Shown: in pieces, positions 1 to 33,021 of the stretch | How positions within the stretch are numbered: the first letter of the stretch is position 1 | How the letters are laid out: each line of letters starts with the position of its first letter | Source: a virus | Taxonomy: Duplodnaviria; Heunggongvirae; Uroviricota; Caudoviricetes | Reading direction: 5' to 3' (one strand) | DNA length: 33,021 nt | IMG/VR virus record: IMGVR_UViG_2651869781_000018 | Program-made: the position numbers and the translations under genes | Notes under the pieces: generated by a model | Database searches by the model: none | Seen by the model: only the letters and a program-made list of their open reading frames with translations | Told to the model about the DNA's origin: nothing

Positions 1-1005
1 TTAATCCCCCGTGGACACTGCGTGGACACTTACGCCACCTTTCAGCGGATTAAGGGCCACCGCATCCTGCAGGTAATCCGGTGCAAAATGCGCATATGCC
101 ATTGTTTGCTGAATGGTTGCGTGACCAAGAATCTTCTGAAGCGCAATAATGTTTCCTCCGTTCATCACAAAATGGCTGGCGAACGTATGCCGCAGCACAT
201 GTGCAGCCTGGCCTTTTGGTAAATCGGGCTTAACTCTTTTCAGCGCCAGGCAGAATTCCCGGTACTTCACCTCAAACAAGCCGCCTGTTTCTCTGGTTTT
301 GATCGCCTCACAAACTGCCTGCGAAATTGGCACTGTTCTCTTCCGGCCATTTTTGGTTTCAAGAAACGTTACACGGTTATGAACTATCTGTTCACCACGA
401 AGCTTACAAGCTTCACTCCAGCGCGCCCCTGTGCTTAAACACAAAAGCGCAACACGCCAGTAGTCGCCCTCCAGTGTATCGAGCAATAGCGCCACTTCCT
501 TCTGTGACAGGAACGCCATTTCTCGTGGAGATACATAAAGAATAGAAATTCCCCTTACTGGATGTTCTGCATCCCAAAGACCTATTTTTTTCAGCACGGT
601 AAACATTCCGGATAACCGATTCATGTACCTGTTAGCAGATGACGGTTTCAATCCATCAGCTATCTTTTGAGAACGCCACGCGATAATTTTCAGCTTATCA
701 AGATCCACAGCCTGCATATCAGCGCCAAGCTCATTGATTATGTTGCGCAGTTGTTTTCGGTCTTCTTCCGCCTTACGCCTGTGCTGGCCGTGATACATCC
801 ACCACAACTCAAGCAAATCATTTAGCGTTCGACGATCACGGTAGCCCTGTATATATTCCCGCTTTTCAGCGTTCGCCATGATGTAGCGTTCAGTGGCCAC
901 CGCTACCGATTTTTTGTCAAATACCTTACGCACGCGCTTTCCCTTGCGTCCGTTCGGCCTGATGTCCAGCAAATAACGACCATCTTCGAGCTTCTTAATC
1001 GACAT
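1..1005 (-). CDS. int: Tyrosine site-specific integrase, P2 Int type
   Basis: ORF 1..1020 minus strand; likely start MSIKK at 1005 with GGAGGG Shine-Dalgarno 7 nt upstream; C-terminal catalytic region contains R...HxxR...Y context (ARWSEA, VLRHTFASH, TMAYAHF). Stop codon is the first 3 nt of the window. Confidence 0.9.
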   Translation of the reverse strand: MSIKKLEDGRYLLDIRPNGRKGKRVRKVFDKKSVAVATERYIMANAEKREYIQGYRDRRTLNDLLELWWMYHGQHRRKAEEDRKQLRNIINELGADMQAVDLDKLKIIAWRSQKIADGLKPSSANRYMNRLSGMFTVLKKIGLWDAEHPVRGISILYVSPREMAFLSQKEVALLLDTLEGDYWRVALLCLSTGARWSEACKLRGEQIVHNRVTFLETKNGRKRTVPISQAVCEAIKTRETGGLFEVKYREFCLALKRVKPDLPKGQAAHVLRHTFASHFVMNGGNIIALQKILGHATIQQTMAYAHFAPDYLQDAVALNPLKGGVSVHAVSTGD

Positions 1006-1101
1006 TACGAAGCCCTCCAATGAACCGCTCTACAATTTCTCCAGCCTCTTTCCAGCAATAATCAGACCAGACAAAAAGCAGGTCTAACCAGTTTTCTGGC
1101 C

Positions 1102-1422
1102 TCAGCGGGATAATTTTTGGATTGTTTCGGTTGAAACGCGATCTCCCTCCGAATTGCAGGAACCATCAAGAGAGAGAGCCGGAGAAATTTGCCCGACCTC
1201 CGGCATCGTTTCATCTGTTGATAACCAATAAGCATACTTCTTAAATTTAGGGTGTTTCGTAACCTTAAGTAAGGCACCCTCTGTTACTTGCTTCCCCCTC
1301 ACCTCATAGTTAGTTACCGTCCCATAAGGCAGCCCAACACAATCCGCAAACTCCTGGCGGGTCATACCTTCTGCTTCACGAATCAGGCGAAATTTTTCAC
1401 CCATGCTTGACAAAGATGCCAT
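1102..1422 (-). CDS. C: Immunity repressor, P2 C-like (HTH)
   Basis: 106-aa product from MASLSS...; HTH segment MTRQEFADCVGLPYGTVTNYE and C-terminal YWL...GQISPAL resemble P2 C as remembered. Alternative upstream starts exist in the 1102..1476 ORF. Confidence 0.75.
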   Translation of the reverse strand: MASLSSMGEKFRLIREAEGMTRQEFADCVGLPYGTVTNYEVRGKQVTEGALLKVTKHPKFKKYAYWLSTDETMPEVGQISPALSLDGSCNSEGDRVSTETIQKLSR

Positions 1423-1464
1423 ATCGGGCATACCCTCCATCACAACATGCCACATCGGGCACAA
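1421..1464. promoter_or_regulatory. C/cox switch region with two direct repeats (ATATCGGGCATA and ACATCGGGCACA), candidate repressor operator half-sites
   Basis: Two ~11-bp direct repeats about 32 bp apart in the divergent C/cox intergenic region; P2-type repressors bind direct repeats. Promoter hexamers not assigned with confidence. Confidence 0.35.
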
Positions 1465-1535
1465 ACATAAAAACACTCAAATAAGCCGATATAAGCCATT
1501 TTGAGCCATTCGAACGAATTAGGGAGATTACCACA

Positions 1536-1823
1536 ATGAGCGAATCAGAGCTTGGGGGGTTCATTCAGGTAGCACCATATCCACTTGAAGCGGTGCCATA
1601 TCAACTATTCGCCAAGATGATCGGCCGCAAGGAATCCACAGTCAGAACCATGATTGACGCAGCAAAGCTACCAACAATTGACTTTGTGAAACCAGGTTCA
1701 GTAAAGACGCGTGCATCAGAAAACTGGGTATATCTGCCAGCATTTAACGAAGGCATGCGCAAAGCGTTTTTTGAGCAACCGAAAGAACGCCGCGACGCAT
1801 GGTTGTTGTGGCTGGGACTTTAG
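1536..1823 (+). CDS. cox: Cox-like excisionase / transcriptional switch protein
   Basis: 95 aa; motifs PYQLFAKMIG...TVRTMIDA.KLPTIDF...WVYLPA...W.LWLGL match P2 Cox as remembered; GGGAGA RBS; divergent from C. Confidence 0.7.
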   Translation: MSESELGGFIQVAPYPLEAVPYQLFAKMIGRKESTVRTMIDAAKLPTIDFVKPGSVKTRASENWVYLPAFNEGMRKAFFEQPKERRDAWLLWLGL

Positions 1824-1829
1824 TCATAA

Positions 1830-2036
1830 ATGACCAGCCATATCATCAGCGCCATTCTGACCCTTGTTTTTATTGAGATAGGCGTAATAGAGATCTATTT
1901 GTTTCGCAAGTTAACGGGACATAAAGAACGCTTTATTGAACTCAGCATTGAATATATCGCCGCTTATACCAAAGGACTTTTCCCGGCAGCTATTGGGGCG
2001 ATGTTGATAGCGTTTGTTATCTGGTTTATCGGGTGA
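1830..2036 (+). CDS. Hypothetical small membrane protein (68 aa, two hydrophobic segments)
   Basis: ORF immediately after cox; hydrophobic composition only. Confidence 0.35.
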   Translation: MTSHIISAILTLVFIEIGVIEIYLFRKLTGHKERFIELSIEYIAAYTKGLFPAAIGAMLIAFVIWFIG

Positions 2037-2288
2037 GAAACCTGACAACCCACAACTACTGCAATGAGGGTAATTATGTGTGGCATGGACAAATTGGACC
2101 TTATGTTAATTGTAATACTATCAATTAACTTCGGTTACCTCTTAAGCGGCGCAATTCTCATGTGCGGAGGCAAACGAAAATGAACCAGCAGTCCGCAAAA
2201 CGTGAAAACAATGCGATGCGATTTAATCGCAAATATTTTGAGTTCGGCCTCTATGCCGGAATAATTAAATCTGTACAGAGTCTTTAAC

Positions 2289-2630
2289 ATGAAACAGCAA
2301 CGTAATTCACGCTTTCGCAATGGTGCAGAACGCCACGCTAACCGTTTTGCTACCAGTGCATCACGCAGCAACATCCGCTACAGCCTGAGTGATACACACG
2401 CAACGCCGGATGGCTACCCAGTAAAACAAATCGGCGAGCATGCCTGGCTGATTGAGAAAGCTGGAATCGTGGTCCACAAATGCCCGCGCAATCCGTTTAC
2501 CGGAAACCGCATTTTTGCTCTGAGCAGCGGCGACAATCAGTTCGGGCAGGATTTCACATTATACGAAGCGCTTCGCACGGTTGATCGTCTGCTGCGTGGA
2601 CAGAGTTTTATTAAACAGGCTGATTTATAA
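2289..2630 (+). CDS. Hypothetical phage early protein (113 aa)
   Basis: ORF in early operon, co-directional with cox and A; no family recognised. Confidence 0.5.
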   Translation: MKQQRNSRFRNGAERHANRFATSASRSNIRYSLSDTHATPDGYPVKQIGEHAWLIEKAGIVVHKCPRNPFTGNRIFALSSGDNQFGQDFTLYEALRTVDRLLRGQSFIKQADL

Positions 2631-2640
2631 CAGGTGCTTT

Positions 2641-2928
2641 ATGACTAAAGACCATACTCAAGGTGTATTTATCCGCTTTATTGATTTTCGCGGTGAACTG
2701 TTATTACGCGCATCCGCTATTGATGGAGTGGCTCCGGCGGGGAAAAACGGAGCCGCCGAAGCCACTTACGTTTATCTGAACGGCACGCGACTGATCGTGG
2801 AACTTCCGTACCAGACCGTACGCGAAATCATTAGCGAAGCTGAAAAGGCTCGTCAGGTTAATGGCGATAAACCCTATATCGAAATTATCTGTATGGATTC
2901 AGAAACTGAAATTCAGAAAGCAGATTAA
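2641..2928 (+). CDS. Hypothetical phage early protein (95 aa)
   Basis: In-frame ATG at 2641 within ORF 2581..2928, preceded by AGGTG; no family recognised. Confidence 0.5.
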   Translation: MTKDHTQGVFIRFIDFRGELLLRASAIDGVAPAGKNGAAEATYVYLNGTRLIVELPYQTVREIISEAEKARQVNGDKPYIEIICMDSETEIQKAD

Positions 2929-2939
2929 AGGGCGTTGCG

Positions 2940-3182
2940 ATGGGCAAAGAATATAAAACTCTCATTAACAAAGCACTTGAGCGCTTTTATTTTCGCTTAA
3001 GTGCATCAGGCGCTCATGCTGAACGTGCGGCCCGTGACTCATTGACCAGAGCAATCCGAAGTCTGTATGACGTGGCTTTTTACGCTGATGATCTGGATGC
3101 ACTTAACGAACTTTCCGAGCTGATCTGTGCCGCAGAATGCGGGGAACATATTGAACCGTATGAGCTGGGGAATATCGCATGA
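2940..3182 (+). CDS. Hypothetical phage early protein (80 aa)
   Basis: Tightly packed ORF in early operon. Confidence 0.5.
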   Translation: MGKEYKTLINKALERFYFRLSASGAHAERAARDSLTRAIRSLYDVAFYADDLDALNELSELICAAECGEHIEPYELGNIA

Positions 3183-3292
3183 GTATATTTATCTCATGGC
3201 TTGTTCTGATTATTTCGGTGGCCTGCGCTATTGGGATTATGCGAATTATTCATTCAATAAAAAAGATTGAACGCTTTTTCACTGGCGAATAA
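3179..3292 (+). CDS. Possible small membrane peptide (37 aa, MSIFISWLVLIISVACAIGIMRIIHSIKKIERFFTGE)
   Basis: ATG overlaps the stop of the preceding gene (ATGA); single hydrophobic helix; below the ORF-track size cutoff, found by manual translation. Confidence 0.25.
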   Translation: MSIFISWLVLIISVACAIGIMRIIHSIKKIERFFTGE

Positions 3293-3378
3293 CAGAGCAA
3301 ATAAAACCACAGATTAAATAAGAAAATGTAAAAACAATCCGCATTCGCGGAGGTATTCGCACACGCCAAGGAGGCGTA

Positions 3379-3582
3379 ATGGCAATTAAGCATTTTCCTG
3401 TCGTTCGTTTTACCTCCAGAGGGCGTGAATACGAAGTCGACGAACGCCTGATTACCACAATCGACAAACACCGTTCAGAAAAGGATGCACATCACATCTA
3501 TCTCACTGACGGCACTTACTTCTGCGCCACGAATGTGGTGCGGGTGAACCTTATCCGACAGGTACAGGAGTCACGCAGATGA
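3379..3582 (+). CDS. Hypothetical phage early protein (67 aa)
   Basis: Strong RBS AAGGAGG upstream of ATG at 3379. Confidence 0.55.
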   Translation: MAIKHFPVVRFTSRGREYEVDERLITTIDKHRSEKDAHHIYLTDGTYFCATNVVRVNLIRQVQESRR

Positions 3583-3824
3583 CCATTCTGGACTATATCG
3601 CCGCCAATCCGGGGTGTAGCGGTGGAGAAATCGCCGCAGCACTGAATACACCAACCACAACCATTAATGCGGAGCTACGCCGTCTCTGGCGCAGCGGTTT
3701 AGTCACAAGAAAAGAGCGCAAAACAGGCGGTCGCTTTTCTTATCAGGTAAACCTGATGCCGTTTGGGTGTAGCAACCCACTAACCCAGATGTTCAACCAG
3801 CTACTGAGGGAAATCAGAGCATGA
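3579..3824 (+). CDS. Small winged-helix type DNA-binding protein (81 aa)
   Basis: Start overlaps previous stop (ATGA); segment GGEIAAALNTPTTTINAELRRLWRSGLV looks like an HTH/winged helix. Confidence 0.5.
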   Translation: MTILDYIAANPGCSGGEIAAALNTPTTTINAELRRLWRSGLVTRKERKTGGRFSYQVNLMPFGCSNPLTQMFNQLLREIRA

Positions 3825-3965
3825 GCACCTCCAACTGCCGGAAACCACGTCGGGCTTCAGCAGCTCATCCGGCAGCAAAACAAACTCCATTAATTCCTGT
3901 TCCGGGCCTTTCCTGCACCTTGCGGCGGGAGGCCTTCGCACATCTGTAACAAGAGGATTGCCGCA

Positions 3966-4331
3966 ATGATTCTCGCCAACGACTTTCTTGAATACCTGCT
4001 CAACACAGAGCGTGATCTTGCCGCTCGCGTGCGTGATCGTTATGACATGTACCTGAAATCCCTGTCTGTACCGCAGCTCGCTGACGGAAAGATTGTTATT
4101 GATGGTCGCTACATGATTGACAGCCACGAGGGAAATTACAGGCTTTACCGCATTGAAGGTGGCACCCCGTCCGTTATTGGCATTTACCAGCGCCCATCCT
4201 CTGCAATCGTCGATGTGATTGCCGACAGCATCCGCATCACACATCGCCATGCCGACACAGAAGACACCGTGCTGGAAATTCAGCGGCTGGCTACAGTCTG
4301 CCGCGACACCCTGAATGGCATGACGAAGTAA
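3966..4331 (+). CDS. Hypothetical phage early protein (121 aa)
   Basis: ORF immediately upstream of A, co-directional. Confidence 0.5.
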   Translation: MILANDFLEYLLNTERDLAARVRDRYDMYLKSLSVPQLADGKIVIDGRYMIDSHEGNYRLYRIEGGTPSVIGIYQRPSSAIVDVIADSIRITHRHADTEDTVLEIQRLATVCRDTLNGMTK

Positions 4332-4337
4332 ATCACT

Positions 4338-7160
4338 ATGACGGCAGAGTACATCAGGGACTGGCAACAACCGCGCCACGCAGTGGGGCGTGAAGGAACG
4401 GGGATCCCCGCTCCTGAATCCGCGCTTTCCTCCTGGCTGGATGCCTACCGGGTAGAGAACGAGCGCCGCCAGGAAATGGCTGATGCGGCGTTCTCCGCCA
4501 CGCCACTGGGCAACCTGATTAATAAAAGCCTGGACGCACAGGAAAAACAGGACAAAACCATCACACTGGCAGGAGACGCCAGAAAACAGGCACGCGGCGC
4601 GGTGGATGAAGCCATGGCCTCGCTGCGCCTGCTGCCGTCCTATCTGCGCGATCCGCTTATTCGCCACCTCTCCTTCCTGCGCAAAAAACAGGAAGCCGAT
4701 CGCCGGAAAGGCAAAAAGAGCTGGCAGGCGGAACGCTATGCACGCGGAACCCTGCGCAAAATATTCGAACGTCTGGATCGCACTGACGGACACTGGCTGA
4801 CACCGGGTTATCGCTCCCTTGCCGGACGCGAACGCCTGGACGATTTGCTTTACCTGCCGCAGCTCAACAAACACCAGATACAGACGCTGGCCACCATGAC
4901 GGCGGCGATGTTCAGCAGCACCTTCGAAAAACTCTGCGATGGCTTTGGCGCGACCGATGGCGAACTGACCATGGATGTAACGCTGAAGGCGTATCAGATG
5001 CTGGCCCGCATGGCGTTACACCTGCACATCATGCCTCCACATTATGACGCACTGACAACAGATAAAGACCGGAGGAACGAACCGGACACGGAGCTGCTGC
5101 CGGGCGCAATCCTTCGCCTGACCTGTGCGGAATGGTGGAAACGCAAACTGTGGCTGTTACGTTGCGAGTGGAGAGAAGAACAACTCCGCGCCGCCTGTCT
5201 GGTTTCCAGAAAAACATCACCCTATCTGAGCCAGGACGCGTTAAGCGAGTTTCGCGCACAGCGCGAGAAAACACGCGATTTCCTGAAAAGTTTCATGCTG
5301 GAAAACGAAGACGGGTTCACGATTGATCTCGAGACAGTGTATTACGCGGGAGTAAGTAACCCGGTTCACCGTAAGGCAGAAATGATGGCCACCATGAAGG
5401 GGCTGGAACTTCTGGCCGAAGCCCGTGGCGACAAAGCGGTGTTTCTAACTGTCACCTGCCCGTCAAAATACCACGCCACAACAGAGAACGGTCATCCGAA
5501 TCCCAAATGGAACGGGGCCACCATGCGCGACTCCAGCGATTACCTGGTTAACACGTTTTTTGCAGCGGTCCGCAAGAAACTGAACCGCGACGGCCTGCGC
5601 TGGTATGGCATCCGCACGGTGGAGCCTCACCATGACGGCACCGTGCACTGGCATATGATGGTCTTTGCTCATCCGGAAGAAATCGACACCATTGTGTCCC
5701 ACACCCGCGATATTGCCATTCAGGAAGATCGTCACGAGCTGGGTGATGATATTACCCCACGCTTTAAGGCGGAGTACGTCGACGGCTCAAAAGGCACGCC
5801 AACCAGCTACATCGCCACCTACATCGGAAAGAACCTGGACAGCCGCGCCGTGGATGGCATCGACCCGAAAACGGGCAAGCCACGCGTTGACCACGAAACA
5901 GGTAAATCAATGGCCGAGAGCGTGGAGCGAGCCATCGGCTGGGCGCGCCTTCACCGGGTCCGCCAGTTCCAGTTCTTTGGCATCCCCTCCCGTCAGGTGT
6001 GGCGTGAACTCCGCCGCCTTGCCAGCCAGATGGCACGCAACCCGGAAGGCCCGCAACGGCTGAAGGATGACGCAATGGATGCGGTACTCGCTGCCGCTGA
6101 TGCCGGATGTTTTGCCACCTACATTGAAAAACAGGGTGGCGTACTTGTTCCGCGCAAGGACTACCTGATTCGCACAGCCTACGACCTCGCAGATGAGCTG
6201 AACGATTACGGCGAACAGAGTGTACAGATTTACGGGATCTGGTCGCCATTCATCGGGGAATCCTCCCGTGTGTGCACGCATCCGGATAACTGGAAGCTGG
6301 TAAGACGTAAACCGGAAGCGGAAGACAGCGCCCGCGAAAATGGTTTTGACCTTCAGGGCGGCCCTGCCGCCCCTTGGACTCGTGGCAATAACTGTCCCCG
6401 TGTACAGGAAACAGGCAACAACGGGACAGAACAGCCGGAAGAACGGCCAGCACCGTGGCCGCAGCTTCCTGACGGCGTTGAAGTAAATGAATGGATGCGC
6501 TCACTGAAACGGCACGAACGCCGGGCGCTGATGCGTTCGCTTCGTGACAAACAGGCAAAAAACAGCAGCGATGAAATGCAGAACTGGACACAGAGCCGCA
6601 AACAGCAGCGGCCTTTGCCTGATAACCACGAGTTACTCGCTAAAGAATGGCGGGAGTCTGCTGAATCTCTCGGCCTGCATATCGGTGAACAACAGATGCA
6701 GCACCTGTTACGGGGCGGCAGTCTGTACGTTGACGGCAGCATCATTGCACCGCAGGGATTTGAAATTGTACGCAAACCGGATACCCGCCCGGACAGCCGA
6801 ATCACGCAGCTCTGGCAGCGTCTGAGCCGTAATCATGGCGTAAGCAGCACGGAGATCCGCCATAACCCGGTCGCCAGCTATCTGGCACAGCTGGGGGCAT
6901 CAGACCCTGAAGCCGCCGCACGCCTGGCATCCACACTTCAGCAGGACCAGAACACCATGAAAACACCCGTTACCGTGCTTTCTGACATGCTGCGCGCCAT
7001 CCGCGACGCAGAGCACGCACAGAGAATCAGTGAAACCACTGAACGCGCCAGCCGCAAAGCAGACCTGCTGCGGGGTGGCCTGACCAGTGGAAACAAAAAA
7101 CAGACAGAAACGGGACTCACGAATCCCGTAAATGAGCAAAAAACGCGCAGCGATATATGA
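4338..7160 (+). CDS. A: Rolling-circle replication initiator endonuclease, P2 gpA family (HUH relaxase-like), 940 aa
   Basis: HUH metal-binding motif HWHMMVF and paired-tyrosine motif YIATYIGKN; position and size consistent with P2 A but about 180 aa longer than P2 A as remembered, with a charged, Q/R-rich C-terminal extension. Confidence 0.9.
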   Translation: MTAEYIRDWQQPRHAVGREGTGIPAPESALSSWLDAYRVENERRQEMADAAFSATPLGNLINKSLDAQEKQDKTITLAGDARKQARGAVDEAMASLRLLPSYLRDPLIRHLSFLRKKQEADRRKGKKSWQAERYARGTLRKIFERLDRTDGHWLTPGYRSLAGRERLDDLLYLPQLNKHQIQTLATMTAAMFSSTFEKLCDGFGATDGELTMDVTLKAYQMLARMALHLHIMPPHYDALTTDKDRRNEPDTELLPGAILRLTCAEWWKRKLWLLRCEWREEQLRAACLVSRKTSPYLSQDALSEFRAQREKTRDFLKSFMLENEDGFTIDLETVYYAGVSNPVHRKAEMMATMKGLELLAEARGDKAVFLTVTCPSKYHATTENGHPNPKWNGATMRDSSDYLVNTFFAAVRKKLNRDGLRWYGIRTVEPHHDGTVHWHMMVFAHPEEIDTIVSHTRDIAIQEDRHELGDDITPRFKAEYVDGSKGTPTSYIATYIGKNLDSRAVDGIDPKTGKPRVDHETGKSMAESVERAIGWARLHRVRQFQFFGIPSRQVWRELRRLASQMARNPEGPQRLKDDAMDAVLAAADAGCFATYIEKQGGVLVPRKDYLIRTAYDLADELNDYGEQSVQIYGIWSPFIGESSRVCTHPDNWKLVRRKPEAEDSARENGFDLQGGPAAPWTRGNNCPRVQETGNNGTEQPEERPAPWPQLPDGVEVNEWMRSLKRHERRALMRSLRDKQAKNSSDEMQNWTQSRKQQRPLPDNHELLAKEWRESAESLGLHIGEQQMQHLLRGGSLYVDGSIIAPQGFEIVRKPDTRPDSRITQLWQRLSRNHGVSSTEIRHNPVASYLAQLGASDPEAAARLASTLQQDQNTMKTPVTVLSDMLRAIRDAEHAQRISETTERASRKADLLRGGLTSGNKKQTETGLTNPVNEQKTRSDI

Positions 7161-7208
7161 AGCGCGCACAAAACAGGCAAAAACGGGATTTCAGAATCCC
7201 GTAAACGA
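7097..7208. repeat. Two ~39-bp direct repeats (about 7097..7135 and 7170..7208), each containing a hyphenated dyad ACGGGA-N8-TCCCGT, straddling the stop codon of A and lying just upstream of parM
   Basis: AAAACAGaCAgAAACGGGActcacGAATCCCGTAAAtGA versus AAAACAGgCAaAAACGGGAtttcaGAATCCCGTAAAcGA read directly from the sequence; 73-bp period. Confidence 0.6.
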
Positions 7209-7236
7209 TTAATTAATCAACATAAGGAAAACCGAC

Positions 7237-8196
7237 ATGAAAATTTACATCGACGACGGCTCCACCAACATCAAGCTGGCATGGACTGAGAACGGCGAAC
7301 GCCGCAACGCCATCAGCCCGAACAGCTTCAAGTCGGAATGGTCTGCGCCGTTCGGTGGCTCGCAGCCTGCTAACTACATGCTTGATGGCGTGCGCTATGG
7401 TTTTGATCCGGTCAGCGATCGCTTTGTCCAGACGACCGACACGCAATACCAGTACAGCGATGTGAATGTCATTGCCATTCATCACGCGCTGGTCAAATCA
7501 GACATCACGCCACAGGAAGTGGATGTGGTTGTTACCCTGCCACTGAGCGAATATTTCGACACAAACGCACAGCCGGACATGGCCAACATCAACCGCAAAA
7601 AAGCGAACGTCATGCGCCCGGTGGAGTACCAGAACGGCGAAGCATTCACTATCCGTAACGTACGGGTTATGCCTGAATCCATTCCGGCTGGCTTTAAAGC
7701 ACTGGCTGACATGAGTCCGTTTGAATCCCTGCTGATTGTGGATTTGGGCGGAACCACGCTGGATGTGGCAAAGGTTCAGGGGCAACTGGCAGGTATCAGC
7801 CAGGTGTTTTGCGATCCACACGTAGGCGTTTCTCTTATGGCCGATGCCGTACTGTCGGTGATGGCCACTAACGGTATGCGCACCAGTCACCACATCGCCA
7901 ATACCATTATCGAACATCGCCATAATGAAGCCTGGCTGCGCCAGCACATCCACAATGACGCGCATTACGCCAGCCTGATGGCGGTTATTCGTGAAAAGGA
8001 AGAAACACTGAAACAACGCGTGATCCGCGCGCTGGCGGTTTTTTCGGGTTACGGGCGGGTGATGGTTGTCGGTGGCGGGGCGGAGATTGTGGCACCCGCT
8101 ATCCGCGAAGCCTGCGGAGTTAATGCGACTTTCATCGCGGACGGGGTGCCACAGTTTGCTCTGGTTAATGGGCTGTACGCAATGGACAAGGAGTAA
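7237..8196 (+). CDS. parM: ParM/StbA-family actin-like segregation ATPase
   Basis: 319 aa; N-terminal phosphate-1 motif IYIDDGSTNIKLAW, then SPNSF, YSDVNVIAIHHAL, PESIPAG, LIVDLGGTTLDVA, VMVVGGGAE and FALVNGLY all align with R1 ParM (StbA) as remembered; RBS AAGGA upstream. Confidence 0.85.
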   Translation: MKIYIDDGSTNIKLAWTENGERRNAISPNSFKSEWSAPFGGSQPANYMLDGVRYGFDPVSDRFVQTTDTQYQYSDVNVIAIHHALVKSDITPQEVDVVVTLPLSEYFDTNAQPDMANINRKKANVMRPVEYQNGEAFTIRNVRVMPESIPAGFKALADMSPFESLLIVDLGGTTLDVAKVQGQLAGISQVFCDPHVGVSLMADAVLSVMATNGMRTSHHIANTIIEHRHNEAWLRQHIHNDAHYASLMAVIREKEETLKQRVIRALAVFSGYGRVMVVGGGAEIVAPAIREACGVNATFIADGVPQFALVNGLYAMDKE

Positions 8197-8200
8197 ACCA

Positions 8201-8512
8201 ATGACGACACCAACCAGACGGATAAGTTTCTATCTGAAGCCCGCCGCCGTCAAGAACGAAGGAGAAGCATGCGCCTGGCTGGACAGCCTTACACCAGAAG
8301 CCCGCAAAAGCGGCCAACGCGTGGCTTTTCTGGCCGGGCTGGCACTTCTGAAGACGAATCCGGCAGAGGCTTACCGACTGGCCGCATGGGCTGATGATGA
8401 GATGTTACCTGTGACACAAATCAGCTCAAAAAAGTTTGAAGCACAGTCTGCACCAGTGGCTAAGATAACCAGCCAGATGGCTGGGAATATCCGGGCGTTA
8501 TTTCCTGAGTAA
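8201..8512 (+). CDS. parR: ParR-like ribbon-helix-helix centromere-binding adaptor
   Basis: 103 aa starting MTTPTRRISFYLKP (ATG 5 nt after the parM stop); ISFYLKP / DSLTPEARKS / AFLAGLAL resemble R1 ParR N-terminal RHH region as remembered. Confidence 0.7.
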   Translation: MTTPTRRISFYLKPAAVKNEGEACAWLDSLTPEARKSGQRVAFLAGLALLKTNPAEAYRLAAWADDEMLPVTQISSKKFEAQSAPVAKITSQMAGNIRALFPE

Positions 8513-8640
8513 AAGCATCTGCGCGAAAAATGCTCACGTTTATAGAGACAGTATCATTCCATTTGGCACACTTACTTCAATAATCGATCTGTTAAACAAA
8601 TAGATTGTCTATTATCTATCGATTAAAACGATCAATTATC

Positions 8641-8668
8641 TTGACAGTAATGTGCCTTTTTGTAAGAT
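8641..8668 (+). promoter_or_regulatory. Candidate sigma70 promoter (TTGACA, 16-bp spacer, TAAGAT), preceded by operator-like dyads (8583..8640) and followed by a dyad overlapping the predicted start site (8673..8702)
   Basis: Perfect -35 hexamer and a 4/6 -10 hexamer at correct spacing read from sequence; flanking ATAGA-N3-TCTAT and CGCAtTGT-N10-ATAATTGCG dyads. Confidence 0.4.
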
Positions 8669-8710
8669 CGTTCGCATTGTGAGCGACAAGATAATTGCGC
8701 GGCATTGTCC

Positions 8711-8859
8711 ATGCAAAACGCCCCAATAGCAGCAACTATTGGGGCGTAAAACTCGGTCGGACTCACTTAACCTGATATGCGTGCCTTCCGAAGTAAATCA
8801 AAATGTGCGTCGTATATTTTATTGCTTACACGCACCTCTGTAAAGGCACGCATATTTTT
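8711..8859 (+). ncRNA. Structured leader or small RNA candidate: 13-codon mini-ORF wrapped in a perfect 12-bp hairpin (8718..8747), then a long nested stem-loop (8777..8853) ending in TTTTT immediately before the RBS of the 89-aa gene
   Basis: Inverted repeats ACGCCCCAATAG/CTATTGGGGCGT and ATGCGTGCCTT/AAGGCACGCAT with inner GTGCGT/ACGCAC, followed by a T5 run; seen in sequence. The function (sRNA, attenuator or terminator of parMR) cannot be decided from sequence. Confidence 0.3.
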
Positions 8860-8876
8860 CCTATGAGGTAAATAAA

Positions 8877-9146
8877 GTGCGGGCTAAAACAGGTATTTGC
8901 AAGAACCCTCATCGTTATAATCCAACATTTCTGTCTCTCCCTGAATATCAAGGACAAGAAGGTCGGCACAAATGCGCTGCCTGTGCTTTTGAGCTAGGCA
9001 TAAAAGATGCGCTTGAAGGACGCGCTATGGCTCAGAATGATTTAGTTTTAGCTAACATTCCGTTTAGCCAGGCTGGAACTGTAAGGCACAGAGATGCCTA
9101 TGAAGCATATGTTCGTGGTTGGCGATTAATAAACAGCAACAATTGA
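8877..9146 (+). CDS. Hypothetical 89-aa protein in the A-to-cos cargo slot (GTG start)
   Basis: GTG start with GAGGT Shine-Dalgarno 7 nt upstream; followed by a canonical hairpin plus T-run terminator; no family recognised. Confidence 0.55.
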   Translation: MRAKTGICKNPHRYNPTFLSLPEYQGQEGRHKCAACAFELGIKDALEGRAMAQNDLVLANIPFSQAGTVRHRDAYEAYVRGWRLINSNN

Positions 9147-9149
9147 TAC

Positions 9150-9178
9150 TTTTGAAGCGCCGATAAGGCGCTTTTTTT
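9150..9178 (+). terminator. Rho-independent terminator (GAAGCGCC-GATA-AGGCGCTT followed by TTTTTTT)
   Basis: GC-rich perfect stem and T7 tract directly after the 89-aa ORF stop. Confidence 0.65.
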
Positions 9179-9179
9179 G

Positions 9180-9632
9180 TTTGCACGATAGTGCACAAGT
9201 TTGCACAATTTTTTTGAACGACTTTTTGTACTTCCGGCCCGCGTGGTGGCTGGATCCGTCAAGGATCCGTACGTGCACAAAAAAACGCGTTTTTTCTGCG
9301 CGCAGGTGACGGGGGAACAGCCCGCGTTTCAGGGGGTAAATAGCATTCCCTGAACGATGTCGCAGAGATACAACAGAATGGCCATATTTCTCACGCTGAG
9401 CATGAAAAAGACGTGAGAGCTTTTGATTTGATGGGGTGAAAGGTAAGGCCGTCAAAATCGCACTGAGACGGCGAGAACATGCAGTCAACGCGGTGGGATT
9501 GCGTAAGAGTCTGACTGTCGATGATGGCAATCAGCAGGAAAGCGTCGTGAAATTATCTGATTGATACAGGAGCTGGAGAGTCGGGGCATAAATTTTTTAT
9601 GCCCCGGCGAAGCAGCAGACAAGCGAAGCGCG
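9180..9632. other. Non-coding region expected to contain cos (the packaging site), by synteny between the A-side cargo and the 3' end of portal gene Q; exact cohesive-end site not assigned
   Basis: Position equivalent to P2 cos; contains TGCAC-rich direct/inverted repeats (9181..9215), the palindrome AAAAAACGCGTTTTTT (about 9283..9298), a G-rich 19-mer GGTGACGGGGGAACAGCCC (about 9307..9325) with partial resemblance to remembered P2/186 cohesive ends, and a hairpin CGGGGCAT..ATGCCCCG (about 9582..9606) downstream of Q. Confidence 0.3.
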
Positions 9633-10679
9633 TCAGGATGTGGGCTGGGTGTCTAACAGTGCGTAAGGGTTAAAGCGGATCACCTCTTCGCCAAGCCAGT
9701 CATTGATGTGCTTCATGGCCTCCATGACGGGCATCAGCTCGTTAATTGCGTAAACCCGCGCGGCCTTCTCCACATCACCAAACGCACTTTTTTCGCCCGG
9801 CATTGCCCCCATCAGTTGCGGCGGAACGCGGTGCGCAGCCAGCACATCATCACGGGATGCCGCCTTAACATTCATGAACTCATCCTTTGCGGTGATCTGC
9901 TGGAACGGCAAAATTTGCACCCCCTCTTTGCCCCCGTTGGGCGCATGAATGAGCACGTTTTTAAACGCACCACCACCACGTGCCCCCTGTAGCGTTTCTT
10001 TCAGGGAGTCCATGCTTTCGCGGTTTACCTGCGCTGCACCGATGTAGATGATGCACCCGGCGTGGGATCCGTTGTCGTAATACAGTTTTCTGAACATGTC
10101 CGCCGAATGAGACAGGCTGGCCGAGAGTAATGCGCCAAGATATTCCGGCATGCCGTAGATTTCCTGGTTAATATCCGGATTCATCAGGTGGCACACTTTG
10201 CCAGGGCGAAACTGGAACGCGTCCTTGCCATCCTGCACATACCACCATGATTCAAGATCGCTTCCGCGTCGCATGTATTTCGCCAGGGCGTGCCGTAATT
10301 TAAGCGGTTCACCGAGCATATTGCTTCGAAGCTCAAGGAATGCGTTACCGAACACAAACCAGTCCAGCGCCAGCACCGAGAAATCCTGCCGGGAAAGCAG
10401 CGGGTGCGGAATATAGCAACCGAGCAATACATTGCGCTTAAAGTAAAGCGCAGACTGATGCCAGGACGTTTGCCGGGCAGCTCTTGCCAGACCGTACCAG
10501 TCCACCGGGGTTTCATACCACCGCCCGTTATCAGCACAGTACATATTGTCCAGCAGGTCATGCCCGGTCAGGCGATAAGGACCATCAAATGTGAATGCAC
10601 TGAGCGATGATTCTTTCCTGAGCGCATCAGCGAGATCAATGCGTGAACTCATGCGCACTTTTTTATTTTTTCTGCTCAT
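9633..10679 (-). CDS. Q: Portal protein (capsid portal vertex), P2 gpQ-like
   Basis: 348 aa; extensive motif match to P2 Q as remembered (NGRWYE, FVFGNAFLE, LMNPDINQE, GMPEYL, KLYYDNG.HAG, HRVPPQLMG, WLG.EVIRF). Confidence 0.9.
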   Translation of the reverse strand: MSRKNKKVRMSSRIDLADALRKESSLSAFTFDGPYRLTGHDLLDNMYCADNGRWYETPVDWYGLARAARQTSWHQSALYFKRNVLLGCYIPHPLLSRQDFSVLALDWFVFGNAFLELRSNMLGEPLKLRHALAKYMRRGSDLESWWYVQDGKDAFQFRPGKVCHLMNPDINQEIYGMPEYLGALLSASLSHSADMFRKLYYDNGSHAGCIIYIGAAQVNRESMDSLKETLQGARGGGAFKNVLIHAPNGGKEGVQILPFQQITAKDEFMNVKAASRDDVLAAHRVPPQLMGAMPGEKSAFGDVEKAARVYAINELMPVMEAMKHINDWLGEEVIRFNPYALLDTQPTS

Positions 10680-12430
10680 CAGAACTCCATAACCGTGAAA
10701 CGCTCGTTTTCTCCTTCGCCGCCAATCGGTTCGTTAATGACAGCAAGCATGGTCGCCCACGCAAGGTCACCGTGGCTGATCCCCCTCGCGCGGTCCGTTT
10801 CGTAAGTGATAAAGCCGCCCGGTGTTTTCACCTTACGCACGGCGTTAAAGGCCGCGACCAGTTCGCGTTCGGCGCGATCGTATTCCCACCGCCCGGCACG
10901 CATTATTTGCAGCATTTTCAGTACCAGCGACCGTTTTGATGACAGCGTGAAGGTGTACGGAATAGCAGCAGGGAAAAACCGTTTCACTATCTGATAAACA
11001 GCCTCCCCGTTCCCGCCCGTCACATCAATGCCGATGTGTTCCACGTTGTAGCGACACGTGAACTCTTCAATGACTCTGGCCTGTTCTTCAAACTCCAGCC
11101 CCTGAACGCGTCGCGTCTCCACCGTTCGAAAACGGCCACCAGGAACAGCCGGAGGAACCACCACGGACACCGCGCCGCTGTCGCCGTTGCCACTGCTGCC
11201 GTTTGCGTCATACCCAATCCATACCGGACGATTTCCCATCGGGCGGGGAGCAAAAGGTTTCCAGTCTTTCCAGTCGTCGTATCCGTCAACGCCGCAGCCA
11301 ATCAGGATATTCAGGTTAAATGCCGATTCCCCTTCGCGGACAAACTCACACATGTAGAGATTGAGGAACTCGTCTTCGGTGTTTTCATCGCGGATTTCGT
11401 CAATATCGGTGTGTTTCCAGCCGTGATTAACCACATCTTCCAGCGTGACAATCTGCCGCCATGTCCGGTCAGGGCAGATAAGTCCGTTATGCAGCGTTTT
11501 CCAGTCCACAGAAAAACGCTGGCGTTTATGCGAGGCCTTTTTCTCGTTCCAGCGGTCGCCGTTCCAGTAGGCGTATGCCTCGTGCGTTTCGGTGGATGGC
11601 GTGGAGAAGTAGGTGCGCCGCAGTCCGCTGAGGGTTGCCATAGCGCCAGCCACCTTGCGCAGTTCAGCAAAGCGACTGACCCAGAAAAATTCATCAAAAT
11701 AAAAATTGCCCGTATAGGACTGTGCCGACGCAGCAGAAGTGCCGAGAAAATGCAGCTCTGCGCCGTTGGAGAGGATGATTTTATCGCCCCCTTTCAGCTC
11801 CACATCAACTTCAGCCGCGGCCTTCTGAATAATGCTTTTAAACTGGAACGCCTGACGACGCGACGCAGACAAAAAAATCTGGTTACGCTGGTAAGGTTGC
11901 GCCACATCGTCACGCAGCGCCATCAGCAGCGCTTCCTGTGCAAAATACCAGGTCGCCCCAATCTGTCGGGATTTCAGGATCATCCTGTTACGTATCCCGG
12001 CTTCCCTGCAAAGGGTCAGGGAGTCAAACCAGCCCCGCTGATGCCACTCCAGCCTGCTGATGATTTTTTCCCGCAGTGCGGCAATCTGTTCCGGCGTGAA
12101 ATGATTTTTGAGTTTTTTCGCCCGGCCTTTCTTTCCTGTGACCGTCGCATCCGGCTGGCCATCATGCAGTTTTTTAAGCTGCCGGGTCAGCAGGTCTATT
12201 TCCTTAAAGTCACCACCTGTTTTATTCTGTTTTTCAGTAAGCTGGATGAGGCGCGCATCGATGGACTGCGTGACACGCTGCACGGGTGGCGTTTCATCCC
12301 ACTGGTCACGTTTTTTCCACGCATAAATCGTGTTCGGGTTTATTCCCATCAGACGTGATATTTCTGCGGGCGGATAACCCTGCCAGTAAAGTTGCCGCGC
12401 ACGCTGGCGCACAAAAGCGTCCTGAATCAT
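10679..12430 (-). CDS. P: Terminase large subunit (ATPase), P2 gpP-like
   Basis: 583 aa, adjacent to and co-directional with Q with 1-nt stop/start overlap; size and position match P2 P. Confidence 0.9.
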   Translation of the reverse strand: MIQDAFVRQRARQLYWQGYPPAEISRLMGINPNTIYAWKKRDQWDETPPVQRVTQSIDARLIQLTEKQNKTGGDFKEIDLLTRQLKKLHDGQPDATVTGKKGRAKKLKNHFTPEQIAALREKIISRLEWHQRGWFDSLTLCREAGIRNRMILKSRQIGATWYFAQEALLMALRDDVAQPYQRNQIFLSASRRQAFQFKSIIQKAAAEVDVELKGGDKIILSNGAELHFLGTSAASAQSYTGNFYFDEFFWVSRFAELRKVAGAMATLSGLRRTYFSTPSTETHEAYAYWNGDRWNEKKASHKRQRFSVDWKTLHNGLICPDRTWRQIVTLEDVVNHGWKHTDIDEIRDENTEDEFLNLYMCEFVREGESAFNLNILIGCGVDGYDDWKDWKPFAPRPMGNRPVWIGYDANGSSGNGDSGAVSVVVPPAVPGGRFRTVETRRVQGLEFEEQARVIEEFTCRYNVEHIGIDVTGGNGEAVYQIVKRFFPAAIPYTFTLSSKRSLVLKMLQIMRAGRWEYDRAERELVAAFNAVRKVKTPGGFITYETDRARGISHGDLAWATMLAVINEPIGGEGENERFTVMEF

Positions 12431-12584
12431 TGCTCCCCCTGAGTAATTACAGGAAGATTACCCGCGCGCGAAACTGTTCTCCTTAACCCCCTGTTCTGGC
12501 CGTTTTCTTACAACAAAAGCCCTTTGTATCAGCCTGTTACGCTTTGCCATCATGACTGAAGAACCAGTCAGAGGGGCAAAAACT

Positions 12585-13421
12585 ATGGCTAATGAAAAAA
12601 AGACATCCCGCAAAAAGTTTCGCGTGGCTGTCTCCGGATCAACTGTTGATGGCCGTGAAATCAGTCCGGTGCATCTGCGTGAAGCCGCCGAGAACTTCAA
12701 CCCGGATGTTTACGCTGCCCGCGTGAACGTTGAGCACTATCTCTCGCCATGCCCGTCAAGCGAATTTTCCGCAATGGGCGATGTCACCGCACTGAGTACG
12801 GAAGACATTACGGAAGGTCCGCTGGCCGGACGTACTGCGCTGTATGCAGAAATCGAACCGACCGAGCGCATGAAGCAGCTTGTCGCGGACGGCAAGAAAA
12901 TCTATTCCAGTATCGAACTGCACCCGCAGTTCTCCGTTAACGGGCGCGCCTATCTGGTCGGGCTGGCGATGACCGACACCCCGGCAAGCCTGGGCACTGA
13001 GCGCCTGAAATTCACGGCACAGCAACGTCAGGCGGTGATGACGTTCAACAGTATCCAGGGTGAAGCGCCGCTTATCTCCGAAGCCATCGAGTCTGAAATC
13101 ATCGAAATGGCAGAACAACGCCAGGAAGAAGGCACCCAGTGGTTTAACCGCGTAATGGGGATTATTGGCCGTGGCCGCAAAGCGGATGACGCCAGTTTCT
13201 CCCGCATTCAGGAAGCGGTGGAAGGCGTCGCAACGTCACAGGCCGACATTATCGACCGTTTTAATGCACTGGAAACCCGCCATCAGCAGGACAGCCAGAA
13301 AATCACTTCACTGACCACAGAGCTGGCAGCACTGAAGGAAAAACTGAGCACGCAGGACGGCGATCCGCAGAACCGGTTCACCGCAACGGGCGCAGCCTCC
13401 GACCAGCTGGCTGACTTCTGA
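12585..13421 (+). CDS. O: Capsid scaffolding protein, P2 gpO-like
   Basis: In-frame start MANEKK at 12585 with AGAGGGG RBS; VDGREISP, YLVGLAMTDTPASLGTE match P2 O as remembered; divergent from P. Confidence 0.85.
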   Translation: MANEKKTSRKKFRVAVSGSTVDGREISPVHLREAAENFNPDVYAARVNVEHYLSPCPSSEFSAMGDVTALSTEDITEGPLAGRTALYAEIEPTERMKQLVADGKKIYSSIELHPQFSVNGRAYLVGLAMTDTPASLGTERLKFTAQQRQAVMTFNSIQGEAPLISEAIESEIIEMAEQRQEEGTQWFNRVMGIIGRGRKADDASFSRIQEAVEGVATSQADIIDRFNALETRHQQDSQKITSLTTELAALKEKLSTQDGDPQNRFTATGAASDQLADF

Positions 13422-13444
13422 TAAGACAAAGGAGCAAATTTTTT

Positions 13445-14497
13445 ATGAATCTGGTGATGTCAGATATTACCCGCAACAAGCTGGGTTGCTATATGGCGCA
13501 GCAGGCGTCGCTTAACAATATCCCGGTTTCCGCACTGGTATCGCGATTTACCGTGGAACCCTCGGTACAGCAGCGTTTTGAAAACGCCTCAAAGGAAAGC
13601 ACCGAATTTACAAAAAGAATTAACGTGATCGGCGTGACCGACCAGAAAGGCGAAAAAATCCTCCTGGACACCACCGGGCCAATTGCACGCACGAATACCA
13701 GTTATGACGGCACAAAACGCCGTAACCCGAATAACGTGGTTGATCTGAAAAACCGCAAATACCAGTGCGAACAGGTGAACTACGACACGTTTATTTCGTA
13801 TCCGCAGCTTGATGCCTGGTCGGCACACCCTGATTTTCAGTCCCGCATCAGCGCACAGATTGCCCGACAGGTGGCGCTTGACCGCATCATGATCGGTTTC
13901 AACGGCACGTCTCACGCGGATGAGTCCAACTTCAGCACCAACAAGCTGCTTCAGGACGTTAACGTGGGATGGCTGGAGCACATCAGAACCGACGCCAGCG
14001 AACGCGTTATGAATGACGTGACGCTGACCTCCCGCAACATGGACAACACCGTGGCGCACGCGGGTAAGTATGCGAACGCTGATGCACTGGTACAGGACGC
14101 GCGTTCATCCCTGCTGGATGAATGGCACAAGGAAGCTGACGACCTCGTGGTGATTATGGGGCGCAATCTGTTTAACTCGCTGCGTCTGCCCGTGCTGAAC
14201 AGCATCAGCGGCCAGAATCCCAATGCGGAATTACTTGCCGGGCAGCTCATCCTGTCATCGCGCACCATTGGCGGGCTGGGCGTGTTCCTTGCGCCATTCT
14301 TCCCGGATGCAACGATGCTGATCACCTCGTTCAACAACCTGTCGATTTACTGGCAGAAAGGTTCAATGCGTCGTCTGATGAAAGACGAACCGGAATACAA
14401 CCGCATCGCCACCTACCAGTCCATCAATGACGCTTATGTCGTTGAAGACTATGGCAAGTGCGCGATGGTCACTGGCCTGAAGTTCGCCGACAGCTAA
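13445..14497 (+). CDS. N: Major capsid protein, P2 gpN-like
   Basis: 350 aa; FTVEPSVQQ, MIGFNGTS, LSIYWQ, YVVEDYG match P2 N as remembered. Confidence 0.9.
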   Translation: MNLVMSDITRNKLGCYMAQQASLNNIPVSALVSRFTVEPSVQQRFENASKESTEFTKRINVIGVTDQKGEKILLDTTGPIARTNTSYDGTKRRNPNNVVDLKNRKYQCEQVNYDTFISYPQLDAWSAHPDFQSRISAQIARQVALDRIMIGFNGTSHADESNFSTNKLLQDVNVGWLEHIRTDASERVMNDVTLTSRNMDNTVAHAGKYANADALVQDARSSLLDEWHKEADDLVVIMGRNLFNSLRLPVLNSISGQNPNAELLAGQLILSSRTIGGLGVFLAPFFPDATMLITSFNNLSIYWQKGSMRRLMKDEPEYNRIATYQSINDAYVVEDYGKCAMVTGLKFADS

Positions 14498-14542
14498 TCA
14501 ACTCACGGCGGGAATCATGCCCGCCTGTAACGGAGAGAAAAA

Positions 14543-15343
14543 ATGATTACTCCTGCACAGCAACACTGGCAGAACGTGATGGCACAGCGCGCAGGCCGGG
14601 CGAATGAAGGCGTGGACCACGCCGCGCGTACCGCGCATGAAGAGGTGCTGTATCGTCTGCGTCTGGCACAGGCCCGGCTTAAGGGCGTACAGGCCAGAAG
14701 CGCGAAAGCCGCCATCAAAAAAGAGTTGTTGCCGGACTTTTCCGGCTGGATTGAGGGAACGCTGGAGGCTGACGGCGGGCAGCAGGATGAAGTGATTGCC
14801 ACGCTGATGGTGTGGGCAATTGACTGCGGCGATCTTCCGCTGGCGCTGCGTATTGGTACGTATGTGGTCCGTCACAACCTCATCATGCCGGATAACTTTG
14901 GACGTACTGCCGCCACGGTACTGACCGAAGAAATCTGTAATCCGGTACTGACGCAGGCCGGGACGGATGCCGACGCGGATTTGTCCGCCTTTATCGAACC
15001 ACTGGACACCCTCCGGGAGATTGTCACCGACCAGGACATGCCGGACGAAGTGCGCGCCAAATTATGCAAGGCGTGCGCCTTTGCCCGTCGTGGCCTGACC
15101 GATGCGGACAGCATGGCCTCATCACTGAAGCTGCTGCGCGAAGCGATGCACCTGAACCCGAACGCAGGTGTGAAACGCGAGATTGCAACCCTTTCCCGCG
15201 CCCTGAAAAAAGCCGATTCCGCAGCCGCACCAGAAGATGCCAGCACACCGCAGGCGCAGGACGAAAGCAGCAAAAGTAAAAAGACAACGCGGAAGCCTGC
15301 AACACGAAAAACCACCGCGACGCAGAAGGCGAAGCGCGGTTAA
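14543..15343 (+). CDS. M: Terminase small subunit / endonuclease subunit, P2 gpM-like
   Basis: 266 aa, after N; basic K/R/T-rich C-terminal tail; synteny. Confidence 0.8.
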   Translation: MITPAQQHWQNVMAQRAGRANEGVDHAARTAHEEVLYRLRLAQARLKGVQARSAKAAIKKELLPDFSGWIEGTLEADGGQQDEVIATLMVWAIDCGDLPLALRIGTYVVRHNLIMPDNFGRTAATVLTEEICNPVLTQAGTDADADLSAFIEPLDTLREIVTDQDMPDEVRAKLCKACAFARRGLTDADSMASSLKLLREAMHLNPNAGVKREIATLSRALKKADSAAAPEDASTPQAQDESSKSKKTTRKPATRKTTATQKAKRG

Positions 15344-15435
15344 CGACTGACCCCGTCAGCGGGCGGCGTGCGCGGTGTTCCGGTTTGACTCCGTGACCGT
15401 TTACACCGCGCACCCACCGCCCGATTTTTTCAGGA

Positions 15436-15939
15436 GTGAACCCCATGAGTATGGTTGCCAGAACCCCCCCCGGCCCCGCAGAGGACGACATCACCGATAC
15501 CGATGATGGTGATACCCGTATTTCAGCGGGCGCATTCTGGCCGGATATTGTGCTGCGTGAGCTGCGTCTGGCGATACGACTGCCGGGCCGTGTGACCACC
15601 TCCCGCCTGCTGCATACCGCCACCGGGGCCGTGGCACACGTTACCCGCGAGCTGGAAGCGTGGCAGAAGGAACAGCAGGCGGCTGGCCATCAGACGCTGG
15701 CCGATGTTCCGGCACCCGTAATTAACGGAGAAAGCGTCAATCTCTGGCACTGGCGCAATGCCGTTTATACCGCCACACGCGCCCTGATTCTGGAGCGTTA
15801 CCGCGATGCGGACACAACGGATAAGGGCGACCGCCGGGCGGACGCACTGGATATACAGACATCGGATTTGTGGCGCGATGTGAGCTGGGCCATCTCTGAC
15901 ATTCTGCGCCGCCCGCGAATTTTTGCGGAGCTGTGCTGA
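15436..15939 (+). CDS. L: Capsid completion protein, P2 gpL-like
   Basis: 167 aa; synteny after M. Confidence 0.75.
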   Translation: MNPMSMVARTPPGPAEDDITDTDDGDTRISAGAFWPDIVLRELRLAIRLPGRVTTSRLLHTATGAVAHVTRELEAWQKEQQAAGHQTLADVPAPVINGESVNLWHWRNAVYTATRALILERYRDADTTDKGDRRADALDIQTSDLWRDVSWAISDILRRPRIFAELC

Positions 15940-16139
15940 TGAAAGTGAAGGCACTGGAAGGCGACACCGTGGATTCGCTCTGTTTCCGGTACTACGGCAC
16001 GACGCAGGGCGTCACCGAAAAGGTGCTGGATGCCAACCCCGGACTCTGTCAGCAGGTATTTCTGGACGCCGGGCAGGACGTGGAGATGCCGGAGCCGGAG
16101 AAGAAGAAACGAGAAATGATTCAGTTGTGGGGGGAGTAG
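15939..16139 (+). CDS. X: Tail protein X, P2 gpX-like
   Basis: ATG overlaps the L stop; ALEGDTVDSLCFRYYG...VLDANPGL resembles P2 X as remembered. Confidence 0.7.
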   Translation: MKVKALEGDTVDSLCFRYYGTTQGVTEKVLDANPGLCQQVFLDAGQDVEMPEPEKKKREMIQLWGE

Positions 16140-16141
16140 CA

Positions 16142-16465
16142 GTGAGCACCATTCAAACAGGGATCACAGAGCAGGTTATTGCGTGGCTCTTTGACCACCT
16201 GCCAACGGTGTATGCAGTAGGCGCGGCAGTCAGCATTTCCGCGCTGATGAGTCTTTATGACGGACGAACACTGGTTCAGACCGTAACGGGATCGCTGGCG
16301 TGCGGCGTTCTTGCCATGGCCGTGGCCGGGTCGTTGCGCTTCTTCGGGTTTCCTGAAGATGCCGTGACGTTTATCGGCGCATCAATCGGTTTTATGGGCG
16401 CAGAGAAAGCACGCGACAAGGTTATTGCGGCCTTTAATCGCAGGGTGAAGGAGAAGGACGAATGA
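16142..16465 (+). CDS. Putative holin (GTG start, hydrophobic segments)
   Basis: GTG start after GGGGGAG RBS, directly after the X stop; hydrophobic membrane-protein composition; position of P2 Y. Confidence 0.55.
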   Translation: MSTIQTGITEQVIAWLFDHLPTVYAVGAAVSISALMSLYDGRTLVQTVTGSLACGVLAMAVAGSLRFFGFPEDAVTFIGASIGFMGAEKARDKVIAAFNRRVKEKDE

Positions 16466-16854
16466 GCAACACATTTAAATTCAGCAGCCGGAGCGAAAAG
16501 AATTTGCAGGGCGTAAATCCTGATCTGGTGAAAGTGACCCGACGGGCACTGGAAATTTCGGAAGTGGATTTTGGTATCACAGAAGGGTTGCGCAGCCGTT
16601 ACCGCCAGAAGCAACTTGTGGCCACAGGTAAGAGCCAGACCATGAACAGCCGCCACCTTACGGGACATGCCGTGGATGTTGTGGCTTATATCGGTAGCCA
16701 GGTGTCATGGGAATGGCCGCTGTACGAAAAAATCGCAGCAGCATTCAGACAGGCCAGCCGGGAACTGAATATTCCGGTGGAATGGGGCGGCGACTGGAAG
16801 ACCCTGAAAGACGGACCGCATTTTCAGTTACCACACGGAGCCTATCCGGCATGA
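16462..16854 (+). CDS. Endolysin, peptidase M15-like (zinc D-Ala-D-Ala carboxypeptidase fold)
   Basis: 130 aa with SRHLTGHAVDV...PHFQL motifs typical of M15 peptidase-type endolysins; in the lysis cassette, overlapping starts. Confidence 0.75.
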   Translation: MSNTFKFSSRSEKNLQGVNPDLVKVTRRALEISEVDFGITEGLRSRYRQKQLVATGKSQTMNSRHLTGHAVDVVAYIGSQVSWEWPLYEKIAAAFRQASRELNIPVEWGGDWKTLKDGPHFQLPHGAYPA

Positions 16855-17258
16855 AGCTCTGGCCCACGCTGGGCGTCGCTTTCCTTCTGATTGCTGGATG
16901 GGGAACATCCATGCGTCTGTCGTGGTCGCTGGGCCGGGAGAACGCCAGAAACGAAGCGCAGGCCAGCACCCTGAAAAGTACCGCCGACACCCTGAATATT
17001 ATCAGCGCTGGGGTACAGGATATGCAGCAGGTGCTGGCGCAACTCCGCGTGGAAAATCAGCAACGCAATCAGGACGGAGAGGTAAGACGTGAACAGCTAC
17101 GCAACGATATTGCAAAAGATGAATGCGCCCACGCTTTGCCTGACGCTCGTTTTACTGACAGGCTGCGCAGGCACGCAAAACGCGCCACGGCCAGCGCCGT
17201 CAGTCCGGCTTATACCGCAGACGCTGACCATACCGGTAACGCCTCCCCCCTTCCCTGA
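16851..17258 (+). CDS. Inner-membrane spanin (Rz/LysB-like)
   Basis: ATG overlaps the endolysin stop; N-terminal transmembrane segment then charged coiled-coil-like region. Confidence 0.55.
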   Translation: MKLWPTLGVAFLLIAGWGTSMRLSWSLGRENARNEAQASTLKSTADTLNIISAGVQDMQQVLAQLRVENQQRNQDGEVRREQLRNDIAKDECAHALPDARFTDRLRRHAKRATASAVSPAYTADADHTGNASPLP

Positions 17259-17409
17259 TACTCCCACATGGGGAAATCTCGGTATATGGGGCGACCGCCT
17301 TCTGGATGCACTGGAAACCTGTAACGCGGATAAACGGGCCATTGAATTACTGGAACAGCGCAGGCTGCAACGACTGAACAACGAGGATAACAACCATGCT
17401 GAAAACTGA
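17089..17409 (+). CDS. Outer-membrane lipoprotein spanin (Rz1/LysC-like), begins inside the Rz frame and extends beyond it
   Basis: Lipobox LLTGC after a signal peptide (start may be the internal ATG at 17119); proline-rich; overlapped architecture as in P2 lysB/lysC. Confidence 0.5.
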   Translation: MNSYATILQKMNAPTLCLTLVLLTGCAGTQNAPRPAPSVRLIPQTLTIPVTPPPFPDTPTWGNLGIWGDRLLDALETCNADKRAIELLEQRRLQRLNNEDNNHAEN

Positions 17410-17863
17410 TTCCCTGCGTGAAGCCATGACCCGTTCATGCCGATGGTGTCAGGCCAACCCGGAAAAATTCACCATTTTCGTGGAGAGCGGCAACATTGAA
17501 ACGACCGGAGAAACCCCATCGTTTGTTTACCGCTATCAGATGGTGATGTTTGTCATGGATTACGCCGGGGAGCTGGATGACCTCACGCTGCCGCTGCTGG
17601 CGTGGTTATCCCAAAATCAGCCACAGTTGTTGCTCAACCCTGAGCGTAATCAGGACATCAAATTCTCCGCCGTTATCAATGACGATGACAGCGCCGATCT
17701 CCTGTTTACGCTCCCCTTGCGGGAACGCGTTCGCATCACGCGCAGCAGTCAGGGCACACCGCAGGCAGAACACCTGCCGGAGCCAAAACCCCGCCTGCCA
17801 TCTTCCGAAGGCGACTGGTCGCATGTATTCCAGGATGTGACGTGGGGTGAAAGCGATGGATAA
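17396..17863 (+). CDS. R: Tail completion protein R-like
   Basis: 155 aa; synteny after the lysis cassette. Confidence 0.75.
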   Translation: MLKTDSLREAMTRSCRWCQANPEKFTIFVESGNIETTGETPSFVYRYQMVMFVMDYAGELDDLTLPLLAWLSQNQPQLLLNPERNQDIKFSAVINDDDSADLLFTLPLRERVRITRSSQGTPQAEHLPEPKPRLPSSEGDWSHVFQDVTWGESDG

Positions 17864-18491
17864 GGCATTCACCCGCGTGGATGAAACCTTTGAGGCCATC
17901 CGCGACAGCCTGAATCAGCAGGCCATCAATAACATCGCCAGAAAGCTGGCACAGGATTTACGTCGCGCCCAGCAGGCACGTATCCGGTCACAGAAAGCGC
18001 CGGACGGGACCGCATGGACACCACGCAGACGCCGCGTAACCCGGATACAGGAACGCATTCGCTTTATCTGGAATAACGAAGCACGCACGCTGAAAAACTG
18101 GCATCACGACACGGGGAAATACGGGCGAACCATCACCGGGTGGGATGAGGATAAAAACAACATCCGCACGTTTTACCGGGATGACATCGACCGCTTTCTG
18201 GAAATACGCACCCGGCGCATCAACCAGGACAGCACAAAGCGCGTCCCCATGTTCGTAAAACTGCGCACCGCCCGCTACCTGAAAGCCCGTGCGGATACTT
18301 CCGGTGTGACGGTGGGTTACAGCGGCGTGGCTGCACGTATTGCACGCGTTCATCAGTTCGGTGAGCGCGATCAGGTTGCGCCGGGCATTTTCACCGATTA
18401 CCCGGTACGTGAGCTGTTGGGCATCAGTCAGGCAGATGAACGCCTGATTTATAACACGGTGCTGGGCCGGATTGCGGAGGCTGTACGGTGA
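17847..18491 (+). CDS. S: Tail completion / virion morphogenesis protein S-like
   Basis: 214 aa; synteny between R and V. Confidence 0.7.
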   Translation: MKAMDKAFTRVDETFEAIRDSLNQQAINNIARKLAQDLRRAQQARIRSQKAPDGTAWTPRRRRVTRIQERIRFIWNNEARTLKNWHHDTGKYGRTITGWDEDKNNIRTFYRDDIDRFLEIRTRRINQDSTKRVPMFVKLRTARYLKARADTSGVTVGYSGVAARIARVHQFGERDQVAPGIFTDYPVRELLGISQADERLIYNTVLGRIAEAVR

Positions 18492-19069
18492 GCGCAGAAC
18501 TCATGCGACTGCTGAGCAATATCATCCGCACCGGGATCATCTCTGAAGTTGATGAGAAGTCCTGGCGCGTGCGCGTTCGCAGCGGCGAACTGGAGACAGG
18601 CTGGTTGCGCTGGAACACCACGCGCGCGGGAGCCTTCAATGTGTGGCTGCCGCCATCACCAGGCGAACAGGTGGTAATTGCCTGCATTGGCGGCAACCCG
18701 GAAACCGCCATGATAATTGGCAGCCTGTGGAGTGATGCCAATCCGGCCCCCGGCAAAAGCCTGAAAGAAATCGTGATCAGCGCGCCGGACGGCGCGGTGT
18801 TCCGCTACGACGCGGACGCAGGCGCACTGAGCGCCAGCGGCATGAAAACGGCCACTTTACAGGCATCCGTCAGCGTGACACTGGACACGCCCGTCGTGGA
18901 ATGCACAAACCTTCTGAGAACGGCGACGCTTGACGTCACAAAAGGGGGAAAGATGAGCGGCAATATCACGCACAGCGGCGGCGATTTCACCTCAAACGGC
19001 ATTACCGTGCATACGCATAAACACGGTGGCGTGAAAGGTGGCAGCGATTCGACAGGAGGCCCGCAGTGA
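18488..19069 (+). CDS. V: Baseplate assembly protein V (spike)
   Basis: 193 aa; synteny and glycine-rich C-terminus typical of gpV. Confidence 0.8.
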   Translation: MSAELMRLLSNIIRTGIISEVDEKSWRVRVRSGELETGWLRWNTTRAGAFNVWLPPSPGEQVVIACIGGNPETAMIIGSLWSDANPAPGKSLKEIVISAPDGAVFRYDADAGALSASGMKTATLQASVSVTLDTPVVECTNLLRTATLDVTKGGKMSGNITHSGGDFTSNGITVHTHKHGGVKGGSDSTGGPQ

Positions 19070-19416
19070 CAACCCGCTACACAGGAATGAACCCGGACGG
19101 AACGGGAAACCTGAACGATATGGAGCACCTGAAACAGTCAGTCAGGGACATCCTGACCACCCCACTGGCAAGCCGGGTTATGCGACGGGAATATGGCAGC
19201 CTTGTGCCTGATTTGATTGACGAACCCATGAATAACACCACGCGTCTGCAATGCATGAGTGCTGCCGTGATTGCGCTGACACGATGGGAACCCCGCATTG
19301 CCCTGGATGCCATCGACGTTGTCTGGAAAGCGGGAGGCCGCGCCGGGGTGACGCTGTCGGGCACTGTCATGCAGACCATGCAGAATGTTGAATTAACCAT
19401 CACGCTGAGGGAGTAA
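19066..19416 (+). CDS. W: Baseplate protein W (gp25-like)
   Basis: 116 aa; overlapping start; synteny. Confidence 0.8.
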   Translation: MTTRYTGMNPDGTGNLNDMEHLKQSVRDILTTPLASRVMRREYGSLVPDLIDEPMNNTTRLQCMSAAVIALTRWEPRIALDAIDVVWKAGGRAGVTLSGTVMQTMQNVELTITLRE

Positions 19417-19419
19417 ATC

Positions 19420-20316
19420 ATGCCCGCCGTTGACCTTTCACAGTTACCGGACCCCGCCATCATCGCGGAGCCTGACTTTGAGGCAATTCTGGCTGACACA
19501 AAGGCCATGATGATTGCGGCTTATCCCGCCGAACAGCGTGAAGCCGTTTCCGCCGCGCTGGAGCTGGAATCGGAACCCCTTAACGTTATCGCTCAAACCA
19601 TGTCGTTTCGTGAAATGCTGTTACGCCAGCGGGTTAACGAGGGGGCACGCGCCTGCATGTTAAGCCACAGCGCCGGGACAGACCTGGACAACCTCGCGGG
19701 CAATATGAACACAAAACGCCTGGTTATCACTCCGGCAACGGATACCACCGACGCGGTGATGGAGAGCGACACCTCGCTGAGACTGCGGGCGCAGCGGGCG
19801 TACGACGGCCTGAGTGTTGCTGGCCCGTCAGGTGCATACGAGTATTTTGCACGCAGCGCCAGCGGTCTGGTGCGTGATGCGCGGGCTATCAGTCCGTCTC
19901 CGGCAAATGTGACGGTTTCCATTCTGTCCACTGAAGGCGACGGCACAGCAACGGAGGCGTTGCTTAATACCGTTCGCGCCGTTCTGAATGCAGAGGACAC
20001 CAGCCCGGTGGCCGACCGCCTGACCGTACAGAGCGCCAGAATCGTGACATGGCGGCTGAATGCAAAACTGTACTTTTACCCCGGCCCGGAATCCGAACCT
20101 ATTCTGGCTGCGGCGGAATCGTCGTTCAGGAAGTGGCTGGCTGAGCAGGGGCTTATCGGTCAGGACGTGGCGTTGTCCGCCATTGCTGCCGCACTGCATG
20201 TGCACGGTGTGCAACGCGTGGAGATAATCGAACCCACACAGAATATGGCCATCAGCGACATACAGGCGGCGCGCTGTGAGTCGTTCACCATCAGCGAAGG
20301 TGGGCGCAATGAGTAA
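19420..20316 (+). CDS. J: Baseplate protein J
   Basis: 298 aa; synteny. Confidence 0.8.
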   Translation: MPAVDLSQLPDPAIIAEPDFEAILADTKAMMIAAYPAEQREAVSAALELESEPLNVIAQTMSFREMLLRQRVNEGARACMLSHSAGTDLDNLAGNMNTKRLVITPATDTTDAVMESDTSLRLRAQRAYDGLSVAGPSGAYEYFARSASGLVRDARAISPSPANVTVSILSTEGDGTATEALLNTVRAVLNAEDTSPVADRLTVQSARIVTWRLNAKLYFYPGPESEPILAAAESSFRKWLAEQGLIGQDVALSAIAAALHVHGVQRVEIIEPTQNMAISDIQAARCESFTISEGGRNE

Positions 20317-20839
20317 TTCACTGTTACCACCATCAGCCAGCAGTTTCATGCGTTGTGCCGAAGCTGTCGGAACGCGCATTACAGACATCCCGGTAGACCT
20401 CAACACGCTGTGGTCGCCGGATACCTGCCCGGTGCATCTGCTGCCTTACCTCGCCTGGGCGTTTTCCGTTGACCGCTGGGATCGCAACTGGCCGGAAGAG
20501 ACAAAACGACAGGTGATTCGTGATGCATGGCTGATACACCGACACAAAGGGACCATCAGCGCACTGCGCAGGGCCATTGAGCCGCTGGGATACCTCATTC
20601 GCGTGTCTGAGTGGTGGGAGTTCGGCGGAGAACCGGGAACATTTACCGTTGAAGTCGGCACACTGGACAGTGGCGTGACGGAGGAAATGTATCTGGAAAT
20701 GGAGCGGTTGATTGCTGATGCCCGTCCGGTCAGCCGCCACATGACAGGGCTGAATATCATTCAGGAAATTCCGGGGGATATTTTCGCAGCGGCGGCAACT
20801 TATGACGGTGAAGTTATTACCATTTATCCGGACGATTAA
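20309..20839 (+). CDS. I: Baseplate / tail fibre attachment protein I
   Basis: Start MSNSLL at 20309 overlapping the J stop by 8 nt, RBS GAAGG; synteny. Confidence 0.75.
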   Translation: MSNSLLPPSASSFMRCAEAVGTRITDIPVDLNTLWSPDTCPVHLLPYLAWAFSVDRWDRNWPEETKRQVIRDAWLIHRHKGTISALRRAIEPLGYLIRVSEWWEFGGEPGTFTVEVGTLDSGVTEEMYLEMERLIADARPVSRHMTGLNIIQEIPGDIFAAAATYDGEVITIYPDD

Positions 20840-20841
20840 GC

Positions 20842-23001
20842 ATGAGTACCACAACACGAAAATTTAAAACCGTTATCACCGATACAGGTGCCAAAAAATT
20901 AGCTCAGGCAGCCGCGCCAGATGGTAAGCCTGTTCGCCTGACTCATATGGCCGTGGGCGACGGTGGCGGCACGTTGCCCACACCAGACAGTAAGCAGACC
21001 CGTCTGGTGCATGAGGTGTGGCGACATACTGTTAATCGCGTCATCCTGGACGCAACACATCAGAACCGCATTATTGCGGAGCTGCTTATTCCTCCTGAAA
21101 CGGGCGGATTCTGGATCCGGGAAATTGGTGTGTTTGATGAGAACGGCGATTTGATCGCGGTGGGCAATACTGCCGAAAGTTACAAGCCAATCGTTGCCGA
21201 AGGGTCCGGACGCGCACAAACATTTCGCACCATTCTGACCGTATCCAGCACTGCCACCGTGGCGCTTACCGTGAATAACACCATGGTGATGGCCACAGTG
21301 GATTACGTGGATGACAAACTGAAAGAGCATGAACAGTCACGACGTCACCCGGACGCCTCGCTGACCGCAAAAGGCTTTGTTCAACTCAGTAGCGCCACTA
21401 ACAGCGTGTCTGAAACGCAGGCTGCAACGCCGAAAGCGGTTAAGGCCGCGTATGATCTTGCTAACGGTAAATATACTGCGCAGGATGCCAGCACGACGCG
21501 AAAAGGCCTTGTCCAGCTCAGTAGTGCCACCAACAGCACGTCTGAAACACTGGCCGCGACATCGAAAGCGGTTAAGGCGGTAATGGATGAAACGAACAAG
21601 AAAGCGCCCTTAAACAGTCCTGCGTTGACCGGAACACCAACAACACCAACTGCGCCAAAAGGGACTAATAATACTCAGATCGCAAGCACGGCTTATGTTA
21701 TGGCTGCGATCGCTGCCCTCGTGGATTCGTCGCCTGATGCACTGAATACGCTGAACGAGTTGGCTGCGGCGTTGGGCAACGACCCGAATTTTGCGACCAC
21801 CATGACTAACGCGCTTGCGGGTAAGCAACCGAAAGATGCCACCCTGACGGCGCTGGCCGGGCTTGCTACTGCGGCAGACAAGTTTCCGTATTTTACGGGG
21901 AATGATGTCGCCAGCCTGGCAACCCTGACAAAAGTCGGGCGGGATATTCTTGCGAAATCGACCGTTGCTGCCGTTATCGAATACCTCGGTTTGCAGGAAA
22001 CGGTAAATAAGGCTTCTGGCGCATTACAGAAAAACCAGAACGGCGCAGATATTCCCGATAAAAAACTATTCCTGCGTAATATCGGCACAACAAATTCAAC
22101 AACCATGTCTTTTAGTGGTGGTGCTGGATGGTTCAAACTGGCAACTGTAACAATGCCACAAGCCAGTTCCGTGGTTTACATAAGCCTGATTGGTGGCGCA
22201 GGGTTTAACGTTGGCTCCCCGCATCAAGCAGGCGTCTCTGAGCTGGTTCTGCGTGCCGGAAATGGAAATCCAAAAGGTATTACTGGTGCATTATGGCGAC
22301 GGACCTCGGTTGGATTTACTAATTTTGCATGGGTGAATACATCCGGTGATACCTATGATGTTTATGTTGAAATAGGTAATTACGCCACAGGTGTTAATAT
22401 TCAGTGGGATTATACCAGTAACGCCAGCGTAACGATTCATACATCACCAACTTATACAGCGAATAAACCAACAGGCCTGACAGATGGAACTGTATATGTA
22501 ATTTACAGTTCGCACATTAAACCGACTGCTGCTGAGGTTGGGGCGTTGTCATTATCTGGCGGTCAATTGAATGGTGCACTGGGCATCGGAACATCCAGTG
22601 CTCTTGGTGGTAACTCGATTGTTTTGGGTGATAATGACACGGGATTTAAACAAAATGGCGACGGGTATCTGGATGTTTATGCTAATAACGTCCATGTTAT
22701 GCGCTTTGTCTCCGGCAGTATTCAAAGTAATAAAACCATAAATATTACAGGGCGTGTTAATCCCTCAGATTACGGTAACTTTGATTCCCGTTATGTGAAA
22801 GATGTTCGACTTGGTTCACAGCAATATTATGGCGTGAACAACTGGCAAACATGGAATTTCCAGTGCCCGTCAGGTCATGTATTGACTGGTATTAATGTTC
22901 AGGATACAGGGTCCAATTCTGCCGATAATATAGCGGGCGTTTATTACAGACCCGTTCAAAAGTATATAAATGGCACCTGGTATAATGTAGCGAGCGTTTA
23001 A
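20842..23001 (+). CDS. H: Tail fibre protein H (constant N-terminal part fused to the currently expressed variable C-terminal part)
   Basis: 719 aa; internal tandem repeat ([24 protein letters not shown], about 21364..21590); C-terminus ...[14 protein letters not shown] nearly identical to the C-terminus of the inverted H' cassette. Confidence 0.9.
21974..21999. promoter_or_regulatory. Left crossover site of the invertible segment (gix/hix-like 26-bp site TTATCGAATACCTCGGTTTGCAGGAA) inside H
   Basis: Inverted copy of the site upstream of the invertase gene; core AAACC-GA-GGTTT-type dyad as in Gin/Hin/Cin/Pin systems; coordinates approximate (+/-2). Confidence 0.7.
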
Positions 23002-23002
23002 T

Positions 23003-23530
23003 ATGATGCACTTAAAGAACATAAAAGCGGGTAACGCTAAAACACTGGAACAGTATGAGTTAACAAAGAAACACGGAGTTATCTGGCTTTACTCTGAGGA
23101 CGGAAAAAACTGGTATGAGGAAGTGAAAAACTTTCAGCCAGACACCATAAAGATTGTTTACGATGAAAATAATATTATTGTCGCCATCACCAAAGATGCA
23201 TCCACGCTTAACCCTGAAGGTTTTAGCGTCGTTGAGGTTCCCGATATAACAACCAATCGTCGGGCCGATGATTCCGGTAAGTGGATGTTTAAGGACGGAG
23301 CTGTGGTTAAACGGATTTATACGGCTGACGAACAGCAACAACAGGCCGAATCACAAAAGGCCGCGGTACTTTCCGAAGCAGAAAGCGTTATTCAGCCACT
23401 GGAGCGCGCTGTCAGGCTGAATATGGCGACGGATGAGGAACGCGCACGACTGGAATCATGGGAACGCCACAGTGTTCTGGTCAGCCGTGTGGATACAGCA
23501 AATCCTGAATGGCCACAAAAGCCTGAATAA
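23003..23530 (+). CDS. G: Tail fibre assembly chaperone G
   Basis: 175 aa; strongly similar to the divergent paralogue on the minus strand (HLKNI.AGN.KT.EQY.LTK...[18 protein letters not shown]). Confidence 0.85.
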
Positions 23531-23534
23531 AAAT

Positions 23535-23556
23535 TAAGGCCCGATAGTGGGCCTTG
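23535..23556. terminator. Hairpin (AAGGCCC-GATAGT-GGGCCTT) between convergent G and G', likely bidirectional terminator
   Basis: Perfect 7-bp GC-rich inverted repeat between two converging stop codons. Confidence 0.5.
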
Positions 23557-23558
23557 TC

Positions 23559-24092
23559 TCATTCTGGTTGTTCGGGAAACGTTACTGGCAGGCTGGAGGT
23601 GTCTGTAGATTCGACTTTCTGCGCATAGAGCATCCACTCGGTTAATTTTTGTTTATTCTCGTCGGAAATGATACCCAGCCGTAGCTGTGAGTCCCATAGC
23701 TGGGTTTTATCCCTGACAAGTTGCAACAGGCTTTGCTTTTCATTCTCTGCCTGCTGCCTCTGTTCCTCCTCGGTATAAGTTCGCTTTATCACCGCGCCAT
23801 CTTTGAACATCCAGTTACCCGAAATATCAGCCCGTCTATTGGCTGTTATATCAGGCAACTCAACAACGCTTAAACCTTCTGGATTAATTGCCGATACATC
23901 CTTATCAATAGCAACAATAACTCCCTCTGCTGTGTAAGCTAGCTTTATTGTATCTTCCTGAAAGTTTTTCACTTCCTCATACCAGTTTTTTCCGTCTTCA
24001 GACCATAACCAGATAACATTAAAATTCTTTGTTAGCTGATATTGTTCAACGGTTTTTGGATTACCTGCGACAATGTTTTTTAAATGCTGCAT
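23559..24092 (-). CDS. Alternative tail fibre assembly chaperone G' (silent in this orientation)
   Basis: 177 aa paralogue of G on the opposite strand inside the invertible segment. Confidence 0.85.
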
Positions 24093-24095
24093 AAG

Positions 24096-25040
24096 TTACA
24101 CCTGCGCCACGTTATACCATGTGCCATTGATGTATTTTTGTATTGGTCTGAATACAGCCGGATCATCGCCATCAACAGAGCCAATAATGCCAAGCCCTGT
24201 AATTACATGACCTGATTTCTCATACATCACGCCTTTTTGCATGGTCTGAACAACACGAGTGCCCAGGCGAATATCTCGTACATAGCGAGAATCCGATTCA
24301 GCTTTGGTATATGCACCAACATCTCCCGCAGAGGGTTTGCGGGTTGTGGTATAAAACTCTGACCAGTCAGCCTCAAATCCATAACCATCTCGCGCTGAAC
24401 GATAATAAATACCGCCGTTCTTATAATTCACGCGTAATTGTACAGCCGGGCAGCTACCCGCGTTCATATTGAAATGAAGAATTAATGTTGATGCGCCTTT
24501 TAGGTCTGCATCATAAACACCGCTATTCCAGTTCCAGCCAACAGCTTTATCATTTGCAACCCTGTTTCCTGTCTGCCCTAAAGCAAATGCAGGTTGCAGG
24601 TTTTTCGTGTTGTAGTCTCGTCGCCAGCCAGGAGCGTAAGCATCACCATGATTAATATAAGTGAATTGAGCGTTAGTGATTCCGCCACCACTGGAAGTGC
24701 TTGGTGTTGTTACACGGATGGTCATGGCACCTTTATTACCCATAACCTCAATAACGCAACCTGCAAGATGAATAGTTCCACAGCCAGTATCGGTTATAAT
24801 TTTATTATTGCCATACGACCATGAACATTTGCACATCCAGTATGGGTGATTGAATGCCCCTTGAGAATCCAGCCATTCAATCAATTGTGCCGTTGTCCAG
24901 TTCCCTGCACCTGTACTAATAGAACTGTGAAAAGCGCGACATGCACCAATATTTTTTGTGAAGGTATCTTTTCCTGGAATATCTGCGCCGTTCTGGTTTT
25001 TCTGCAATGCGCCTGAAGCCTGATTTATCGTTTCCTGCAA
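24096..25040 (-). CDS. Alternative tail fibre variable C-terminal cassette H' (promoterless; would be fused to the constant part of H after inversion)
   Basis: Begins [21 protein letters not shown], the same junction sequence found inside H ([22 protein letters not shown]); ends ...[14 protein letters not shown]; the annotated start codon is TTG and is probably not a true initiation site. Confidence 0.75.
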   Translation of the reverse strand: MQETINQASGALQKNQNGADIPGKDTFTKNIGACRAFHSSISTGAGNWTTAQLIEWLDSQGAFNHPYWMCKCSWSYGNNKIITDTGCGTIHLAGCVIEVMGNKGAMTIRVTTPSTSSGGGITNAQFTYINHGDAYAPGWRRDYNTKNLQPAFALGQTGNRVANDKAVGWNWNSGVYDADLKGASTLILHFNMNAGSCPAVQLRVNYKNGGIYYRSARDGYGFEADWSEFYTTTRKPSAGDVGAYTKAESDSRYVRDIRLGTRVVQTMQKGVMYEKSGHVITGLGIIGSVDGDDPAVFRPIQKYINGTWYNVAQV

Positions 25041-25058
25041 ACCGAGGTTTTAGATAAT
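25033..25058. promoter_or_regulatory. Right crossover site of the invertible segment (TTCCTGCAAACCGAGGTTTTAGATAA)
   Basis: Reverse complement of the left site over the half TTCCTGCAAACCGAGG; lies just upstream of the invertase gene; coordinates approximate (+/-2). Confidence 0.7.
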
Positions 25059-25093
25059 GGCCGTTTCTGACCTGCATGGCATGATTTACGCTT

Positions 25094-25699
25094 TTGGACG
25101 GGAGATTCAGCGTGCTGATTGGCTATGTAAGGGTATCAACAAATGACCAGAATACAGACCTGCAACGAAACGCTCTTGTTTGTGCAGGATGTGAACAAAT
25201 ATTTGAAGATAAATTAAGCGGGACAAAGACAGACCGACCGGGATTAAAACGCGCTTTAAAGCGCCTTCAAAAAGGTGACACGCTGGTTGTCTGGAAACTG
25301 GATCGCCTCGGGCGAAGCATGAAACATCTGATTTCTCTCGTCGGGGAACTACGGGAGCGAGGGATTAATTTTCGCAGTCTGACCGACAGCATAGATACAT
25401 CTTCTCCAATGGGGCGTTTTTTCTTCCACGTGATGGGTGCCCTGGCTGAAATGGAACGTGAATTAATTGTTGAACGTACACTGGCCGGACTGGCAGCAGC
25501 GCGCGCACGGGGGCGCACAGGCGGACGTCGCCCGAAGCTGACAAAAGAACAGCATGAGCAAATAGCAAGGCTGATTAAAAACGGTCACGACAGAAAACAA
25601 CTGGCAATAATTTACGGCATTGGTACATCGACGATTTATCGTTACCACCCCGCAGGAGAATCAAGCGGAACAATAGAGAAGAGTCAGAAAACAAAATAA
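25094..25699 (+). CDS. Serine DNA invertase, Gin/Pin/Cin/Hin (Din) family
   Basis: N-terminal catalytic motif LIGYVRVSTNDQNTDLQRNAL, then GDTLVVWKLDRLGRS and a C-terminal HTH; very close to Mu Gin as remembered. Annotated start is TTG at 25094; a GTG at about 25112 (M-LIGYV) with GGGAGA RBS is an alternative. Confidence 0.9.
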   Translation: MDGRFSVLIGYVRVSTNDQNTDLQRNALVCAGCEQIFEDKLSGTKTDRPGLKRALKRLQKGDTLVVWKLDRLGRSMKHLISLVGELRERGINFRSLTDSIDTSSPMGRFFFHVMGALAEMERELIVERTLAGLAAARARGRTGGRRPKLTKEQHEQIARLIKNGHDRKQLAIIYGIGTSTIYRYHPAGESSGTIEKSQKTK

Positions 25700-25728
25700 C
25701 CGCTAATCTGACCATTAGCGGTTTTTGC
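25700..25728. terminator. Hairpin plus T-run (ACCGCTAAT-CTGACC-ATTAGCGGT TTTT) between convergent invertase and U genes, likely bidirectional terminator
   Basis: 9-bp perfect stem followed by TTTTT on the plus strand and preceded by AAAA (T-run on the minus strand). Confidence 0.6.
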
Positions 25729-25734
25729 GTTAAA

Positions 25735-26229
25735 TCAGAACAGCCCTTTAACTGAACTGGCCGCGCTGTTAAGAGATGATGTCACCTTATCTTTGAAGCC
25801 GGACAGCATATCGCTGAACGATGAGGATTGCAGGCGCTCCCGCAAATCCTCATCACAGCGTTCAAGGGTCAGTGAAAATTCTATCTTTTTCGCCTTACCG
25901 TAGCGATCAAACTCGGAACGGGTCGTATTCGTTCCGGTCAGGACATACATGCCGTAAATCTGCCCAACGCCATCAATCAAAGGCCAGGGTCGTCCTGTAT
26001 ACGCCTGCATGGTCAGCAGCGACAGCGACACTTCGCCACCTGTAATTTCAGGATAAAGCACACCAGAAAGAACGATGCGATCATCACCTGCACCGATATA
26101 CTGCCAGCTTGCTGAACGGTTAACGCGTTCATTTTTCACATGCCGCCAGCTTTTGTTTTGCTGTAACTGCTGATGCGGCAGCGTGCGCAGCTCAAAAACA
26201 AACATGCCGTAGATCATCATCATGGCCAT
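25735..26229 (-). CDS. U: Tail protein U-like
   Basis: 164 aa, immediately downstream of the tape measure gene on the minus strand; size and position match P2 gpU. Confidence 0.75.
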   Translation of the reverse strand: MAMMMIYGMFVFELRTLPHQQLQQNKSWRHVKNERVNRSASWQYIGAGDDRIVLSGVLYPEITGGEVSLSLLTMQAYTGRPWPLIDGVGQIYGMYVLTGTNTTRSEFDRYGKAKKIEFSLTLERCDEDLRERLQSSSFSDMLSGFKDKVTSSLNSAASSVKGLF

Positions 26230-26235
26230 GACTCC

Positions 26236-29079
26236 TCAATCTTTATCGTAAAAACTGCCACGCCCGGCACGGGCGCGCCGTTCCATTTCTGCCCTGACCA
26301 TTTCACCGACCAGTTTCGCCAGTTCGCGGGGATTCTGCGTAACAACGTTATGCAGATGAACATGAATTTCACCGCCAAATCCTGAGGCAACAGGTTCCCG
26401 GTTACGCGAAGGTGTTGGGGCTGATGCCACTGGCGATCGTATGGCCTCCGCCACCGGGCGGGAGCTGGCCGCAACAACAGGGACCAGCGCCGGAGGCAGC
26501 GGGGCCGGAACCACAGGCGTGATATTAATTGCGGGGGCAGGCTTACTGACCTGCGCAATCTTCCGCTCCTGCCACTCCCCACGAACGGCAAGTGCGCGGG
26601 GCAGGTTCTTAAAGACAATATCGCCGGGGCCAATGCGTTTTTTCGTCTCATCAACCAGCTTACCTGTGTTATCAGCAATTTTGCTGAGTCTGCGTAGCGT
26701 ACCGGTATTGCTGTCTGTGAGCGGTTTGTTGTCTTTGGGTTTATCGCCTCCGGTGCCATTGCCATTTTCCACAGGCTTCGGCGGATTGATTTTCGCCAGG
26801 TCCCCCTGAAGCAAGGCAACCTTGTCCTGAAGAATGGCCGCACGCTGTGCGTCTTCGATTTTCTTGCGCGCCCTTTCCGCTTCATCCGGAAGCACACCAA
26901 GCTTTTCAAGTATCCACGCCAGCGTATCCAGCAACATTTTTGCAGGCGTCAGAACAAGCTGTAACGCACCCCCAAGAACGTTACCGAATACCTCGCCAGC
27001 ACTGGTGCATTTATCCAGCGTTTCCTTGCTGAACTCCATCGGTAACAGCAGCGATTTAAACCAGTTAAACACCTGGCTGATCCCGCTTCCGATTGCGTCA
27101 AAAACAGGGCCAAACCGTTCAAAGGTTTCGCGCAACGGGGCCAGTCGCTCCATAATCCCACTGAACACCCCGGCATAAAACGCCTTGATGGGTTCCCAGT
27201 ATTTCCAGATGAGAACCGCCGCAGCGACAAACGCTGCAGCAATCAACCCGACCGGACTGAACAGCGCCCCGATAGCGCCTCCCAGCAACGAGATGGAACC
27301 TGTTACCATTCCCCATAGTGCTGGCAGCACCCTGACGACATTCATTGATCCGGTCAGGAGAGAAAAACCAAGACGTAACGTGGCCAGTTTCCCGTGAAGC
27401 ACACCAATAACCAGCGACAACGAGCCAACCGTTGCAGTCATTGCCAGCAGCGCACCGCCTGCTATCAGCAGCTGGCGCGTCAGTACCGGATGAGCCTGCG
27501 CCAGCGCCGTCACCTTTGAAACTACCCGCGTGAGCCACTGCGTGACAGAACGCAGCGGGCCGTCAATCAGATCTGCAATGCGGATGCGCAACCCTTCCCA
27601 TGCACTGCTGAGTGATTTCAGATCGCCGTCAAGGTTGTTGGCCATAACCTTTGCCGTGCGTTCAGCCTCACCGCGCGCGCCTTCAAGTTCTTTTCTCAGT
27701 TTGGGTAAGGAGCCGTCACCTGCCGCATCAACGAGGGCCATAAATGATGTGAAAGCCTCTTCTCCGGCAATGTCCTTAAAGAACGATACCCGGTCAACTT
27801 CCCCGTATTTGCGGGTGGCTTTATAAAGGTCGGCCAGCACATCCTCCATCGGGCGCATTTTGCCGTTCGCATCAGAGACGGACACACCCAGCTCTTTCAG
27901 CGCTTCTGCTGCCGCCTTTGGCGGTGATGCCAGACGAGCCAGGCTGGCACGCATTGCCGTCCCGGCATCACTCCCTCTGATGCCCATATTCGCCAGCACG
28001 CCCGCCATCGCTGCGGCCTGCTCCAGCGATATTCCCAGCTTACCCGCCACCGGACCTGCATATTTCATGGTTTCGCCCAGTGCGCGAAGGTCAGTGTTGG
28101 TACGGGTAAACGCTGCGGTGAGTGTGTCACCAACCCGGTCCATCTGGTCAGCAGAAAGGCCGAACTGCGTCAGGATATTTGAGCCAATATCCGCCGTCTC
28201 GCCGAGATCCATGCCGCCAGCCGTTGCCATGCTCAGCACGCCCGGAAGCGCAGCCTGAATGGCCTGCGGAGTGAAGCCAGCCATTGCAAGAAATGCCTGC
28301 CCACTGGCGGCATCGCCTGCGGTGAACTGCGTTTCAGAGCCAAGTTTTAACGCCTGCTCACGCAGCGCCTTAAACTGCGGGCTGTTCTGGTCGATTCGCG
28401 TCAGTGCCTGAACGCGGGACATCTCTTTCCCGAACCCGATCGCAGGCTGCAAAAAACGCCCGGCAGCATAGCCGCTAGCCGCTGCCGCACCAATTGCCAG
28501 CGCACCACCTGTTTTCAGTTTTCCCGCGGTTTCCTGCGCGCGCGAATACCGCTCACGCGCACGTGTTACACGCGCAAGCGCCTGCCGTTCGCGTTCAAGC
28601 TGGTTGTTGTACTGTTCGGTGCGTCTGATGGCCTGCTGGATGGTGTTATCGCTGCCTGTCAGGGAAATGCCGTGGCGTTTCAGCTCTCCGCCAAGCTCCC
28701 GCATTTTCTGAATTTCCCGTGTACGCGATTCATTCAGGCGTTCAAGCCGGGTGCTTAACTGCTGCATCAGCTTTTGTTGTTTTTCGCTGAGCACTGTACC
28801 CGTGCGTTGTAACTGATTAAGGGCGTTAAGCTGGCGTCGTGCTTTCACGATGCCCGCATCCGCTTTACTGACAGCGTCACGGGCGCGCTCAAATGAACGC
28901 GCCTGACGCTCGAGATTTTTGATCGCCCCCTGCGTTCGCTGGATGGAGTCACCAAACTGCCCCATCAGGCGGCGGGCGTTTTCGGCAGGTCGGGTCAGCC
29001 TGTCAACGGCGCTGAAAGCGACCCGGATATCAAGAGTCTTCATTGTCTGCATTCCCGCTGCGAAGTGCCGCCCGCTCAC
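26236..29079 (-). CDS. T: Tail tape measure protein T
   Basis: 947 aa, alpha-helical/coiled-coil N-terminal half, Ala/Gly-rich hydrophobic middle segment; downstream of the E/E' frameshift pair. Confidence 0.85.
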   Translation of the reverse strand: MSGRHFAAGMQTMKTLDIRVAFSAVDRLTRPAENARRLMGQFGDSIQRTQGAIKNLERQARSFERARDAVSKADAGIVKARRQLNALNQLQRTGTVLSEKQQKLMQQLSTRLERLNESRTREIQKMRELGGELKRHGISLTGSDNTIQQAIRRTEQYNNQLERERQALARVTRARERYSRAQETAGKLKTGGALAIGAAAASGYAAGRFLQPAIGFGKEMSRVQALTRIDQNSPQFKALREQALKLGSETQFTAGDAASGQAFLAMAGFTPQAIQAALPGVLSMATAGGMDLGETADIGSNILTQFGLSADQMDRVGDTLTAAFTRTNTDLRALGETMKYAGPVAGKLGISLEQAAAMAGVLANMGIRGSDAGTAMRASLARLASPPKAAAEALKELGVSVSDANGKMRPMEDVLADLYKATRKYGEVDRVSFFKDIAGEEAFTSFMALVDAAGDGSLPKLRKELEGARGEAERTAKVMANNLDGDLKSLSSAWEGLRIRIADLIDGPLRSVTQWLTRVVSKVTALAQAHPVLTRQLLIAGGALLAMTATVGSLSLVIGVLHGKLATLRLGFSLLTGSMNVVRVLPALWGMVTGSISLLGGAIGALFSPVGLIAAAFVAAAVLIWKYWEPIKAFYAGVFSGIMERLAPLRETFERFGPVFDAIGSGISQVFNWFKSLLLPMEFSKETLDKCTSAGEVFGNVLGGALQLVLTPAKMLLDTLAWILEKLGVLPDEAERARKKIEDAQRAAILQDKVALLQGDLAKINPPKPVENGNGTGGDKPKDNKPLTDSNTGTLRRLSKIADNTGKLVDETKKRIGPGDIVFKNLPRALAVRGEWQERKIAQVSKPAPAINITPVVPAPLPPALVPVVAASSRPVAEAIRSPVASAPTPSRNREPVASGFGGEIHVHLHNVVTQNPRELAKLVGEMVRAEMERRARAGRGSFYDKD

Positions 29080-29559
29080 GCCAGCTAACCACTTCGCCGG
29101 GCGTCATCATGAAGATTTCGGCGGGCGACCAGTTAAAAATAACGGCAATATCTGCCACAAAGTCTTCTATGTGCTCAAAGCACACAACCGTGATCAGGCT
29201 TCCGTCGCCTGTTCGTTCTTCCCGCCAGAGTCCGCACCGCTCAAAAAATTTACGGCAACCACACATAACTGAATAAAGTCACGGGATGCCATTTTTTTGA
29301 TCGTCACTTCATCCAGTCGCGGTGATGTCACGCGTGACAGCAGCGTAAACATGGATTCCGCTTTCAGATTCAGCACATCAGACAGCGACAAATCTCGCAG
29401 AGATCCAGCCTGCTCAATAGCCCCGGTGATCTCCACATACGTGATTTTTTCGCCGCCTCGCTCAATGGGTTGGGTAAGTTTTACGCCACGCTCACTGGTT
29501 TCTTTCACAGTGTCAGCAACTACCGTGTTTTCGGTATCGATGTTTTTCGTCTCTTTCAT
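29030..29559 (-). CDS. E: Tail assembly chaperone pair: E (29194..29559) and the -1 frameshift product E+E' (slip near 29241..29247, extension to 29030)
   Basis: Minus-strand slippery heptamer T TTT TTG (plus-strand CAAAAAA at 29241..29247) lies in the E frame (..VAVNFL..); slipping -1 joins exactly to the overlapping ORF frame (..KFFERCGLW..), as in the P2 E/E' pair. Confidence 0.75.
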
Positions 29560-29613
29560 CAGGAAACTCCTTTCAGTCAGAGGCGACGCACTGCGCCGCC
29601 TGCATATTACTTA

Positions 29614-30126
29614 TCAGCCAAGCCCAAGCGCGGAACGGATGCGATCGGGCACAATGTCCTTGCCGTCCTTCCGGTAAATGAAGTTCAGCAGGTCAATCTC
29701 CCACAACGGACGATCGTTAACACTCAGCTTGTAGTAGGTGTTTTTAATGGCGTAAGTGTGTGATGTGGCTTCGCCCTGTTTGGCTTCCCCCATATCAATT
29801 TCCGTCACACGTCCGCGCATTTCGACTTCATACAGGTCGCTTTCTGCATCGGTGTAGTATTCACCCGCAAAACGCAGCAGCGTGCCGTCAATCGTGCCGC
29901 CATACTTAAGGAACAGCGCACGAACTGCGCCCCCCATGACAAAGCTCGCATCAAGCGCGGAGTCGTCCAGACCGAGATCAATACTTACCGCCCCCATCAT
30001 GCCACCACCCCGATAGCTGTCGGTTTTGCGCGTCAGTTTGGGCAGAGTGACGGACGTCACCTTACCCACTTCGTTTTCACCATCCACAAACAGCGTAAAA
30101 AAGCGAAGATGTTTTGGCACAGCCAT
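29614..30126 (-). CDS. FII: Tail tube protein FII
   Basis: 170 aa; between sheath and E on the same strand. Confidence 0.85.
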   Translation of the reverse strand: MAVPKHLRFFTLFVDGENEVGKVTSVTLPKLTRKTDSYRGGGMMGAVSIDLGLDDSALDASFVMGGAVRALFLKYGGTIDGTLLRFAGEYYTDAESDLYEVEMRGRVTEIDMGEAKQGEATSHTYAIKNTYYKLSVNDRPLWEIDLLNFIYRKDGKDIVPDRIRSALGLG

Positions 30127-31310
30127 CAGGCACCTCCCAGCACCGCAAATGCGGGTTCAAAGTATTCATCAGTAAACGTCTGGTAAAGCTCCATGTCTTC
30201 CAGTGGCGGAACGGGCGTATATTTGTAGCGAATACGCACACGCCCCTGACGTAAATCCGTGGTGCTGTTATCCACCACGTCATACCAGCACTCCGCGCCA
30301 ATCAGTTTCCCGGCAGTCACCAGTGAATCCAGTTTTGCCCTGATGGCACTGATAACATCCTTCACGTTCGCAGGCGTCAGTGGACTGTCGATGGTTTCAA
30401 ACTGCGCTTCCGCAATTGAATCAGCCAGCACCTGTGCGGTTCGGGTATACACCTCAAAGATGTAGGCGTTCGTTTCCGGTGTGCGGTTGCCCCAGAAGCG
30501 GAACCCGTTGCGACGAATAATGGTCGTGATTTCTTTGTTGTTGAGGCTGTTGGCATCACTGTCTTCGGCCTGCAACGACCAGAACACATGCCTAGACATC
30601 CCCAGCACATTTTTAACCGGAACGTTGGACAGCGATTTGTGCCAGCCCTGTTCATGGTCAATGTACGCACGAAGGCCGCACGCATAGGCAGGCGCGGGGA
30701 ACGTTTCGTTTTCGCCACTTTTCGGGTTGTAGGCGATGAAGTCCGGCCATAAGAGCATCACTTCACGTTCGTTGAATTTCTGGCGGTAGGTAATCGCTTC
30801 AGCCATCGTGTTACAGCCGTGACATGAGGCATACACAAATGCGCGCAGTTTACCCGCAATCACGCACAGGGATTTTGTCACCGCCTCCGTGTCCAGCTCC
30901 GGCGCGGCCAGAATACGCGGACGGTATCCGATGCTTTCATCCAGCTCTGCAACAAGCAGCGCATACATCCCCGTATAGCTGCCGTCATCCTCAGAACCAC
31001 CGATAACCAGTTGATCCTGCGTCTTTTCGTCTTCTTCTTTGTGTTCAGCCACGCGAACGACGATCACCTTTGTGCTCACCTGGTCTGCGATGGCCTTAAG
31101 CGCACGATAAAGCGTCCCCGTTGTTCCGCATTTTCCCAGCACGTCATTGACGCGGGTCAGCAGTGTGGGCTTGTTCAGCGGGAACAGCTTCGCGTCCGCA
31201 TCATCCGCCGTTGCCACGATACCGATAACGCTGGAATCAACATCGTTAATCGCTGTTACCAGGTCGGTATTTTCCGTAACACGGGCACCATGAAAACGAG
31301 TTTCACTCAT
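30126..31310 (-). CDS. FI: Contractile tail sheath protein FI
   Basis: 394 aa; motifs FPLNKP, LRAF.Y, WPDF, GWHK.LSNV, RR.GFRFWGNRT, YTRTAQV, Y.YTPVPPLE match P2 FI as remembered. Confidence 0.9.
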   Translation of the reverse strand: MSETRFHGARVTENTDLVTAINDVDSSVIGIVATADDADAKLFPLNKPTLLTRVNDVLGKCGTTGTLYRALKAIADQVSTKVIVVRVAEHKEEDEKTQDQLVIGGSEDDGSYTGMYALLVAELDESIGYRPRILAAPELDTEAVTKSLCVIAGKLRAFVYASCHGCNTMAEAITYRQKFNEREVMLLWPDFIAYNPKSGENETFPAPAYACGLRAYIDHEQGWHKSLSNVPVKNVLGMSRHVFWSLQAEDSDANSLNNKEITTIIRRNGFRFWGNRTPETNAYIFEVYTRTAQVLADSIAEAQFETIDSPLTPANVKDVISAIRAKLDSLVTAGKLIGAECWYDVVDNSTTDLRQGRVRIRYKYTPVPPLEDMELYQTFTDEYFEPAFAVLGGA

Positions 31311-31467
31311 AGCTTCAGCCCCTTGTATCCGTTAAATGATTCGGCAACAATCATCACCCACCACGCGCGTAATCTCACCCCTGCGCCGTTCTCCCGCCAC
31401 GGCGACAACAAAAAGCAGTAACCCCCTCCGCACGCACATGCGACCATGCCACACAGGGAGGGAGCAG
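31311..31467. promoter_or_regulatory. Divergent intergenic region between the FI (minus) and D (plus) start codons; must carry promoter(s) for both
   Basis: Inferred from gene arrangement; no promoter hexamers or Ogr-type TGT-N12-ACA site could be assigned confidently by eye. Confidence 0.3.
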
Positions 31468-32577
31468 ATGACCGACACCACCATGCAATTGCTCAGTCAG
31501 GGCACAGACCCCGTGAAAATGCCGGATTTTGATATTCTCGCCGAGGGTAAAACGCTGTCCGGCGTGGCAGAACGCCTGATGAGCCTGTCACTGACCGACA
31601 ACCGGGGATTTGAGGCGGACCAGCTCACCATCACGCTGGATGATGCCGATGGCCAGTTGCAGCTACCGCCACGGGGCGCGCGTCTGACGGTTCTCATTGG
31701 CTGGAAAGGGGAACCGCTGACAGAAAAAGGCACTTACATTGTTGATGAAATCGCTCACGAAGGACCGCCGGACAGGCTGACTGTTTCAGCCAGAAGCGCA
31801 GATTTTCGGGATGAATTTAACGTTAAACGTGAGGTGTCCTGGCATGATGTGACCGTTGAGCGTGTGGTATCCGCCATCGCTCATCGGTATGGTCTGAAAC
31901 CGCAAATCAGCGAAATGCTGATGGATATCGAAATCGACCACGCCGACCAGACCGAAGAAAGCGACATGTCCTTCCTTACGCGCATGGCGGAAATGCTGGG
32001 CGCAATCACCACGGTAAAAAGCGGTAATCTGTTATTCATCATGCCCGGTGGTGGCGTGAACGCACAGGGCCAGCCGTTGCCCTCGTTCGCCATCACACGC
32101 AACAGCGGCGATCGCCATCAGTTCCGCATTGCTGACCGCGAAGCGTATACGGGGGTACGCGCTTACTGGCTTGATCTTAATTACGGGAAAAAGAAAAAAG
32201 TCAGCGTGAAACGCCGCAAACCGTCAAAACCAAAAAAGGAGAAAAGCAGCAGCCGGGAAGGCGACTATATGGAAGGTGCGGAAGGCAACGTGTTTGTGTT
32301 ACGCAAAACTTATCAGAACGAGCAGGCAGCAAGACGCGCAGCGGCGGCAAAGTGGCAGCAGCTACAACGCGGAGCCGCATCATTCTCCATCACGCTGGCG
32401 CGTGGACGTGCAGAACTCTACCCCGAAATGCATGGCACGGTAACAGGATTTAAAAACGAGATTGATAATCAGGACTGGATTATTGCAAAAGCCGAGCACA
32501 CCATTGATAACAGCGGCTTTACCACGCAGCTTGAGCTTGAGGCAAAAATCCCGGAATGGATAGCAGAAACAGAGTGA
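31468..32577 (+). CDS. D: Late control / tail protein D (gpD)
   Basis: Start MTDTTMQ with GGGAGGGAG RBS; LTDNRGFEADQL, SARSADFR, ESD.SFLTRMAE, GDRH.F.IADR.AYTGV, EGDYMEG..NVF, SGFTTQLELE match P2 D as remembered. Confidence 0.85.
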   Translation: MTDTTMQLLSQGTDPVKMPDFDILAEGKTLSGVAERLMSLSLTDNRGFEADQLTITLDDADGQLQLPPRGARLTVLIGWKGEPLTEKGTYIVDEIAHEGPPDRLTVSARSADFRDEFNVKREVSWHDVTVERVVSAIAHRYGLKPQISEMLMDIEIDHADQTEESDMSFLTRMAEMLGAITTVKSGNLLFIMPGGGVNAQGQPLPSFAITRNSGDRHQFRIADREAYTGVRAYWLDLNYGKKKKVSVKRRKPSKPKKEKSSSREGDYMEGAEGNVFVLRKTYQNEQAARRAAAAKWQQLQRGAASFSITLARGRAELYPEMHGTVTGFKNEIDNQDWIIAKAEHTIDNSGFTTQLELEAKIPEWIAETE

Positions 32578-32645
32578 GCAACTTAGACATATTAGCTCAA
32601 ACTTAAACTGGCAAGTTTACAGTATAGAATTAAACATAAACGACG

Positions 32646-32675
32646 GTCCGCTCCGTGTCAGAAGCGGACTTTGTC
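32646..32675. terminator. Hairpin (GTCCGCT-N10-AGCGGAC) with flanking T-rich runs between convergent D and the truncated AT-rich gene
   Basis: 7-bp inverted repeat followed by TTTGT on the plus strand. Confidence 0.4.
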
Positions 32676-32697
32676 ATCCCTATGTAAGGTTGATTGC

Positions 32698-33021
32698 TTA
32701 ATACGCATTTAATTTAAATTTGTATTTGCCTTCTATGTAATGGATAAATTCAATTATGCTTTTTTCTATCGCATCTAATATATGAATATATCCATCCCGA
32801 TTTAAGGTCCTATCCAACTCAAAGTGATGAACTATCCCATGTCTATATTGTATGATTTCAGAAATTCGATTCTCAAGAAAATCAACTGATTTTCCAATTC
32901 TTTTTTTCTTATAAAGAATCGCTCTCACATCTATATCCAGCCACTCTTTATATGCTTTGTTTAGGTGGGTTAAGTTTTGAAAAGTGTAATTTCTTGCAAT
33001 AACACTTTCTATTGAAATATT
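32698..33021 (-). CDS. 3' portion of a foreign-looking, AT-rich gene truncated by the window edge; C-terminal region carries an R-x4-H (HEPN-like) motif
   Basis: Minus-strand frame stays open from the stop at 32698 to the window end (manual translation ...NISIESVIARNYTFQNLTHLNKAYKEWLDIDVRAILYKKKRIGKSVDFLENRISEIIQYRHGIVHHFELDR...), so the annotated GTG start at 32928 is not the real start; composition visibly much more AT-rich than the prophage. Confidence 0.45.
   Translation of the reverse strand, partial: NISIESVIARNYTFQNLTHLNKAYKEWLDIDVRAILYKKKRIGKSVDFLENRISEIIQYRHGIVHHFELDRTLNRDGYIHILDAIEKSIIEFIHYIEGKYKFKLNAY

Follow-up and report, generated by a model that had tools for sequence, protein, structure and literature searches.

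We found that two palindrome-bearing direct repeats directly upstream of parM are most likely a candidate parC and not a phage replication origin, and on sequence evidence we lean, by a little, towards their forming the compact parC core of a self-contained type II ParM/ParR cassette. The window, by which we mean the whole 33,021-nucleotide stretch analysed, is a P88-like prophage (Xuanwuvirus, P2 family) of E. coli, and the parMR cassette occupies its gpA-gpQ cargo hotspot. The same A/repeat/parM junction is present in 1299 of 5426 complete E. coli genomes. The features of the region are as follows.

4338–7160, + strand: replication gene A, 940 aa (Pfam Phage_GPA, 5.8e-132), context only and outside the element
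6359–6395, + strand: homologue of the P2 ori nick region (alignment about 30/38 identity), context only
7091–7236, + strand: whole candidate parC region, from the native A end to the parM start codon; left end of the parMR module
7094–7135, + strand: direct repeat 1, 42 nt, formally within the last 22 codons of the A ORF
7110–7129, no strand: palindrome 1, ACGGGACT-CACG-AATCCCGT, core GGGAyT-N4-AATCCC
7144–7166, no strand: GC-rich inverted repeat CGCGC-N13-GCGCG between the repeats, spanning the A stop codon at 7158–7160
7167–7208, + strand: direct repeat 2, 42 nt, intergenic, in the 76-bp A-parM spacer
7183–7202, no strand: palindrome 2, ACGGGATT-TCAG-AATCCCGT
7207–7218, no strand: perfect 12-bp palindrome GATTAATTAATC, 20 bp after palindrome 2
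7237–8196, + strand: parM, actin-like segregation ATPase, 319 aa
8201–8512, + strand: parR (stbB), centromere-binding adaptor, 103 aa (Pfam PF10784, 2.4e-23)
8514–8534, + strand: short hairpin just past the parR stop, about the right end of the shared module

Two palindromic repeats and an intact ParM/ParR pair

The sequence-only reading had described two direct repeats of about 39 bp, 73 bp apart. A repeat search recovered the same feature as a single family of two direct 42-nt copies, which are 81% identical and 73 bp apart from start to start. The ACGGGA-N8-TCCCGT dyad that had been placed inside each copy is exact at both palindromes, and these are the two exact matches. With at most one mismatch the dyad has three occurrences in the 33 kb, where shuffles predict 0.05, and the palindrome motif was not found elsewhere when the whole phage was scanned. 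Most relatives carry the dyad as ACGGGATT-N4-AATCCCGT, and its GGGATT-N4-AATCCC part is kept as far as Hafnia.

The region 7091–7236 is an A-rich (45% A) stretch of non-coding type and the sole sizeable non-coding DNA within the module. Its most variable part is the inverted repeat at 7144–7166, which is paired in 95% of cells and shows no compensatory change. The 12-bp palindrome, which like the repeat cores contains GATT-N4-AATC, could be a weaker third site; four haplotypes read GGTTAATTAACC, with both sides changed, three have one side changed, and in Hafnia it is kept in part only. Five short AAAC(A/G)(G/C) motifs, counted post hoc, are spaced by 10, 33, 30 and 10 bp, and the A-tract phasing signal is weak (p about 0.02–0.05).

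Both proteins of the pair, ParM and ParR, are intact R1-family members, in agreement with the earlier naming of the genes beside the repeats. ParM matches Pfam StbA_N (9.7e-81) and ParM_N (3e-68) and aligns with R1 ParM PDB chains over residues 1–316 (E 7.7e-92). ParR and R1-type StbB share 33% identity over residues 1–61. ParR residues 6–14 (RRISFYLKP), presumed to be the DNA-reading strand, are invariant across diverged alleles, and the middle of the protein is hypervariable. At the C-terminus lies the motif NI(R/Q)ALFPE, in which N96, I97, F101 and P102 are invariant and which the C-termini of IncK and IncL/M ParR (NIKNLFPDDD and NVQHLFPDDD) resemble. An AlphaFold2 model of the ParR monomer is of low confidence (pLDDT 55.7), with helices at residues 20–29, 32–52 and 54–61 and residues 1–17 unstructured; we read the unstructured N-terminus as perhaps no more than a sign that the strand needs the dimer in order to form.

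The repeats accompany parMR and not gene A

Aligned with related prophages, the repeats track with parMR, one of the two partners between which the sequence-only reading had left the choice. The refuting condition named there, repeats in P2-like phages without parMR, was looked for, and the outcome favours parC. They were not found in P2 or in L002 and L003, whose A genes are followed by other cargo, apart from a decayed relic of one repeat in L002, where parMR is lost. Conversely, L084 and L145 carry the same repeats and parMR behind a different upstream gene, and in L084 a 155-codon ORF separates A from the repeats. Comparison with these two puts the left edge of the module at about 7096–7110, where DNA identity rises from about 50% to at least 94%; gene A of L002 ends at the equivalent of 7099, and the left half of repeat 1 overlaps the native A 3' end, where L002 reads GGGAACAAATAATCAAAAGAAACGG. 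At the right edge, the window, P88, Cronobacter and Hafnia lose their homology within about 20–30 bp of the parR stop, and each of them has a hairpin just past that stop. All 77 testable repeat occurrences in IMG/VR immediately precede parM, and when other viral contexts were searched for the palindrome pair, every match was P88-like. P0031, P0028 and a Shigella record were uninformative, with upstream regions cut off or IS-degraded.

Two copies are carried by 99 of 103 distinct upstream haplotypes from relatives, with a spacing of 73 bp in 96, 72 bp in two and 74 bp in one. Single copies are seen in L043, through a 73-bp deletion, and in L121, an IS66-disrupted prophage that was rejected as a new context. 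About a dozen of the 103 haplotypes have a frameshift or truncation in the A tail read from repeat 1, and in Hafnia gene A stops within the palindrome. Among GTDB genomes and plasmids, ParM is 97% or more identical, or else no more than 52%, and the most distant informative module is that of Hafnia (ParM 93%). There, identity is 80% over 7091–7236, whereas third codon positions reach 70% in parM and 53% in A; the palindrome cores share 23 of 24 bases (11/12 in palindrome 1, 12/12 in palindrome 2), repeat 2 is 86% identical and the 73-bp spacing is retained. Outer stem positions vary freely and GGGA/TCCC is fixed. Among E. coli sequences, conservation of the arms does not exceed that of synonymous sites (0.055 versus 0.046–0.059), which, together with the single-copy haplotypes, speaks against a candidate parC.

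Promoter, terminator, duplication, RNA and origin readings

The sequence-only reading had taken the repeats for an operator as well, with repeat 1 in the last codons of A and repeat 2 in the parM promoter region. The first placement holds, since A ends at 7160. The second was not borne out: a scan of 6700–8640 gave no sigma-70-like promoter, no consistent −35/−10 pair conserved between E. coli and Hafnia was seen on inspection or in the scan, and conservation is lowest between the repeats. What survives of the minimal parC proposed earlier is the tracking of the repeats with parMR and the ParM/ParR genes themselves, without the operator and promoter part. The lack of a promoter between or around the repeats, unlike R1, is itself a point against a candidate parC. 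Termination of A transcription, also suggested earlier, finds no + strand T-run after either hairpin.

The main rival to parC is a pair of terminator-like hairpins on the other strand, the palindromes serving as minus-strand intrinsic terminators that insulate A and the early operon from antisense, leftward transcription coming from the cargo hotspot or late genes. A pattern scan reads each palindrome, on the minus strand, as an 8-bp hairpin with a T-run after it (ACGGGATTCTGAAATCCCGT TTTTGCCTGT and ACGGGATTCGTGAGTCCCGT TTCTGTCTGT), a pattern that weighs against a candidate parC; the hairpin energies are about −10 kcal/mol, and the T-runs (A-runs on the + strand) are kept in Hafnia. In P2 and L002/L003, moreover, the cargo beside A is transcribed leftward, so that a terminator at this junction would make sense in the lineage. 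However, parM and parR are on the + strand, and 7203–8700 has no minus-strand gene or promoter-like site, while the sole minus-strand promoter-like site, at 8844–8816, has its own hairpin and T-run at 8747–8718. The hairpins accompany the + strand parMR cassette and not leftward cargo, and their fold z-scores are weaker on the minus strand (−1.8, −2.7) than on the plus strand (−3.4, −3.9). Neither repeat hairpin shows a both-sides (compensatory) change, which among the palindromes is seen in the 12-bp AT palindrome alone; it is the outer positions that are free and GGGA/TCCC that is fixed, and a strict 73-bp spacing has no role in termination. We regard this reading as unlikely.

Nearly as well placed, and likewise improbable, is the view that the repeats have no centromere role and either arose as a duplication when cargo was swapped at the edge of the hotspot, or bind some host or phage regulator other than ParR. 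The overlap of repeat 1 with the native A 3' end would fit a duplication, as would module junctions inside repeat 1, the existence of variants without repeat 1 and the intense recombination of P2 hotspots, whose mechanisms are unknown (PMC13586616). Yet both copies, their individual differences and their spacing are kept between E. coli and Hafnia, above synonymous-site conservation, so any duplication is old and maintained. The confinement of the motif to this place in the phage also argues against this view, and an intact ParMR cassette needs a cis site, for which the module offers no other candidate.

We give a still smaller chance to the hairpins acting not as DNA sites but in the + strand A-parM mRNA, as a stabiliser, a processing site or a parM 5' stem-loop. 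The + strand folds beat shuffles, no terminator separates A from parM and the hairpins would be transcribed, and variation in hairpin 2 always keeps + strand pairing through G-U (28 cells). Variation in hairpin 1, on the other hand, disrupts + strand pairing in 37 of 360 cells, among them the GGGACT of the window itself, and in E. coli this hairpin would be unfolded by ribosomes on the A tail. A strand-specific G-U pattern was discarded as uninformative, hairpin 2 favouring the + strand and hairpin 1 the minus strand. An Rfam scan of 6500–9700 (E<=1) gave no family at the repeats; this and the missing both-sides changes speak against an RNA element, and the 73-bp spacing with fixed GGGA/TCCC points to sequence recognition and not to pairing.

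That the repeats are part of a P2-type replication origin used by the A protein, as also entertained in the sequence-only reading, is scarcely credible: such origins do lie within the 3' part of A (P2 rep_origin is annotated at 29892), the window's A is of the same phage family (31% identity to the A of P2) and its ORF contains repeat 1, but this reading fails because the counterpart of the P2 nick region maps to 6359–6395, about 730 bp upstream of the repeats, the repeats are missing from P2 itself and from related A genes followed by other cargo, and the L084 ORF stands between them and A.

Comparison with known centromeres and a proposed segrosome

The candidate parC resembles that of R1/R100 (type II ParMRC, PF10784) in the ParM and ParR protein families, in a cis region of about 150 bp directly upstream of parM, in an A-rich coding strand with AAAAC-type motifs at a 10–11 bp period, in a two-part layout and in a similar ribosome-binding region, CATAAGGA. 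The last is also common to the window and L094, whose parM is directly preceded by about 150 bp of A-rich iterons. R1 parC consists of 5+5 tandem 11-bp direct iterons around a clear promoter, TTGACT-16-TAAACT (PMC5016525), whereas the cassette has two 42-bp units with 16–20-bp palindromes and no recognisable promoter; the R1-type arrangement of two 11-bp iteron sets flanking a promoter, with ParR autoregulation, is not what we found. The closest plasmid relatives also have tandem iteron arrays, unlike the cassette, and the lack of such an array, as in R1 or these relatives, counts against a candidate parC. Direct homology to R1 parC was rejected, as alignment gives A-rich compositional similarity only. 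If the four DNA-facing residues of ParR are placed by the strand register of other ribbon-helix-helix proteins, which we assume to apply, all of them differ (T5/R7/S9/Y11 here versus R5/T7/A9/K11 in R1), and specificity would therefore differ from that of R1.

Two other centromeres each share one trait with the repeats. As summarized in PMC9426499 from Ringgaard 2007, the type II centromere parC1 of pB171 has only two repeats upstream of parM, as here, but these are 10-bp direct repeats. ParR of pB171 was dismissed as a direct homologue, as the window ParR has no PDB match at E<=1. So far, characterised ParR proteins have direct repeats as their targets (PMC9426499), and the palindromic cores are in this respect a further observation against a candidate parC. 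In pSK41 parC, 20-bp repeats are bound by a ParR dimer-of-dimers (PMC5016525); the 20-bp unit is alike and fits two ribbon-helix-helix dimers one helical turn apart, but the pSK41 repeats are contiguous, tandem and direct, on a Gram-positive plasmid, whereas the two palindromic units here are 73 bp apart.

Taking the repeats as a candidate parC, we propose that ParR dimers, presumed to be ribbon-helix-helix, would bind each palindrome at its two half-sites, GGGATT and AATCCC. With half-site centres 10 bp apart, each palindrome would take a dimer-of-dimers, and with 73 bp, about seven helical turns, between the palindromes, both would be on the same face of the helix. Phased A-tracts and the AAAC(A/G)(G/C) motifs between and before the palindromes could help the ~145-bp region to wrap into a segrosome, whose conserved ParR C-terminal tail (NIxALFPE) would capture growing ParM filaments that push sister phage circles apart. 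Because no promoter of its own was detected and no + strand terminator stands between A and parM, the cassette is probably transcribed with the early operon, and would then probably be expressed while the phage genome is extrachromosomal.

A bolder reading, to which we assign only a small chance, is that the palindrome pair is a working minimal centromere of new segrosome design and that P88-like phages are actively partitioned as circular episomes, or are phage-plasmids. A stable plasmid lifestyle is disfavoured, since a single phage-sized circular record was found among 72,556 plasmids (NZ_CP148288.1, 34,461 bp). A description of the cassette's cis site was not found in the searchable literature, and the ~145-bp candidate centromere, with its two defined palindromes, is open to assays of ParR binding, stabilisation and incompatibility. 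For annotation, there is reason not to read the last ~20 codons of A as meaningful protein sequence. If ParR reads the palindrome pair, the known range of type II centromere architectures would be wider. Were the bolder reading true, two ParR tetramer sites seven helical turns apart, in place of an iteron array, would be a new type II segrosome build, with no promoter of its own and its expression slaved to the early operon, and partitioning would take place between infection or excision and integration in phages of about a quarter of complete E. coli genomes.

Repeats between gene A and parM

The prophage is P88-like (Xuanwuvirus, Peduoviridae) and belongs to the P2 family. Its gene order, A, parMR, portal, therefore places the partition cassette in the gpA-gpQ hotspot where P2-like phages carry cargo. 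The ParMR cassette is already known, both from annotation and from Rousset et al. 2022 (PMC9122126), who report a putative plasmid partitioning system at this hotspot in about a quarter of P2-like phages; in the literature searched, we found no description of its cis site. The A-repeat-parM junction is present in 1299 of 5426 complete E. coli genomes. Among the six PLSDB records with the junction, the sole phage-sized circle is NZ_CP148288.1 (circular, 34,461 bp), a complete P88-like phage with A-parM-parR filed as an E. coli Z1323PEC0009 'plasmid', which could be an episomal state or merely excised phage DNA.

Features of the junction and its neighbourhood
4338-7160, replication gene A (940 aa; Pfam Phage_GPA, 5.8e-132)
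7094-7135, repeat 1, with palindrome 1 at 7110-7129
7144-7166, GC-rich inverted repeat CGCGC-N13-GCGCG, between the repeats, spanning the upstream ORF's stop codon
7167-7208, repeat 2, with palindrome 2 at 7183-7202
7207-7218, perfect 12-bp palindrome GATTAATTAATC, 20 bp past palindrome 2 and just 5' of the parM ribosome-binding site
7237-8196, plus strand, parM (StbA_N and ParM_N; R1 ParM structures, E 7.7e-92)
8201-8512, plus strand, parR/stbB (103 aa; PF10784; 33% identity to R1-type StbB across the N-terminal 61 residues)
9633-10679, minus strand, portal gene

The direct repeats with internal dyads that the sequence-only reading placed at this junction are real: two 42-nt units with 81% identity, a start-to-start step of 73 bp and an exact ACGGGA-N8-TCCCGT dyad in each, a motif that has only these two copies in the 33-kb window (0.05 matches predicted by shuffles). 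The 12-bp palindrome has GATT-N4-AATC in common with the repeat cores. It reads GGTTAATTAACC, with both sides changed, in four haplotypes and has one side changed in three; the change to GGTTAATTAACC is the only compensatory-looking one in the region. The stretch 7085-7236 is 45% A and holds five AAAC(A/G)(G/C) motifs (7098, 7108, 7141, 7171 and 7181; spacings 10, 33, 30 and 10 bp), against 0.3 expected for a motif defined post hoc, once the region had been inspected. A-tract periodicity near 10-10.5 bp is weakly above shuffles (p about 0.02-0.05).

Association of the repeats with parMR

In related prophages the repeats track with parMR rather than with A, being missing beside A genes with other cargo and kept after a different gene. 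The palindromes are absent from two E. coli prophages, L002 and L003, that have closely related A genes but different cargo (a minus-strand KAP NTPase next to A in L002, other minus-strand genes in L003); homology to the window ends at about 7113 and 7069, respectively. The L002 A terminus, GNK*, is equivalent to window 7099, so the window A has a tail of ~20 codons running into repeat 1. An apparent decayed relic of one repeat in L002 (AAACGG-AGTTTGAAAATC--AAATGA) suggests that cargo was replaced downstream of the repeat. At L002 3385-3450 (E. coli APEC E12053 prophage), the relic directly follows the stop of a P88-type A beside a minus-strand KAP-family P-loop NTPase, with no parMR there. 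In two further relatives, L084 and L145, both repeats and parMR come after a 155-codon ORF preceded by a 783-aa A, and at about 7096-7110 their DNA identity to the window, about 50% before this point, rises abruptly to at least 94%. This ORF (L084 2457-2924; also L145) is Cys-rich and enters repeat 1 in the frame of the window A, with the same TGA stop.

In IMG/VR, a scan for the exact motif placed it directly 5' of parM in all 77 loci whose contig permitted the parM check. A separate scan for the palindrome pair in any other viral context gave P88-like contigs only. At the 3' edge, the window, P88, Cronobacter and Hafnia lose homology to one another within ~20-30 bp past the parR stop codon. 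Cargo comparisons, L084/L145, the scans and this downstream loss together define a module of repeats, parM, parR and a short hairpin, with no substantial non-coding DNA apart from the repeats. Another prophage (L121, 540-3300) carries an IS66-family element that separates a truncated A from palindrome 2, has lost repeat 1 and has a disrupted parM.

Window cargo at 8641-9174 is unlike that of P88 at the equivalent place. Promoter-like sites face each other (plus strand TTGACA-16-TAAGAT, 8641-8668; minus strand TTTACA-17-TAAAAT, 8844-8816), with a hairpin at 8718-8747, then TTTTG on the minus strand, and weak Rfam matches to ctRNA_pGA1 and sar (E 0.26-0.37). A Cys-rich 89-aa ORF (8877-9146) and a terminator (9154-9174) are also present. 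The facing sites and hairpin suggest a ~95-nt antisense RNA across the leader of this ORF.

Conservation and alternative readings

The A tail is frameshifted or truncated through A-run indels in about a dozen of 103 distinct upstream haplotypes, the Hafnia A ORF terminates within palindrome 1, and the tail is free of protein-level constraint. The palindrome arms show no excess conservation over synonymous sites at the level of E. coli diversity (pi 0.055 vs 0.046-0.059), and the 4-nt centres are far more variable (pi 0.11-0.25); inner GGGA/TCCC is nearly invariant and outer stem positions change without compensation. The informative comparison for conservation is Hafnia, whose ParM is identical to that of the window at 296 of 319 residues.

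Identity between the window and Hafnia
7091-7236: 80%
Third codon positions: 70% in parM, 56% in parR and 53% in A
GGGATT/AATCCC cores: 23/24 bases

The Hafnia repeats retain the 73-bp spacing, each with its own diagnostic flank, and the same spacing is found in 96 of 99 two-copy haplotypes. The duplication is old, with both copies and their phasing maintained.

On the minus strand, each palindrome with its T-run fits the pattern of an intrinsic terminator, in both copies, and the T-runs are conserved. However, termination makes no use of fixed spacing, the hairpins move with a plus-strand cassette, and 7203-8700 is without any minus-strand gene or promoter-like site; the lone minus-strand promoter-like site (8844-8816) has a hairpin and T-run of its own at 8747-8718. 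Unpaired variants of hairpin 1, the window's own GGGACT among them, weaken the case for a role of the hairpins in mRNA, as does the absence of covariation in both hairpins, no both-sides change being found in either among the haplotypes compared. Conservation out to Hafnia weakens the idea of a functionless recombination scar.

A replication origin at the repeats, another possibility raised from sequence alone, is ruled out. The A-dependent nick is annotated at position 29892 of the P2 record, within gene A (GCCGCGCCTCGG/AGTCCTGTCAATAACTGT); window and P2 A proteins align across this point, and window 6359-6395 (GCGGCCCTGCCGCCCCTTGGACTCGTGGCAATAACTGT) agrees with the P2 nick region at about 30 of 38 positions, which therefore places the P2-type origin ~730 bp 5' of the repeats.

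A candidate parC and its ParR

The best-supported reading, which we hold with moderate confidence, is a compact parC centromere of the prophage ParMR cassette. The region resembles R1-type parC (plasmid locus L094), a ~150-bp A-rich stretch directly 5' of parM, in place, size, strand composition and two-part layout, and has a ribosome-binding region similar to CATAAGGA of L094. R1-type parC has 11-bp AAAAC-type iterons flanking a clear promoter on both sides, and the nearest plasmid ParM relatives (~52% identical) have other iteron arrays around TTGACA...TATAAT promoters, whereas the prophage has two 42-bp units with palindromic cores, no iteron arrays and no sigma-70-like promoter. The R1-type core (L094, about 620-668) holds a 9-bp dyad, AAATGGGGT-N14-ACCCCATTT, overlapping the -10 and start region and loosely like the window's AAACGGGATT...AATCCCGTAAA. 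The candidate would be a somewhat atypical type II centromere, a class known for wide variation; pB171 ParR works with only two 10-bp direct repeats (PMC9426499), and pSK41 has repeats of 20 bp (PMC5016525). Pattern scans found no sigma-70-like promoter around the repeats, contrary to the proposal of an operator within the cassette's own promoter, and no plus-strand terminator between A and parM, so parMR may simply be transcribed by readthrough out of the early operon.

Diversity is much higher in parR than in parM (pi 0.156 vs 0.019), and ParR alleles diverge strongly mid-protein. Across loci L013-L092, parR (8201-8512) falls into two or more allele classes that have diverged strongly, with a linker that is hypervariable, beside an almost invariant parM; between the classes, nothing but residues 6-14 and the NIxALFPE motif at the C terminus stays fixed. 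Residues 6-14 (RRISFYLKP) are invariant across alleles, as are N96, I97, F101 and P102 of the C-terminal motif. Residues 6-14 are the presumed DNA-reading strand of a ribbon-helix-helix protein, an assignment that remains family-based because the AlphaFold2 monomer (pLDDT 55.7) is too poor for confirming it. Half-site centres in GGGATT-N4-AATCCC are separated by 10 bp, and the 73-bp step corresponds to about seven helical turns; from this geometry, each palindrome could take two ParR dimers and the two palindromes would share a helix face. The invariant ParR reading head and the conserved DNA motif alongside fit a putative cognate protein-site pair, at which ParR would bind with this stoichiometry and a segrosome would form.

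Follow-up and report, generated by a model that had tools for sequence, protein, structure and literature searches.

Among the closest described systems to the locus analysed here are the ParMRC (StbA/StbB) partition loci of plasmids R1 and NR1; in R1, parC is laid out as two clusters of 11-bp direct iterons. Actin-type loci have also been described in elements that reside in the bacterial chromosome. The SrpMRC locus of the SXT/R391 elements stabilises the excised, rolling-circle form of these elements and is expressed only together with excision and replication (Carraro 2015, PMC4489591), while the AlpAC/alpS system of the Corynebacterium glutamicum prophage CGP3 is switched on early, its adaptor recognising a site that precedes the operon, and phage DNA is replicated efficiently only when the system is present (Donovan 2015, PMC4446434).

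A parM/parR cassette is likewise on record for P2-like prophages of Escherichia coli, where RefSeq and P88/Xuanwuvirus records label the one gene 'plasmid segregation protein ParM' and the other 'plasmid partitioning/stability family protein', and PHROGs has a family for each. Rousset 2022 lists StbA and Plasmid_stab_B loci in its tables and remarks that the cassette may permit a plasmid state, and phage P88 was singled out by Pfeifer 2021 (PMC7969092) on account of its partition genes, with the suggestion of 'episomal and integrative states'. In the paper on phage phiSM, the gene appears among the 'fitness' factors, and the P88 paper does not discuss the cassette. The genes, their frequency and the leading idea of a plasmid state are therefore already in the literature and RefSeq, and the cassette itself is not new. 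What is added here is the status of parMR as part of the phage backbone, its linkage to replication gene A, the domain pattern of ParR, a candidate two-block centromere with cross-genus conservation, and a quantified dominance of integration. The locus was analysed in a stretch of 33,021 nucleotides (IMG/VR record IMGVR_UViG_2651869781_000018), hereafter the window.

Identity and genomic setting of parM and parR

The deduced product of parM possesses both domains of the ParM family (Pfam StbA_N, 9.7e-81, and the ParM C-terminal domain, 3e-68) together with the nucleotide-binding motifs, and it matches phrog_691 in PHROGs (2e-88). Its alignment with R1 ParM (PDB 1mwk; E 7.7e-92, 46.2% identity) extends across residues 1-316, with the ATPase motifs DDGSTNIK, VMPESIPAG, DLGGTTLD and GGGAE all kept. 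By its sequence, this protein is an R1-type actin-like ATPase of type II partition systems, and its polymerisation is predicted. Directly after parM, with a gap of 4 nt between the parM stop codon and the ATG at 8201, follows the gene for a small protein with a predicted N-terminal RHH domain, matching Plasmid_stab_B, the StbB/ParR family of Pfam (9.8e-24), and phrog_2515 (2e-59). A mechanically listed open reading frame places the parR start at a TTG codon (8066), which was rejected, the homologues and RefSeq entries all beginning with MTTPTRR. When compared with solved structures, the single ParR sequence gave no match, and a profile built from 16 homologues matched weakly (E 0.004) the structure of pB171 ParR (2jd3) over residues 9-75. 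NCBIfam yielded no match above its cut-off, and Rfam, with gathering and E-value thresholds, placed no RNA family within or around the parMR locus (Table 1).

Table 1. Coordinates of the parMR locus and of the adjoining features in the window.
Feature	Position	Strand	Description
Replication gene A	4338-7160	+	940 aa, rolling-circle initiator; Phage_GPA 5.8e-132, phrog_91
Candidate parC block 1	7094-7135		42-nt repeat; palindrome ACGGGA-N8-TCCCGT at 7110-7129; inside the 3' end of gene A
Core between blocks	7136-7166	+	Gene A stop codon at 7158-7160; weak promoter-like hexamers only
Candidate parC block 2	7167-7208		42-nt repeat; palindrome ACGGGA-N8-TCCCGT at 7183-7202
Leader and ribosome-binding site of parM	7208-7236	+	Conserved ATTAATTAATCAA...AAGGA
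parM	7237-8196	+	319 aa, actin-like partition ATPase
parR	8201-8512	+	103 aa, centromere-binding adaptor, RHH-type
Variable cargo slot	8513-~9166		Promoter-like site, hairpin, 89-aa ORF (8877-9146) of no assigned function
Conserved non-coding stretch	9182-9632		Upstream of portal gene; 92-97% identity to relatives
Portal gene	9633-10679	-	Large terminase also on right side

Several ParR alleles occur, with identities ranging from 98% down to 42%; that of the window is 83% identical to the P88 allele and 53-56% to the O157/HUSEC alleles. Alignment of these alleles revealed an invariant N-terminal strand (RRISFYLKP) followed by conserved helices, a hypervariable linker at about residues 66-95, and a conserved C-terminal tail, N-I-x-x-L-F-P-E, which is retained as N-(I/A)-x-x-(L/F)-F-P across all alleles and four genera. 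Such a pattern is expected for a DNA-binding domain joined by a flexible linker to a putative ParM-docking tail. The AF2 model of the ParR monomer, a low-confidence one (pLDDT 56), leaves the linker disordered, has a C-terminal helix spanning residues 87-100, and agrees with the alignment pattern at the level of secondary structure only. The first-pass annotation of the window had read the two genes as an R1-type cassette at 7237-8512, composed of a ParM/StbA actin-like ATPase and a ParR-like RHH adaptor, a reading that would have failed had Pfam searches returned no significant hits to either family; the matches reported above are significant for both, and the two identities and the coordinates are borne out.

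The element is a P88-like (Xuanwuvirus) prophage of the P2 family, and the window also encodes an integrase, a repressor, a Cox protein, a P2-type capsid protein and gpD. The cassette had been placed between gene A and cos. It does lie between A and the portal side of the genome, the side on which cos is expected, but cos itself was not found: a presumed P2 cos 19-mer had no match in the window, so that cos is placed by P2 synteny alone and would be expected in the conserved non-coding sequence that precedes the portal gene.

In every relative examined, including prophages of E. coli, Salmonella, Plesiomonas, Hafnia and Serratia, parMR adjoins gene A; a search of genome contigs with a single-protein pattern returned 9 loci, and the wider set was obtained from the protein database and contig look-ups. 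Among the E. coli relatives, homology runs through A, parM and parR, ends exactly at the parR stop codon and resumes at 9155-9182, which delimits an exchangeable slot starting immediately after parR. The contents of this slot differ among P88, 569R5, HUSEC2011, the window and the Plesiomonas, Hafnia and Serratia loci, the last carrying HicAB. The P2-like prophages of Plesiomonas, Hafnia and Serratia share the order gpA-parM-parR-variable genes-portal-terminase, with ParM proteins 58-62% identical to that of the window. An E. albertii prophage encodes A and ParM proteins with 98-99% identity to their counterparts in the window, as against 30-36% for the portal and terminase proteins, a mosaic boundary which implies that parMR travels with the replication module; the identities of A and ParM also co-vary between loci. 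In other words, parMR is a part of the replication/early module of P88-like P2-family phages and lies outside the exchangeable cargo, for its position and sequence do not vary among relatives, as the content of a hotspot does. The proposal that it fills the slot in which P2 carries tin and old is accordingly not borne out; a backbone module, parMR, had here been counted as hotspot content.

The cassette was detected in 1303 of 5426 complete E. coli genomes (24%), among them O157:H7, EPEC E2348/69 and ST131 strains, with parM covered over at least 80% of its length in 1279 of the 1303 positive genomes (98%). Together with its flanks, it aligns at 94-97% identity with a group of records that includes Escherichia phage P88, Xuanwuvirus P884B11 and Citrobacter phage phiSM. 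Outside the P88-like group, a tblastn search with ParM of 50,697 phage records found a relative only in phage D6. An identical copy of the cassette is carried by O157:H7 strain FRIK944, in a prophage located beside btuC which has another integrase and another gene A allele, pointing to a mosaic phage family. Both reading frames are intact in ten out of ten close sequences, and the dN/dS of parM (0.05-0.16) indicates purifying selection on parMR. The pseudogenisation in related prophages that would have spoken against the first-pass annotation is therefore not seen, and the survey of P2-like relatives it had called for recovered the same cassette at a constant position after A. Its view of such a cassette as unusual for a P2-like phage does not stand, given the frequency in E. 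coli and the presence in Plesiomonas, Hafnia and Serratia. Defective O157:H7 remnants have lost the genes from portal through baseplate and have kept int, A, parM and parR intact; this retention by elements unable to form particles may be neutral, or may hint at some other use of the genes.

A candidate centromere upstream of parM

The two 42-nt blocks that precede parM are direct repeats with 81% identity, spaced by 73 bp, and each contains the same palindrome. The palindrome is matched exactly in both blocks, against a chance expectation of about 1. The pair of blocks is kept in nine out of nine close relatives, one copy being mutated in EC4115, and in complete relatives (34-37 kb) the palindrome occurs at these two sites only. 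A third exact CGGGA-N8-TCCCG site of the window (28415-28432), considered as a distant copy of the centromere, is absent from these complete relatives and was treated as a chance occurrence.

The arrangement extends beyond E. coli. Pairs of the form GGGA-N8-(T/A)CCC, 72-73 bp apart, are present in the Plesiomonas (6338 and 6410) and Hafnia (7873 and 7946) loci, where the surrounding DNA has diverged, and in both of them parM is likewise preceded by ATTAATCAA and then (A)TAAGG(A); the Serratia locus has repeats of a different kind upstream of parM. In plasmid-borne relatives (about 50% ParM identity), the corresponding region is composed of three 11-bp iterons, a TTGACA/TATAAT promoter and three more iterons, with a block-to-block distance of 72-73 bp that matches the register of the phage blocks. 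The phage region thus looks like a reduced parC from which the strong core promoter has been lost, and we regard it as a candidate centromere. It displays two visible candidate ParR sites, as against the 6-10 iterons of plasmid parC, and two such sites could simply constitute an operator.

When read on the minus strand, both palindromes are scored as hairpins resembling terminators as well. Neither a consensus promoter in the 76-bp gap between A and parM nor a plus-strand terminator-like site, be it between A and parM or after parR before 9154, was predicted, which suggests read-through from the early/replication operon, with which parMR would be co-transcribed. As no promoter was identified, the timing of expression is a guess; literature searches on the O157 copy (CP-933T) yielded no expression data specific to parM or parR.

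Possible roles of the locus

On balance, we lean slightly towards a working ParMRC system whose target is the phage DNA while it is transiently circular, following infection or excision. An integrated prophage segregates with the chromosome, and the substrate must therefore be an extrachromosomal circular phage genome. In P2, gene A replicates the circular genome into monomeric circles. ParR dimers would bind the two palindrome blocks upstream of parM (7094-7208), which would serve as parC, and the conserved C-terminal tail of ParR would dock on ParM. Filaments of ATP-bound ParM would then lengthen between a pair of ParR-parC complexes and drive sister phage circles apart, the circles being those present after infection or excision, during rolling-circle replication by gene A. 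In this way, the locus would disperse or position the circles and prevent their loss at division before integration or packaging. We infer from the sequence both the binding of ParR to the upstream repeats and the biological role of the locus. Of the three options raised by the first-pass annotation, stabilisation of replicating phage DNA fits best, as far as inference allows.

The layout of the locus, with the candidate parC followed by parM, a short gap and parR in the same order as in R1, supports a partition reading. Against it, a benefit of segregation is not obvious in a short lytic cycle, and P2, 186 and most other P2-family phages do without such a locus.

A second of the three options, already suggested by Rousset 2022 and Pfeifer 2021, is a facultative phage-plasmid, that is, a prophage maintained over many generations as an autonomous low-copy plasmid instead of integrating. 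It is unlikely, even though a complete partition locus is a hallmark of plasmid prophages and the nearest phage homologue outside the group belongs to the phage-plasmid D6 (47% identity). Also on its side is pZ1323PEC0009-2, a circular 'plasmid' record of 34,461 bp that comprises a whole P88-like genome joined at attP. This is, however, the one phage-sized circular record found, and a lone circle of phage size is how an induced or excised phage looks in a long-read assembly. When its attP junction was used as the query in the circular-junction test for an episomal form, run on assemblies, 442 genomes matched, in none of which was the junction contiguous, all matches breaking at the att core. 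In the 5426 complete E. coli genomes, 1441 of the 1443 parM copies are located on the chromosome and two on plasmid records. Of the 72,556 plasmids in PLSDB, 7 have the cassette, and the majority of the seven are very large (0.2-1.4 Mb) or mis-assigned pieces of chromosome. An integrase is encoded at every locus that reaches the left end. Replication is of the gene-A rolling-circle type, controlled by immunity, and no replicon with copy control of the plasmid type came to light. Two further candidate episomes, 'Escherichia phage 520873/503458', considered because they stand as separate records, were rejected as degraded prophages taken from chromosomes, in which genes are split, IS100 has inserted and a yecA flank remains. 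The integrated state dominates, and the extrachromosomal existence in lysogens that characterises phage-plasmids is not what these genomes display.

It is quite unlikely that the module has been repurposed, with ParR serving mainly to regulate transcription, at the end of the early operon or at gene A or its origin, and ParM taking on a function other than segregation, such as a cytoskeletal action upon the host. A reported precedent for the repurposing of ParMR (bioRxiv 10.1101/2025.06.27.661541) is the cyanobacterial CorMR, and the presence of only two candidate ParR sites, one of them overlapping the 3' end of gene A, would suit such a change of role, as would the intact cassette of the defective O157:H7 remnants. 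Such a change of function sits poorly with a ParM that keeps all nucleotide-binding motifs at 46% identity to R1 ParM, with a putative ParM-docking tail of ParR present in all alleles and genera, and with a two-block layout whose 72-73 bp register matches plasmid parC regions; no positive sign of a host function was noticed. The last option of the first-pass annotation, anti-phage or anti-plasmid cargo mediating exclusion, defence or incompatibility, draws on the location of the site within the A-to-Q interval of P2, which Rousset 2022 defined as a defence hotspot. It is very unlikely and finds no support here: neither ParM nor ParR has a PADLOC match (E up to 0.1), and the cassette is fixed beside A, with the variable slot following parR, and conserved across genera together with the replication gene. 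In addition, tblastn with the phage ParR did not match plasmid ParR proteins, a phage-specific lineage that makes competition with plasmids for centromeres improbable. Least credible of all, to the point of being negligible, is the idea that the cassette is a functionless remnant of past recombination with a plasmid, in view of the intact reading frames, the low dN/dS, the full-length parM in 98% of the carrier genomes and a gene order held at 58-62% protein identity in other genera.

Going beyond a working ParMRC on transient circles, we tentatively propose that a quarter of E. coli P2-like phages employ an R1-type actin filament machine in their own replication cycle, which would separate and position the circles produced by gene A, or would carry the unintegrated genome through divisions up to its integration, by means of a two-site centromere. 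In that proposal, part of the minimal centromere is embedded in the replication gene. If it were true, a small integrative phage of E. coli would become a genetically tractable model for studying how a cytoskeleton encoded by a phage segregates DNA. The role of the locus bears on how temperate phages handle their extrachromosomal phase on how sharp the boundary between prophages and plasmids is, and on the way in which surveys of hotspots are to be interpreted.

Comparison with known partition systems

The cassette of P88/Xuanwuvirus and of the E. coli prophages in RefSeq is the same as that of the window, sharing 94-100% of its nucleotides and likewise located after A; nothing essential differs, the window having its own ParR allele and its own downstream cargo. 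The nearest phage homologue outside this group, the StbA protein of D6, belongs to a true P1-like plasmid prophage of 91 kb, whereas the phage of the window is integrative. With the R1/NR1 loci, the window shares the order of parC, here a candidate, parM and parR, and the repeated blocks upstream of parM. It differs from them in its host replicon, an integrative P2-family phage, in a ParR too diverged for tblastn to reach the plasmid ParRs, and in a centromere candidate made of two palindromes 73 bp apart instead of two clusters of direct iterons, with a core that has no consensus promoter and into which the end of gene A extends.

SrpMRC resembles the window locus in being an actin-type locus of a normally integrated element, its centromere, like the candidate one of the window, preceding the gene for the ATPase. 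SrpM and SrpR are, however, only distant from R1 ParMR, whereas the ParM of the window is a close R1 relative; SrpMRC also forms part of the int operon under SetCD control in a conjugative element, whereas the window belongs to a phage. CGP3, like the window, is an integrated prophage that encodes an actin-like filament protein and an adaptor, and its AlpAC system belongs to another actin-like subfamily, with a different gene order and a host of a different phylum, and has no sequence relationship to the window locus beyond the fold family. By analogy, the role of the window locus is most likely equivalent to that of SrpMRC or AlpAC.

The variable slot downstream of parR

The stretch from 8513 to 9166, downstream of the partition cassette, is the real variable slot of this lineage, and the elements located in it are listed in the table together with those of the tail-fibre region. 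The 89-aa reading frame within it had no match in Pfam, PADLOC or NCBIfam; an accessory gene that is as yet uncharacterised, or a defence gene of that kind, could lie here.

Features of the variable slot and of the tail-fibre region
Feature	Coordinates	Strand	Description
Promoter	8641-8668	+	consensus-like, TTGACA-16-TAAGAT; in variable slot
Hairpin	8718-8747	-	perfect, 12-bp; terminator-like on the strand given; in variable slot
Inverted repeat	arms 8775-8787 and 8843-8855		perfect, 13-nt; in variable slot
ORF, 89 aa	8877-9146		phrog_3941 (PHROG labelled 'unknown function'); in variable slot
Terminator	9154-9174		3' of the 89-aa ORF
Tail-fibre region, invertase included	23003-25699		two sets of tail-fibre and tail-fibre-assembly genes in opposite orientation, beside serine DNA invertase
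Serine DNA invertase	25094-25699		Resolvase, 1.5e-50

ParR alleles, gene A and a third palindrome

The ParR proteins of E. coli form many alleles, with identity ranging from 98% down to 42%, while ParM is at least 94% identical; up to three parMR cassettes occur per genome. The allelic variation of ParR is clustered in the linker, at about residues 66-95 (8396-8485 in the window), and the DNA-binding strand and C-terminal tail are fixed among the alleles, the upstream candidate ParR sites being likewise constant. The replication protein encoded by gene A consists of 940 aa in the window and of 789 to 946 aa across relatives, and its C-terminal part matches a separate PHROG, phrog_6857 (labelled 'unknown function'). 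The final codons of the gene carry parC-like block 1, a candidate centromere block, and this extension of gene A may have a connection with the partition locus. A third exact palindrome, CGGGA-N8-TCCCG, lies at 28415-28432 within the tape-measure gene; since it is absent from the complete relatives L005 and L006, it is probably a chance occurrence.

Related prophage DNA in other records

The relative L005 (NZ_CP148288.1, pZ1323PEC0009-2) is a 34,461-bp circular 'plasmid' of an E. coli isolate from a cat, which comprises a whole P88-like phage genome closed at attP, with integrase, a Dam-like methylase with Com, and a Hok/Gef gene among its contents. In E. coli O157:H7 EC4115 (NC_011353.1, 2499422-2520000), the parMR copy resides in a defective P2-like remnant flanked by yecA and a tRNA-Leu/Cys/Gly cluster. 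There, the genes from portal through baseplate were lost by an IS3-associated deletion, and the genes for the tape measure and gpD are disrupted, but integrase, repressor, A, parM and parR are all still intact. In the mosaic prophage of E. albertii NBRC 107761 (NZ_BBMY01000003.1), the replication module, parMR included, shares 98-99% identity with that of the window, whereas the adjoining portal and terminase are only 30-36% identical, which places the recombination boundary after parR and before the packaging genes. Finally, a 226-kb contig (NZ_JBQPOM010000071.1) of an assembly labelled Vagococcus sp. WN89Y, a Firmicute, bears an E. coli-type P88-like prophage region (97% identical), most likely reflecting contamination or mislabelling of that assembly.

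Ends of the window and the tail-fibre switch

The window begins at the integrase stop codon and therefore includes neither an att site nor host flank. At its right end (32600-33021), GC content falls to about 44% and a minus-strand ORF past gpD runs off the end; this is probably a further accessory region, close to the end where the attachment site lies. The tail-fibre region, with its invertase, is an invertible host-range switch of the Gin/Cin type, ordinary in this phage group.

Follow-up and report, generated by a model that had tools for sequence, protein, structure and literature searches.

A prophage cargo cassette with facing promoters and a predicted antisense RNA against its own mRNA leader

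Antisense-controlled leaders and the prophage locus

The closest analogue of the locus described here is the sar/ant pair of the immI region of phage P22 (Rfam RF00262), in which the promoter of the 68-69-nt sar RNA faces the mRNA promoter, Pant. The sar RNA overlaps the ribosome-binding site and the start codon of ant, is transcribed from a promoter lying inside ant and terminates in a GC-rich hairpin that has a poor U tract; immI also carries arc and mnt. Facing promoters are likewise found in IS10, where an antisense RNA of about 70 nt, RNA-OUT, is directed against the 5' end of the RNA-IN mRNA and covers the ribosome-binding site of the transposase, and where the promoter pIN contains a GATC site and is Dam-sensitive. 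In plasmid R1, the target CopT of the antisense RNA CopA is located well upstream of the regulated start codon; CopA is thought to act via leader structure and not by masking the ribosome-binding site, and the system works through the leader peptide tap, which is translationally coupled to repA. The hok/sok leader can fold in alternative ways that mask the translation start, and a promoter for a short antisense RNA points inward from a position upstream of the ORF. The type of control that we propose below is familiar; judged by sequence comparison, the cassette is a variant that matches no Rfam family.

The window, by which we mean the whole stretch of 33,021 nucleotides analysed, is a P2-like E. 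coli prophage (Peduoviridae, Xuanwuvirus). Its genes follow the order gpA replication endonuclease, parM, parR, the region 8583-8876 and an ORF of 89 aa, after which come the portal and terminase genes on the opposite strand. Relatives such as P88 carry other genes at the same site, which makes the position a cargo hotspot, bounded by gpA/parMR on one side and by the portal gene on the other. The first-pass annotation, made from the letters alone, had placed the region in such a hotspot, and the differing contents of the gpA/parMR-to-portal interval in P88 support this placement. Of 5426 complete E. coli genomes, 166 carry a 701-bp segment of the locus with at least 95% identity, every time on the chromosome, and 35 near-identical copies of the window type differ at only 7 of the 294 positions of 8583-8876. 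The RefSeq annotation has no RNA gene at the cassette, and we found no description of it in the literature searched.

We consider it probable that this segment is a moron with facing promoters, in which an antisense RNA gates the leader of an exchangeable cargo gene. We infer the production of both RNAs, their ends, and the direction and mechanism of the control from the features listed here (positions are those of the window).

8570-9181: self-contained expression cassette ('moron') in the P2-like prophage cargo hotspot
8580-8639, no strand: upstream dyads, palindromes of the ATCGAT and CTGTTAAACA types (inverted repeats I1 and I7), including GATC at 8586 and 8630
8633-8643 and 8687-8697, no strand: perfect 11-bp inverted repeat CAATTATCTTG/CAAGATAATTG flanking P+ (repeat I4)
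8641-8668, plus strand: putative promoter P+, TTGACA (8641-8646), a 16-nt spacer and TAAGAT (8663-8668), matching the consensus at 10 of 12 positions
about 8675, plus strand: predicted P+ transcription start, from the promoter position
8675-8876, plus strand: predicted 5' leader of the mRNA of the 89-aa gene, about 200 nt, with a structured fold and the same architecture in sequence-unrelated cassette types
8712-8750, plus strand: mini-ORF of 13 codons including the stop (ATG at 8712, TAA ending at 8750), encoding MQNAPIAATIGA, without a Shine-Dalgarno sequence
8747-8714, minus strand: putative intrinsic terminator of the antisense RNA, with a 12-bp stem, the loop UUGCUG and the tail UUUUG
about 8809 to about 8712, minus strand: antisense small RNA predicted from P- and the terminator, about 98 nt long and fully complementary to the leader, with predicted ends
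8775-8855, plus strand: long nested hairpin with perfect 13-bp outer arms (8775-8787/8843-8855) and an inner hairpin at about 8803-8836; P- lies on its other strand
8844-8816, minus strand: putative promoter P-, TTTACA-17-TAAAAT (-35 at 8844-8839, -10 at 8821-8816), inside the long hairpin and aimed back at P+
8855-8859, plus strand: T run after the long hairpin, possibly the tail of a terminator or attenuator, or else a U-rich stretch that spaces the hairpin from the Shine-Dalgarno sequence
8865-8869 and 8877-8879, plus strand: Shine-Dalgarno sequence GAGGT and GTG start codon, read from the sequence
8877-9146, plus strand: cargo gene for an 89-aa protein of phrog_3941, with two motif repeats
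9154-9181, plus strand: intrinsic terminator closing the cassette, GAAGCGCCGATAAGGCGCTTT followed by TTTTGTTT

Facing promoters and a predicted antisense RNA

The near-consensus promoter that the first-pass annotation had read upstream of the 89-aa gene is present at 8641-8668. A site of this grade is at chance level when taken alone (2 sites in 3 kb against 2.6 expected), so that its weight comes from its conservation in other phages. Distant relatives of the 89-aa protein, 50-63% identical to it, carry the same upstream layout. They are encoded between the Q antiterminator and the lysis genes of a Providencia lambdoid phage, directly downstream of cI in a Salmonella P22-like phage, in E. coli lambdoid prophages and on about 45 IMG/VR contigs. 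Their upstream sequences fall into five types (W, the type of the window, and W2, P, S and Y), which are mostly mutually unalignable and have in common P+, a GC-rich hairpin of 9-13 bp, an inner hairpin and the motif TGTAAAG before the start codon. As a representative set, we took 21 divergent loci of P2-like, P22-like and lambdoid phages, which are not independent of one another. P+ is kept in all 21, with 8-10 of 12 consensus positions and at a distance of 195-261 nt from the start codon. In these loci, conservation extends to both putative promoters, to the hairpin and to the architecture as a whole.

P- matches the consensus as well as P+ does, and the two predicted sigma-70 promoters point towards each other over a distance of about 135 bp. 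The -35 hexamer of P- ends 33 nt upstream of the start codon of the 89-aa gene, while its -10 hexamer, TAAAAT, sits in the loop of the inner hairpin. All 21 representatives show the same form: TTTACA (TTTACT once), exactly 17 variable nucleotides, then TAnnnT. The hexamer positions coincide with the invariant columns of our alignment A3, and the spacer and the inner bases of the -10 hexamer vary. TGTAAAG, which is invariant in the 21 representatives about 33-46 nt before the start codon, contains this -35 hexamer when read on the minus strand. We regard such a pattern of invariance as the signature of a sigma-70 promoter rather than that of a protein site or RNA stem. A conserved putative sigma-70 promoter is thus found on the opposite strand of the 5' UTR, as expected for a cis-antisense RNA. 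A model built from the other four types had its best two matches within the 33-kb window at 8847-8807 and 8751-8709, both on the minus strand and each with an E-value of about 1; the first covariance model had a poor MAFFT-derived consensus structure (4 base pairs, misplaced) and was used as a sequence profile only.

The perfect 12-bp hairpin and the 13-codon mini-ORF embedded in it, both named in the first-pass annotation, are indeed found; the arms of the stem are 8718-8729 and 8736-8747 and enclose a 6-nt loop. The mini-ORF has no equivalent in the S, P or Y types, and comparison of the cassette types shows no conserved small ORF on either strand; in all likelihood the mini-ORF is a non-functional, chance occurrence. 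Next to the hairpin, the sequence reads TAAAAC on the plus strand and TTTTG on the minus strand: a T run is available to minus-strand transcripts only. The U tract of this putative terminator is short, UUUUG in the window and UUUCCCUUAU in most relatives. We compared 24 distinct terminator stems from divergent phage loci and found that the stem covaries. Together they hold 244 Watson-Crick pairs, each of the six positions closest to the loop shows 3-5 Watson-Crick pair types, and G.U pairs occur 6 times when the stems are read on the minus strand and never when they are read on the plus strand. This covariation and the strand-specific pairs argue for a terminator on the antisense strand.

P- and the minus-strand-only T tail together lead us to predict the antisense RNA, about 98 nt in length. 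For the minus-strand RNA 8710-8809, the folding z-score is -3.79, and no conserved ORF is found on the antisense strand; in most homologous loci the predicted RNA is 69-77 nt long. A small RNA, which the first reading had raised as a cis-encoded sRNA, is therefore the best reading of the region, on the strand opposite to the one then considered, given that P- lies inside the long hairpin and that the T run of the 12-bp hairpin serves the minus strand only. A search of Rfam 15 at the gathering threshold returned no match in the window, nor within the module of 12 related loci. Matches outside the module, to an unrelated tRNA and to sRNA-Xcc1, were seen in two of these 12 loci. The sub-threshold matches, to ctRNA_pGA1, sar and Spot 42, span the hairpin only, the best of them being ctRNA_pGA1 (E = 0.074).

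Leader structure and exchangeable cargo

In the mechanism that we favour, transcription from P+ would produce an mRNA with a structured leader of about 200 nt, the 89-aa ORF and a terminator of its own, while P- would produce a non-coding RNA, about 98 nt long, with the 12-bp hairpin and UUUUG at its 3' end and with perfect complementarity to positions 8712-8809 of the leader. Pairing of the antisense RNA with the leader would hold the cargo gene off: it would tie up the left arm of the long hairpin and so leave the right arm free to close over the Shine-Dalgarno sequence and the start codon. Further contributions may come from RNase III, which would cleave the duplex, and from collision of the convergent polymerases. 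The point at which cargo is exchanged would be the Shine-Dalgarno sequence.

The plus-strand RNA 8675-8862 is predicted to fold at -65.9 kcal/mol (z = -5.85, 200 shuffles). This fold and the conserved architecture support a structured regulatory leader, in agreement with the earlier view that the region is more than a simple spacer. An outer stem that closes just past TGTAAAG is predicted in several other types, from unrelated sequences. The alternative pairing, open to the right arm GGCACGCAU with GUGCGGGCU at the start codon once the left arm is occupied, has a predicted energy of -10.5 kcal/mol and a weak z-score of -1.1. RNAalifold predicts three elements in the S-type leaders, namely a long stem GAAUGUUUU/AAAGCAUUC, an inner hairpin and a hairpin that sequesters the Shine-Dalgarno sequence, the last one showing two compensatory changes (GC to AU and CG to UA).

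In several types, the antisense target holds a near-copy of the translation start region (GTGCTTGAATG versus GTGCTTTATG in L084, GTGCG in the window). This suggests a three-part switch, in which the target and the start region would compete for a common partner and the antisense RNA would remove the competitor. When the target region alone was blocked, the predicted accessibility of the start region fell in 16 of the 21 related leaders, from 0.38 to 0.28 on average; for the window leader the change was small, from 0.53 to 0.44. In several S-type leaders, the Shine-Dalgarno sequence is predicted to be closed with or without bound antisense RNA, so that the antisense RNA could act differently there and might even activate.

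The same leader could also be read as a plus-strand attenuator or small RNA only, with transcripts from P+ stopping at the long hairpin and T run after about 185 nt and regulated read-through expressing the 89-aa gene. The perfect 13-bp outer stem is directly followed by TTTT(CC), the leader is strongly structured, a T run precedes the Shine-Dalgarno sequence in the W2 and S types as well, and such a mode of control is compatible with a coexisting antisense RNA. However, the stem encloses 55 nt, which is atypical of an intrinsic terminator, and our terminator scan did not report it. The T run is absent from the Y types and forms the loop of the Shine-Dalgarno hairpin in the S types, which makes an attenuator conceivable for the window type but not a general property of the cassette. 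The first-pass description of a nested stem-loop ending in T5 and abutting the ribosome-binding site holds for the hairpin and the T5, but a gap of 5 nt separates the latter from the ribosome-binding site. Above all, a plus-strand attenuator explains neither the invariant TTTACA-17-TAnnnT on the other strand of all 21 loci nor the confinement of G.U pairs to the minus strand. We therefore consider it unlikely as the sole mode of control.

The cargo of the window cassette is a hydrophilic protein made of two repeats of the motif LPxSQ(A/G)GxxRHK..AYxxG. The same motif is found as an accessory module at the ends of HNH, NOV_C, DndB/DGQHR and WYL proteins. AlphaFold models the 89-aa protein with a mean pLDDT of 91, and the model has no significant fold or structural neighbour. 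The protein has no match in Pfam, NCBIfam or PADLOC, and we rejected its membership of a defence system on these grounds. A likeness to ribosome modulation factor, through the motif A-x3-G-Y-x2-G-x2-G, can be aligned, with an hhalign probability of only 5.6%; one search for homologous proteins with the 89-aa protein returned near-identical proteins only. Terminators equivalent to that at 9154-9181 are found downstream of the homologues in L003 and L004.

In a scan of viral contigs, the S-type core (TTGAGATCTC...TGTAAAGC) was matched at 57 loci. The 89-aa family lies downstream in 29 of them, and 18 appeared by eye to be chance matches. In the other 10, the same leader, through GATGCCATCTTTTT, precedes a 233-aa Bro-N protein, which is encoded downstream of a cI-like repressor; the sequences of these loci diverge from those of the 89-aa loci beginning at the Shine-Dalgarno sequence. 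Conversely, no such leader precedes the 89-aa homologues encoded on plasmids (39-54% identity) in the two loci that we read. Compared in this way, the leader and its predicted antisense unit are a portable regulatory module separable from the cargo.

These loci bear directly on the possibility of a type I toxin-antitoxin pair, in which the 89-aa protein would be a toxin, the unstable antisense RNA its antitoxin, and prophage stabilisation the outcome. The layout does resemble hok/sok, with a leader, an inward antisense promoter and an ORF downstream, and the leader tends to conceal the translation start. However, an identical leader stands ahead of the unrelated Bro-N protein and the plasmid homologues occur without such a leader or antisense promoter, which speaks against a toxin-antitoxin pair and favours an exchangeable regulatory device. 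Moreover, the protein is hydrophilic and, at 89 aa, not a small membrane peptide, no toxin is matched in PADLOC or Pfam, and the same domain is fused to HNH, NOV_C, DndB and WYL as an accessory module. We regard this alternative as quite improbable, and the term 'antitoxin-like' used in the first-pass annotation is left unsupported by the Bro-N and plasmid loci.

Upstream dyads, GATC sites and comparison with known systems

Dyad symmetry flanking P+, reported in the first reading, is indeed present, both at 8580-8639 and as the 11-bp repeat spanning 8633-8697. The dyad arms 8580-8605 and 8614-8639 are 73% complementary and include the perfect pair TAATCGAT/ATCGATTA at 8581-8588/8618-8625. The 11-bp repeat has a chance expectation of about 0.004, by a rough estimate, and is missing from type W2. 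Among the loci fetched, the dyad motif ATCGATCTGTTAAACA occurs only in the P2-like types W and W2 (the latter comprising L042-L046). It is absent downstream of parR in P88 and vB_EcoM-705R2, two parMR phages with different cargo, which indicates that the dyads are part of the cassette and not of parMR. A parC centromere or ParR operator of parMR was rejected for the same reason, as the repeats do not travel with parMR in these two phages. Inspection by eye of the surroundings of P+ in the W and S types showed no LexA box (CTGT-N8-ACAG).

That the dyads and hairpins are protein sites on the DNA only (parC or operator of parMR, or operators of phage repressors), with no role as RNA, is very improbable: the region lies directly downstream of parR and contains several perfect palindromes, the 11-bp inverted repeat around the promoter and a cluster of GATC sites, but P88 and vB_EcoM-705R2 have parMR without the dyads, P22-like and lambdoid phages without parMR have the hairpins and promoters too, and the stems covary while their sequence changes, which fits RNA pairing and not a fixed protein site. 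The recurrence of the hairpins in phages without parMR also disposes of the idea that they are only the terminator of the parMR transcript. A purely DNA-level reading fails for the transcribed part only, and the dyads at 8580-8639 may be operators.

Over the full window, GATC occurs less often than expected (81 sites found against 118 expected), and three copies are found within 8586-8669. In the 21 representatives, its density is 15.0 per kb in the module versus 2.3 per kb in the flanks, a difference of about 6.5-fold. Several of these sites occupy fixed positions: 10-11 nt upstream of the -35 hexamer of P+ in 20 of the 21 loci, at the edge of the P+ -10 hexamer in the W, W2 and some S types, at or near the P- start site in 18 of the 21 and in the P- spacer in 13. 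The window type has fixed-position GATC at P+ only. Such an arrangement is reminiscent of Dam-sensitive promoters like pIN of IS10. The leader might be a portable methylation-sensing switch, with cargo that fires only during infection or induction, although we hold this to be rather unlikely. Fully methylated prophage DNA would then favour the antisense RNA and keep the cargo silent, under-methylated DNA of an incoming or fast-replicating phage would shift the balance towards the mRNA, and any cargo placed behind the Shine-Dalgarno sequence, be it the 89-aa repeat protein or Bro-N, would come under the same control.

The antisense-gated cassette resembles P22 sar/ant in that the two promoters face each other and in that the cassette RNA, like sar, would end at a GC-rich hairpin whose U tract is poor. 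The likeness extends to the sequence of the P22 sar terminator, AAGCCCTGACTG-TTACCG-CAGTTGGGGCTT, the stem of which is near-identical to that of L070 and the loop identical to that of the W2 type. A further link is that one alternative cargo of the cassette leader is a Bro-N protein; proteins of this kind are often annotated as antirepressors. In contrast with sar, the predicted cassette RNA covers the upstream leader only: it would start at about 8809, whereas the Shine-Dalgarno sequence begins at 8865, and in every one of the 21 loci about 33-46 nt lie between the -35 motif of P- and the start codon. The cassette also carries neither arc nor mnt. The Rfam sar model matches the window with 22 bits (E = 0.1, gathering score 43) over model positions 34-63, that is the terminator hairpin, and matches none of seven related loci at E <= 1. 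Since sar covers the ribosome-binding site of ant and its model is not matched, the cassette is not a member of the sar family.

The likeness to IS10 lies in the facing promoters and in the presence of GATC at both P+ and P- in most cassette types, but the cassette RNA does not cover the ribosome-binding site, and there is neither a transposase nor any sequence similarity. With R1, the cassette shares an antisense target well upstream of the regulated start codon and a presumed action through leader structure; unlike R1, it has no conserved leader ORF, and its cargo is not a replication gene. More generally, plasmid countertranscripts provide the best of the sub-threshold Rfam matches in the window, ctRNA_pGA1 on the hairpin, but no family-level match. 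As for hok/sok, the shared features are a leader with alternative start-hiding folds and the inward promoter, but the cargo of the cassette is not a small hydrophobic toxin, it is exchangeable for Bro-N, and homologues of the 89-aa protein exist without the module.

Cargo genes of prophages are usually pictured with a simple promoter and a terminator. Here, a conserved two-promoter antisense gate is predicted instead, and it recurs with different genes in Escherichia, Salmonella and Providencia phages of the P2-like, P22-like and lambdoid kinds. Should the antisense RNA prove real, it would add an unannotated RNA family to enterobacterial prophages, give a handle on the expression timing of the uncharacterised phrog_3941 family and serve synthetic designs as a compact, transferable off-switch. 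Through the fixed Dam sites, a link to the replication or infection state of the phage would be directly testable.

GATC sites and the terminator hairpin of the cassette

The cassette formed by the two facing promoters, the leader, the predicted antisense RNA, the cargo gene and the terminator shows an enrichment of about 6.5-fold in GATC (Dam) sites (window 8586-8669 and the modules of the related loci L003-L087), in contrast to the window overall, across which GATC is depleted. In the modules of these loci the sites occupy fixed positions relative to both promoters.

The hairpin that ends the predicted antisense RNA (in the window a 12-bp stem, 8714-8747, minus strand) has, in a few of the related loci, a loop that is inverted with respect to close relatives, while the stem is unchanged. 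The loop pairs are CGGCAA versus TTGCCG and CGTCAA versus TTGACG. From these sequences it looks as if the terminator palindrome had been flipped in loci L054 and L087 relative to L004 and L084.

Repeats on either side of the cassette

Two near-identical hairpins of the form ACGGGATTC..(A/G)(A/T)CCCGT, each followed by Ts, lie in the gpA-parM region. The first is within gpA, at its 3' end, and the second falls in the spacer of 76 bp that separates gpA from parM:

7110-7129, minus strand, hairpin
7183-7202, minus strand, near-identical hairpin

They might be the real parC or parMR regulatory site, or terminators of leftward transcription.

The untranslated stretch 9180-9330, which separates the portal gene from the terminator of the cassette and is where one would look for a P2-type cos site, carries repeated TTTGCAC/GTGCAC motifs and a direct repeat:

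about 9252-9271, direct repeat GGATCCGT

Neighbours of related cassettes

Three features were recorded beside homologous cassettes or genes:

L045 2333-2620 and L046 2309-2626, second ORF of the W2 cassette, a variant found in P2-like loci (95-105 aa, …DDPTKTAADR.RFSR.EGYEVL…)
L075 2804-2893, minus strand, Rfam sRNA-Xcc1, matched over its full length with 59.9 bits, which exceeds the gathering score
L151 1192-5264, neighbourhood of an 89-aa protein homologue encoded on an Escherichia marmotae IncF plasmid

In L045 and L046 the second ORF comes after the 89-aa gene homologue; it is absent from the window. On L075, a Providencia-type contig, the cassette is followed at a distance of about 1 kb by the sRNA-Xcc1 match, which is unrelated to the cassette leader. 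On the plasmid, the homologue adjoins a YoeB/YefM toxin-antitoxin pair, a TIR-domain protein and a macro-domain protein, and this neighbourhood resembles a defence island.

Fold and repeat motif of the 89-aa protein

The top structural match of the AlphaFold model of the 89-aa protein (8877-9146, plus strand) was ribosome modulation factor (RMF; 2jrm), with a non-significant E value of 0.8; hhalign aligned AYExGxxDGlxG with the RMF motif AHQRGYQAGIAG at a probability of just 5.6%. The likeness of the modelled protein to RMF may serve as a weak lead.

The repeat motif of the protein, SQ(A/G)GxGRHKCxxCAYxxG, recurs elsewhere as an end-domain, often in tandem (P0021, P0047, P0065, P0076, P0099 and P0107). 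Its partner domains are HNH, NOV_C (restriction-endonuclease-like), DndB/DGQHR or WYL. This company suggests that the motif is an uncharacterised nucleic-acid-binding or sensor module tied to defence systems.

Follow-up and report, generated by a model that had tools for sequence, protein, structure and literature searches.

The question raised by this locus is what is done by a gene of only 89 codons which, in a P2-like (Xuanwuvirus) prophage, has the ParM and ParR genes on one side and the portal gene on the other. In the window, by which is meant the whole stretch of 33,021 nucleotides that was analysed, a first-pass annotation had placed this gene in the cargo slot between par and cos and had proposed that it is a moron of the antirepressor, anti-defence or defence accessory kind. 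The par side of this placement is borne out by the partition-family matches of the two preceding genes (Table 1), while the cos side is given by synteny, the P2 cos 19-mer having been searched for and found to be absent. The assignment of the gene as a moron in this slot agrees with the literature, in which the gpA-gpQ interval is a documented P2 hotspot that holds a partition system in about a quarter of P2-like phages (Rousset 2022, PMC9122126), and also with the recurrence of the gene in other moron slots. With its own control region and terminator, it is found between cI and N in the Salmonella P22-like phage BIS08P22 and, on the opposite strand, between Q and the lysis genes in the Providencia phage PSTCR7lys, and family members are also carried by plasmids and genomic islands. 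Roughly a fifth of P2 hotspots hold solely genes of unknown function (PMC13586616). The known cargo of the gpA-gpQ hotspot (old, tin, retrons and PARIS among others; PMC9122126, PMC13586616) occupies the same locus, which here too is a variable position following the frequent StbA and Plasmid_stab_B pair; unlike that cargo, the gene considered here is matched by no PADLOC model and is a single 89-aa gene with a predicted RNA partner.

Comparison with related sequences identifies the ORF as a true gene rather than a chance reading frame, because it matches a family, holds residues that are invariant across phyla, and is intact in near-identical contigs. The match is to the HMM of phrog_3941 (unknown function) and is full-length (E 9.1e-49), with residues 4-89 aligned to profile positions 1-86 of 86, and all 29 near-identical viral contigs carry the ORF intact, N86H being the sole substitution. 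The GTG start, ribosome-binding site and canonical terminator described in the first-pass annotation were all located in the sequence. A 688-bp region of the locus is carried by 166 of 5426 complete E. coli genomes (~3%), on the chromosome in every case. About half of the E. coli records listed have no annotation underneath this region.

Table 1. Features of the locus and its neighbours, with positions in the window
Feature	Position	Strand	Details
ParM	7237-8196		StbA_N 1e-80, ParM_N 3e-68
ParR	8201-8512		Plasmid_stab_B 1e-23
Imperfect 26+26 nt palindrome I1	8580..8639		73% complementary; one GATC per arm (8586, 8630); just upstream of P(+)
Distal sigma-70-like promoter P(+)	8641..8668	+	TTGACA, 16-nt spacer, TAAGAT; 10/12 consensus
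Predicted ~200-nt structured 5' leader of ORF mRNA	8675..8876	+	From folding
Predicted ~97-nt cis-antisense sRNA	8712..8809	-	From P(-) to hairpin terminator; fully complementary to leader
Predicted sRNA terminator	8718..8747	-	GC-rich hairpin ACGCCCCAATAG/CTATTGGGGCGT, perfect 12-bp inverted repeat I4, then GTTTTG
Perfect 13-bp inverted repeat I3	8775-8787 and 8843-8855		ATATGCGTGCCTT / AAGGCACGCATAT; 100% complementary
Convergent promoter P(-)	8816..8844	-	TTTACA (8844-8839), 17-nt spacer, TAAAAT (8821-8816); 10/12 consensus
Shine-Dalgarno	8865..8869	+	GAGGT, 7 nt before GTG; read directly from sequence
89-aa ORF	8877..9146	+	GTG start, first start codon after in-frame stop
Intrinsic terminator of ORF	9154..9184	+	Stem-loop 9154-9174 (8 pairs, 5 G-C), then T-rich tail TTTTGTTTGC
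Portal gene	9633-10679	-	Name from Escherichia phage 520873, 98% identical
Terminase gene	10679-12430	-	Name from Escherichia phage 520873, 98% identical

The protein is composed of two tandem modules of ~40 residues. Module 1 contains C8, H12, C33 and C36, which from their pattern form a putative zinc site, together with the motif Q25...R30-H31; in module 2 the cysteines have been lost and S64-Q65...R70-H71 has been kept. Neither C8 nor H12 varies in the alignments of 47 and of 84 sequences, C33 and C36 are likewise invariant among the 84 and at least 90% conserved among the 47, and the C-x3-H ... C-x2-C pattern is present twice in fused relatives. At an overall identity of ~45%, 17 residues are invariant across phyla, including Q25, R30 and H31 and their counterparts S64, Q65, R70 and H71. 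Such cross-phylum invariance of the putative ligand and Q...RH residues speaks for a single ligand shared by the family. The protein is basic (12 Lys/Arg and 8 Asp/Glu, for a net charge of ~+4 from the sequence) and is predicted to be a soluble, helical fold with no hydrophobic segment.

The first-pass annotation had been unable to place the protein in any family by eye and had proposed sensitive profile searches and structure prediction, and these lead to a similar outcome. Searches of Pfam, NCBIfam and PDB sequences, both with the single protein and with a profile, returned nothing usable; the PADLOC-DB v2 models gave 0 families at E <= 10; phrog_3941 was the only profile matched; and the AlphaFold model, which is confident (pLDDT 88), has no neighbour that could be found among solved structures. 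Kinship with ribosome modulation factor (PF04957), whose model was hit weakly by 10 of 47 members of the present family, was rejected when hhalign gave a probability of only 3%. The extent of the family depends on the search method, a word-indexed homology search having returned only 2 near-identical matches, so that exhaustive and profile searches were needed to reach it: the exhaustive phmmer search yielded 173 clusters at 50% identity, and the profile search 1600 clusters at 90% identity. No description of the family was found in the literature on Dam/DpnII restriction, GATC methylation, prophages and type I toxin-antitoxin systems. The gene is a member of a large, unstudied group of small putative zinc-binding proteins comprising ~1600 sequence clusters with no annotation.

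The genomic contexts of the relatives point to restriction-modification. In 36 of 92 non-redundant loci the family gene lies within a cassette that is based on a Dam-type methyltransferase and has DpnII, PDDEXK_11 or DUF6996/7 as its nuclease, and what these three unrelated nuclease families have in common is the Dam-type methyltransferase as partner. Within 6 kb of the family gene there is a D12 Dam-type methyltransferase in 30 of the 92 loci, a DpnA-like N6_N4 methyltransferase in 17, a DpnII nuclease in 16, a PDDEXK_11 nuclease in 10 and a DUF6996/6997/7226 protein in 7; D12 methyltransferases are not exclusively GATC-specific, and the firm pointer to GATC is confined to the 16 DpnII loci. 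A weakly PDDEXK_11-like protein of 178 aa, whose Pfam score is just below the curated cut-off, is found in 6 of the 92. The family gene lies in or beside such cassettes, almost always on the same strand, and may be first, middle or last in them. Fusions reinforce the association: the 57 multidomain relatives include 24 with NOV_C, 15 with HNH or HNH_2, 3 with DndB and 1 with WYL, and in the fused relatives that were inspected two full modules precede the nuclease. All 4 of the NOV_C fusions that were looked up (by profile search plus contig look-ups) are in Dam cassettes, 3 of them with DpnII. The proposal that the gene is a defence accessory is thus supported in part, since restriction-modification cassettes and nuclease fusions are the home of the family.

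A tentative second reading, to which we give roughly one chance in four, is that the protein is a controller-type transcription regulator, analogous in function to the C proteins of restriction-modification systems or to BrxR/CapW, which binds an operator and so times or represses the restriction or defence genes beside it. A solo copy carried by a phage would then be an autoregulated silencer or mis-timer of resident or incoming operons under the control of the same family, producing anti-defence or “mutual exclusion” by regulator mimicry. Like C proteins and BrxR/CapW, the family gene is small and is embedded in or leads restriction-modification or defence operons, often as the first gene before partners that vary and are not homologous to one another: DUF4062, DUF2971, a nucleotide cyclase, an AAA_21/AAA_15 ATPase or a type IIG methyltransferase. 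Several of the solo copies are followed by unrelated defence-like genes (DUF4062, an AAA_21 ATPase, a nucleotide cyclase) and one relative, L048, precedes a non-Dam type IIG-like methyltransferase; these cases are fitted at least as well by a transcription regulator. A fusion to a WYL module exists (P0021), a palindrome lies just upstream of the gene's own promoter, and the protein is small and basic with a putative zinc site. A precedent is provided by the CasPRs, phage DNA-binding silencers of defence operons which belong to a different family (bioRxiv 10.64898/2026.02.23.707548). Unlike C proteins and BrxR/CapW, however, the family has no HTH or wHTH; in the 89-aa protein no Xre-type helix-turn-helix was found, Pfam being empty and the predicted fold being without a solved neighbour. 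Its polar residues, which include the putative contact residues, are invariant across systems and phyla, which would be unexpected if each system had its own operator, and nuclease fusions dominate the multidomain relatives (39 of 57). Some cassettes (L176, L179) already contain a separate HTH gene, the position of the family gene within the cassette is not restricted to the front, and no target gene adjoins the solo copy in the window.

The window gene is an orphan of Dam/DpnII-type cassettes and not a member of one, because no partner nuclease or methyltransferase is encoded there: Dam, DpnII, N6_N4 methyltransferase, PDDEXK_11, NOV_C and DUF699x were absent from every frame of the window. 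This solo state fits the phyletic pattern of the family. In lineages which we take, from background knowledge, to have a chromosomal Dam, 20 of 20 copies are solo, against 34 cassette-linked copies among the 47 from other taxa (Fisher p = 1e-8, a value confounded by the shared descent of enterobacterial mobile elements).

The slot itself had suggested to the first-pass annotation an antirepressor like the SOS-controlled Tum, an idea that extends to any other switch protein with the immunity repressor of this prophage as its target. The slot of the 89-aa gene is the position of tum in phage 186; a CI-type repressor adjoins the family gene in 8 loci, as happens in lambdoid phages; and P22 ant/sar, in which an antirepressor is under antisense control, is a precedent for the arrangement described below. 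This explanation is nevertheless very improbable. The statement of the first-pass annotation that no LexA box could be recognised is confirmed, since no CTGT-N8-ACAG with one mismatch allowed occurs in 8513-8876, and a search for Tum or Ant homology through PHROGs and Pfam matched no annotated antirepressor family, the sole PHROG match being phrog_3941 and Pfam being empty. Proteins that are 45-60% identical occur in phages with unrelated repressors, on plasmids and islands, and in the restriction-modification cassettes of phyla without such a phage; the links to methyltransferases and nucleases and the presence on non-phage islands are a misfit for an antirepressor.

The first-pass annotation also missed a 360-bp control region which contains a predicted antisense sRNA and a cluster of GATC sites, just as it missed the putative zinc site and internal repeat of the protein. 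P(+), the only promoter-like site on the + strand in 8400-9500, is the predicted promoter of the ORF mRNA, which would start near 8675, and a GATC at 8666-8669 overlaps its -10 hexamer. Promoters that are equivalently flanked or overlapped by GATC occur in three other, sequence-unrelated groups of solo loci. The palindrome upstream of P(+), a possible operator, is shared with the divergent P2-like locus L132. The repeats in 8580-8700 were also considered as parC, the centromere of ParMR, and this was set aside: in L132 the gene is accompanied by the same palindrome and promoter, and phages that show no recurrent ParM/ParR neighbour in the sampled neighbourhoods have equivalent promoters with it too.

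Downstream of P(+), folding of 8675-8930 gives -75.2 kcal/mol (z = -3.5), a stability reached by 0 of 200 shuffles. In this fold AUGAGG in the Shine-Dalgarno region pairs with CCUCAU at 8907-8912, and repeat I3, which brackets the promoter and start of the predicted sRNA, is paired as a long-range helix in the minimum-free-energy structure. A local Shine-Dalgarno hairpin is clear in L132 (z = -5.3), is present in L168, and is not significant in the window (z = -0.15), so the modelled sequestration of the Shine-Dalgarno sequence in the window is suggestive.

P(-) faces this leader and is the predicted promoter of the antisense sRNA, whose own fold has z = -3.8; its overlap with the mRNA presupposes that the mRNA starts at P(+). 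Of 55 non-redundant solo loci, 28 (including that of the window) have a -35 sequence TTTAC[A/T] equally far from the start codon, compared with 0 of 36 cassette-linked loci and 1.3% of random windows, and CTTTACA is invariant in one of the alignments (A5). Those 28 solo copies share a cassette in which a GATC-marked distal promoter and a long leader are combined with a convergent TTTACA promoter and a terminator that covaries, and from which a ~97-nt sRNA is predicted; this layout is absent from all 36 cassette-linked copies and from the plasmid copies L180-L182. The covariation is seen in the homologous hairpin of 11 lambdoid loci, where 9 of 11 pairs change on both sides and 89% of cells are paired, compared with 0 of 500 shuffles that equal this and 31-68% in slid controls. 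The equivalent RNA of the Klebsiella/Citrobacter/Buttiauxella group has at its end a canonical stem and then seven U. Rfam at gathering thresholds returned nothing for the window, and Rfam returned nothing upstream of the gene in 7 related loci. Sub-threshold Rfam hits (ctRNA_pGA1, sar and Spot 42) fall only on or across the terminator hairpin. Two ORFs were considered as hidden type I toxins and look implausible: one of 12 codons lies across the hairpin, where the corresponding part of a lambdoid leader, inspected by eye, has no ATG, and the other, of 44 aa on the minus strand (8632-8766), runs beyond the sRNA terminator.

The 250 bp that precede solo copies are enriched 2.3-fold in GATC, and groups of solo loci that are unrelated in sequence have 3-5 sites there (per-group Poisson p 8e-5 to 0.06). 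Against a role of GATC, cassette-linked copies have no upstream clusters (0.35 versus 0.62 per 250 bp), the window's own cluster of 3 sites in 81 bp is not significant alone (p ~0.13, 250-bp test), and its P(-) promoter contains no GATC.

The layout resembles that of the type I toxin-antitoxin loci of prophages and plasmids, such as hok/sok, symE/symR and ralR/ralA (PMC4041452, PMC2887945). As in those loci, a small protein gene with a long structured leader is faced by a cis-encoded sRNA (~75-105 nt) which comes from a strong promoter and stops at an intrinsic terminator, the antisense gene being present here as a prediction. Such loci are carried by prophages, plasmids and islands, and the ParMR-adjacent locus of the window recalls hok/sok with parMRC on plasmid R1. 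Classical type I toxins are hydrophobic membrane peptides, whereas the 89-aa protein is basic and is predicted to be soluble, as the non-classical toxins SymE and RalR also are. Also unlike type I systems, homologues occur in restriction-modification operons without an sRNA, and there is no Rfam match. Toxicity of the protein is hinted at solely by the type I-like layout.

A second parallel is IS10, in which the promoter pIN has a GATC in its -10 and is Dam-sensitive, and the antisense RNA-OUT is made from the convergent pOUT, a logic that limits expression to hemimethylated, just-replicated DNA. The locus shares with IS10 the convergent promoters, the GATC over the -10 of the mRNA promoter and the predicted antisense RNA over the 5' end of the mRNA, the presumed Dam dependence being read solely from the positions of the GATC sites. 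It differs in that its cargo is a putative DNA reader and not a transposase, and there is no sequence relationship.

The reading that we prefer, with a probability of about 0.4, is that the ORF is a solo zinc-binding DNA-recognition module which derives from Dam-type restriction and has become a methylation-gated, antisense-silenced moron. Its in silico basis consists of the gene and its family, the contexts, fusions and phyletic pattern of the relatives, the promoters, the terminator covariation and the GATC enrichment. What we infer from these observations is that the protein binds zinc and DNA with specificity for GATC, that its expression is gated by Dam and repressed by the sRNA, and what the physiological outcome would be. 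The ancestral job of the family would be inside GATC-methylating restriction-modification systems, as a two-module unit beside or fused to minimal PD-(D/E)xK or HNH nucleases, in which the pseudo-symmetric pair of Q...RH motifs would read GATC according to its methylation state, most likely by binding the unmethylated form; such reading would explain why the family is always found with a Dam methyltransferase, either next door or on the host chromosome. The prophage would have captured the module as a self-contained moron that is normally off. The GATC over the -10 of P(+) would make the start of the mRNA Dam-sensitive, as at pIN, and the structured ~200-nt leader would be opposed by the ~97-nt antisense sRNA from its near-consensus convergent promoter, so that protein would be made only if the cassette is under-methylated or the sRNA decays. 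Possible triggers are replication after induction, entry into a new cell, and the shut-off of host transcription by an infecting phage. The protein would then bind non-methylated GATC DNA, with exclusion or addiction, and not antirepression, as the result.

A partial counterpart of such a reader is known in the DpnI-type enzymes, whose winged-helix 6mA sensor is fused to PD-(D/E)xK, HNH or other nucleases (PMC11037411; DpnI structure 4esj). Like them, the family joins a small autonomous putative reader domain to a minimal nuclease core, and in both the methylation status of Dam sites is central and fused and stand-alone forms occur. In place of the winged helix of DpnI, the family has a putative C-H-C-C zinc-binding helical two-module unit without a solved neighbour. 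Family fusions, unlike DpnI, lie beside a Dam methyltransferase and must therefore spare methylated GATC, from which we infer the opposite polarity.

Binding of under-methylated GATC could also be protective. An unlikely alternative to the restriction-derived moron described above is that the protein is an anti-restriction factor which coats un- or hemimethylated GATC against DpnII/MboI/Sau3AI-type enzymes, and against MutH, until Dam methylates it, thereby easing the establishment of cassettes in a new host and guarding fresh phage or plasmid DNA. Such shielding would suit a family that tracks the methyltransferase and its presumed site rather than any one nuclease family, the entry-proximal or accessory positions of the gene on mobile elements, and the GATC over the promoter -10, which predicts expression on under-methylated DNA; from background knowledge, it also has a likeness in lambda Ral and other restriction-alleviation functions. 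It is harder to reconcile with the fusion of the same module to nucleases, which is the opposite role, and protein made after entry would be too late for the entering DNA; phage DNA from a Dam+ host is, besides, for the most part methylated beforehand. Heavy antisense repression would be unusual for an anti-restriction gene, and with its net charge of ~+4 the protein is no acidic DNA mimic, in contrast to the strongly acidic anti-restriction proteins Ocr and ArdA.

A more far-reaching version of the preferred reading, which we consider improbable as a whole, is that the family reads non-methylated GATC by means of a zinc-binding fold that is itself new, a role so far unrecognised, and applies one principle of “self = Dam-methylated” in three settings. 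These settings, proposed as part of the same doubtful joint reading, would be restriction nucleases of many phyla, whether split or fused; a GATC island of six genes in Bacteroidota for which no description exists; and solo cassettes without a nuclease in the temperate phages of Dam+ enterobacteria. The phage cassette would then be a type I-like exclusion or addiction module gated by methylation and antisense RNA. It would be freed once an infecting phage, for instance, upsets methylation or transcription in the cell, and would block under-methylated DNA, foreign or replicating, by occupancy and not by cutting.

If these ideas are correct, an unannotated family of ~1600 clusters would be a new DNA-methylation reader domain and the missing part of many Dam/DpnII-type systems, including split enzymes that consist of a minimal nuclease and a separate reader, and it would offer biotechnology a compact probe of GATC or 6mA state. 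Prophages and plasmids of E. coli, Salmonella, Klebsiella and related bacteria would make use of the Dam mark of their host by way of a single reader that is controlled by RNA and epigenetically. This would be a mechanistically new entry among the cargo of the P2 defence hotspot and a concrete case of the recycling of restriction-system parts as phage morons. Should the GATC idea prove wrong, the conserved predicted antisense sRNA would still be a new regulatory RNA, in a region carried by ~3% of complete E. coli genomes. The solo copy in its self-contained cassette may represent a novel means by which mobile elements read DNA methylation.

The 89-aa ORF is a real gene. Its match to phrog_3941 is full-length (E 9e-49), and this is the only family to which it belongs; an exhaustive search with its protein recovered 173 clusters at 50% identity and a profile search 1600 clusters at 90% identity, the latter all without a Pfam domain or informative name. 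All 29 near-identical contigs have the ORF intact, and the region is carried by 166 of 5426 complete E. coli genomes; because about half of the listed E. coli records have nothing annotated beneath it, the gene is often missed despite its conservation across phyla. In a close relative, Escherichia phage 503458 (NC_049341, 24996-25169), the match to the protein is split in two (residues 9-66 at 86% identity), which suggests frameshift or decay of the copy in one lineage or more.

The whole window is one complete P2-like prophage, which across the region shares 98% identity with Escherichia phage 520873 (Peduoviridae, Xuanwuvirus). The gpA-gpQ interval is a known P2 cargo hotspot, where roughly one in four P2-like phages has a partition system (PMC9122126). 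The first-pass annotation had placed the gene between the par cassette and cos: ParM and ParR do lie upstream, and past the terminator come the portal and terminase genes on the opposite strand, but cos was not located, the P2 cos 19-mer being absent from the window. The GTG start, ribosome-binding site and canonical terminator that it had described were all recovered. The presumed cos-proximal region (9157-9301) contains long-range inverted repeats (9157-9178/9280-9301 and 9174-9187/9272-9285), a direct repeat GTTTGCAC(G/A)AT at 9179 and 9199, and a pair of GGATCC sites 11 bp apart, with their GATC at 9253 and 9264. Plasmid maintenance has been suggested for the partition cassettes of P2-like phages (Rousset et al., PMC9122126). 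The ParM/ParR (StbA/StbB) cassette (7237-8512) is complete here, and the region is chromosomal in all 166 carrier E. coli genomes; no parC-like iterons were identified upstream of parM, where the gap to gene A is only 77 bp.

Residue conservation was evaluated in two alignments, of 47 and 84 relatives. C8 and H12 do not vary in either; C33 and C36 show no variation in the larger and reach at least 90% conservation in the smaller; and Q25, R30, H31, A37 and G41 are invariant or close to it. Since the conserved set recurs 40 residues further on (S64/Q65, R70, H71, A77, G81), the protein consists of two tandem modules, the first of which keeps a putative C-x3-H...C-x2-C zinc site and the second of which has lost the cysteines; larger relatives contain two complete modules.

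Family neighbourhoods were compared in 80 genome, 80 viral and several metagenome loci, reduced to 92 loci non-redundant at 90% protein identity, with neighbours within 6 kb clustered without prior labels and named from precomputed Pfam labels plus further naming of clusters. The commonest neighbours are a D12 Dam-type methyltransferase (30/92), an N6_N4 (DpnA-like) methyltransferase (17/92), DpnII (16/92), a 162-aa PDDEXK_11 nuclease (10/92), a DUF6996/6997/7226 protein (7/92) and a 178-aa protein that is weakly PDDEXK_11-like, slightly below the Pfam cut-off (6/92). Such a restriction-modification cassette includes the small gene in 36 of the 92 loci, where it almost always shares the strand of its partners and may come first, middle or last; these loci span Bacteroidota, Spirochaetota, Campylobacterota, Actinobacteria, Ignavibacteria, Deltaproteobacteria and others. 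The Dam-type methyltransferase is constant across the cassettes, and the nuclease partner varies.

In nine loci (L025, L029, L031, L045, L047, L052, L087, L088, L093; Flavobacteria, Chitinophagaceae, Campylobacter, Gallionella, Binataceae) a Dam-type methyltransferase, the 162-aa PDDEXK_11 nuclease and the small module form a three-gene unit, possibly a split restriction enzyme whose reader is a subunit of its own. A recurrent Bacteroidota island (L176 1944-7840, L177 3547-8704; also L019, L074) has the order (HTH)-Dam-DpnII-~170-aa protein-DndB-like protein with or without a C-terminal module-DpnA-like methyltransferase-two-module NOV_C nuclease, so that one operon can hold two module-bearing proteins. 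The ~170-aa protein has no Pfam match, its L074 copy reads as multi-pass membrane, and the island appears to be a composite GATC defence system not described before.

In Enterobacterales, Pasteurellales, Vibrionales, Alteromonadales and Orbales the chromosome encodes an orphan Dam as well as SeqA and MutH. Every one of the 20 non-redundant genome loci in these orders is solo, not linked to such a cassette, whereas cassette linkage is seen in 34 of 47 loci from other taxa (Fisher p = 1e-8), and none of the window's reading frames encodes a methyltransferase or partner nuclease. The module therefore occurs where Dam is present, whether neighbouring or host-supplied. The case for a ligand connected with GATC methylation rests mainly on this co-occurrence, and the common ancestry of enterobacterial mobile elements weakens it. 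Outside phages, some solo copies lie ahead of defence-like genes (DUF4062, DUF2971, nucleotide cyclase, AAA_21 ATPase, type IIG methyltransferase), which leaves room for a controller-type regulator, a possible though doubtful alternative. On enterobacterial and Vibrio-type islands (L024 8308-9300, L083 8309-9853, L069 8272-8991) the follower (DUF4062, AAA_21/AAA_15 ATPase or nucleotide cyclase) starts 10-75 bp after the small gene, and such pairs may be further two-gene systems built on the module.

The control region of the ORF was overlooked in the first-pass annotation. GATC shows a 2.3-fold excess in the 250 bp preceding solo copies (2.04 versus 0.89 per 250 bp), independent solo groups having 3-5 sites on or beside promoter hexamers, and no enrichment is seen upstream of cassette-linked copies. 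The solo upstream regions form at least four groups mutually without sequence similarity (the window and the divergent P2-like locus L132; L133-139, L162 and Providencia phage PSTCR7lys; L016, L150 and L154; lambdoid loci including Salmonella phage BIS08P22), all of which have one architecture: distal promoter, structured leader, GC-rich hairpin and convergent promoter. A fifth set, from Klebsiella/Citrobacter/Buttiauxella islands, has the same layout.

Features of the ORF and its surroundings in the window
Feature	Position	Strand	Details
Replication gene A	4338-7160		
ParM	7237-8196		Pfam StbA_N, ParM_N
ParR	8201-8512		Pfam Plasmid_stab_B
GATC sites	8586, 8630		one per arm of a palindrome
Distal promoter P(+)	8641-8668	+	TTGACA-16 nt-TAAGAT; ~200 nt upstream
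GATC site	8666		overlaps -10 hexamer of P(+)
Structured leader	8675-8930 (folded)		z = -3.5
Predicted cis-antisense sRNA	~8809 to 8712	-	fold z = -3.8
GC-rich hairpin	8718-8747		
Convergent promoter P(-)	8844-8816	-	-35 TTTACA ~35 nt from start codon; -10 TAAAAT
Shine-Dalgarno	8865-8869	+	GAGGT
ORF	8877-9146	+	89 aa; GTG start; 364-bp spacer after ParR
Terminator	9154-9174	+	textbook stem-loop, then T-run

The convergent promoter is present in 28 of 55 solo loci, in none of 36 cassette-linked loci and in 1.3% of random windows. In 11 lambdoid loci the hairpin covaries, with 9 of 11 pairs altered on both sides and 89% of cells paired, a level reached by 0 of 500 shuffles (slid controls, 31-68%). 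Read on the minus strand, the hairpin leads into a T-rich stretch, which in the enterobacterial island group is a canonical seven-U run. From the promoter, covarying hairpin and T-rich tail together a cis-antisense sRNA of 75-105 nt is predicted, to which no Rfam family corresponds. In L132, a related P2-like prophage, Rfam isrK (67 bits) is found at 2611-2808 with C4 antisense RNA (85 bits) directly after it, a P1/P7-type c4 immunity element within a P2-like genome.

Convergent promoters, a GATC in the mRNA -10, an antisense RNA over the 5' leader and a Shine-Dalgarno predicted to be partly occluded follow the same logic as IS10 transposase control and type I toxin-antitoxin loci, a layout which argues that the protein would be kept off in the lysogen and released once the cassette became under-methylated or the sRNA decayed. 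Given this layout, the cassette contexts and the solo/Dam pattern, we tentatively read the ORF (probability about 0.4) as an orphaned DNA-reading module, likeliest for non-methylated GATC, which would serve exclusion or addiction for mobile elements of Dam+ hosts; we infer all of its biochemical steps. That the protein instead shields DNA or counters restriction is unlikely, and a Tum-like antirepressor is very improbable; no LexA box was found upstream of the ORF, in agreement with the first-pass annotation.

The proposed DNA-reading module comes conceptually closest to nuclease fusions of DpnI-type winged-helix 6mA sensors (PMC11037411), to type I toxin-antitoxin systems, to IS10 control by Dam and antisense RNA, and to restriction-modification C proteins, but the ORF is a member of none of these by sequence or predicted fold, and no description of the phrog_3941-type family was found in the literature. 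We rate the ORF as joining two known kinds, the reader module of a restriction system and the antisense-gated moron, and there is a real chance that its family represents a new methylation-reader fold.

Follow-up and report, generated by a model that had tools for sequence, protein, structure and literature searches.

Inversion of DNA segments by serine recombinases is known from several phage and bacterial loci. The C segment of phage P1 (Cin acting with cix sites), Hin, Pin of e14 and Fin of Fels-2 share one enzyme family, the Din family, and one mechanism with the locus described here, although Hin controls a promoter and does not swap C-termini. The nearest model for the arrangement is the G segment of phage Mu, which works with Gin, gix sites and the sis enhancer and is ordered Sc, gix, Sv, U, U', Sv', gix and gin, the last reading away from the segment; the same gene order is found in this locus. 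Inversion of tail fibre loci has been observed in clonal E. coli cultures for P2-like and Mu prophages (PMC4272514), and such loci of P2-like prophages have been noted in comparative surveys (bioRxiv 10.1101/2024.10.15.618418). In EPEC E2348/69, P2-like prophages carry a serine invertase beside a tail fibre gene for which alternative C-termini and chaperones are available (Goldberg et al. 2014, PMC4272514); that these loci flip was established from clonal cultures, by PCR and paired-end sequencing (PMC4272514). Escherichia phage P88 (Xuanwuvirus P88, Peduoviridae; NC_026014) is annotated with a tail fiber, two assembly proteins, a tail fiber and a DNA invertase, with the genes for gpU and the tape measure following on the other strand; the paper on this phage mentions neither an invertase nor an inversion (PMC5285337).

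Here, we describe a tail fibre locus in a 33,021-nt stretch of viral DNA, the whole of which is referred to as the window. The chassis is that of a P88-type (Xuanwuvirus, Peduoviridae), P2-like E. coli prophage: it carries the Pfam domains Tail_P2_I, Baseplate_J and Phage_P2_GpU, its best phage match is P88, and a near-identical prophage of E. coli TUM14668 is annotated with a P2-family capsid, GPO, gpM, GpE, D and Ogr. We consider it highly probable that the locus is a Gin/gix-type site-specific DNA inversion switch within the tail fibre locus of this prophage. A preliminary description had proposed a Mu G-segment-like invertible switch with a Gin-like invertase, and the sites, the enzyme, the predicted enhancer, an in-frame fusion and natural isomers all agree with that proposal.

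Fibre cassettes and crossover sites

The constant N-terminal part of the tail fibre gene H (Hc, 20842-21985, plus strand) lies outside the segment and would be expressed in both orientations. It contains the Pfam Phage_tail_fib N-terminal domain and two fibre repeats and is collinear with TUM14668 and P88. In the orientation of the window, Hc is continued by the Sv cassette (21988-23001, plus strand), the expressed C-terminal, receptor-binding part of a 719-aa H. At the amino acid level Sv is about 85% identical to tail fibres of two Mu-like Yersinia phages, vB_YpM_5 and vB_YpM_6, its C-terminal half is 82% identical to P2-type H, and it resembles Mu S in the last ~80 aa only. The alternative cassette, Sv' (24096-25043, minus strand), contains Pfam gp37_C, has 73% amino acid identity to the variable part of Mu S' and is silent in this orientation; it has neither an ATG of its own upstream of the site nor a promoter of its own, and its reading frame is opened by the crossover site only.

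As in the Mu G segment, a tail fibre assembly chaperone of its own comes after each cassette, both belonging to the Pfam Caudo_TAP family: the U-type chaperone cognate to Sv (23003-23530, plus strand; E = 2.9e-35) has 91% amino acid identity to Mu U, and the U'-type chaperone cognate to Sv' (23559-24092, minus strand; E = 4.7e-35) has 86% to Mu U'. Inversion in silico at the core produces an in-frame 697-aa fusion, H', with U' starting 3 nt later. Both fusions to Hc are open (719 aa with Sv, 697 aa with Sv'), and Hc outside with two opposed in-frame C-terminal cassettes inside is again the G-segment layout. Gene content and the in-frame fusion thus bear out the earlier claim of two alternative tail fibre C-terminal cassettes with cognate chaperones; their description as head-to-head was mistaken, the chaperone genes being convergent, with 3' ends that face each other across 28 nt. 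From the divergence of the cassettes, which are similar at their first ~40 and last ~70 residues only, the two fibres would be expected to recognise different receptors.

The segment is bounded by two gix-like crossover sites, which were found where the preliminary description had put them, one in H and one before the invertase. The left site (21974-21999, plus strand), TTATCGAATACCTCGGTTTGCAGGAA, is composed of TTATCGAATACC-TC-GGTTTGCAGGAA, with the core TC at 21986-21987, and sits within the H coding sequence (..VIEYLGLQE..), the H frame running through it. The right site (25032-25057, minus strand), TTATCTAAAACCTCGGTTTGCAGGAA, reads TTATCTAAAACC-TC-GGTTTGCAGGAA on the minus strand and has its core at 25044-25045. 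The two 26-mers are inverted, differ by 2 mismatches and share the same asymmetric central dinucleotide, TC, and none of 100 dinucleotide-preserving shuffles gave a match to the 26-bp site; the crossover sites are real and non-random. Two imperfectly palindromic, inverted 26-bp sites with an identical 2-bp core are what the Din family employs. The sites are of the gix type, with 3 mismatches from Mu gix (TTATCCAAAACCTCGGTTTACAGGAA) and the TC core in common, and they are conserved in relatives. The left outer half-site is unusual in having GAAT where Mu gix has CAAAA. The core-to-core distance is 3,060 bp, in line with the ~3.06 kb reported earlier. The 26-bp sites form the outer ends of a longer inverted repeat of 93 nt, whose arms (21970-22062 and 24969-25061) are 89% complementary and, when identical runs between them are mapped, contain a 29-bp perfect run.

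Invertase and predicted enhancer

Just outside the segment lies a gene for a Gin-type serine DNA invertase of 195 aa (25112-25699, plus strand, GTG start). The preliminary description was right about its presence, its likeness to Gin and its position; the start is almost certainly GTG 25112 (MLIGYVRVS...) and not TTG 25094, the same start being found in Mu gin and annotated in P88 and TUM14668. The protein contains the Pfam domains Resolvase (E = 1.3e-50) and HTH_7 (E = 9.2e-14), matches the PDB Gin entries 4m6f and 3uj3 at E ~1e-100, and has the same sequence as its P88 and TUM14668 counterparts (100% identity). To Mu Gin it is 86% identical over a 181-aa BLASTP alignment, and this similarity is uneven: residues 1-125, the catalytic domain, are 98% identical, whereas the DNA-binding domain is only 54% identical to that of Gin and scores higher against the Hin domain. 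Because of this divergent domain and the unusual left outer half-site, binding affinity could differ from that of Mu.

The small serine recombinase domains and the catalytic serine (Ser9) are accompanied by the Fis/enhancer-contact residues of the Din family. In Hin, residues specific to Fis/enhancer-dependent invertases are R43, K47, R48, K51, Q151, R154 and L155 (PMC3798978); these correspond to R42, K46, R47, K50, Q150, R153 and L154 in the present invertase and are all conserved, leaving the basic residues of helix B and the Q150/R153/L154 Fis patch intact. The M114V substitution in Gin confers independence from Fis (PMC3575834), and the wild-type residue, Met114, is present here.

A predicted Fis-dependent recombinational enhancer is located inside the invertase gene (25130-25201, plus strand; gene nt 19-90), in the 5' part where Din-family enhancers lie. 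Its homologue in the P1 record, nt 19-90 of cin, carries an enhancer annotation, and it is identical to Mu gin at 72/72 nt. It contains two predicted Fis-type cores of the form G-N13-C (25133-25147 and 25182-25196), of which the proximal one is centred 95 bp from the right crossover core, a distance equal to that in Mu. By our own count the cores are 49 bp apart, centre to centre, and since the spacing of the Fis sites for Hin is 48 bp, their exact registers are uncertain. Identity to Mu suggests that Fis binds this stretch and that inversion would depend on it. Ahead of the invertase gene, no promoter matching the sigma-70 consensus was found. A bidirectional terminator-like hairpin (25698-25723) is located between the invertase (plus strand) and gpU (minus strand).

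Natural isomers and the proposed mechanism of inversion

Both orientations of the segment occur in near-identical natural prophages, and neither of the objections foreseen in the preliminary description, a single orientation with an inactive invertase or crossover sites not conserved in relatives, is borne out. The junction expected after inversion, built in silico, has an 801-nt match at 100% identity in E. coli TUM14668. The prophage of that strain is collinear with the window (98-99.8% identity) in all but 21970-25061, a 3,092-nt segment that lies the other way round and is 99.8% identical, with 7 differences. The H' predicted from the window and the annotated TUM14668 tail fibre are identical at 697/697 residues apart from an indel of a 44-aa repeat. 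Given the exact inverted junction and otherwise collinear prophages, the two are natural inversion isomers by sequence comparison. A related 48,488-bp phage-plasmid of ATCC 25922 provides a second case, in which assemblies of one strain differ by the inversion only; one 94-kb record of this plasmid contains both states, exactly 48,488 bp apart. By comparison with TUM14668 and ATCC 25922, the segment inverts at the core, as Din-family segments do.

The mechanism that we propose is as follows. Invertase dimers would bind the two inverted 26-bp sites, and host Fis would bind the enhancer within the invertase's own 5' coding region. The invertase would then cut both sites at the central TC, rotate one half-site pair through 180 degrees and religate, and religation would flip the 3,060-bp segment. 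Since H has its promoter, its start codon and its N-terminal 381 codons outside the segment, whichever cassette faces Hc would be translated as the receptor-binding C-terminus of the fibre. The chaperone of the facing cassette would be carried on the same transcript, while the other cassette and its chaperone would be silent. A population of lysogens would in this way give rise to two kinds of virions with different adsorption specificity.

Natural isomers on their own do not identify the enzyme responsible, and arms that are 89% identical over 93 nt with a 29-bp perfect run could serve RecA-dependent homologous recombination, which would invert the segment with no part played by the invertase. 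We regard this as highly improbable, and the positions of the exchanges argue against it. Between the window and TUM14668 the exchange maps to 21983-22002, 20 bp that hold the core, and not to the 29-bp identical run; in ATCC 25922 it falls in the 10-bp run ACC-TC-GGTTT despite an adjoining identical run of 41 bp. Two independent natural pairs have therefore exchanged within short, core-holding runs, whereas the longer perfect runs that homologous exchange would favour were not used. For efficient exchange, RecA needs more homology than 10-20 bp. The intact Gin-type invertase, the gix-type sites and the Mu-identical predicted enhancer also point to site-specific inversion.

It has likewise to be asked if the switch still operates in this prophage, as it would be a frozen relic if, for example, the invertase were unexpressed or the divergent left site unusable. 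The lack of a sigma-70 consensus upstream of the invertase, a left outer half-site that deviates from gix and a DNA-binding domain divergent from Gin's are all compatible with such a state, and the two natural isomers could in principle stem from a single rare event. Against this, the invertase reading frame is intact, with sequence-identical counterparts in both P88 and TUM14668, and the opposite orientation is found in a prophage so similar (7 differences over 3,092 nt) that the inversion must be very recent. The left half-site TTATCGAATACC also serves the ATCC 25922 element, whose segment demonstrably changes orientation between assemblies of a single strain, and across genomes the Sv' cassette is about equally frequent in either position. 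A frozen locus is thus very unlikely, and a working Gin/gix-type switch is the reading that we retain; flipping in the source strain of the window is probable on these comparative grounds.

Distribution and relation to known systems

The preliminary description had regarded the locus as expected biology in an unusual chassis rather than as a new mechanism. The former view holds, as both arrangement and mechanism are already known; the chassis was overstated as unusual, given the same layout in P88, the published flipping loci of P2-like prophages, and the presence of the invertase-gpU junction in 621 of 5,426 complete E. coli genomes (~11%, or about 1 in 9). Counted over complete E. coli genomes, 125 have the Sv'-type cassette joined to Hc and 132 have it adjoining the invertase.

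The value of these observations is practical rather than conceptual, and no new question is opened by them. Annotations routinely mislabel the silent cassette as a truncated or pseudogene 'phage tail protein', of which TUM14668 and ATCC 25922 are examples, and assembly differences at this locus within one strain represent phase variation and not errors. P88-type prophages are common in E. coli, and host-range predictions should therefore consider two fibres per genome.

If the locus is read as a mosaic, one joint would fall at the left crossover site and another within the invertase, where the catalytic domain gives way to the DNA-binding domain; identity to Mu falls from 86-97% to ~50% near 25500. 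A tentative interpretation, to which we give somewhat less than an even chance, is that the segment and the front of the invertase gene form a portable module exchanged among unrelated phage chassis. The chassis involved might then, with the same reserve, include Mu-like phages, P1-like and other phage-plasmids, and P2-like phages. The invertase itself may be chimeric, a suggestion that we likewise hold a little below even probability, with the catalytic domain of Gin, the enhancer of Mu and a DNA-binding domain whose score is nearer to Hin. If this is true, the crossover site in the fibre gene may serve as a joint for gaining new receptor-binding cassettes.

Among the described systems, the EPEC E2348/69 loci differ from the present one in having pix/cix-like repeats (..AAACCTTGGTTTGGGAGAAG..) and segments of ~1.9-2.2 kb, one of them being a three-repeat shufflon; their invertase is only 66% identical to that of the window, and their tail operon FI-D is in the P2 orientation, unlike that of the window. 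In P1, the DNA of U, U' and Sv' is 87-89% identical to the window and the enhancer occupies the same position in the invertase gene, but cin points towards its segment, which measures 4.2 kb, and Cin is 73% identical to the present invertase. The Mu G segment has the same core-to-core length, 3,060 bp, and between U and about nt 390 of the invertase gene the DNA is 83-97% identical to Mu; here, however, P2-type genes (gpV, W, J, I, H and U; P2-family capsid) make up the constant part of the fibre and the entire virion chassis, and Sv is unrelated to Mu S except at the tip. P88 shares both chassis and locus layout, has the same outer half-sites and is 90% identical in DNA over 81% of the region; it differs in having a Mu S-like cassette fused to Hc where the window has a Yersinia-phage/P2-like Sv. 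The mechanism is that of textbook Gin/Fis inversion, and the arrangement is one already present and annotated in phage P88.

Crossover sites and the cassettes between them

The left and right crossover sites, 26 bp each, were located by a 26-mer search of the window at 21974-21999 (+) and 25032-25057 (-), confirming the two 26-mers quoted in a preliminary description of the locus as a Mu G-segment-like host-range switch, and no 26-mer match arose in shuffled sequence (0/100 shuffles). The sites differ from one another at two positions, and each forms the outer end of one arm of an inverted repeat (21970-22062 / 24969-25061) whose arms are 93 nt long and 89% complementary. Read in a common sense, they are TTATCGAATACC-TC-GGTTTGCAGGAA and TTATCTAAAACC-TC-GGTTTGCAGGAA, and both therefore carry one asymmetric central dinucleotide in inverted orientation. 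Mu gix, which the Mu record has as TTATCCAAAACCTCGGTTTACAGGAA at both ends, differs from the window sites at three positions but has the same core. The core-to-core distance of the segment is 3,060 bp in both the window (21986-25045) and Mu (L002, 1557-4616), although relative to Mu the lengths of the expressed and silent fiber cassettes, Sv and Sv', are changed by +3 and -3 codons; the equal length may be a coincidence or may reflect a loop-size constraint. A third gix-like site, which would create a shufflon or account for the flipped tail operon, was sought in the window with AAACCTCGGTTT at up to two mismatches, which returned only the two known sites and a chance-level match at 17274. In NC_070906, a P2-type phage that has no invertase, gene H shows neither a relic gix at up to eight mismatches nor an LGLQE motif.

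The tail fiber gene H (20842-23001) encodes 719 aa with a P2-type tail-collar N-terminal domain and fiber repeats, and its constant N-terminal part (Hc) lies outside the segment. It is followed by the Caudo_TAP chaperone gene U (23003-23530, +), whose product is 91% identical to Mu U. On the opposite strand are a second Caudo_TAP chaperone gene, U' (23559-24092, -; 86% identical to Mu U'), and the fiber C-terminal cassette Sv' (24096-25043, -; 73% identical to Mu S'), the reading frame of which lacks an ATG and opens solely inside the right site. The chaperone genes are thus convergent rather than head-to-head as originally described. Mu S is unrelated to Sv apart from the last ~80 residues of Sv. 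Fibers of two Mu-like Yersinia phages, vB_YpM_5 and vB_YpM_6, are ~85% identical to Sv, and P2-type H is 82% identical to its C-terminal half. Likeness between Sv and Sv' is confined to the first ~40 and last ~70 residues, the pattern expected of alternative receptor-binding domains on a shared scaffold, and the two cassettes probably differ in receptor specificity. RefSeq labels the silent cassette as an incomplete gene or pseudogene, "phage tail protein, missing N-terminus", in E. coli TUM14668 (L003, 22445-23371) and in both 48,488-bp plasmid assemblies of E. coli ATCC 25922 (L004, 9510-10469; L005, 9447-10373), so that a functional, exon-like alternative cassette is systematically mis-annotated.

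Natural isomers and the position of exchange

In silico inversion at the core yields an in-frame 697-aa fusion, H', with U' beginning 3 nt later, and an 801-nt query across the synthetic left junction has a 100% match in E. coli TUM14668. The prophage of this strain is collinear with window positions 1743-33021 at 98-99.8% identity except for 21970-25061, which is reversed at 99.8% identity with seven differences in 3,092 nt. By this alignment, the two are natural inversion isomers of one prophage. H' is identical at 697/697 residues to the annotated TUM14668 tail fiber, which has one additional 44-aa fiber repeat, so that the length of the fiber shaft differs between the isomers; in the window, this tandem 132-nt repeat of H occupies 21369-21578.

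The exchange interval was bounded by the positions at which the repeat arms differ. The differences on the outer side (21979 and 21982) are retained by the flanks, and the first one on the inner side (22003) travels with the segment, which places the crossover within 21983-22002, a run of 20 bp that includes the core. The 48,488-bp phage-plasmid of ATCC 25922, a RepA plasmid whose tail module is P2-like, provides a second and independent case. Its cassettes are 96%-related, its left half-site is the same, and its invertase is a different one, 184 aa long and 55% identical to that of the window. Two assemblies of this one strain are 99.97% identical apart from an inverted 3,071 nt, and a polymorphism (A/G) 6 nt inside the core goes with the segment while the outer half-sites remain, confining the exchange to the 10 bp ACC-TC-GGTTT. 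Both junction types appear in a single 94-kb record of the same plasmid (NZ_CP032086.1), separated by exactly 48,488 bp, and the orientation is not consistent among public assemblies of this reference strain. In a count over complete E. coli genomes, 125 have the Sv'-type cassette joined to Hc and 132 have it beside the invertase. These numbers approximate the 1:1 ratio that a switch flipping freely would produce. The segment presumably flips in the source strain as well.

Homologous recombination between the repeats could also invert such a segment, but it is disfavored by the position of the exchange intervals, which fall in the 20-bp and 10-bp core runs and not in the longer identical runs available, of which one of 29 bp (22027-22055) lies outside the window interval and one of 41 bp adjoins the ATCC 25922 interval. 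The locus could alternatively be regarded as a "frozen relic", a reading that is disfavored because the invertase is intact and conserved and the isomers diverged very recently. The best explanation is classical Gin/Fis inversion.

The invertase and its predicted enhancer

The resolvase-family invertase gene extends from a GTG at 25112 to 25699, and its start (MLIGYVRVS...) is credible; a scan for the sigma-70 consensus 5' of the gene gave no match. The gene product shares 100% identity with the TUM14668 prophage recombinase and with the protein annotated as "DNA invertase" in phage P88, and is 86% identical to Mu Gin over a 181-aa BLASTP alignment, or 81% when aligned globally. The Gin crystal structures 4m6f and 3uj3 match it at E ~1e-100. 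By region, identity to Gin is 98% over residues 1-125 and 54% in the DNA-binding domain, for which the Hin domain 1hcr scores slightly above Gin. At the DNA level, identity to Mu gin is 86-97% as far as ~25499 and ~50% beyond, with a breakpoint near 25500. This drop coincides with the boundary of the catalytic and DNA-binding domains and, on these regional identities, the invertase is a mosaic of domains. It has the catalytic Ser9 and the wild-type Met114, the residue whose M114V substitution renders Gin independent of Fis (PMC3575834). The basic residues of helix B (Hin 47, 48, and 51) and the Q151/R154/L155 patch, which McLean et al. found to be specific to Fis/enhancer-dependent invertases (PMC3798978), are all found.

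The predicted enhancer was located by homology to the "enhancer of Cin-mediated C-segment inversion" of the P1 record, nt 19-90 of cin. The homologous stretch (25130-25201) is identical to Mu gin at 72/72 positions, and the first 132 nt of the gene at 130/132. Two G-N13-C Fis-type cores lie within it, at gene nt 22-36 and 71-85, and the G and C ends of the distal core are kept in 7/7 invertase genes compared. From the right crossover core to the center of the proximal Fis-type core is 95 bp, equal to the distance in Mu; the corresponding distance for Hin is ~100 bp (PMC3798978). This homology, together with the Fis-type cores, gives a positive answer at the sequence level to the search for a Fis enhancer that had been proposed for the invertase gene. 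Fis would be expected to bind the predicted enhancer, and inversion is probably Fis-dependent.

In such a mechanism, invertase dimers would bind the two crossover sites and be activated by the Fis-bound enhancer inside the invertase gene, double-strand cleavage at the TC core would be followed by subunit rotation and then religation, and translation would be limited to the cassette facing Hc and its chaperone. The observation and mechanism put forward in the preliminary description were correct, as the sites, enhancer sequence, in-frame H', and natural isomers were all found.

Genomic setting and relation to known systems

The tail genes FI (sheath), FII (tube), E/E', T (tape measure), and U (25735-31310) are on the minus strand, opposite to V-W-J-I-H and to gpD, which starts at 31336 (+). 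In the P2-type phage NC_070906 and in an enteropathogenic E. coli (EPEC) P2-like prophage, the FI to U genes instead follow H on the same strand, whereas P88 and TUM14668 share the flipped block with the window. Neither inverted repeats nor gix-like sites were found at the ends of this block. According to the annotation of the collinear TUM14668 locus, the prophage also carries ParM-type plasmid segregation genes (7237-8512). Between these and the portal gene, ~670 bp (8513-9181) have no alignment to TUM14668 and resemble a variable hotspot.

The DNA is 83-97% identical to the Mu G segment from U to ~nt 390 of the invertase gene and, on this identity, the locus is a Mu G segment homolog grafted onto a P2-type fiber gene. 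The chassis had been considered unusual, but the combination is not new: an identical invertase in the same layout is already annotated in P88 (Xuanwuvirus, Peduoviridae), and 621 of 5,426 complete E. coli genomes contain the invertase-gpU junction. Other examples of the P2 type are Fels-2 Fin and carotovoricin Er. The P88 paper mentions neither invertase nor inversion (PMC5285337). Using sequencing and PCR, Goldberg et al. demonstrated that tail fiber segments flip in three EPEC prophages, two P2-like and one Mu (PMC4272514); those loci have pix-type repeats and an invertase 66% identical to that of the window. A 2024 survey noted that this P2-like hotspot frequently has a DNA invertase together with inversion of the neighboring genes (bioRxiv 10.1101/2024.10.15.618418). 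Given the P88 annotation, the E. coli genome count, the EPEC experiments, and this survey, the finding is already known. The one mildly interesting aspect of the locus is its mosaic structure: the same cassettes occur in Mu-like Yersinia phages, a RepA phage-plasmid, and P2-like prophages, and the sequences are consistent with the segment and the front of the invertase gene moving between chassis as a module.

Follow-up and report, generated by a model that had tools for sequence, protein, structure and literature searches.

Gene Order of the Tail Block and Its Neighbors

The stretch of DNA analyzed here, referred to as the window, comprises 33,021 nucleotides of a Caudoviricetes genome (IMG/VR record IMGVR_UViG_2651869781_000018). 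Searches against PHROGs and Pfam assigned a tail fiber region, a DNA invertase gene and a block of P2-like tail genes to its right-hand part, where the following features are found:

20842–23001, plus strand: tail fiber gene H (PHROGs and Pfam)
23003–23530, plus strand: G (PHROGs and Pfam)
23559–25040, minus strand: alternative G' and H' fragments (PHROGs and Pfam)
25094–25699, plus strand: ORF of a Gin/Cin/Pin-type serine DNA invertase (phrog_125 "DNA invertase," E = 6.6e-97; Resolvase and HTH_7 domains)
25698–25723, both strands: two-way intrinsic terminator hairpin (10-bp stem, T-runs on both strands)
25735–26229, minus strand: tail protein gpU (PF06995 Phage_P2_GpU, E = 3.5e-38; phrog_76)
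26236–29079, minus strand: ORF of the tape measure protein gpT (phrog_28, PF10145)
29030–29559, minus strand: E+E', a −1 frameshift product (slippery TTTTTTG at 29248–29242, stop of the E' frame at 29032–29030)
29194–29559, minus strand: gpE (phrog_103)
29614–30126, minus strand: tail tube FII (PF04985, E = 1.5e-46)
30126–31310, minus strand: tail sheath FI (phrog_23, E = 2.5e-127; sheath domains)
31311–31467: FI–D spacer, 157 bp
31468–32577, plus strand: baseplate hub/late control gpD (PF05954; start codon conserved)
32698–33021, minus strand: 3' part of a HEPN-like cargo gene lying between D and the ogr position, cut by the window end

The gene order, read directly from these assignments, bears out the original prediction that FI to U (25735–31310) lie on the minus strand, opposite to D. 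U converges on the invertase gene over a common hairpin, as had also been proposed, and the folding energies of this hairpin (−13.7 and −16.4 kcal/mol, z-scores −3.5 and −4.2) agree with a terminator that serves the invertase gene on one strand (plus) and the FI–U operon on the other (minus); a scan of the whole window against Rfam returned no family match. The predicted divergence of FI and D over 157 bp holds given the D start codon at 31468. This ATG is conserved and lies downstream of the ribosome-binding site GGGAGGGAG, and the encoded protein is 99% identical to a "phage late control D family protein." A longer in-frame D ORF starting from ATG 31336 is not conserved, with in-frame stops 6–54 nt before the conserved ATG in many relatives; the upstream ATG is annotated as the D start in the record of phage 500465-2. 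The invertase probably starts at GTG 25112 (MLIGYVRVSTNDQ), giving a gene of 25112–25699, and following the P88 annotation the probable start of gpT is ATG 29043. At the E' position, a separate GpE-family ORF is annotated in P88 and in RefSeq.

The block corresponds to the F operon of phage P2 (PF-FI-FII-E-E'-T-U-D, then ogr) in its gene content and in the internal order FI, FII, E, E+E', T, U, and shares with it the T6G slippery site for E+E' and an Ogr-type dyad upstream of FI, with a protein identity between P2 and the window of approximately 47–48%. The departure from canonical P2 synteny is nevertheless real: in the P2 record the operon ends with D, which overlaps the stop codon of U, whereas in the window FI–U is inverted and D stands alone on the opposite strand, beside FI and behind a predicted promoter.

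In nearly all relatives, a gene for an Ogr/Delta zinc-finger protein comes after D; in P88 and in E. coli E89 it does so directly (after about 45 nt), although the ORF is unannotated in the P88 RefSeq record. In phage 500465-2, D is succeeded by a 340-aa cargo gene and then by an Ogr_Delta gene (PF04606, E = 5e-14), and the cargo gene of the window is 100% identical to that of this phage. A regular-expression search of the window for an Ogr-type C4 zinc finger found none in a real gene, and its small early-region ORFs gave no Ogr_Delta match. The comparison with relatives suggests that the ogr gene of the window lies just past the window end, beyond the cargo gene.

Distribution of the Divergent FI/D Arrangement

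To the phages P88 (Xuanwuvirus), Xuanwuvirus P884B11, Citrobacter phage phiSM, and Escherichia phage 500465-2 (Gemsvirus), the window is collinear with an identical arrangement, H G (invertible fiber segment, invertase) U− T− E− FII− FI− D+, and its DNA is 93–95% identical to that of P88, phiSM, and 500465-2; the variable parts of the tail fibers differ between these relatives. The P88-like records share the 157-bp FI–D spacer and the geometry of its dyad and −10 elements, described below. Salmonella phage SEN4 (Senquatrovirus) has the same layout, without an invertase, at 62.5% identity of the D protein. The layout of the clade as a whole can be written as J I H ... U− T− E− FII− FI− D+ with an FI/D spacer of approximately 157–240 bp, and the window conforms to it.

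Among the phage records checked, those with a D protein at least 62% identical to that of the window are divergent, and those at 52% or below, namely P2, Fels-2, and Yersinia, Burkholderia, and Ralstonia phages, are co-directional. In bacterial genomes the order U− T− E− FII− FI− D+ was found in all of the approximately 40 informative loci, from about 40 species of Enterobacterales, with a D identity of at least 69%; the canonical order was seen in the one relative with a D identity of 48%, from Orbus. Of 5,426 complete E. coli genomes, 1,355, about a quarter, carry the native FI/D junction intact, at 95–100% identity. The opposite junction, U to D, represented by a synthetic query, is intact in none of the 1,415 E. 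coli genomes that match this query. P88 and phiSM are active phages according to the literature, and SEN4 originates from work on the phages that Salmonella strains produce, indicating the arrangement to be functional.

That the orientation might be an artifact of assembly at the junctions near 25.72 and 31.4 kb had been raised as a caution. No evidence for such an artifact was found, and the same junctions recur in independently sequenced isolated phages, in the 1,355 complete E. coli genomes, and in approximately 40 other species, which leaves this explanation with a negligible probability. Nor is the orientation an anomaly: the original prediction had allowed that it might instead be fixed and universal in this phage lineage, which is what was observed, and its suggestion of a lineage-specific rearrangement agrees with the fixed order seen in P88-like, Gemsvirus, and Senquatrovirus phages and across the approximately 40 Enterobacterales species. 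In a large group of P2-like phages that had already been sequenced, the opposite orientation is the standard and fixed arrangement; no description of the inverted block or of promoters at FI/D was found in the searchable literature.

The notion of a "canonical P2 synteny" consequently fails for P2-like prophages that are very common in enterobacteria, being present in about a quarter of the complete E. coli genomes, and neither prophage callers nor human readers should take the layout for an anomaly or an assembly error. Outside annotation and comparative phage genomics, the weight of this finding is small.

The probable history is a single ancestral inversion that took in both the FI-FII-E/E'-T-U operon and its late promoter PF, with the resulting orientation kept ever since. 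The block could also have been gained in reverse by module exchange with another contractile-tail phage rather than inverted in place, given that phage genomes are mosaic and that tail-fiber and cargo regions have clearly been exchanged among the relatives. This origin is highly unlikely, as the divergence of FI, a gene of the block, parallels that of D, which lies beyond it, each being approximately 47–48% identical to its P2 counterpart and 68–82% identical across the clade, and as the block carries a normal PF-type dyad at the expected place upstream of FI.

The Invertible Fiber Segment and the Tail Block

The serine invertase gene abuts the block, and a short palindrome, AAAC-GA-GTTT, is present near the FI start. 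Both had been pointed out before, the palindrome as only suggestive, and would speak for an inversion by this Gin-like invertase through secondary sites, occurring now or recently, so that the orientation of the block could vary within a culture. The fiber segment next to the invertase gene served as a positive control. Two gix-like sites, and only two, are found in the window:

21974–21999, minus strand: left gix-like 26-bp crossover site, inside H (2 mismatches to the right site; 0 chance matches expected)
25032–25057, plus strand: right gix-like crossover site TTCCTGCAAACCGAGGTTTTAGATAA, a short distance upstream of the invertase gene

The left site falls within a 93-nt inverted repeat (I2), and both sites bound the fiber segment and not the tail block. 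This 3-kb segment shares 83–89% DNA identity with the invertible-segment regions of Mu, D108, and P1, and like the Gin/Cin/Pin/Hin systems (the Mu G segment, the P1 C segment) it has inverted 26-bp sites, an invertase, and both orientations represented, with 123 E. coli genomes carrying the flipped form intact and 19 the native form of the window.

None of these properties extends to the FI–U block. The 12-bp gix core, allowing up to one mismatch, is absent from both block ends, and no inverted repeat links 25.7 kb with 31.3–31.5 kb. The flipped junction of the block is missing from all 1,415 genomes, whereas the true invertible segment occurs in both orientations. The invertase gene is also absent from most relatives that share this layout; it was detected in only eight of the surveyed loci and not in SEN4, the orientation of the block being the same in all of them. 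The string AAAC-GA-GTTT does occur as reported; as a recombination core it does not stand up, since it sits in FI codons that are variable among relatives and does not match the gix-type site present elsewhere in the window. An invertase-driven or secondary-site inversion of the block is on these grounds extremely improbable. The invertase would flip only the 3-kb fiber segment between its two gix-like sites, in a process unrelated to the tail block.

Among the inverted repeats of the window, a single pair spans the block ends (I8, 26 nt, 77%); its arms lie within coding sequence, that of the invertase and that of D, and the pair looks like a chance match.

The FI–D Spacer as a Candidate Two-Way Late Promoter

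The nearest upstream gene on the plus strand, that of the invertase, ends in a terminator and is followed by 5.6 kb of antisense genes, which precludes read-through into D. It appears that D is served by a promoter of its own, as the original prediction had considered necessary after an inversion, and conservation supports this: upstream of D lies a conserved extended −10 element whose distance from an Ogr-type dyad does not vary. The elements proposed for the FI–D spacer, and their counterpart in the divergent P/O (terminase/scaffold) spacer, are as follows:

12494–12513, both strands: second dyad TTCT-N12-ACAA, followed by CAAAAG, in the P/O spacer
31350–31355, minus strand: predicted −10 of the leftward FI promoter, GATGAT (predicted start near 31343)
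31389–31408, both strands: putative Ogr-type activator dyad TTCT-N12-ACAA (center 31398.5)
31439–31447, plus strand: predicted extended −10 of the rightward D promoter, TG-c-GACCAT (predicted start near 31454)

An exact search for TGT-N12-ACA gave no match in any late intergenic region; the dyad was recovered with a relaxed T[G/C]T pattern combined with comparative alignment. TTCT-N12-ACAA occurs in just two copies in the 33 kb, at 12494 and at 31389, and the latter has one mismatch to TGT-N12-ACA (TCT for TGT), a consensus from which the activator sites of P2 themselves deviate. In the stack of aligned spacers the ACAA half-site is 100% conserved and the other half is T[G/C]T, with a perfect TTGT-N12-ACAA in many relatives.

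The spacing of these elements is constant. When 40 distinct spacers are stacked without gaps, the conserved −10 elements occupy −49 to −44 on one side of the dyad center and +41 to +49 on the other, with zero indels, and this in a 124-nt spacer core with a median pairwise identity of only 53%. On the FI side, A2, A5, and T6 of the hexamer, at −45, −48, and −49, are 100% conserved in 21 nonredundant relatives; on the D side, the TG is conserved in 90%, A2 of the hexamer in 100%, and T6 in 90%. The conservation and spacing were observed directly; promoter function of the motifs, binding of Ogr to the dyad, and the use of one site for both directions are inferred from them. A simple sigma-70 consensus scan of 31311–31467 found no promoter, a result that is expected for activator-dependent promoters without a −35 element and that provides no positive support either.

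The closest parallel is the divergent PP/PO pair of P2. The record of that phage lists a single "activator binding site; pO, pP promoters," and the two transcription starts lie 55.5 nt from its center, one on each side. In P2 as in the window, one dyad is flanked by −10 hexamers 44–49 nt away on each side; the FI-side offset equals that of the PP −10 and the D-side offset that of the PO −10, and the 111 bp between the P2 starts (3016 and 3127) match the 111 bp predicted for the window (~31343 and ~31454). The two pairs differ in that the one in the window is predicted to serve FI and D, not P and O, and in that its rightward −10 is TG-extended. In the paper on phage Smp131, one palindromic site is assigned to the promoters PP' and PO'.

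Taking these observations together, the window likely derives from a P88-like, P2-family (Peduoviridae) E. coli prophage whose FI–U operon was inverted along with PF a single time, ancestrally, and became fixed, and whose 157-bp spacer acts as a two-way late promoter. The spacer would be built like PP/PO, with one roughly palindromic Ogr-type site (31398.5) about 55 nt upstream of both predicted starts; leftward transcription from ~31343 (−10 GATGAT) would then proceed through FI to U, and rightward transcription from ~31454 (extended −10 TGcGACCAT) would allow D to be expressed. Counting against this model, the leader predicted for D is short, at about 14 nt, with the ribosome-binding site beginning 2–3 nt past the predicted start, the dyad of the window departs by one mismatch from TGT-N12-ACA, and no ogr gene is present inside the window. 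What this model adds is modest but testable, namely that a palindromic activator site could have been reused after the inversion to drive the stranded D gene.

The same fixed inversion is compatible with a different control of D, in which D, and ogr downstream of it, would be transcribed from an activator-independent extended −10 promoter, leaving the dyad to FI only. A conserved TG extension can free a promoter from a −35 element or an activator, and Ogr-independent transcription would explain how ogr is first expressed where it lies about 45 nt after D. Against this, all 40 distinct sequences have the D-side −10 at exactly the same distance from the dyad, without indels, this distance equals that from the P2 PO −10 to the shared PP/PO site, and the O-side promoter of the window is TG-extended as well, at an equal offset. 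We consider activator-independent transcription of D unlikely, and favor the two-way promoter.

The dyad of the P/O spacer is flanked by TAATCT on the minus strand (12455–12460) and by TG-c-CATCAT (12545–12553), at the offsets seen around the FI/D dyad. It is somewhat more probable than not that phages of the P88-like clade express their entire late gene set from two two-way regions with one dyad each, that at 12494 driving P/Q to the left and O-to-G to the right, and that at 31389 driving FI-to-U to the left and D to the right, the inversion having turned the one-way PF into a second PP/PO-like pair. A PV-type third dyad was sought upstream of V and none was found; S and V overlap. If the two-region reading is true, an ogr gene directly following D would lie on an Ogr-activated transcript, forming a positive feedback loop. 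We found no description of two-region late control for the P88-like clade in the searchable literature.

The FI/D spacer was also considered as a duplicate of the P/O spacer; their identity is 35%, compared with a random mean of 25%, and is confined to the dyad, and this candidate was rejected.

Several corrections to existing annotations follow, namely the placement of the D start at the conserved ATG (31468), the addition of the ogr ORF of P88, and the removal of small ORFs called in the spacer. The small "hypothetical" ORFs called within the promoter spacer look spurious.

Gene layout of the prophage

On the basis of its ORF map and of PHROGs and Pfam assignments, the window is a complete P2-family prophage with the following layout:

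Left part of the window: integrase and repressor
After integrase and repressor: long replication gene and ParM-like partition genes
Leftward: portal and terminase genes
12585-23530, rightward: scaffold to tail-fibre genes, a single unbroken block
23559-25040, minus strand: alternative fibre and chaperone copies
25112-25699, plus strand: serine invertase
25698-25723: two-way hairpin terminator between the invertase gene and U
25735-31310, minus strand: U, T, E, FII, FI
31468-32577, plus strand: D

The coordinates given for the tail block and D in the original prediction were all correct on re-checking, as were the 157-bp length of the FI–D spacer and the shared hairpin, a two-way terminator. 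The ParM-like and plasmid-stability (ParR-like) partition genes occupy 7237-8512, in the early region, although the P2-like prophage is an integrated one. The interval 29030-29559 (minus strand) holds a P2-type programmed -1 frameshift, with the slippery sequence TTTTTTG in gene E at 29248-29242; the E' frame, which stops at 29032-29030, overlaps ATG 29043, the probable start of T. ATG 12585 (ribosome-binding site GAGGGG), and not 12552, is the probable start of the scaffold gene O, and the overlap of S and V (region 17847-19069) leaves no space for a P2-like PV promoter.

Distribution of the inverted tail block

In a large clade of P2-like phages that has already been sequenced, the inverted tail block is the normal arrangement, an outcome that the original prediction had itself named as its refutation. 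To survey its breadth, diverse D homologues were aligned and 47 loci were retrieved from one-genome-per-species bacterial contigs, with block orientation assigned per locus by tblastn with the tail proteins of the window. Every locus with a D of at least 69% identity and flanking genes shows the order J+ I+ H+ ... U- T- E- FII- FI- D+, including loci from Salmonella, Edwardsiella, Serratia, Erwinia, Pantoea, Kosakonia, Klebsiella, Brenneria, Pectobacterium, Symbiopectobacterium, Yokenella, Raoultella, and others. An invertase was detected in only eight of the loci surveyed by tblastn, two of these being the P88 and phiSM reference loci. The sole distant match, from Orbus (D 48% identity), has the canonical co-directional order. 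Among phage records, divergent FI and D are found in Klebsiella phages (D ~70%) and in Salmonella phage SEN4 (62.5%, without invertase), and all records checked with D at or below 52% are co-directional (P2, Fels-2, and Yersinia, Burkholderia, and Ralstonia phages). The parallel divergence of FI and D favours a single ancestral inversion in place over the exchange of a whole module. Both P88 and phiSM are reported to be active phages, and SEN4 stems from a study on phage production by Salmonella strains, indicating that the layout is functional. A degraded relative in Trabulsiella odontotermitis (2213-3957 and 20532-21008 of its locus) has H and I on the minus strand directly adjoining the invertase, J 17 kb away beyond D, and a truncated D; this represents either a further rearrangement or a second prophage.

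Misassembly or a live inversion of the block had also been raised, and both are refuted by the genome data. A 10.5-kb query over the region gave a one-piece collinear match to P88, Xuanwuvirus P884B11, and Citrobacter phage phiSM, and at least 80% coverage in 214 complete Escherichia coli genomes; the annotated gene strands of P88, phiSM, and phage 500465-2 agree with the window. Of 5426 complete E. coli genomes, 1355 carry an intact native FI/D junction (1050-nt query, 95-100% identity), and none carries a flipped junction constructed from the U 3' end and the D 5' end, as a flip would yield: in all 1415 matching genomes the two halves mapped apart. The 3-kb invertible fibre segment served as a positive control, with its flipped junction intact in 123 genomes and the window orientation in 19, showing that the method picks up invertase-driven inversions when present.

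The invertase and its fibre segment

Exactly two gix-like 26-bp sites are present in the window, one at 21974-21999 (-) and the other at 25032-25057 (+), with none expected by chance. Both fall within a 93-nt inverted repeat and border the fibre segment, a region with 83-89% identity to Mu, D108, and P1. An inversion of the FI–U block by the invertase, possibly through secondary sites, finds no such substrate: the regions around 25.7 kb and 31.3-31.5 kb contain neither the 26-bp site (up to three mismatches) nor its 12-bp core (up to one mismatch), and no inverted repeat joining the two block ends was found. It is virtually certain that the FI–U gene order is fixed and that the invertase plays no part in it. 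The AAAC-GA-GTTT motif suggested earlier was rejected as a recombination site, as it lies within FI codons that vary among relatives. The interval 21974-25057 is a Mu G-segment-like invertible tail-fibre cassette, found in both orientations among complete E. coli genomes; in E. coli TUM14668 the flipped junction is present at 100% identity.

The FI–D spacer and late control

Plus-strand read-through cannot reach D, because the invertase gene is closed by a terminator and followed by 5.6 kb of antisense genes. The proposal that D needs its own promoter agrees with a predicted extended -10 at a fixed distance from an Ogr-type activator dyad upstream of D. To define conserved elements, 40 distinct FI–D spacers were aligned and then stacked gaplessly on an invariant ACAAC, with conservation scored on 21 spacers of less than 90% mutual identity. 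The 124-nt core has a median identity of only 53% in this set, within which the following stand out (offsets from the dyad centre, 31398.5):

31389-31408: dyad T[G/C]T-N12-ACAA (TTCT-N12-ACAA in the window), ACAA half 100% conserved
Offset -49 to -44, leftward: predicted -10 hexamer, GATGAT in the window; A2, A5, and T6 100% conserved
Offset +41 to +49, rightward: predicted extended -10, TGcGACCAT in the window; TG 90%, A2 100%, T6 90%

Many relatives have a perfect TTGT-N12-ACAA dyad. The interval between the two -10 elements is free of indels in every stacked sequence. With a single exception, the D start codon lies 67-71 nt from the dyad centre, and many relatives have an in-frame stop just upstream of it. 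A simple sigma-70 scan found no -35/-10 promoter in the spacer, consistent with activator-dependent late promoters. A heptamer at -62 to -56 (31337-31343), which coincides with the predicted start of FI transcription or lies close to it, is also strongly conserved (each position at least 90% in the non-redundant set); it reads TGA-TTC in the window and TGAGTTC in most relatives (GAACTCA on the FI strand).

The same geometry is known from P2, whose record lists a single "activator binding site; pO, pP promoters" at 3057-3087. The mapped PP and PO starts, 3016 (-) and 3127 (+), each lie 55.5 nt from the centre of the dyad, and P2 -10 hexamers at offsets 44-49 on both sides match those of the FI–D spacer; the starts are 111 bp apart, as are those predicted in the window (~31343 and ~31454). 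In phage Smp131, one palindromic site was likewise assigned to the divergent PP' and PO' promoters (PMC3931495). Judged from motif conservation and spacing, the FI–D spacer is thus likely to be a two-way promoter. The ancestral inversion would have taken PF along with the FI–U block, and with it a palindromic Ogr site that would now stand back-to-back with D; this one site could then drive FI to U leftward and D rightward, like PP/PO in P2. Apart from the copy at 31389, TTST-N12-ACAA has a single occurrence in the 33 kb, at 12494 within the P/O spacer (12431-12584), with the same flanking -10 geometry; this suggests that the four late transcription units are served by two control regions. No description of the inverted block or the FI/D promoter pair was found in the searchable literature, and the promoter pair counts as a minor, testable addition, not as a discovery.

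No Ogr-type zinc finger was found within the window. In nearly every relative, P88 included, an ORF starting MFRCPLCG follows D by ~45-60 nt; the RefSeq annotation of E. coli E89 names it "ogr/Delta-like zinc finger family protein". The 444 nt that follow D (32578-33021) are 100% identical to phage 500465-2 (11586-13060 of its locus), where an inserted 340-aa minus-strand HEPN-like gene separates D from an Ogr_Delta gene (PF04606, E = 5e-14), so that ogr very probably lies just past the window end. The cargo gene in the window is low in GC, on the minus strand, HEPN-like, and cut by the window end; together with a hairpin (32646-32669), this convergent gene parts ogr from any D transcript in this variant.

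Public records are likely to be at fault in three annotations within these regions. The Ogr-like zinc-finger ORF of P88 is unannotated (~12665-12925 of our extracted locus, NC_026014 ~34476-34736). The "hypothetical" gp50 of P88 (11344-11475 of the same locus) and the 413-aa D call of 500465-2 (10224-11465 of its locus) both overlap the conserved putative promoter spacer, and neither is conserved as an ORF in relatives.

Follow-up and report, generated by a model that had tools for sequence, protein, structure and literature searches.

HEPN domains act in pairs, the two Rx4-6H motifs of a dimer making up a metal-independent RNase site (PMC3710099). HepS, a solo HEPN abortive-infection anticodon nuclease from the Gifsy-1 prophage of Salmonella (Sargen et al. 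2026; PMC13043305; PDB 9OIJ/9OIK), is by default an inactive tetramer; once a tail-tip peptide of a siphovirus has opened it, it cleaves the anticodon loops of tRNAs (PMC13043305). That a solo prophage HEPN nuclease can act as a complete sense-and-kill defence was shown only recently, with HepS in 2026. The RiboL-PSP-type HEPN domain (Pfam PF18735) was described by Anantharaman et al. (2013) as a predicted active RNase distantly related to AbiF/AbiD (PMC3710099), and PD-T4-5, PD-T4-2, PD-T7-3, and ApeA are listed under it (PMC10952713). [quoted passage not shown]

P2-like phages carry accessory genes in hotspots, i.e., old/tin between gpA and gpQ and Z/fun in the tail region (Rousset 2022; Vassallo 2022; Moura de Sousa 2026; Egorov 2024), with sites mapped between gpA and gpQ, in the tail region, and around int (PMC9122126, PMC9519451, PMC13586616). 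The recombination that swaps defences between P2-like phages is still unexplained (PMC13586616). None of these hotspot reports (PMC9122126, PMC9519451, PMC13586616) mentions ogr or the D-ogr junction.

Here we describe a 340-residue protein encoded at that junction in a P2-like (Peduoviridae) Escherichia coli prophage. It is best read as an uncharacterised, single-gene candidate for a HEPN abortive-infection nuclease that would work like HepS or PD-T4-5.

Results

The AT-rich end of the window and the complete locus

The window, i.e., the whole 33,021-nucleotide stretch of DNA that was analysed, starts at the stop of the integrase gene and is a mosaic relative of the prophage of E. coli strain 266917_2. 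Its last complete gene is D, which is annotated as "phage late control D family protein" in identical loci, starts with an ATG preceded by the ribosome-binding sequence GGGAGGGAG, and has a 3′ end whose sequence is conserved across E. coli (1137 of 5426 complete genomes). Beyond D, the composition changes as the first-pass annotation had described, with a GC content of 0.320 at positions 32578 to 33021 compared to 0.531 at positions 1 to 32577. The opposite-strand gene fragment noted there was also found, as a minus-strand frame of 107 residues plus a stop (32698 to 32700) that is still open at 33021; its translation contains EIIQYRHGIVHHFELD, including the R-x4-H motif YRHGIVHH (Table 1).

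Over its last 622 bp, the window matches several complete E. coli chromosomes at 100% identity, including that of strain 266917_2, and the locus in this strain (L001; window coordinate = L001 + 20399) was used to extend the sequence past 33021. The extension recovered the full ORF, 340 codons long and annotated as a hypothetical protein, and located ogr. The gene order is D, cargo, ogr, hok/sok, and host genes, the cargo being antisense to both D and ogr. The earlier statement that D is not followed by ogr thus held for the remaining 444 bp of the window and no further: ogr is missing because the window ends 891 bp before the gene begins. The accompanying suggestion that cargo had replaced ogr was wrong, as ogr stands after the cargo. 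The ATG of the 340-aa gene is preceded, at a distance of 8 nt, by the Shine-Dalgarno sequence AGGTGA; no convincing sigma-70 promoter was found upstream of the gene.

Since ogr and hok/sok come after the 340-aa gene and only then host DNA, the gene is internal cargo of the prophage. Five IMG/VR P2-like contigs have the same D-cargo-ogr-hok arrangement. IMG/VR contig L019 has this order together with an identical D and a sheath gene that differs by 1 base, and the ogr-hok pair accompanies prophages at four different integration sites. The first-pass annotation had itself raised the prospect that the region might be ordinary host chromosome beyond attR. This reading, or that of a spurious ORF in AT-rich DNA, has the low GC content and the absence of ogr within the window in its favour and nothing else. 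It is refuted by the locus order, with ogr and hok/sok ahead of the host genes, by the recurrence in the five IMG/VR contigs, by the 295 homologues of the ORF, and by its dN/dS of about 0.07 (see below), and we regard it as having virtually no chance of being correct.

Table 1. Features at the right end of the window and in the adjoining sequence of E. coli 266917_2 (L001)
Feature	Position	Strand	Basis or remark
Gene D (late control/tail protein D)	31469..32577	+	ORF listing; left border of the variable site
Junction sequence GCAACTTAGA	32578..32587	.	Empty loci (L004, L005) compared with filled loci (L001, L003, L006, L007)
Left boundary arm of cassette, AT-rich, non-coding	32581..32694	.	Related to the left arms of other cargos, inverted relative to right arms
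Hairpin GTCCGCT-TCTGACACGG-AGCGGAC, then CGTCGTTTAT	32646..32669 (L001 12270-12247)	-	Terminator scan
3′ third of the 340-aa gene (residues 234-340 + stop; C-terminal part of the HEPN domain)	32698..33021	-	Translation
R293-H-G-I-V-H298 codons (Rx4H of the predicted HEPN RNase active site)	32827..32844	-	Reverse complement AGA CAT GGG ATA GTT CAT
Full 340-aa ORF, WP_000532200.1	Window-equivalent 32698-33720 (L001 12299-13321)	-	"Hypothetical protein"
Spacer between the 340-aa gene and ogr	191 bp
ogr	Window-equivalent 33912-34172		891 bp past the window end
hok/gef	Window-equivalent 34363-34503		sok-like RNA before it
Host genes	Beyond hok/gef in 266917_2

A HEPN domain recognised at family level

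An Rx4H motif alone is within chance for a sequence of this kind: composition-preserving shuffles of the fragment hold an Rx4H in 33% of cases and an Rx4-6H in 69%, and the fragment itself holds two Rx4H motifs, at its residues R60 and R75, one of which is not conserved. Invariance across the family was therefore used as evidence instead. Across 67 aligned full-length homologues, with identities as low as about 20%, three residues alone are invariant, namely E194, R293, and H298, while N183, F247, Q248, and H294 are nearly so; E194 is located in the first long helix of the HEPN domain. This conservation answers the reading of the motif as a chance occurrence, which would be expected in one third of shuffles.

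Profile comparisons point the same way. Taken singly, the 340-aa protein matches PF18735 with an E value of 1.2e-4 and 22.5 to 24.2 bits, below the gathering score of 28.4 bits; the family consensus reaches 32.2 bits (E, 1.2e-7), above that score, over profile positions 7 to 190 of 191, and 48 of the 67 diverse family members match at an E of ≤0.01 (best E, 5e-9). Most of the best 120 of the 295 homologues also have a precomputed PF18735 match. The AlphaFold model (mean pLDDT, 76) shows a confident α/β domain at residues 1 to 125, a long helix, and an all-helical domain at residues 167 to 333. The protein is thus predicted to have two domains, an N-terminal α/β domain (residues ~1 to 125) and a C-terminal all-helical HEPN domain of the RiboL-PSP type (residues ~160 to 335) with an intact E...Rx4H signature. 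The HEPN-like character proposed from the fragment is in this way borne out at the level of the family, and the full-length gene carries the predicted domain rather than lacking it.

Searches for closer relatives of known function or structure were negative within their scope. Where remote tools were used, the query was P0001, which is identical to the L001 protein at 338 of 340 positions. Foldseek with the model gave no significant match in the PDB or BFVD; in BFVD there was a weak match to an "RNaseLS-like protein," with structural scores no better than those of unrelated folds. Neither phmmer nor a profile hmmsearch against all PDB chain sequences returned a hit at an E of ≤10, NCBIfam and PHROGs gave no informative match, and L-PSP and ParB domains are absent from the protein and its neighbours. 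The N-terminal domain has no Pfam, NCBIfam, or PHROG assignment; with the 67 members and the consensus, the Pfam matches to it were all below threshold (RraB, at an E of 0.04, and Mrpl_C). Our literature search found no experiment on WP_000532200 or its family.

The N-terminal domain is unusually conserved for a binder of fast-evolving phage proteins, an observation that speaks against a sensor of that type.

Some HEPN families bind only, e.g., MtlR (PMC3710099), and the fold could likewise be non-catalytic in vivo here, with the protein binding RNA or a ligand or serving another role in lysogenic conversion such as stress or virulence. The weakness of the structural matches would fit, and the highly conserved N-terminal domain could bear the real activity. 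Against this, the only residues invariant in the family occupy positions of the canonical HEPN catalytic trio type, as expected of an active RNase, and we consider the non-catalytic reading very unlikely.

Of the described HEPN toxins, RnlA and LsoA (RNase LS), which have an anti-phage role, resemble the 340-aa protein in size and in having N-terminal α/β sequence ahead of a C-terminal HEPN RNase, and it is an RNase LS-like protein that appears as the weak BFVD match. They differ from it in having two N-terminal domains instead of one; in addition, the 340-aa protein has no Pfam RnlA match and its gene is not accompanied by an RnlB/LsoB-type antitoxin gene. With RiboL-PSP-HEPN proteins, it shares the C-terminal profile match described above and the conserved Rx4-6H, and with PD-T4-5 it shares the single-gene organisation. 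The contexts in which the RiboL-PSP-HEPN domain was founded, i.e., fusion to an L-PSP endoRNase and a ParB operon or neighbour, are absent here; this is a feature of context and not a requirement of the Pfam domain.

A gene under purifying selection that travels without a partner

A word-indexed search returned 295 homologues, the best 120 of which are 64 to 99% identical over the full 340 aa and come from Pantoea, Proteus, Shewanella, Aeromonas, Pseudomonas, Methylococcaceae, and Halochromatium. In these taxa other than Methylococcaceae, protein identity is 64 to 87%. When 1.84 billion cluster representatives were searched exhaustively with a profile, 342 clusters matched, and the full-length ones have the same architecture at ~330 to 350 aa. 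In every host in which it was found, the gene is richer in AT than the host itself (e.g., a GC content of 0.37 versus 0.58 in Aeromonas).

The 340-aa gene is under strong purifying selection. Compared to copies that are 81 to 83% identical, dN/dS is 0.07 to 0.08 (the value against the L025 copy was left out as invalid, this copy having a 1-nt deletion), and compared to more distant copies, synonymous sites are saturated while the proteins are still 64 to 73% identical.

The gene contexts outside the D-ogr site are varied. Among prophages, the gene lies downstream of replication genes and near a SIR2 gene in a lambdoid prophage of Pantoea. In a prophage whose tail and baseplate genes are of the P2 type, it occupies a Z/fun-type position downstream of the gene for tail-fibre assembly, and in another prophage its neighbours are umuDC and a tail fibre. 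Elsewhere it is found beside a UvrD-like helicase in an AlpA/DUF927 integrative element of Pseudomonas; with AbiTii, two integrases, and a type I restriction-modification system in an smpB island; with an HNH gene at an smpB-adjacent locus; beside DUF4160/DUF2442 toxin-antitoxin genes at one locus; and in an IS110 neighbourhood at one other. There are also lone insertions, including one among metabolic genes. This spread is what would be expected of a self-sufficient, horizontally mobile defence gene, and a defence or toxin role, as the first-pass annotation had proposed, is plausible from context.

The search for an antitoxin or MNT-type partner that had also been suggested found none. An all-against-all BLASTP comparison of the neighbours at seven loci from different genera revealed no homologous protein in common, and six further contexts read by annotation showed no recurring partner gene. 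Within the cassette, no other ORF exceeds 47 aa and none is plausible as a partner. The flanks contain no nucleotidyltransferase Pfam domain and no MNT, RnlB-like, or antitoxin partner, and neither an Rfam RNA nor a tandem repeat (Tandem Repeats Finder) was found beside the gene. The 340-aa gene is a stand-alone gene without a partner gene.

These data bear on the possibility that the protein serves as the toxin in a toxin-antitoxin or addiction module whose main role would be prophage stabilisation, the antitoxin being an unannotated small protein or RNA in the cassette. HEPN proteins are common among toxin-antitoxin toxins, as in HEPN-MNT and RnlA-RnlB (PMC3710099), this end of the prophage already has one addiction module in hok with its sok-like RNA, and ORFs of 27 to 35 aa are present in the 191-bp region upstream of the gene. 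What makes such a module unlikely is the lack of a common or recurring neighbour across the compared and annotated loci, of any MNT, RnlB-like, or other partner gene, and of an Rfam antitoxin RNA or ToxI-like tandem repeat beside the gene, as well as the lone insertion among metabolic genes and the precedent of HepS as a solo HEPN protein that is inactive by default (PMC13043305).

No known defence system was recognised. The protein has no hits in PADLOC-DB v2.0.0 at an E of ≤10, and PADLOC on the 67 family members gave scattered single hits at chance level with no system model matched; in particular, the PD-T4-x, ApeA, and Abi models match neither the protein nor its family. The family extends across Gammaproteobacteria and into ~1% of complete E. 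coli genomes while being invisible to PADLOC.

A candidate default-off nuclease

On balance, the 340-aa protein is probably a ribonuclease that acts alone in abortive infection or defence and is expressed from the lysogen. We infer its RNase activity and defence role, as well as the trigger, the substrate, and the part played by the N-terminal domain as a sensor. With HepS and PD-T4-5 as the closest working models, we propose a HEPN RNase that is off by default and has an infection-sensing N-terminal domain or oligomer. The protein would be made but kept inactive until a cue from an infecting phage is sensed, either by the N-terminal domain or through the oligomeric state. Two HEPN domains would then form a composite metal-independent RNase site and cut tRNA or mRNA, so that translation would stop and the cycle of the competing phage would abort, protecting the lysogen population and the prophage.

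In common with HepS, the 340-aa protein combines an Rx4H motif with a HEPN protein that stands by itself, its gene occupying a slot for accessory genes in a temperate prophage with no partner or inhibitor gene, and the likeness extends to the Pantoea relative downstream of lambdoid replication genes. The two proteins nevertheless show no sequence relation in the PDB sequence and profile searches (0 hits at an E of ≤10). HepS homologues were defined as single-domain proteins of <250 aa, whereas the present protein has 340 aa with an extra N-terminal α/β domain, and the phage of HepS is a lambdoid siphovirus in contrast to the P2-like myovirus here. The family would thus be a candidate second, unrelated lineage of the HepS design, extended by a new N-terminal domain. 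Testing is easy, since only one gene of 1 kb is involved and two active-site mutants are obvious; should the gene prove inert, it would be one more hypothetical accessory gene of a prophage.

The D-ogr junction as a variable cargo site

The HEPN cassette is present in 65 of 5426 complete E. coli genomes (~1%), always as a single chromosomal copy, and also in the phage record NC_049343 and in the five IMG/VR P2-like contigs. Of 1202 genomes with a match to an empty D-ogr junction probe, 720 (~60%) matched it end to end and so have at least one empty junction; in empty loci the D-ogr gap is 40 to 42 bp. Other loci hold unrelated genes at this position: a 500-aa PIN-domain protein (L003), a 379-aa YecA-family protein in ~80 genomes, or a ComF/PRTase gene together with a 185-aa hypothetical protein. 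PADLOC recognised none of these alternative cargos as a system, the one resemblance being a weak one of the PRTase to PsyrT. As the other cargos contain no recognised defence system, we infer rather than observe that the site itself deserves the label "defence hotspot."

The features that mark prophage cargo (morons) were found at this locus: flanking core genes, empty and alternative alleles, a GC content of 0.34 compared to 0.52, and a terminator of its own. The proposal that horizontally acquired cargo occupies this end of the prophage is thus supported by the D-ogr position, by the alleles that are empty or hold unrelated cargo, and by a base composition that is AT-rich relative to every host. 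In addition, copies of the HEPN cassette are 99.7 to 100% identical even where the D and sheath genes of their prophages have diverged by up to 3%; a near-identical cassette on diverged backbones is the pattern of recent cassette exchange.

The known P2 hotspots are similar in that they are slots flanked by core genes, empty in some phages and filled with unrelated AT-rich cargo in others, and near-identical cargo on backbones up to 3% different is likewise what is seen in rapid defence swapping. In contrast to those hotspots, the cargos at D-ogr are unrecognised by PADLOC and the cassettes have conserved inverted boundary arms of ~100 nt. The D-ogr junction, a little-described site of P2 cargo, would add a site to the P2 hotspot map, and its repeat-bounded cassettes provide a concrete handle on the recombination by which defences are swapped between P2-like phages.

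The location of the gene could also suggest an RNase or regulator that serves the P2-like cycle itself, for example by shutting off host RNA, by controlling late or ogr transcripts, or by interfering with satellites of the P4 type, which exploit ogr/delta control. The gene is located between the last gene of the late operon and the late activator ogr, antisense to both, has a bidirectional terminator in common with D, and belongs to a cassette whose right arm gives a promoter-like TTGGAA-17-TAGAAT directly upstream of ogr. Yet ~60% of the genomes with the junction carry a related prophage without cargo, and the gene is therefore dispensable for the phage cycle; it also occurs outside phages, in chromosomal islands, and unrelated genes occupy the same site. 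A role in the phage cycle is accordingly quite improbable, and the defence nuclease remains our preferred reading of the HEPN cargo.

Boundaries of the cassette

Comparison of empty and filled loci defined the cassette ends. The empty site reads GCAACTTAGA followed directly by ATAGCGGCAGC, i.e., GCAACTTAGA ATAGCGG, and the filled site reads GCAACTTAGA, then TGTATT...cargo...ATTACA, then ACTTAGA ATAGCGG. A related copy of the junction sequence, CAAyyTAGA, is found at the right end of the cargo, just before the ogr leader ATAGCGG.

Left boundary arms are related across cargos, with z scores of 8 to 14 except for L001 against the PIN locus L003 (z = 1.0), and so are right arms, with z scores of 6 to 20 except for L001 against L007 (z = 2.9). 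Left arms also align with reverse-complemented right arms at 62 to 69% identity over 97 to 131 nt (z up to 10.8; 0 of 300 shuffles); for the L001 left arm, identity with the reverse-complemented right arms of L006 and L007 is 64% over 119 to 127 nt (z = 10.8 and 8.3; 0 of 300 shuffles). The two arms within the HEPN locus itself gave no significant alignment (z = −0.6). In E. coli, blastn of one arm matched same-cargo loci only and none elsewhere, and a dispersed multi-copy repeat was rejected at the sensitivity of blastn.

Each arm contains a GC-rich hairpin. The one in the left arm (Table 1) folds at −24.8 kcal/mol (z = −3.9; 0 of 200 shuffles as stable) and looks like the intrinsic terminator of the HEPN gene, and the same palindrome on the plus strand (32652 to 32668, then CTTTGTC) would terminate transcription of D. 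In the right arm, upstream of ogr, there is a promoter-like TTGGAA/TTGGAG-17-TAGAAT. The arms may be paired insulating terminators plus an ogr promoter, or they may be relics of a transposition-like insertion.

A more far-reaching interpretation combines the site and the gene: D-ogr would be an undescribed P2 site of mobile cassettes, and the HEPN gene would found a new single-gene abortive-infection family whose N-terminal domain senses a conserved cue. We hold this combination to be possible yet doubtful.

The sensed signal in such a scheme would be a conserved cue of infection rather than a variable phage protein. The mobile-unit part has its basis in the four unrelated cargos, each flanked by the same diverged inverted repeat of ~100 nt and by a direct repeat of 7 to 10 bp (ACTTAGA core) of the empty-site sequence. 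Repeats of this kind are a hallmark of insertion by a transposition-like or site-specific process, and the unit would compare to a mobile insertion cassette or to a MITE that carries passenger genes. Among the four cargos, the HEPN gene is the sole one on the minus strand, and an inversion between the arms, a lead and not a finding, would explain its orientation.

Alternative cassettes between D and ogr

The HEPN gene is not the only cargo found between D and ogr. The same site can be occupied by a PIN-domain protein, a YecA-family protein or a ComF/PRTase pair (see table), and these four unrelated cargos have in common a boundary structure of inverted plus direct repeats. The inverted repeats, of about 100 nt, are diverged and each contains a GC-rich hairpin; their relatedness is apparent from comparison between loci, the two arms of the HEPN locus giving no significant alignment with each other. 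The cassettes are also delimited by a direct repeat of empty-site sequence, 7 to 10 bp long with an ACTTAGA core. Among the four, only the HEPN cargo is in minus-strand orientation. PADLOC recognized none of the alternative cargos save for a weak resemblance of the PRTase to PsyrT; we regard all three as additional candidate defense genes.

Cassette boundaries, alternative cargos and other variable features. L001 is the D-ogr locus of E. coli 266917_2; L003, L006 and L007 are D-ogr loci with other cargos; L018 is the prophage in 266917_2.
Feature	Location	Remarks
Boundary repeats (inverted and direct)	Window 32578-32694; L001 12179-12295 and about 13390-13512; L003, L006, L007	Within D-ogr interval in L003, L006, L007
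PIN-domain protein, 500 aa	L003 4004-5506	Same D-ogr site as HEPN cargo
YecA-family protein, 379 aa	L006 4178-5317	D-ogr site; about 80 genomes, many O157/O26/O111
ComF/PRTase and 185-aa protein pair	L007 4012-5159	D-ogr site
319-aa ORF (7237-8196) and small ORF downstream	Window 7237-8512	gpA-gpQ hotspot
Tail-fiber gene (719 aa); fiber assembly gene	Window, 20842-25699 segment	
Second assembly-like ORF and 314-aa ORF	Same segment, after the preceding genes	Opposite strand
201-aa ORF	Same segment, after 314-aa ORF	Aligns with L018 "recombinase family protein"
hok/gef gene, sok-like RNA ahead of it	L001 13818-14104; window equivalent about 34217-34503	Outside window

Other variable regions of the prophage

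The gpA-gpQ hotspot ORFs are the counterparts of L018 genes annotated as ParM and plasmid partitioning (region 98% identical), a cargo type carried by about a quarter of P2-like phages (Rousset et al.). The tail-fiber segment is low in GC (0.40 to 0.45), and most of window positions 20752-25118 found no megablast match in the otherwise related L018; its genes are arranged as in an invertible host-range segment. L018 also has an extra 1.9-kb DUF6645 gene behind the lysis genes (19576-21456), which is absent from the window prophage (about 17344-17438), making this a further variable insertion site.

In all P2-like prophages sampled, regardless of integration site, ogr is followed by hok/gef with its preceding sok-like RNA (Rfam sok match, 48 bits, E 3e-9, under the gathering score of 59), placing a type I addiction module at the prophage right end.

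Caveats on individual records

A 1-nt deletion affects the HEPN gene (3538-4556) of IMGVR_UViG_2711768071_000013, which belongs to the set of five E. coli-type viral contigs. The deletion falls in the portion corresponding to window 32578-33021, and this copy is either frameshifted or affected by a sequencing error. Escherichia phage 500465-2 (NC_049343.1), a RefSeq "complete phage genome," includes about 8.5 kb of host chromosome (24449-33041; TagO, flk, fabB, mnmC and an IS transposase) and lacks the integrase and early region present in L018; its borders are therefore a prophage-prediction artifact.
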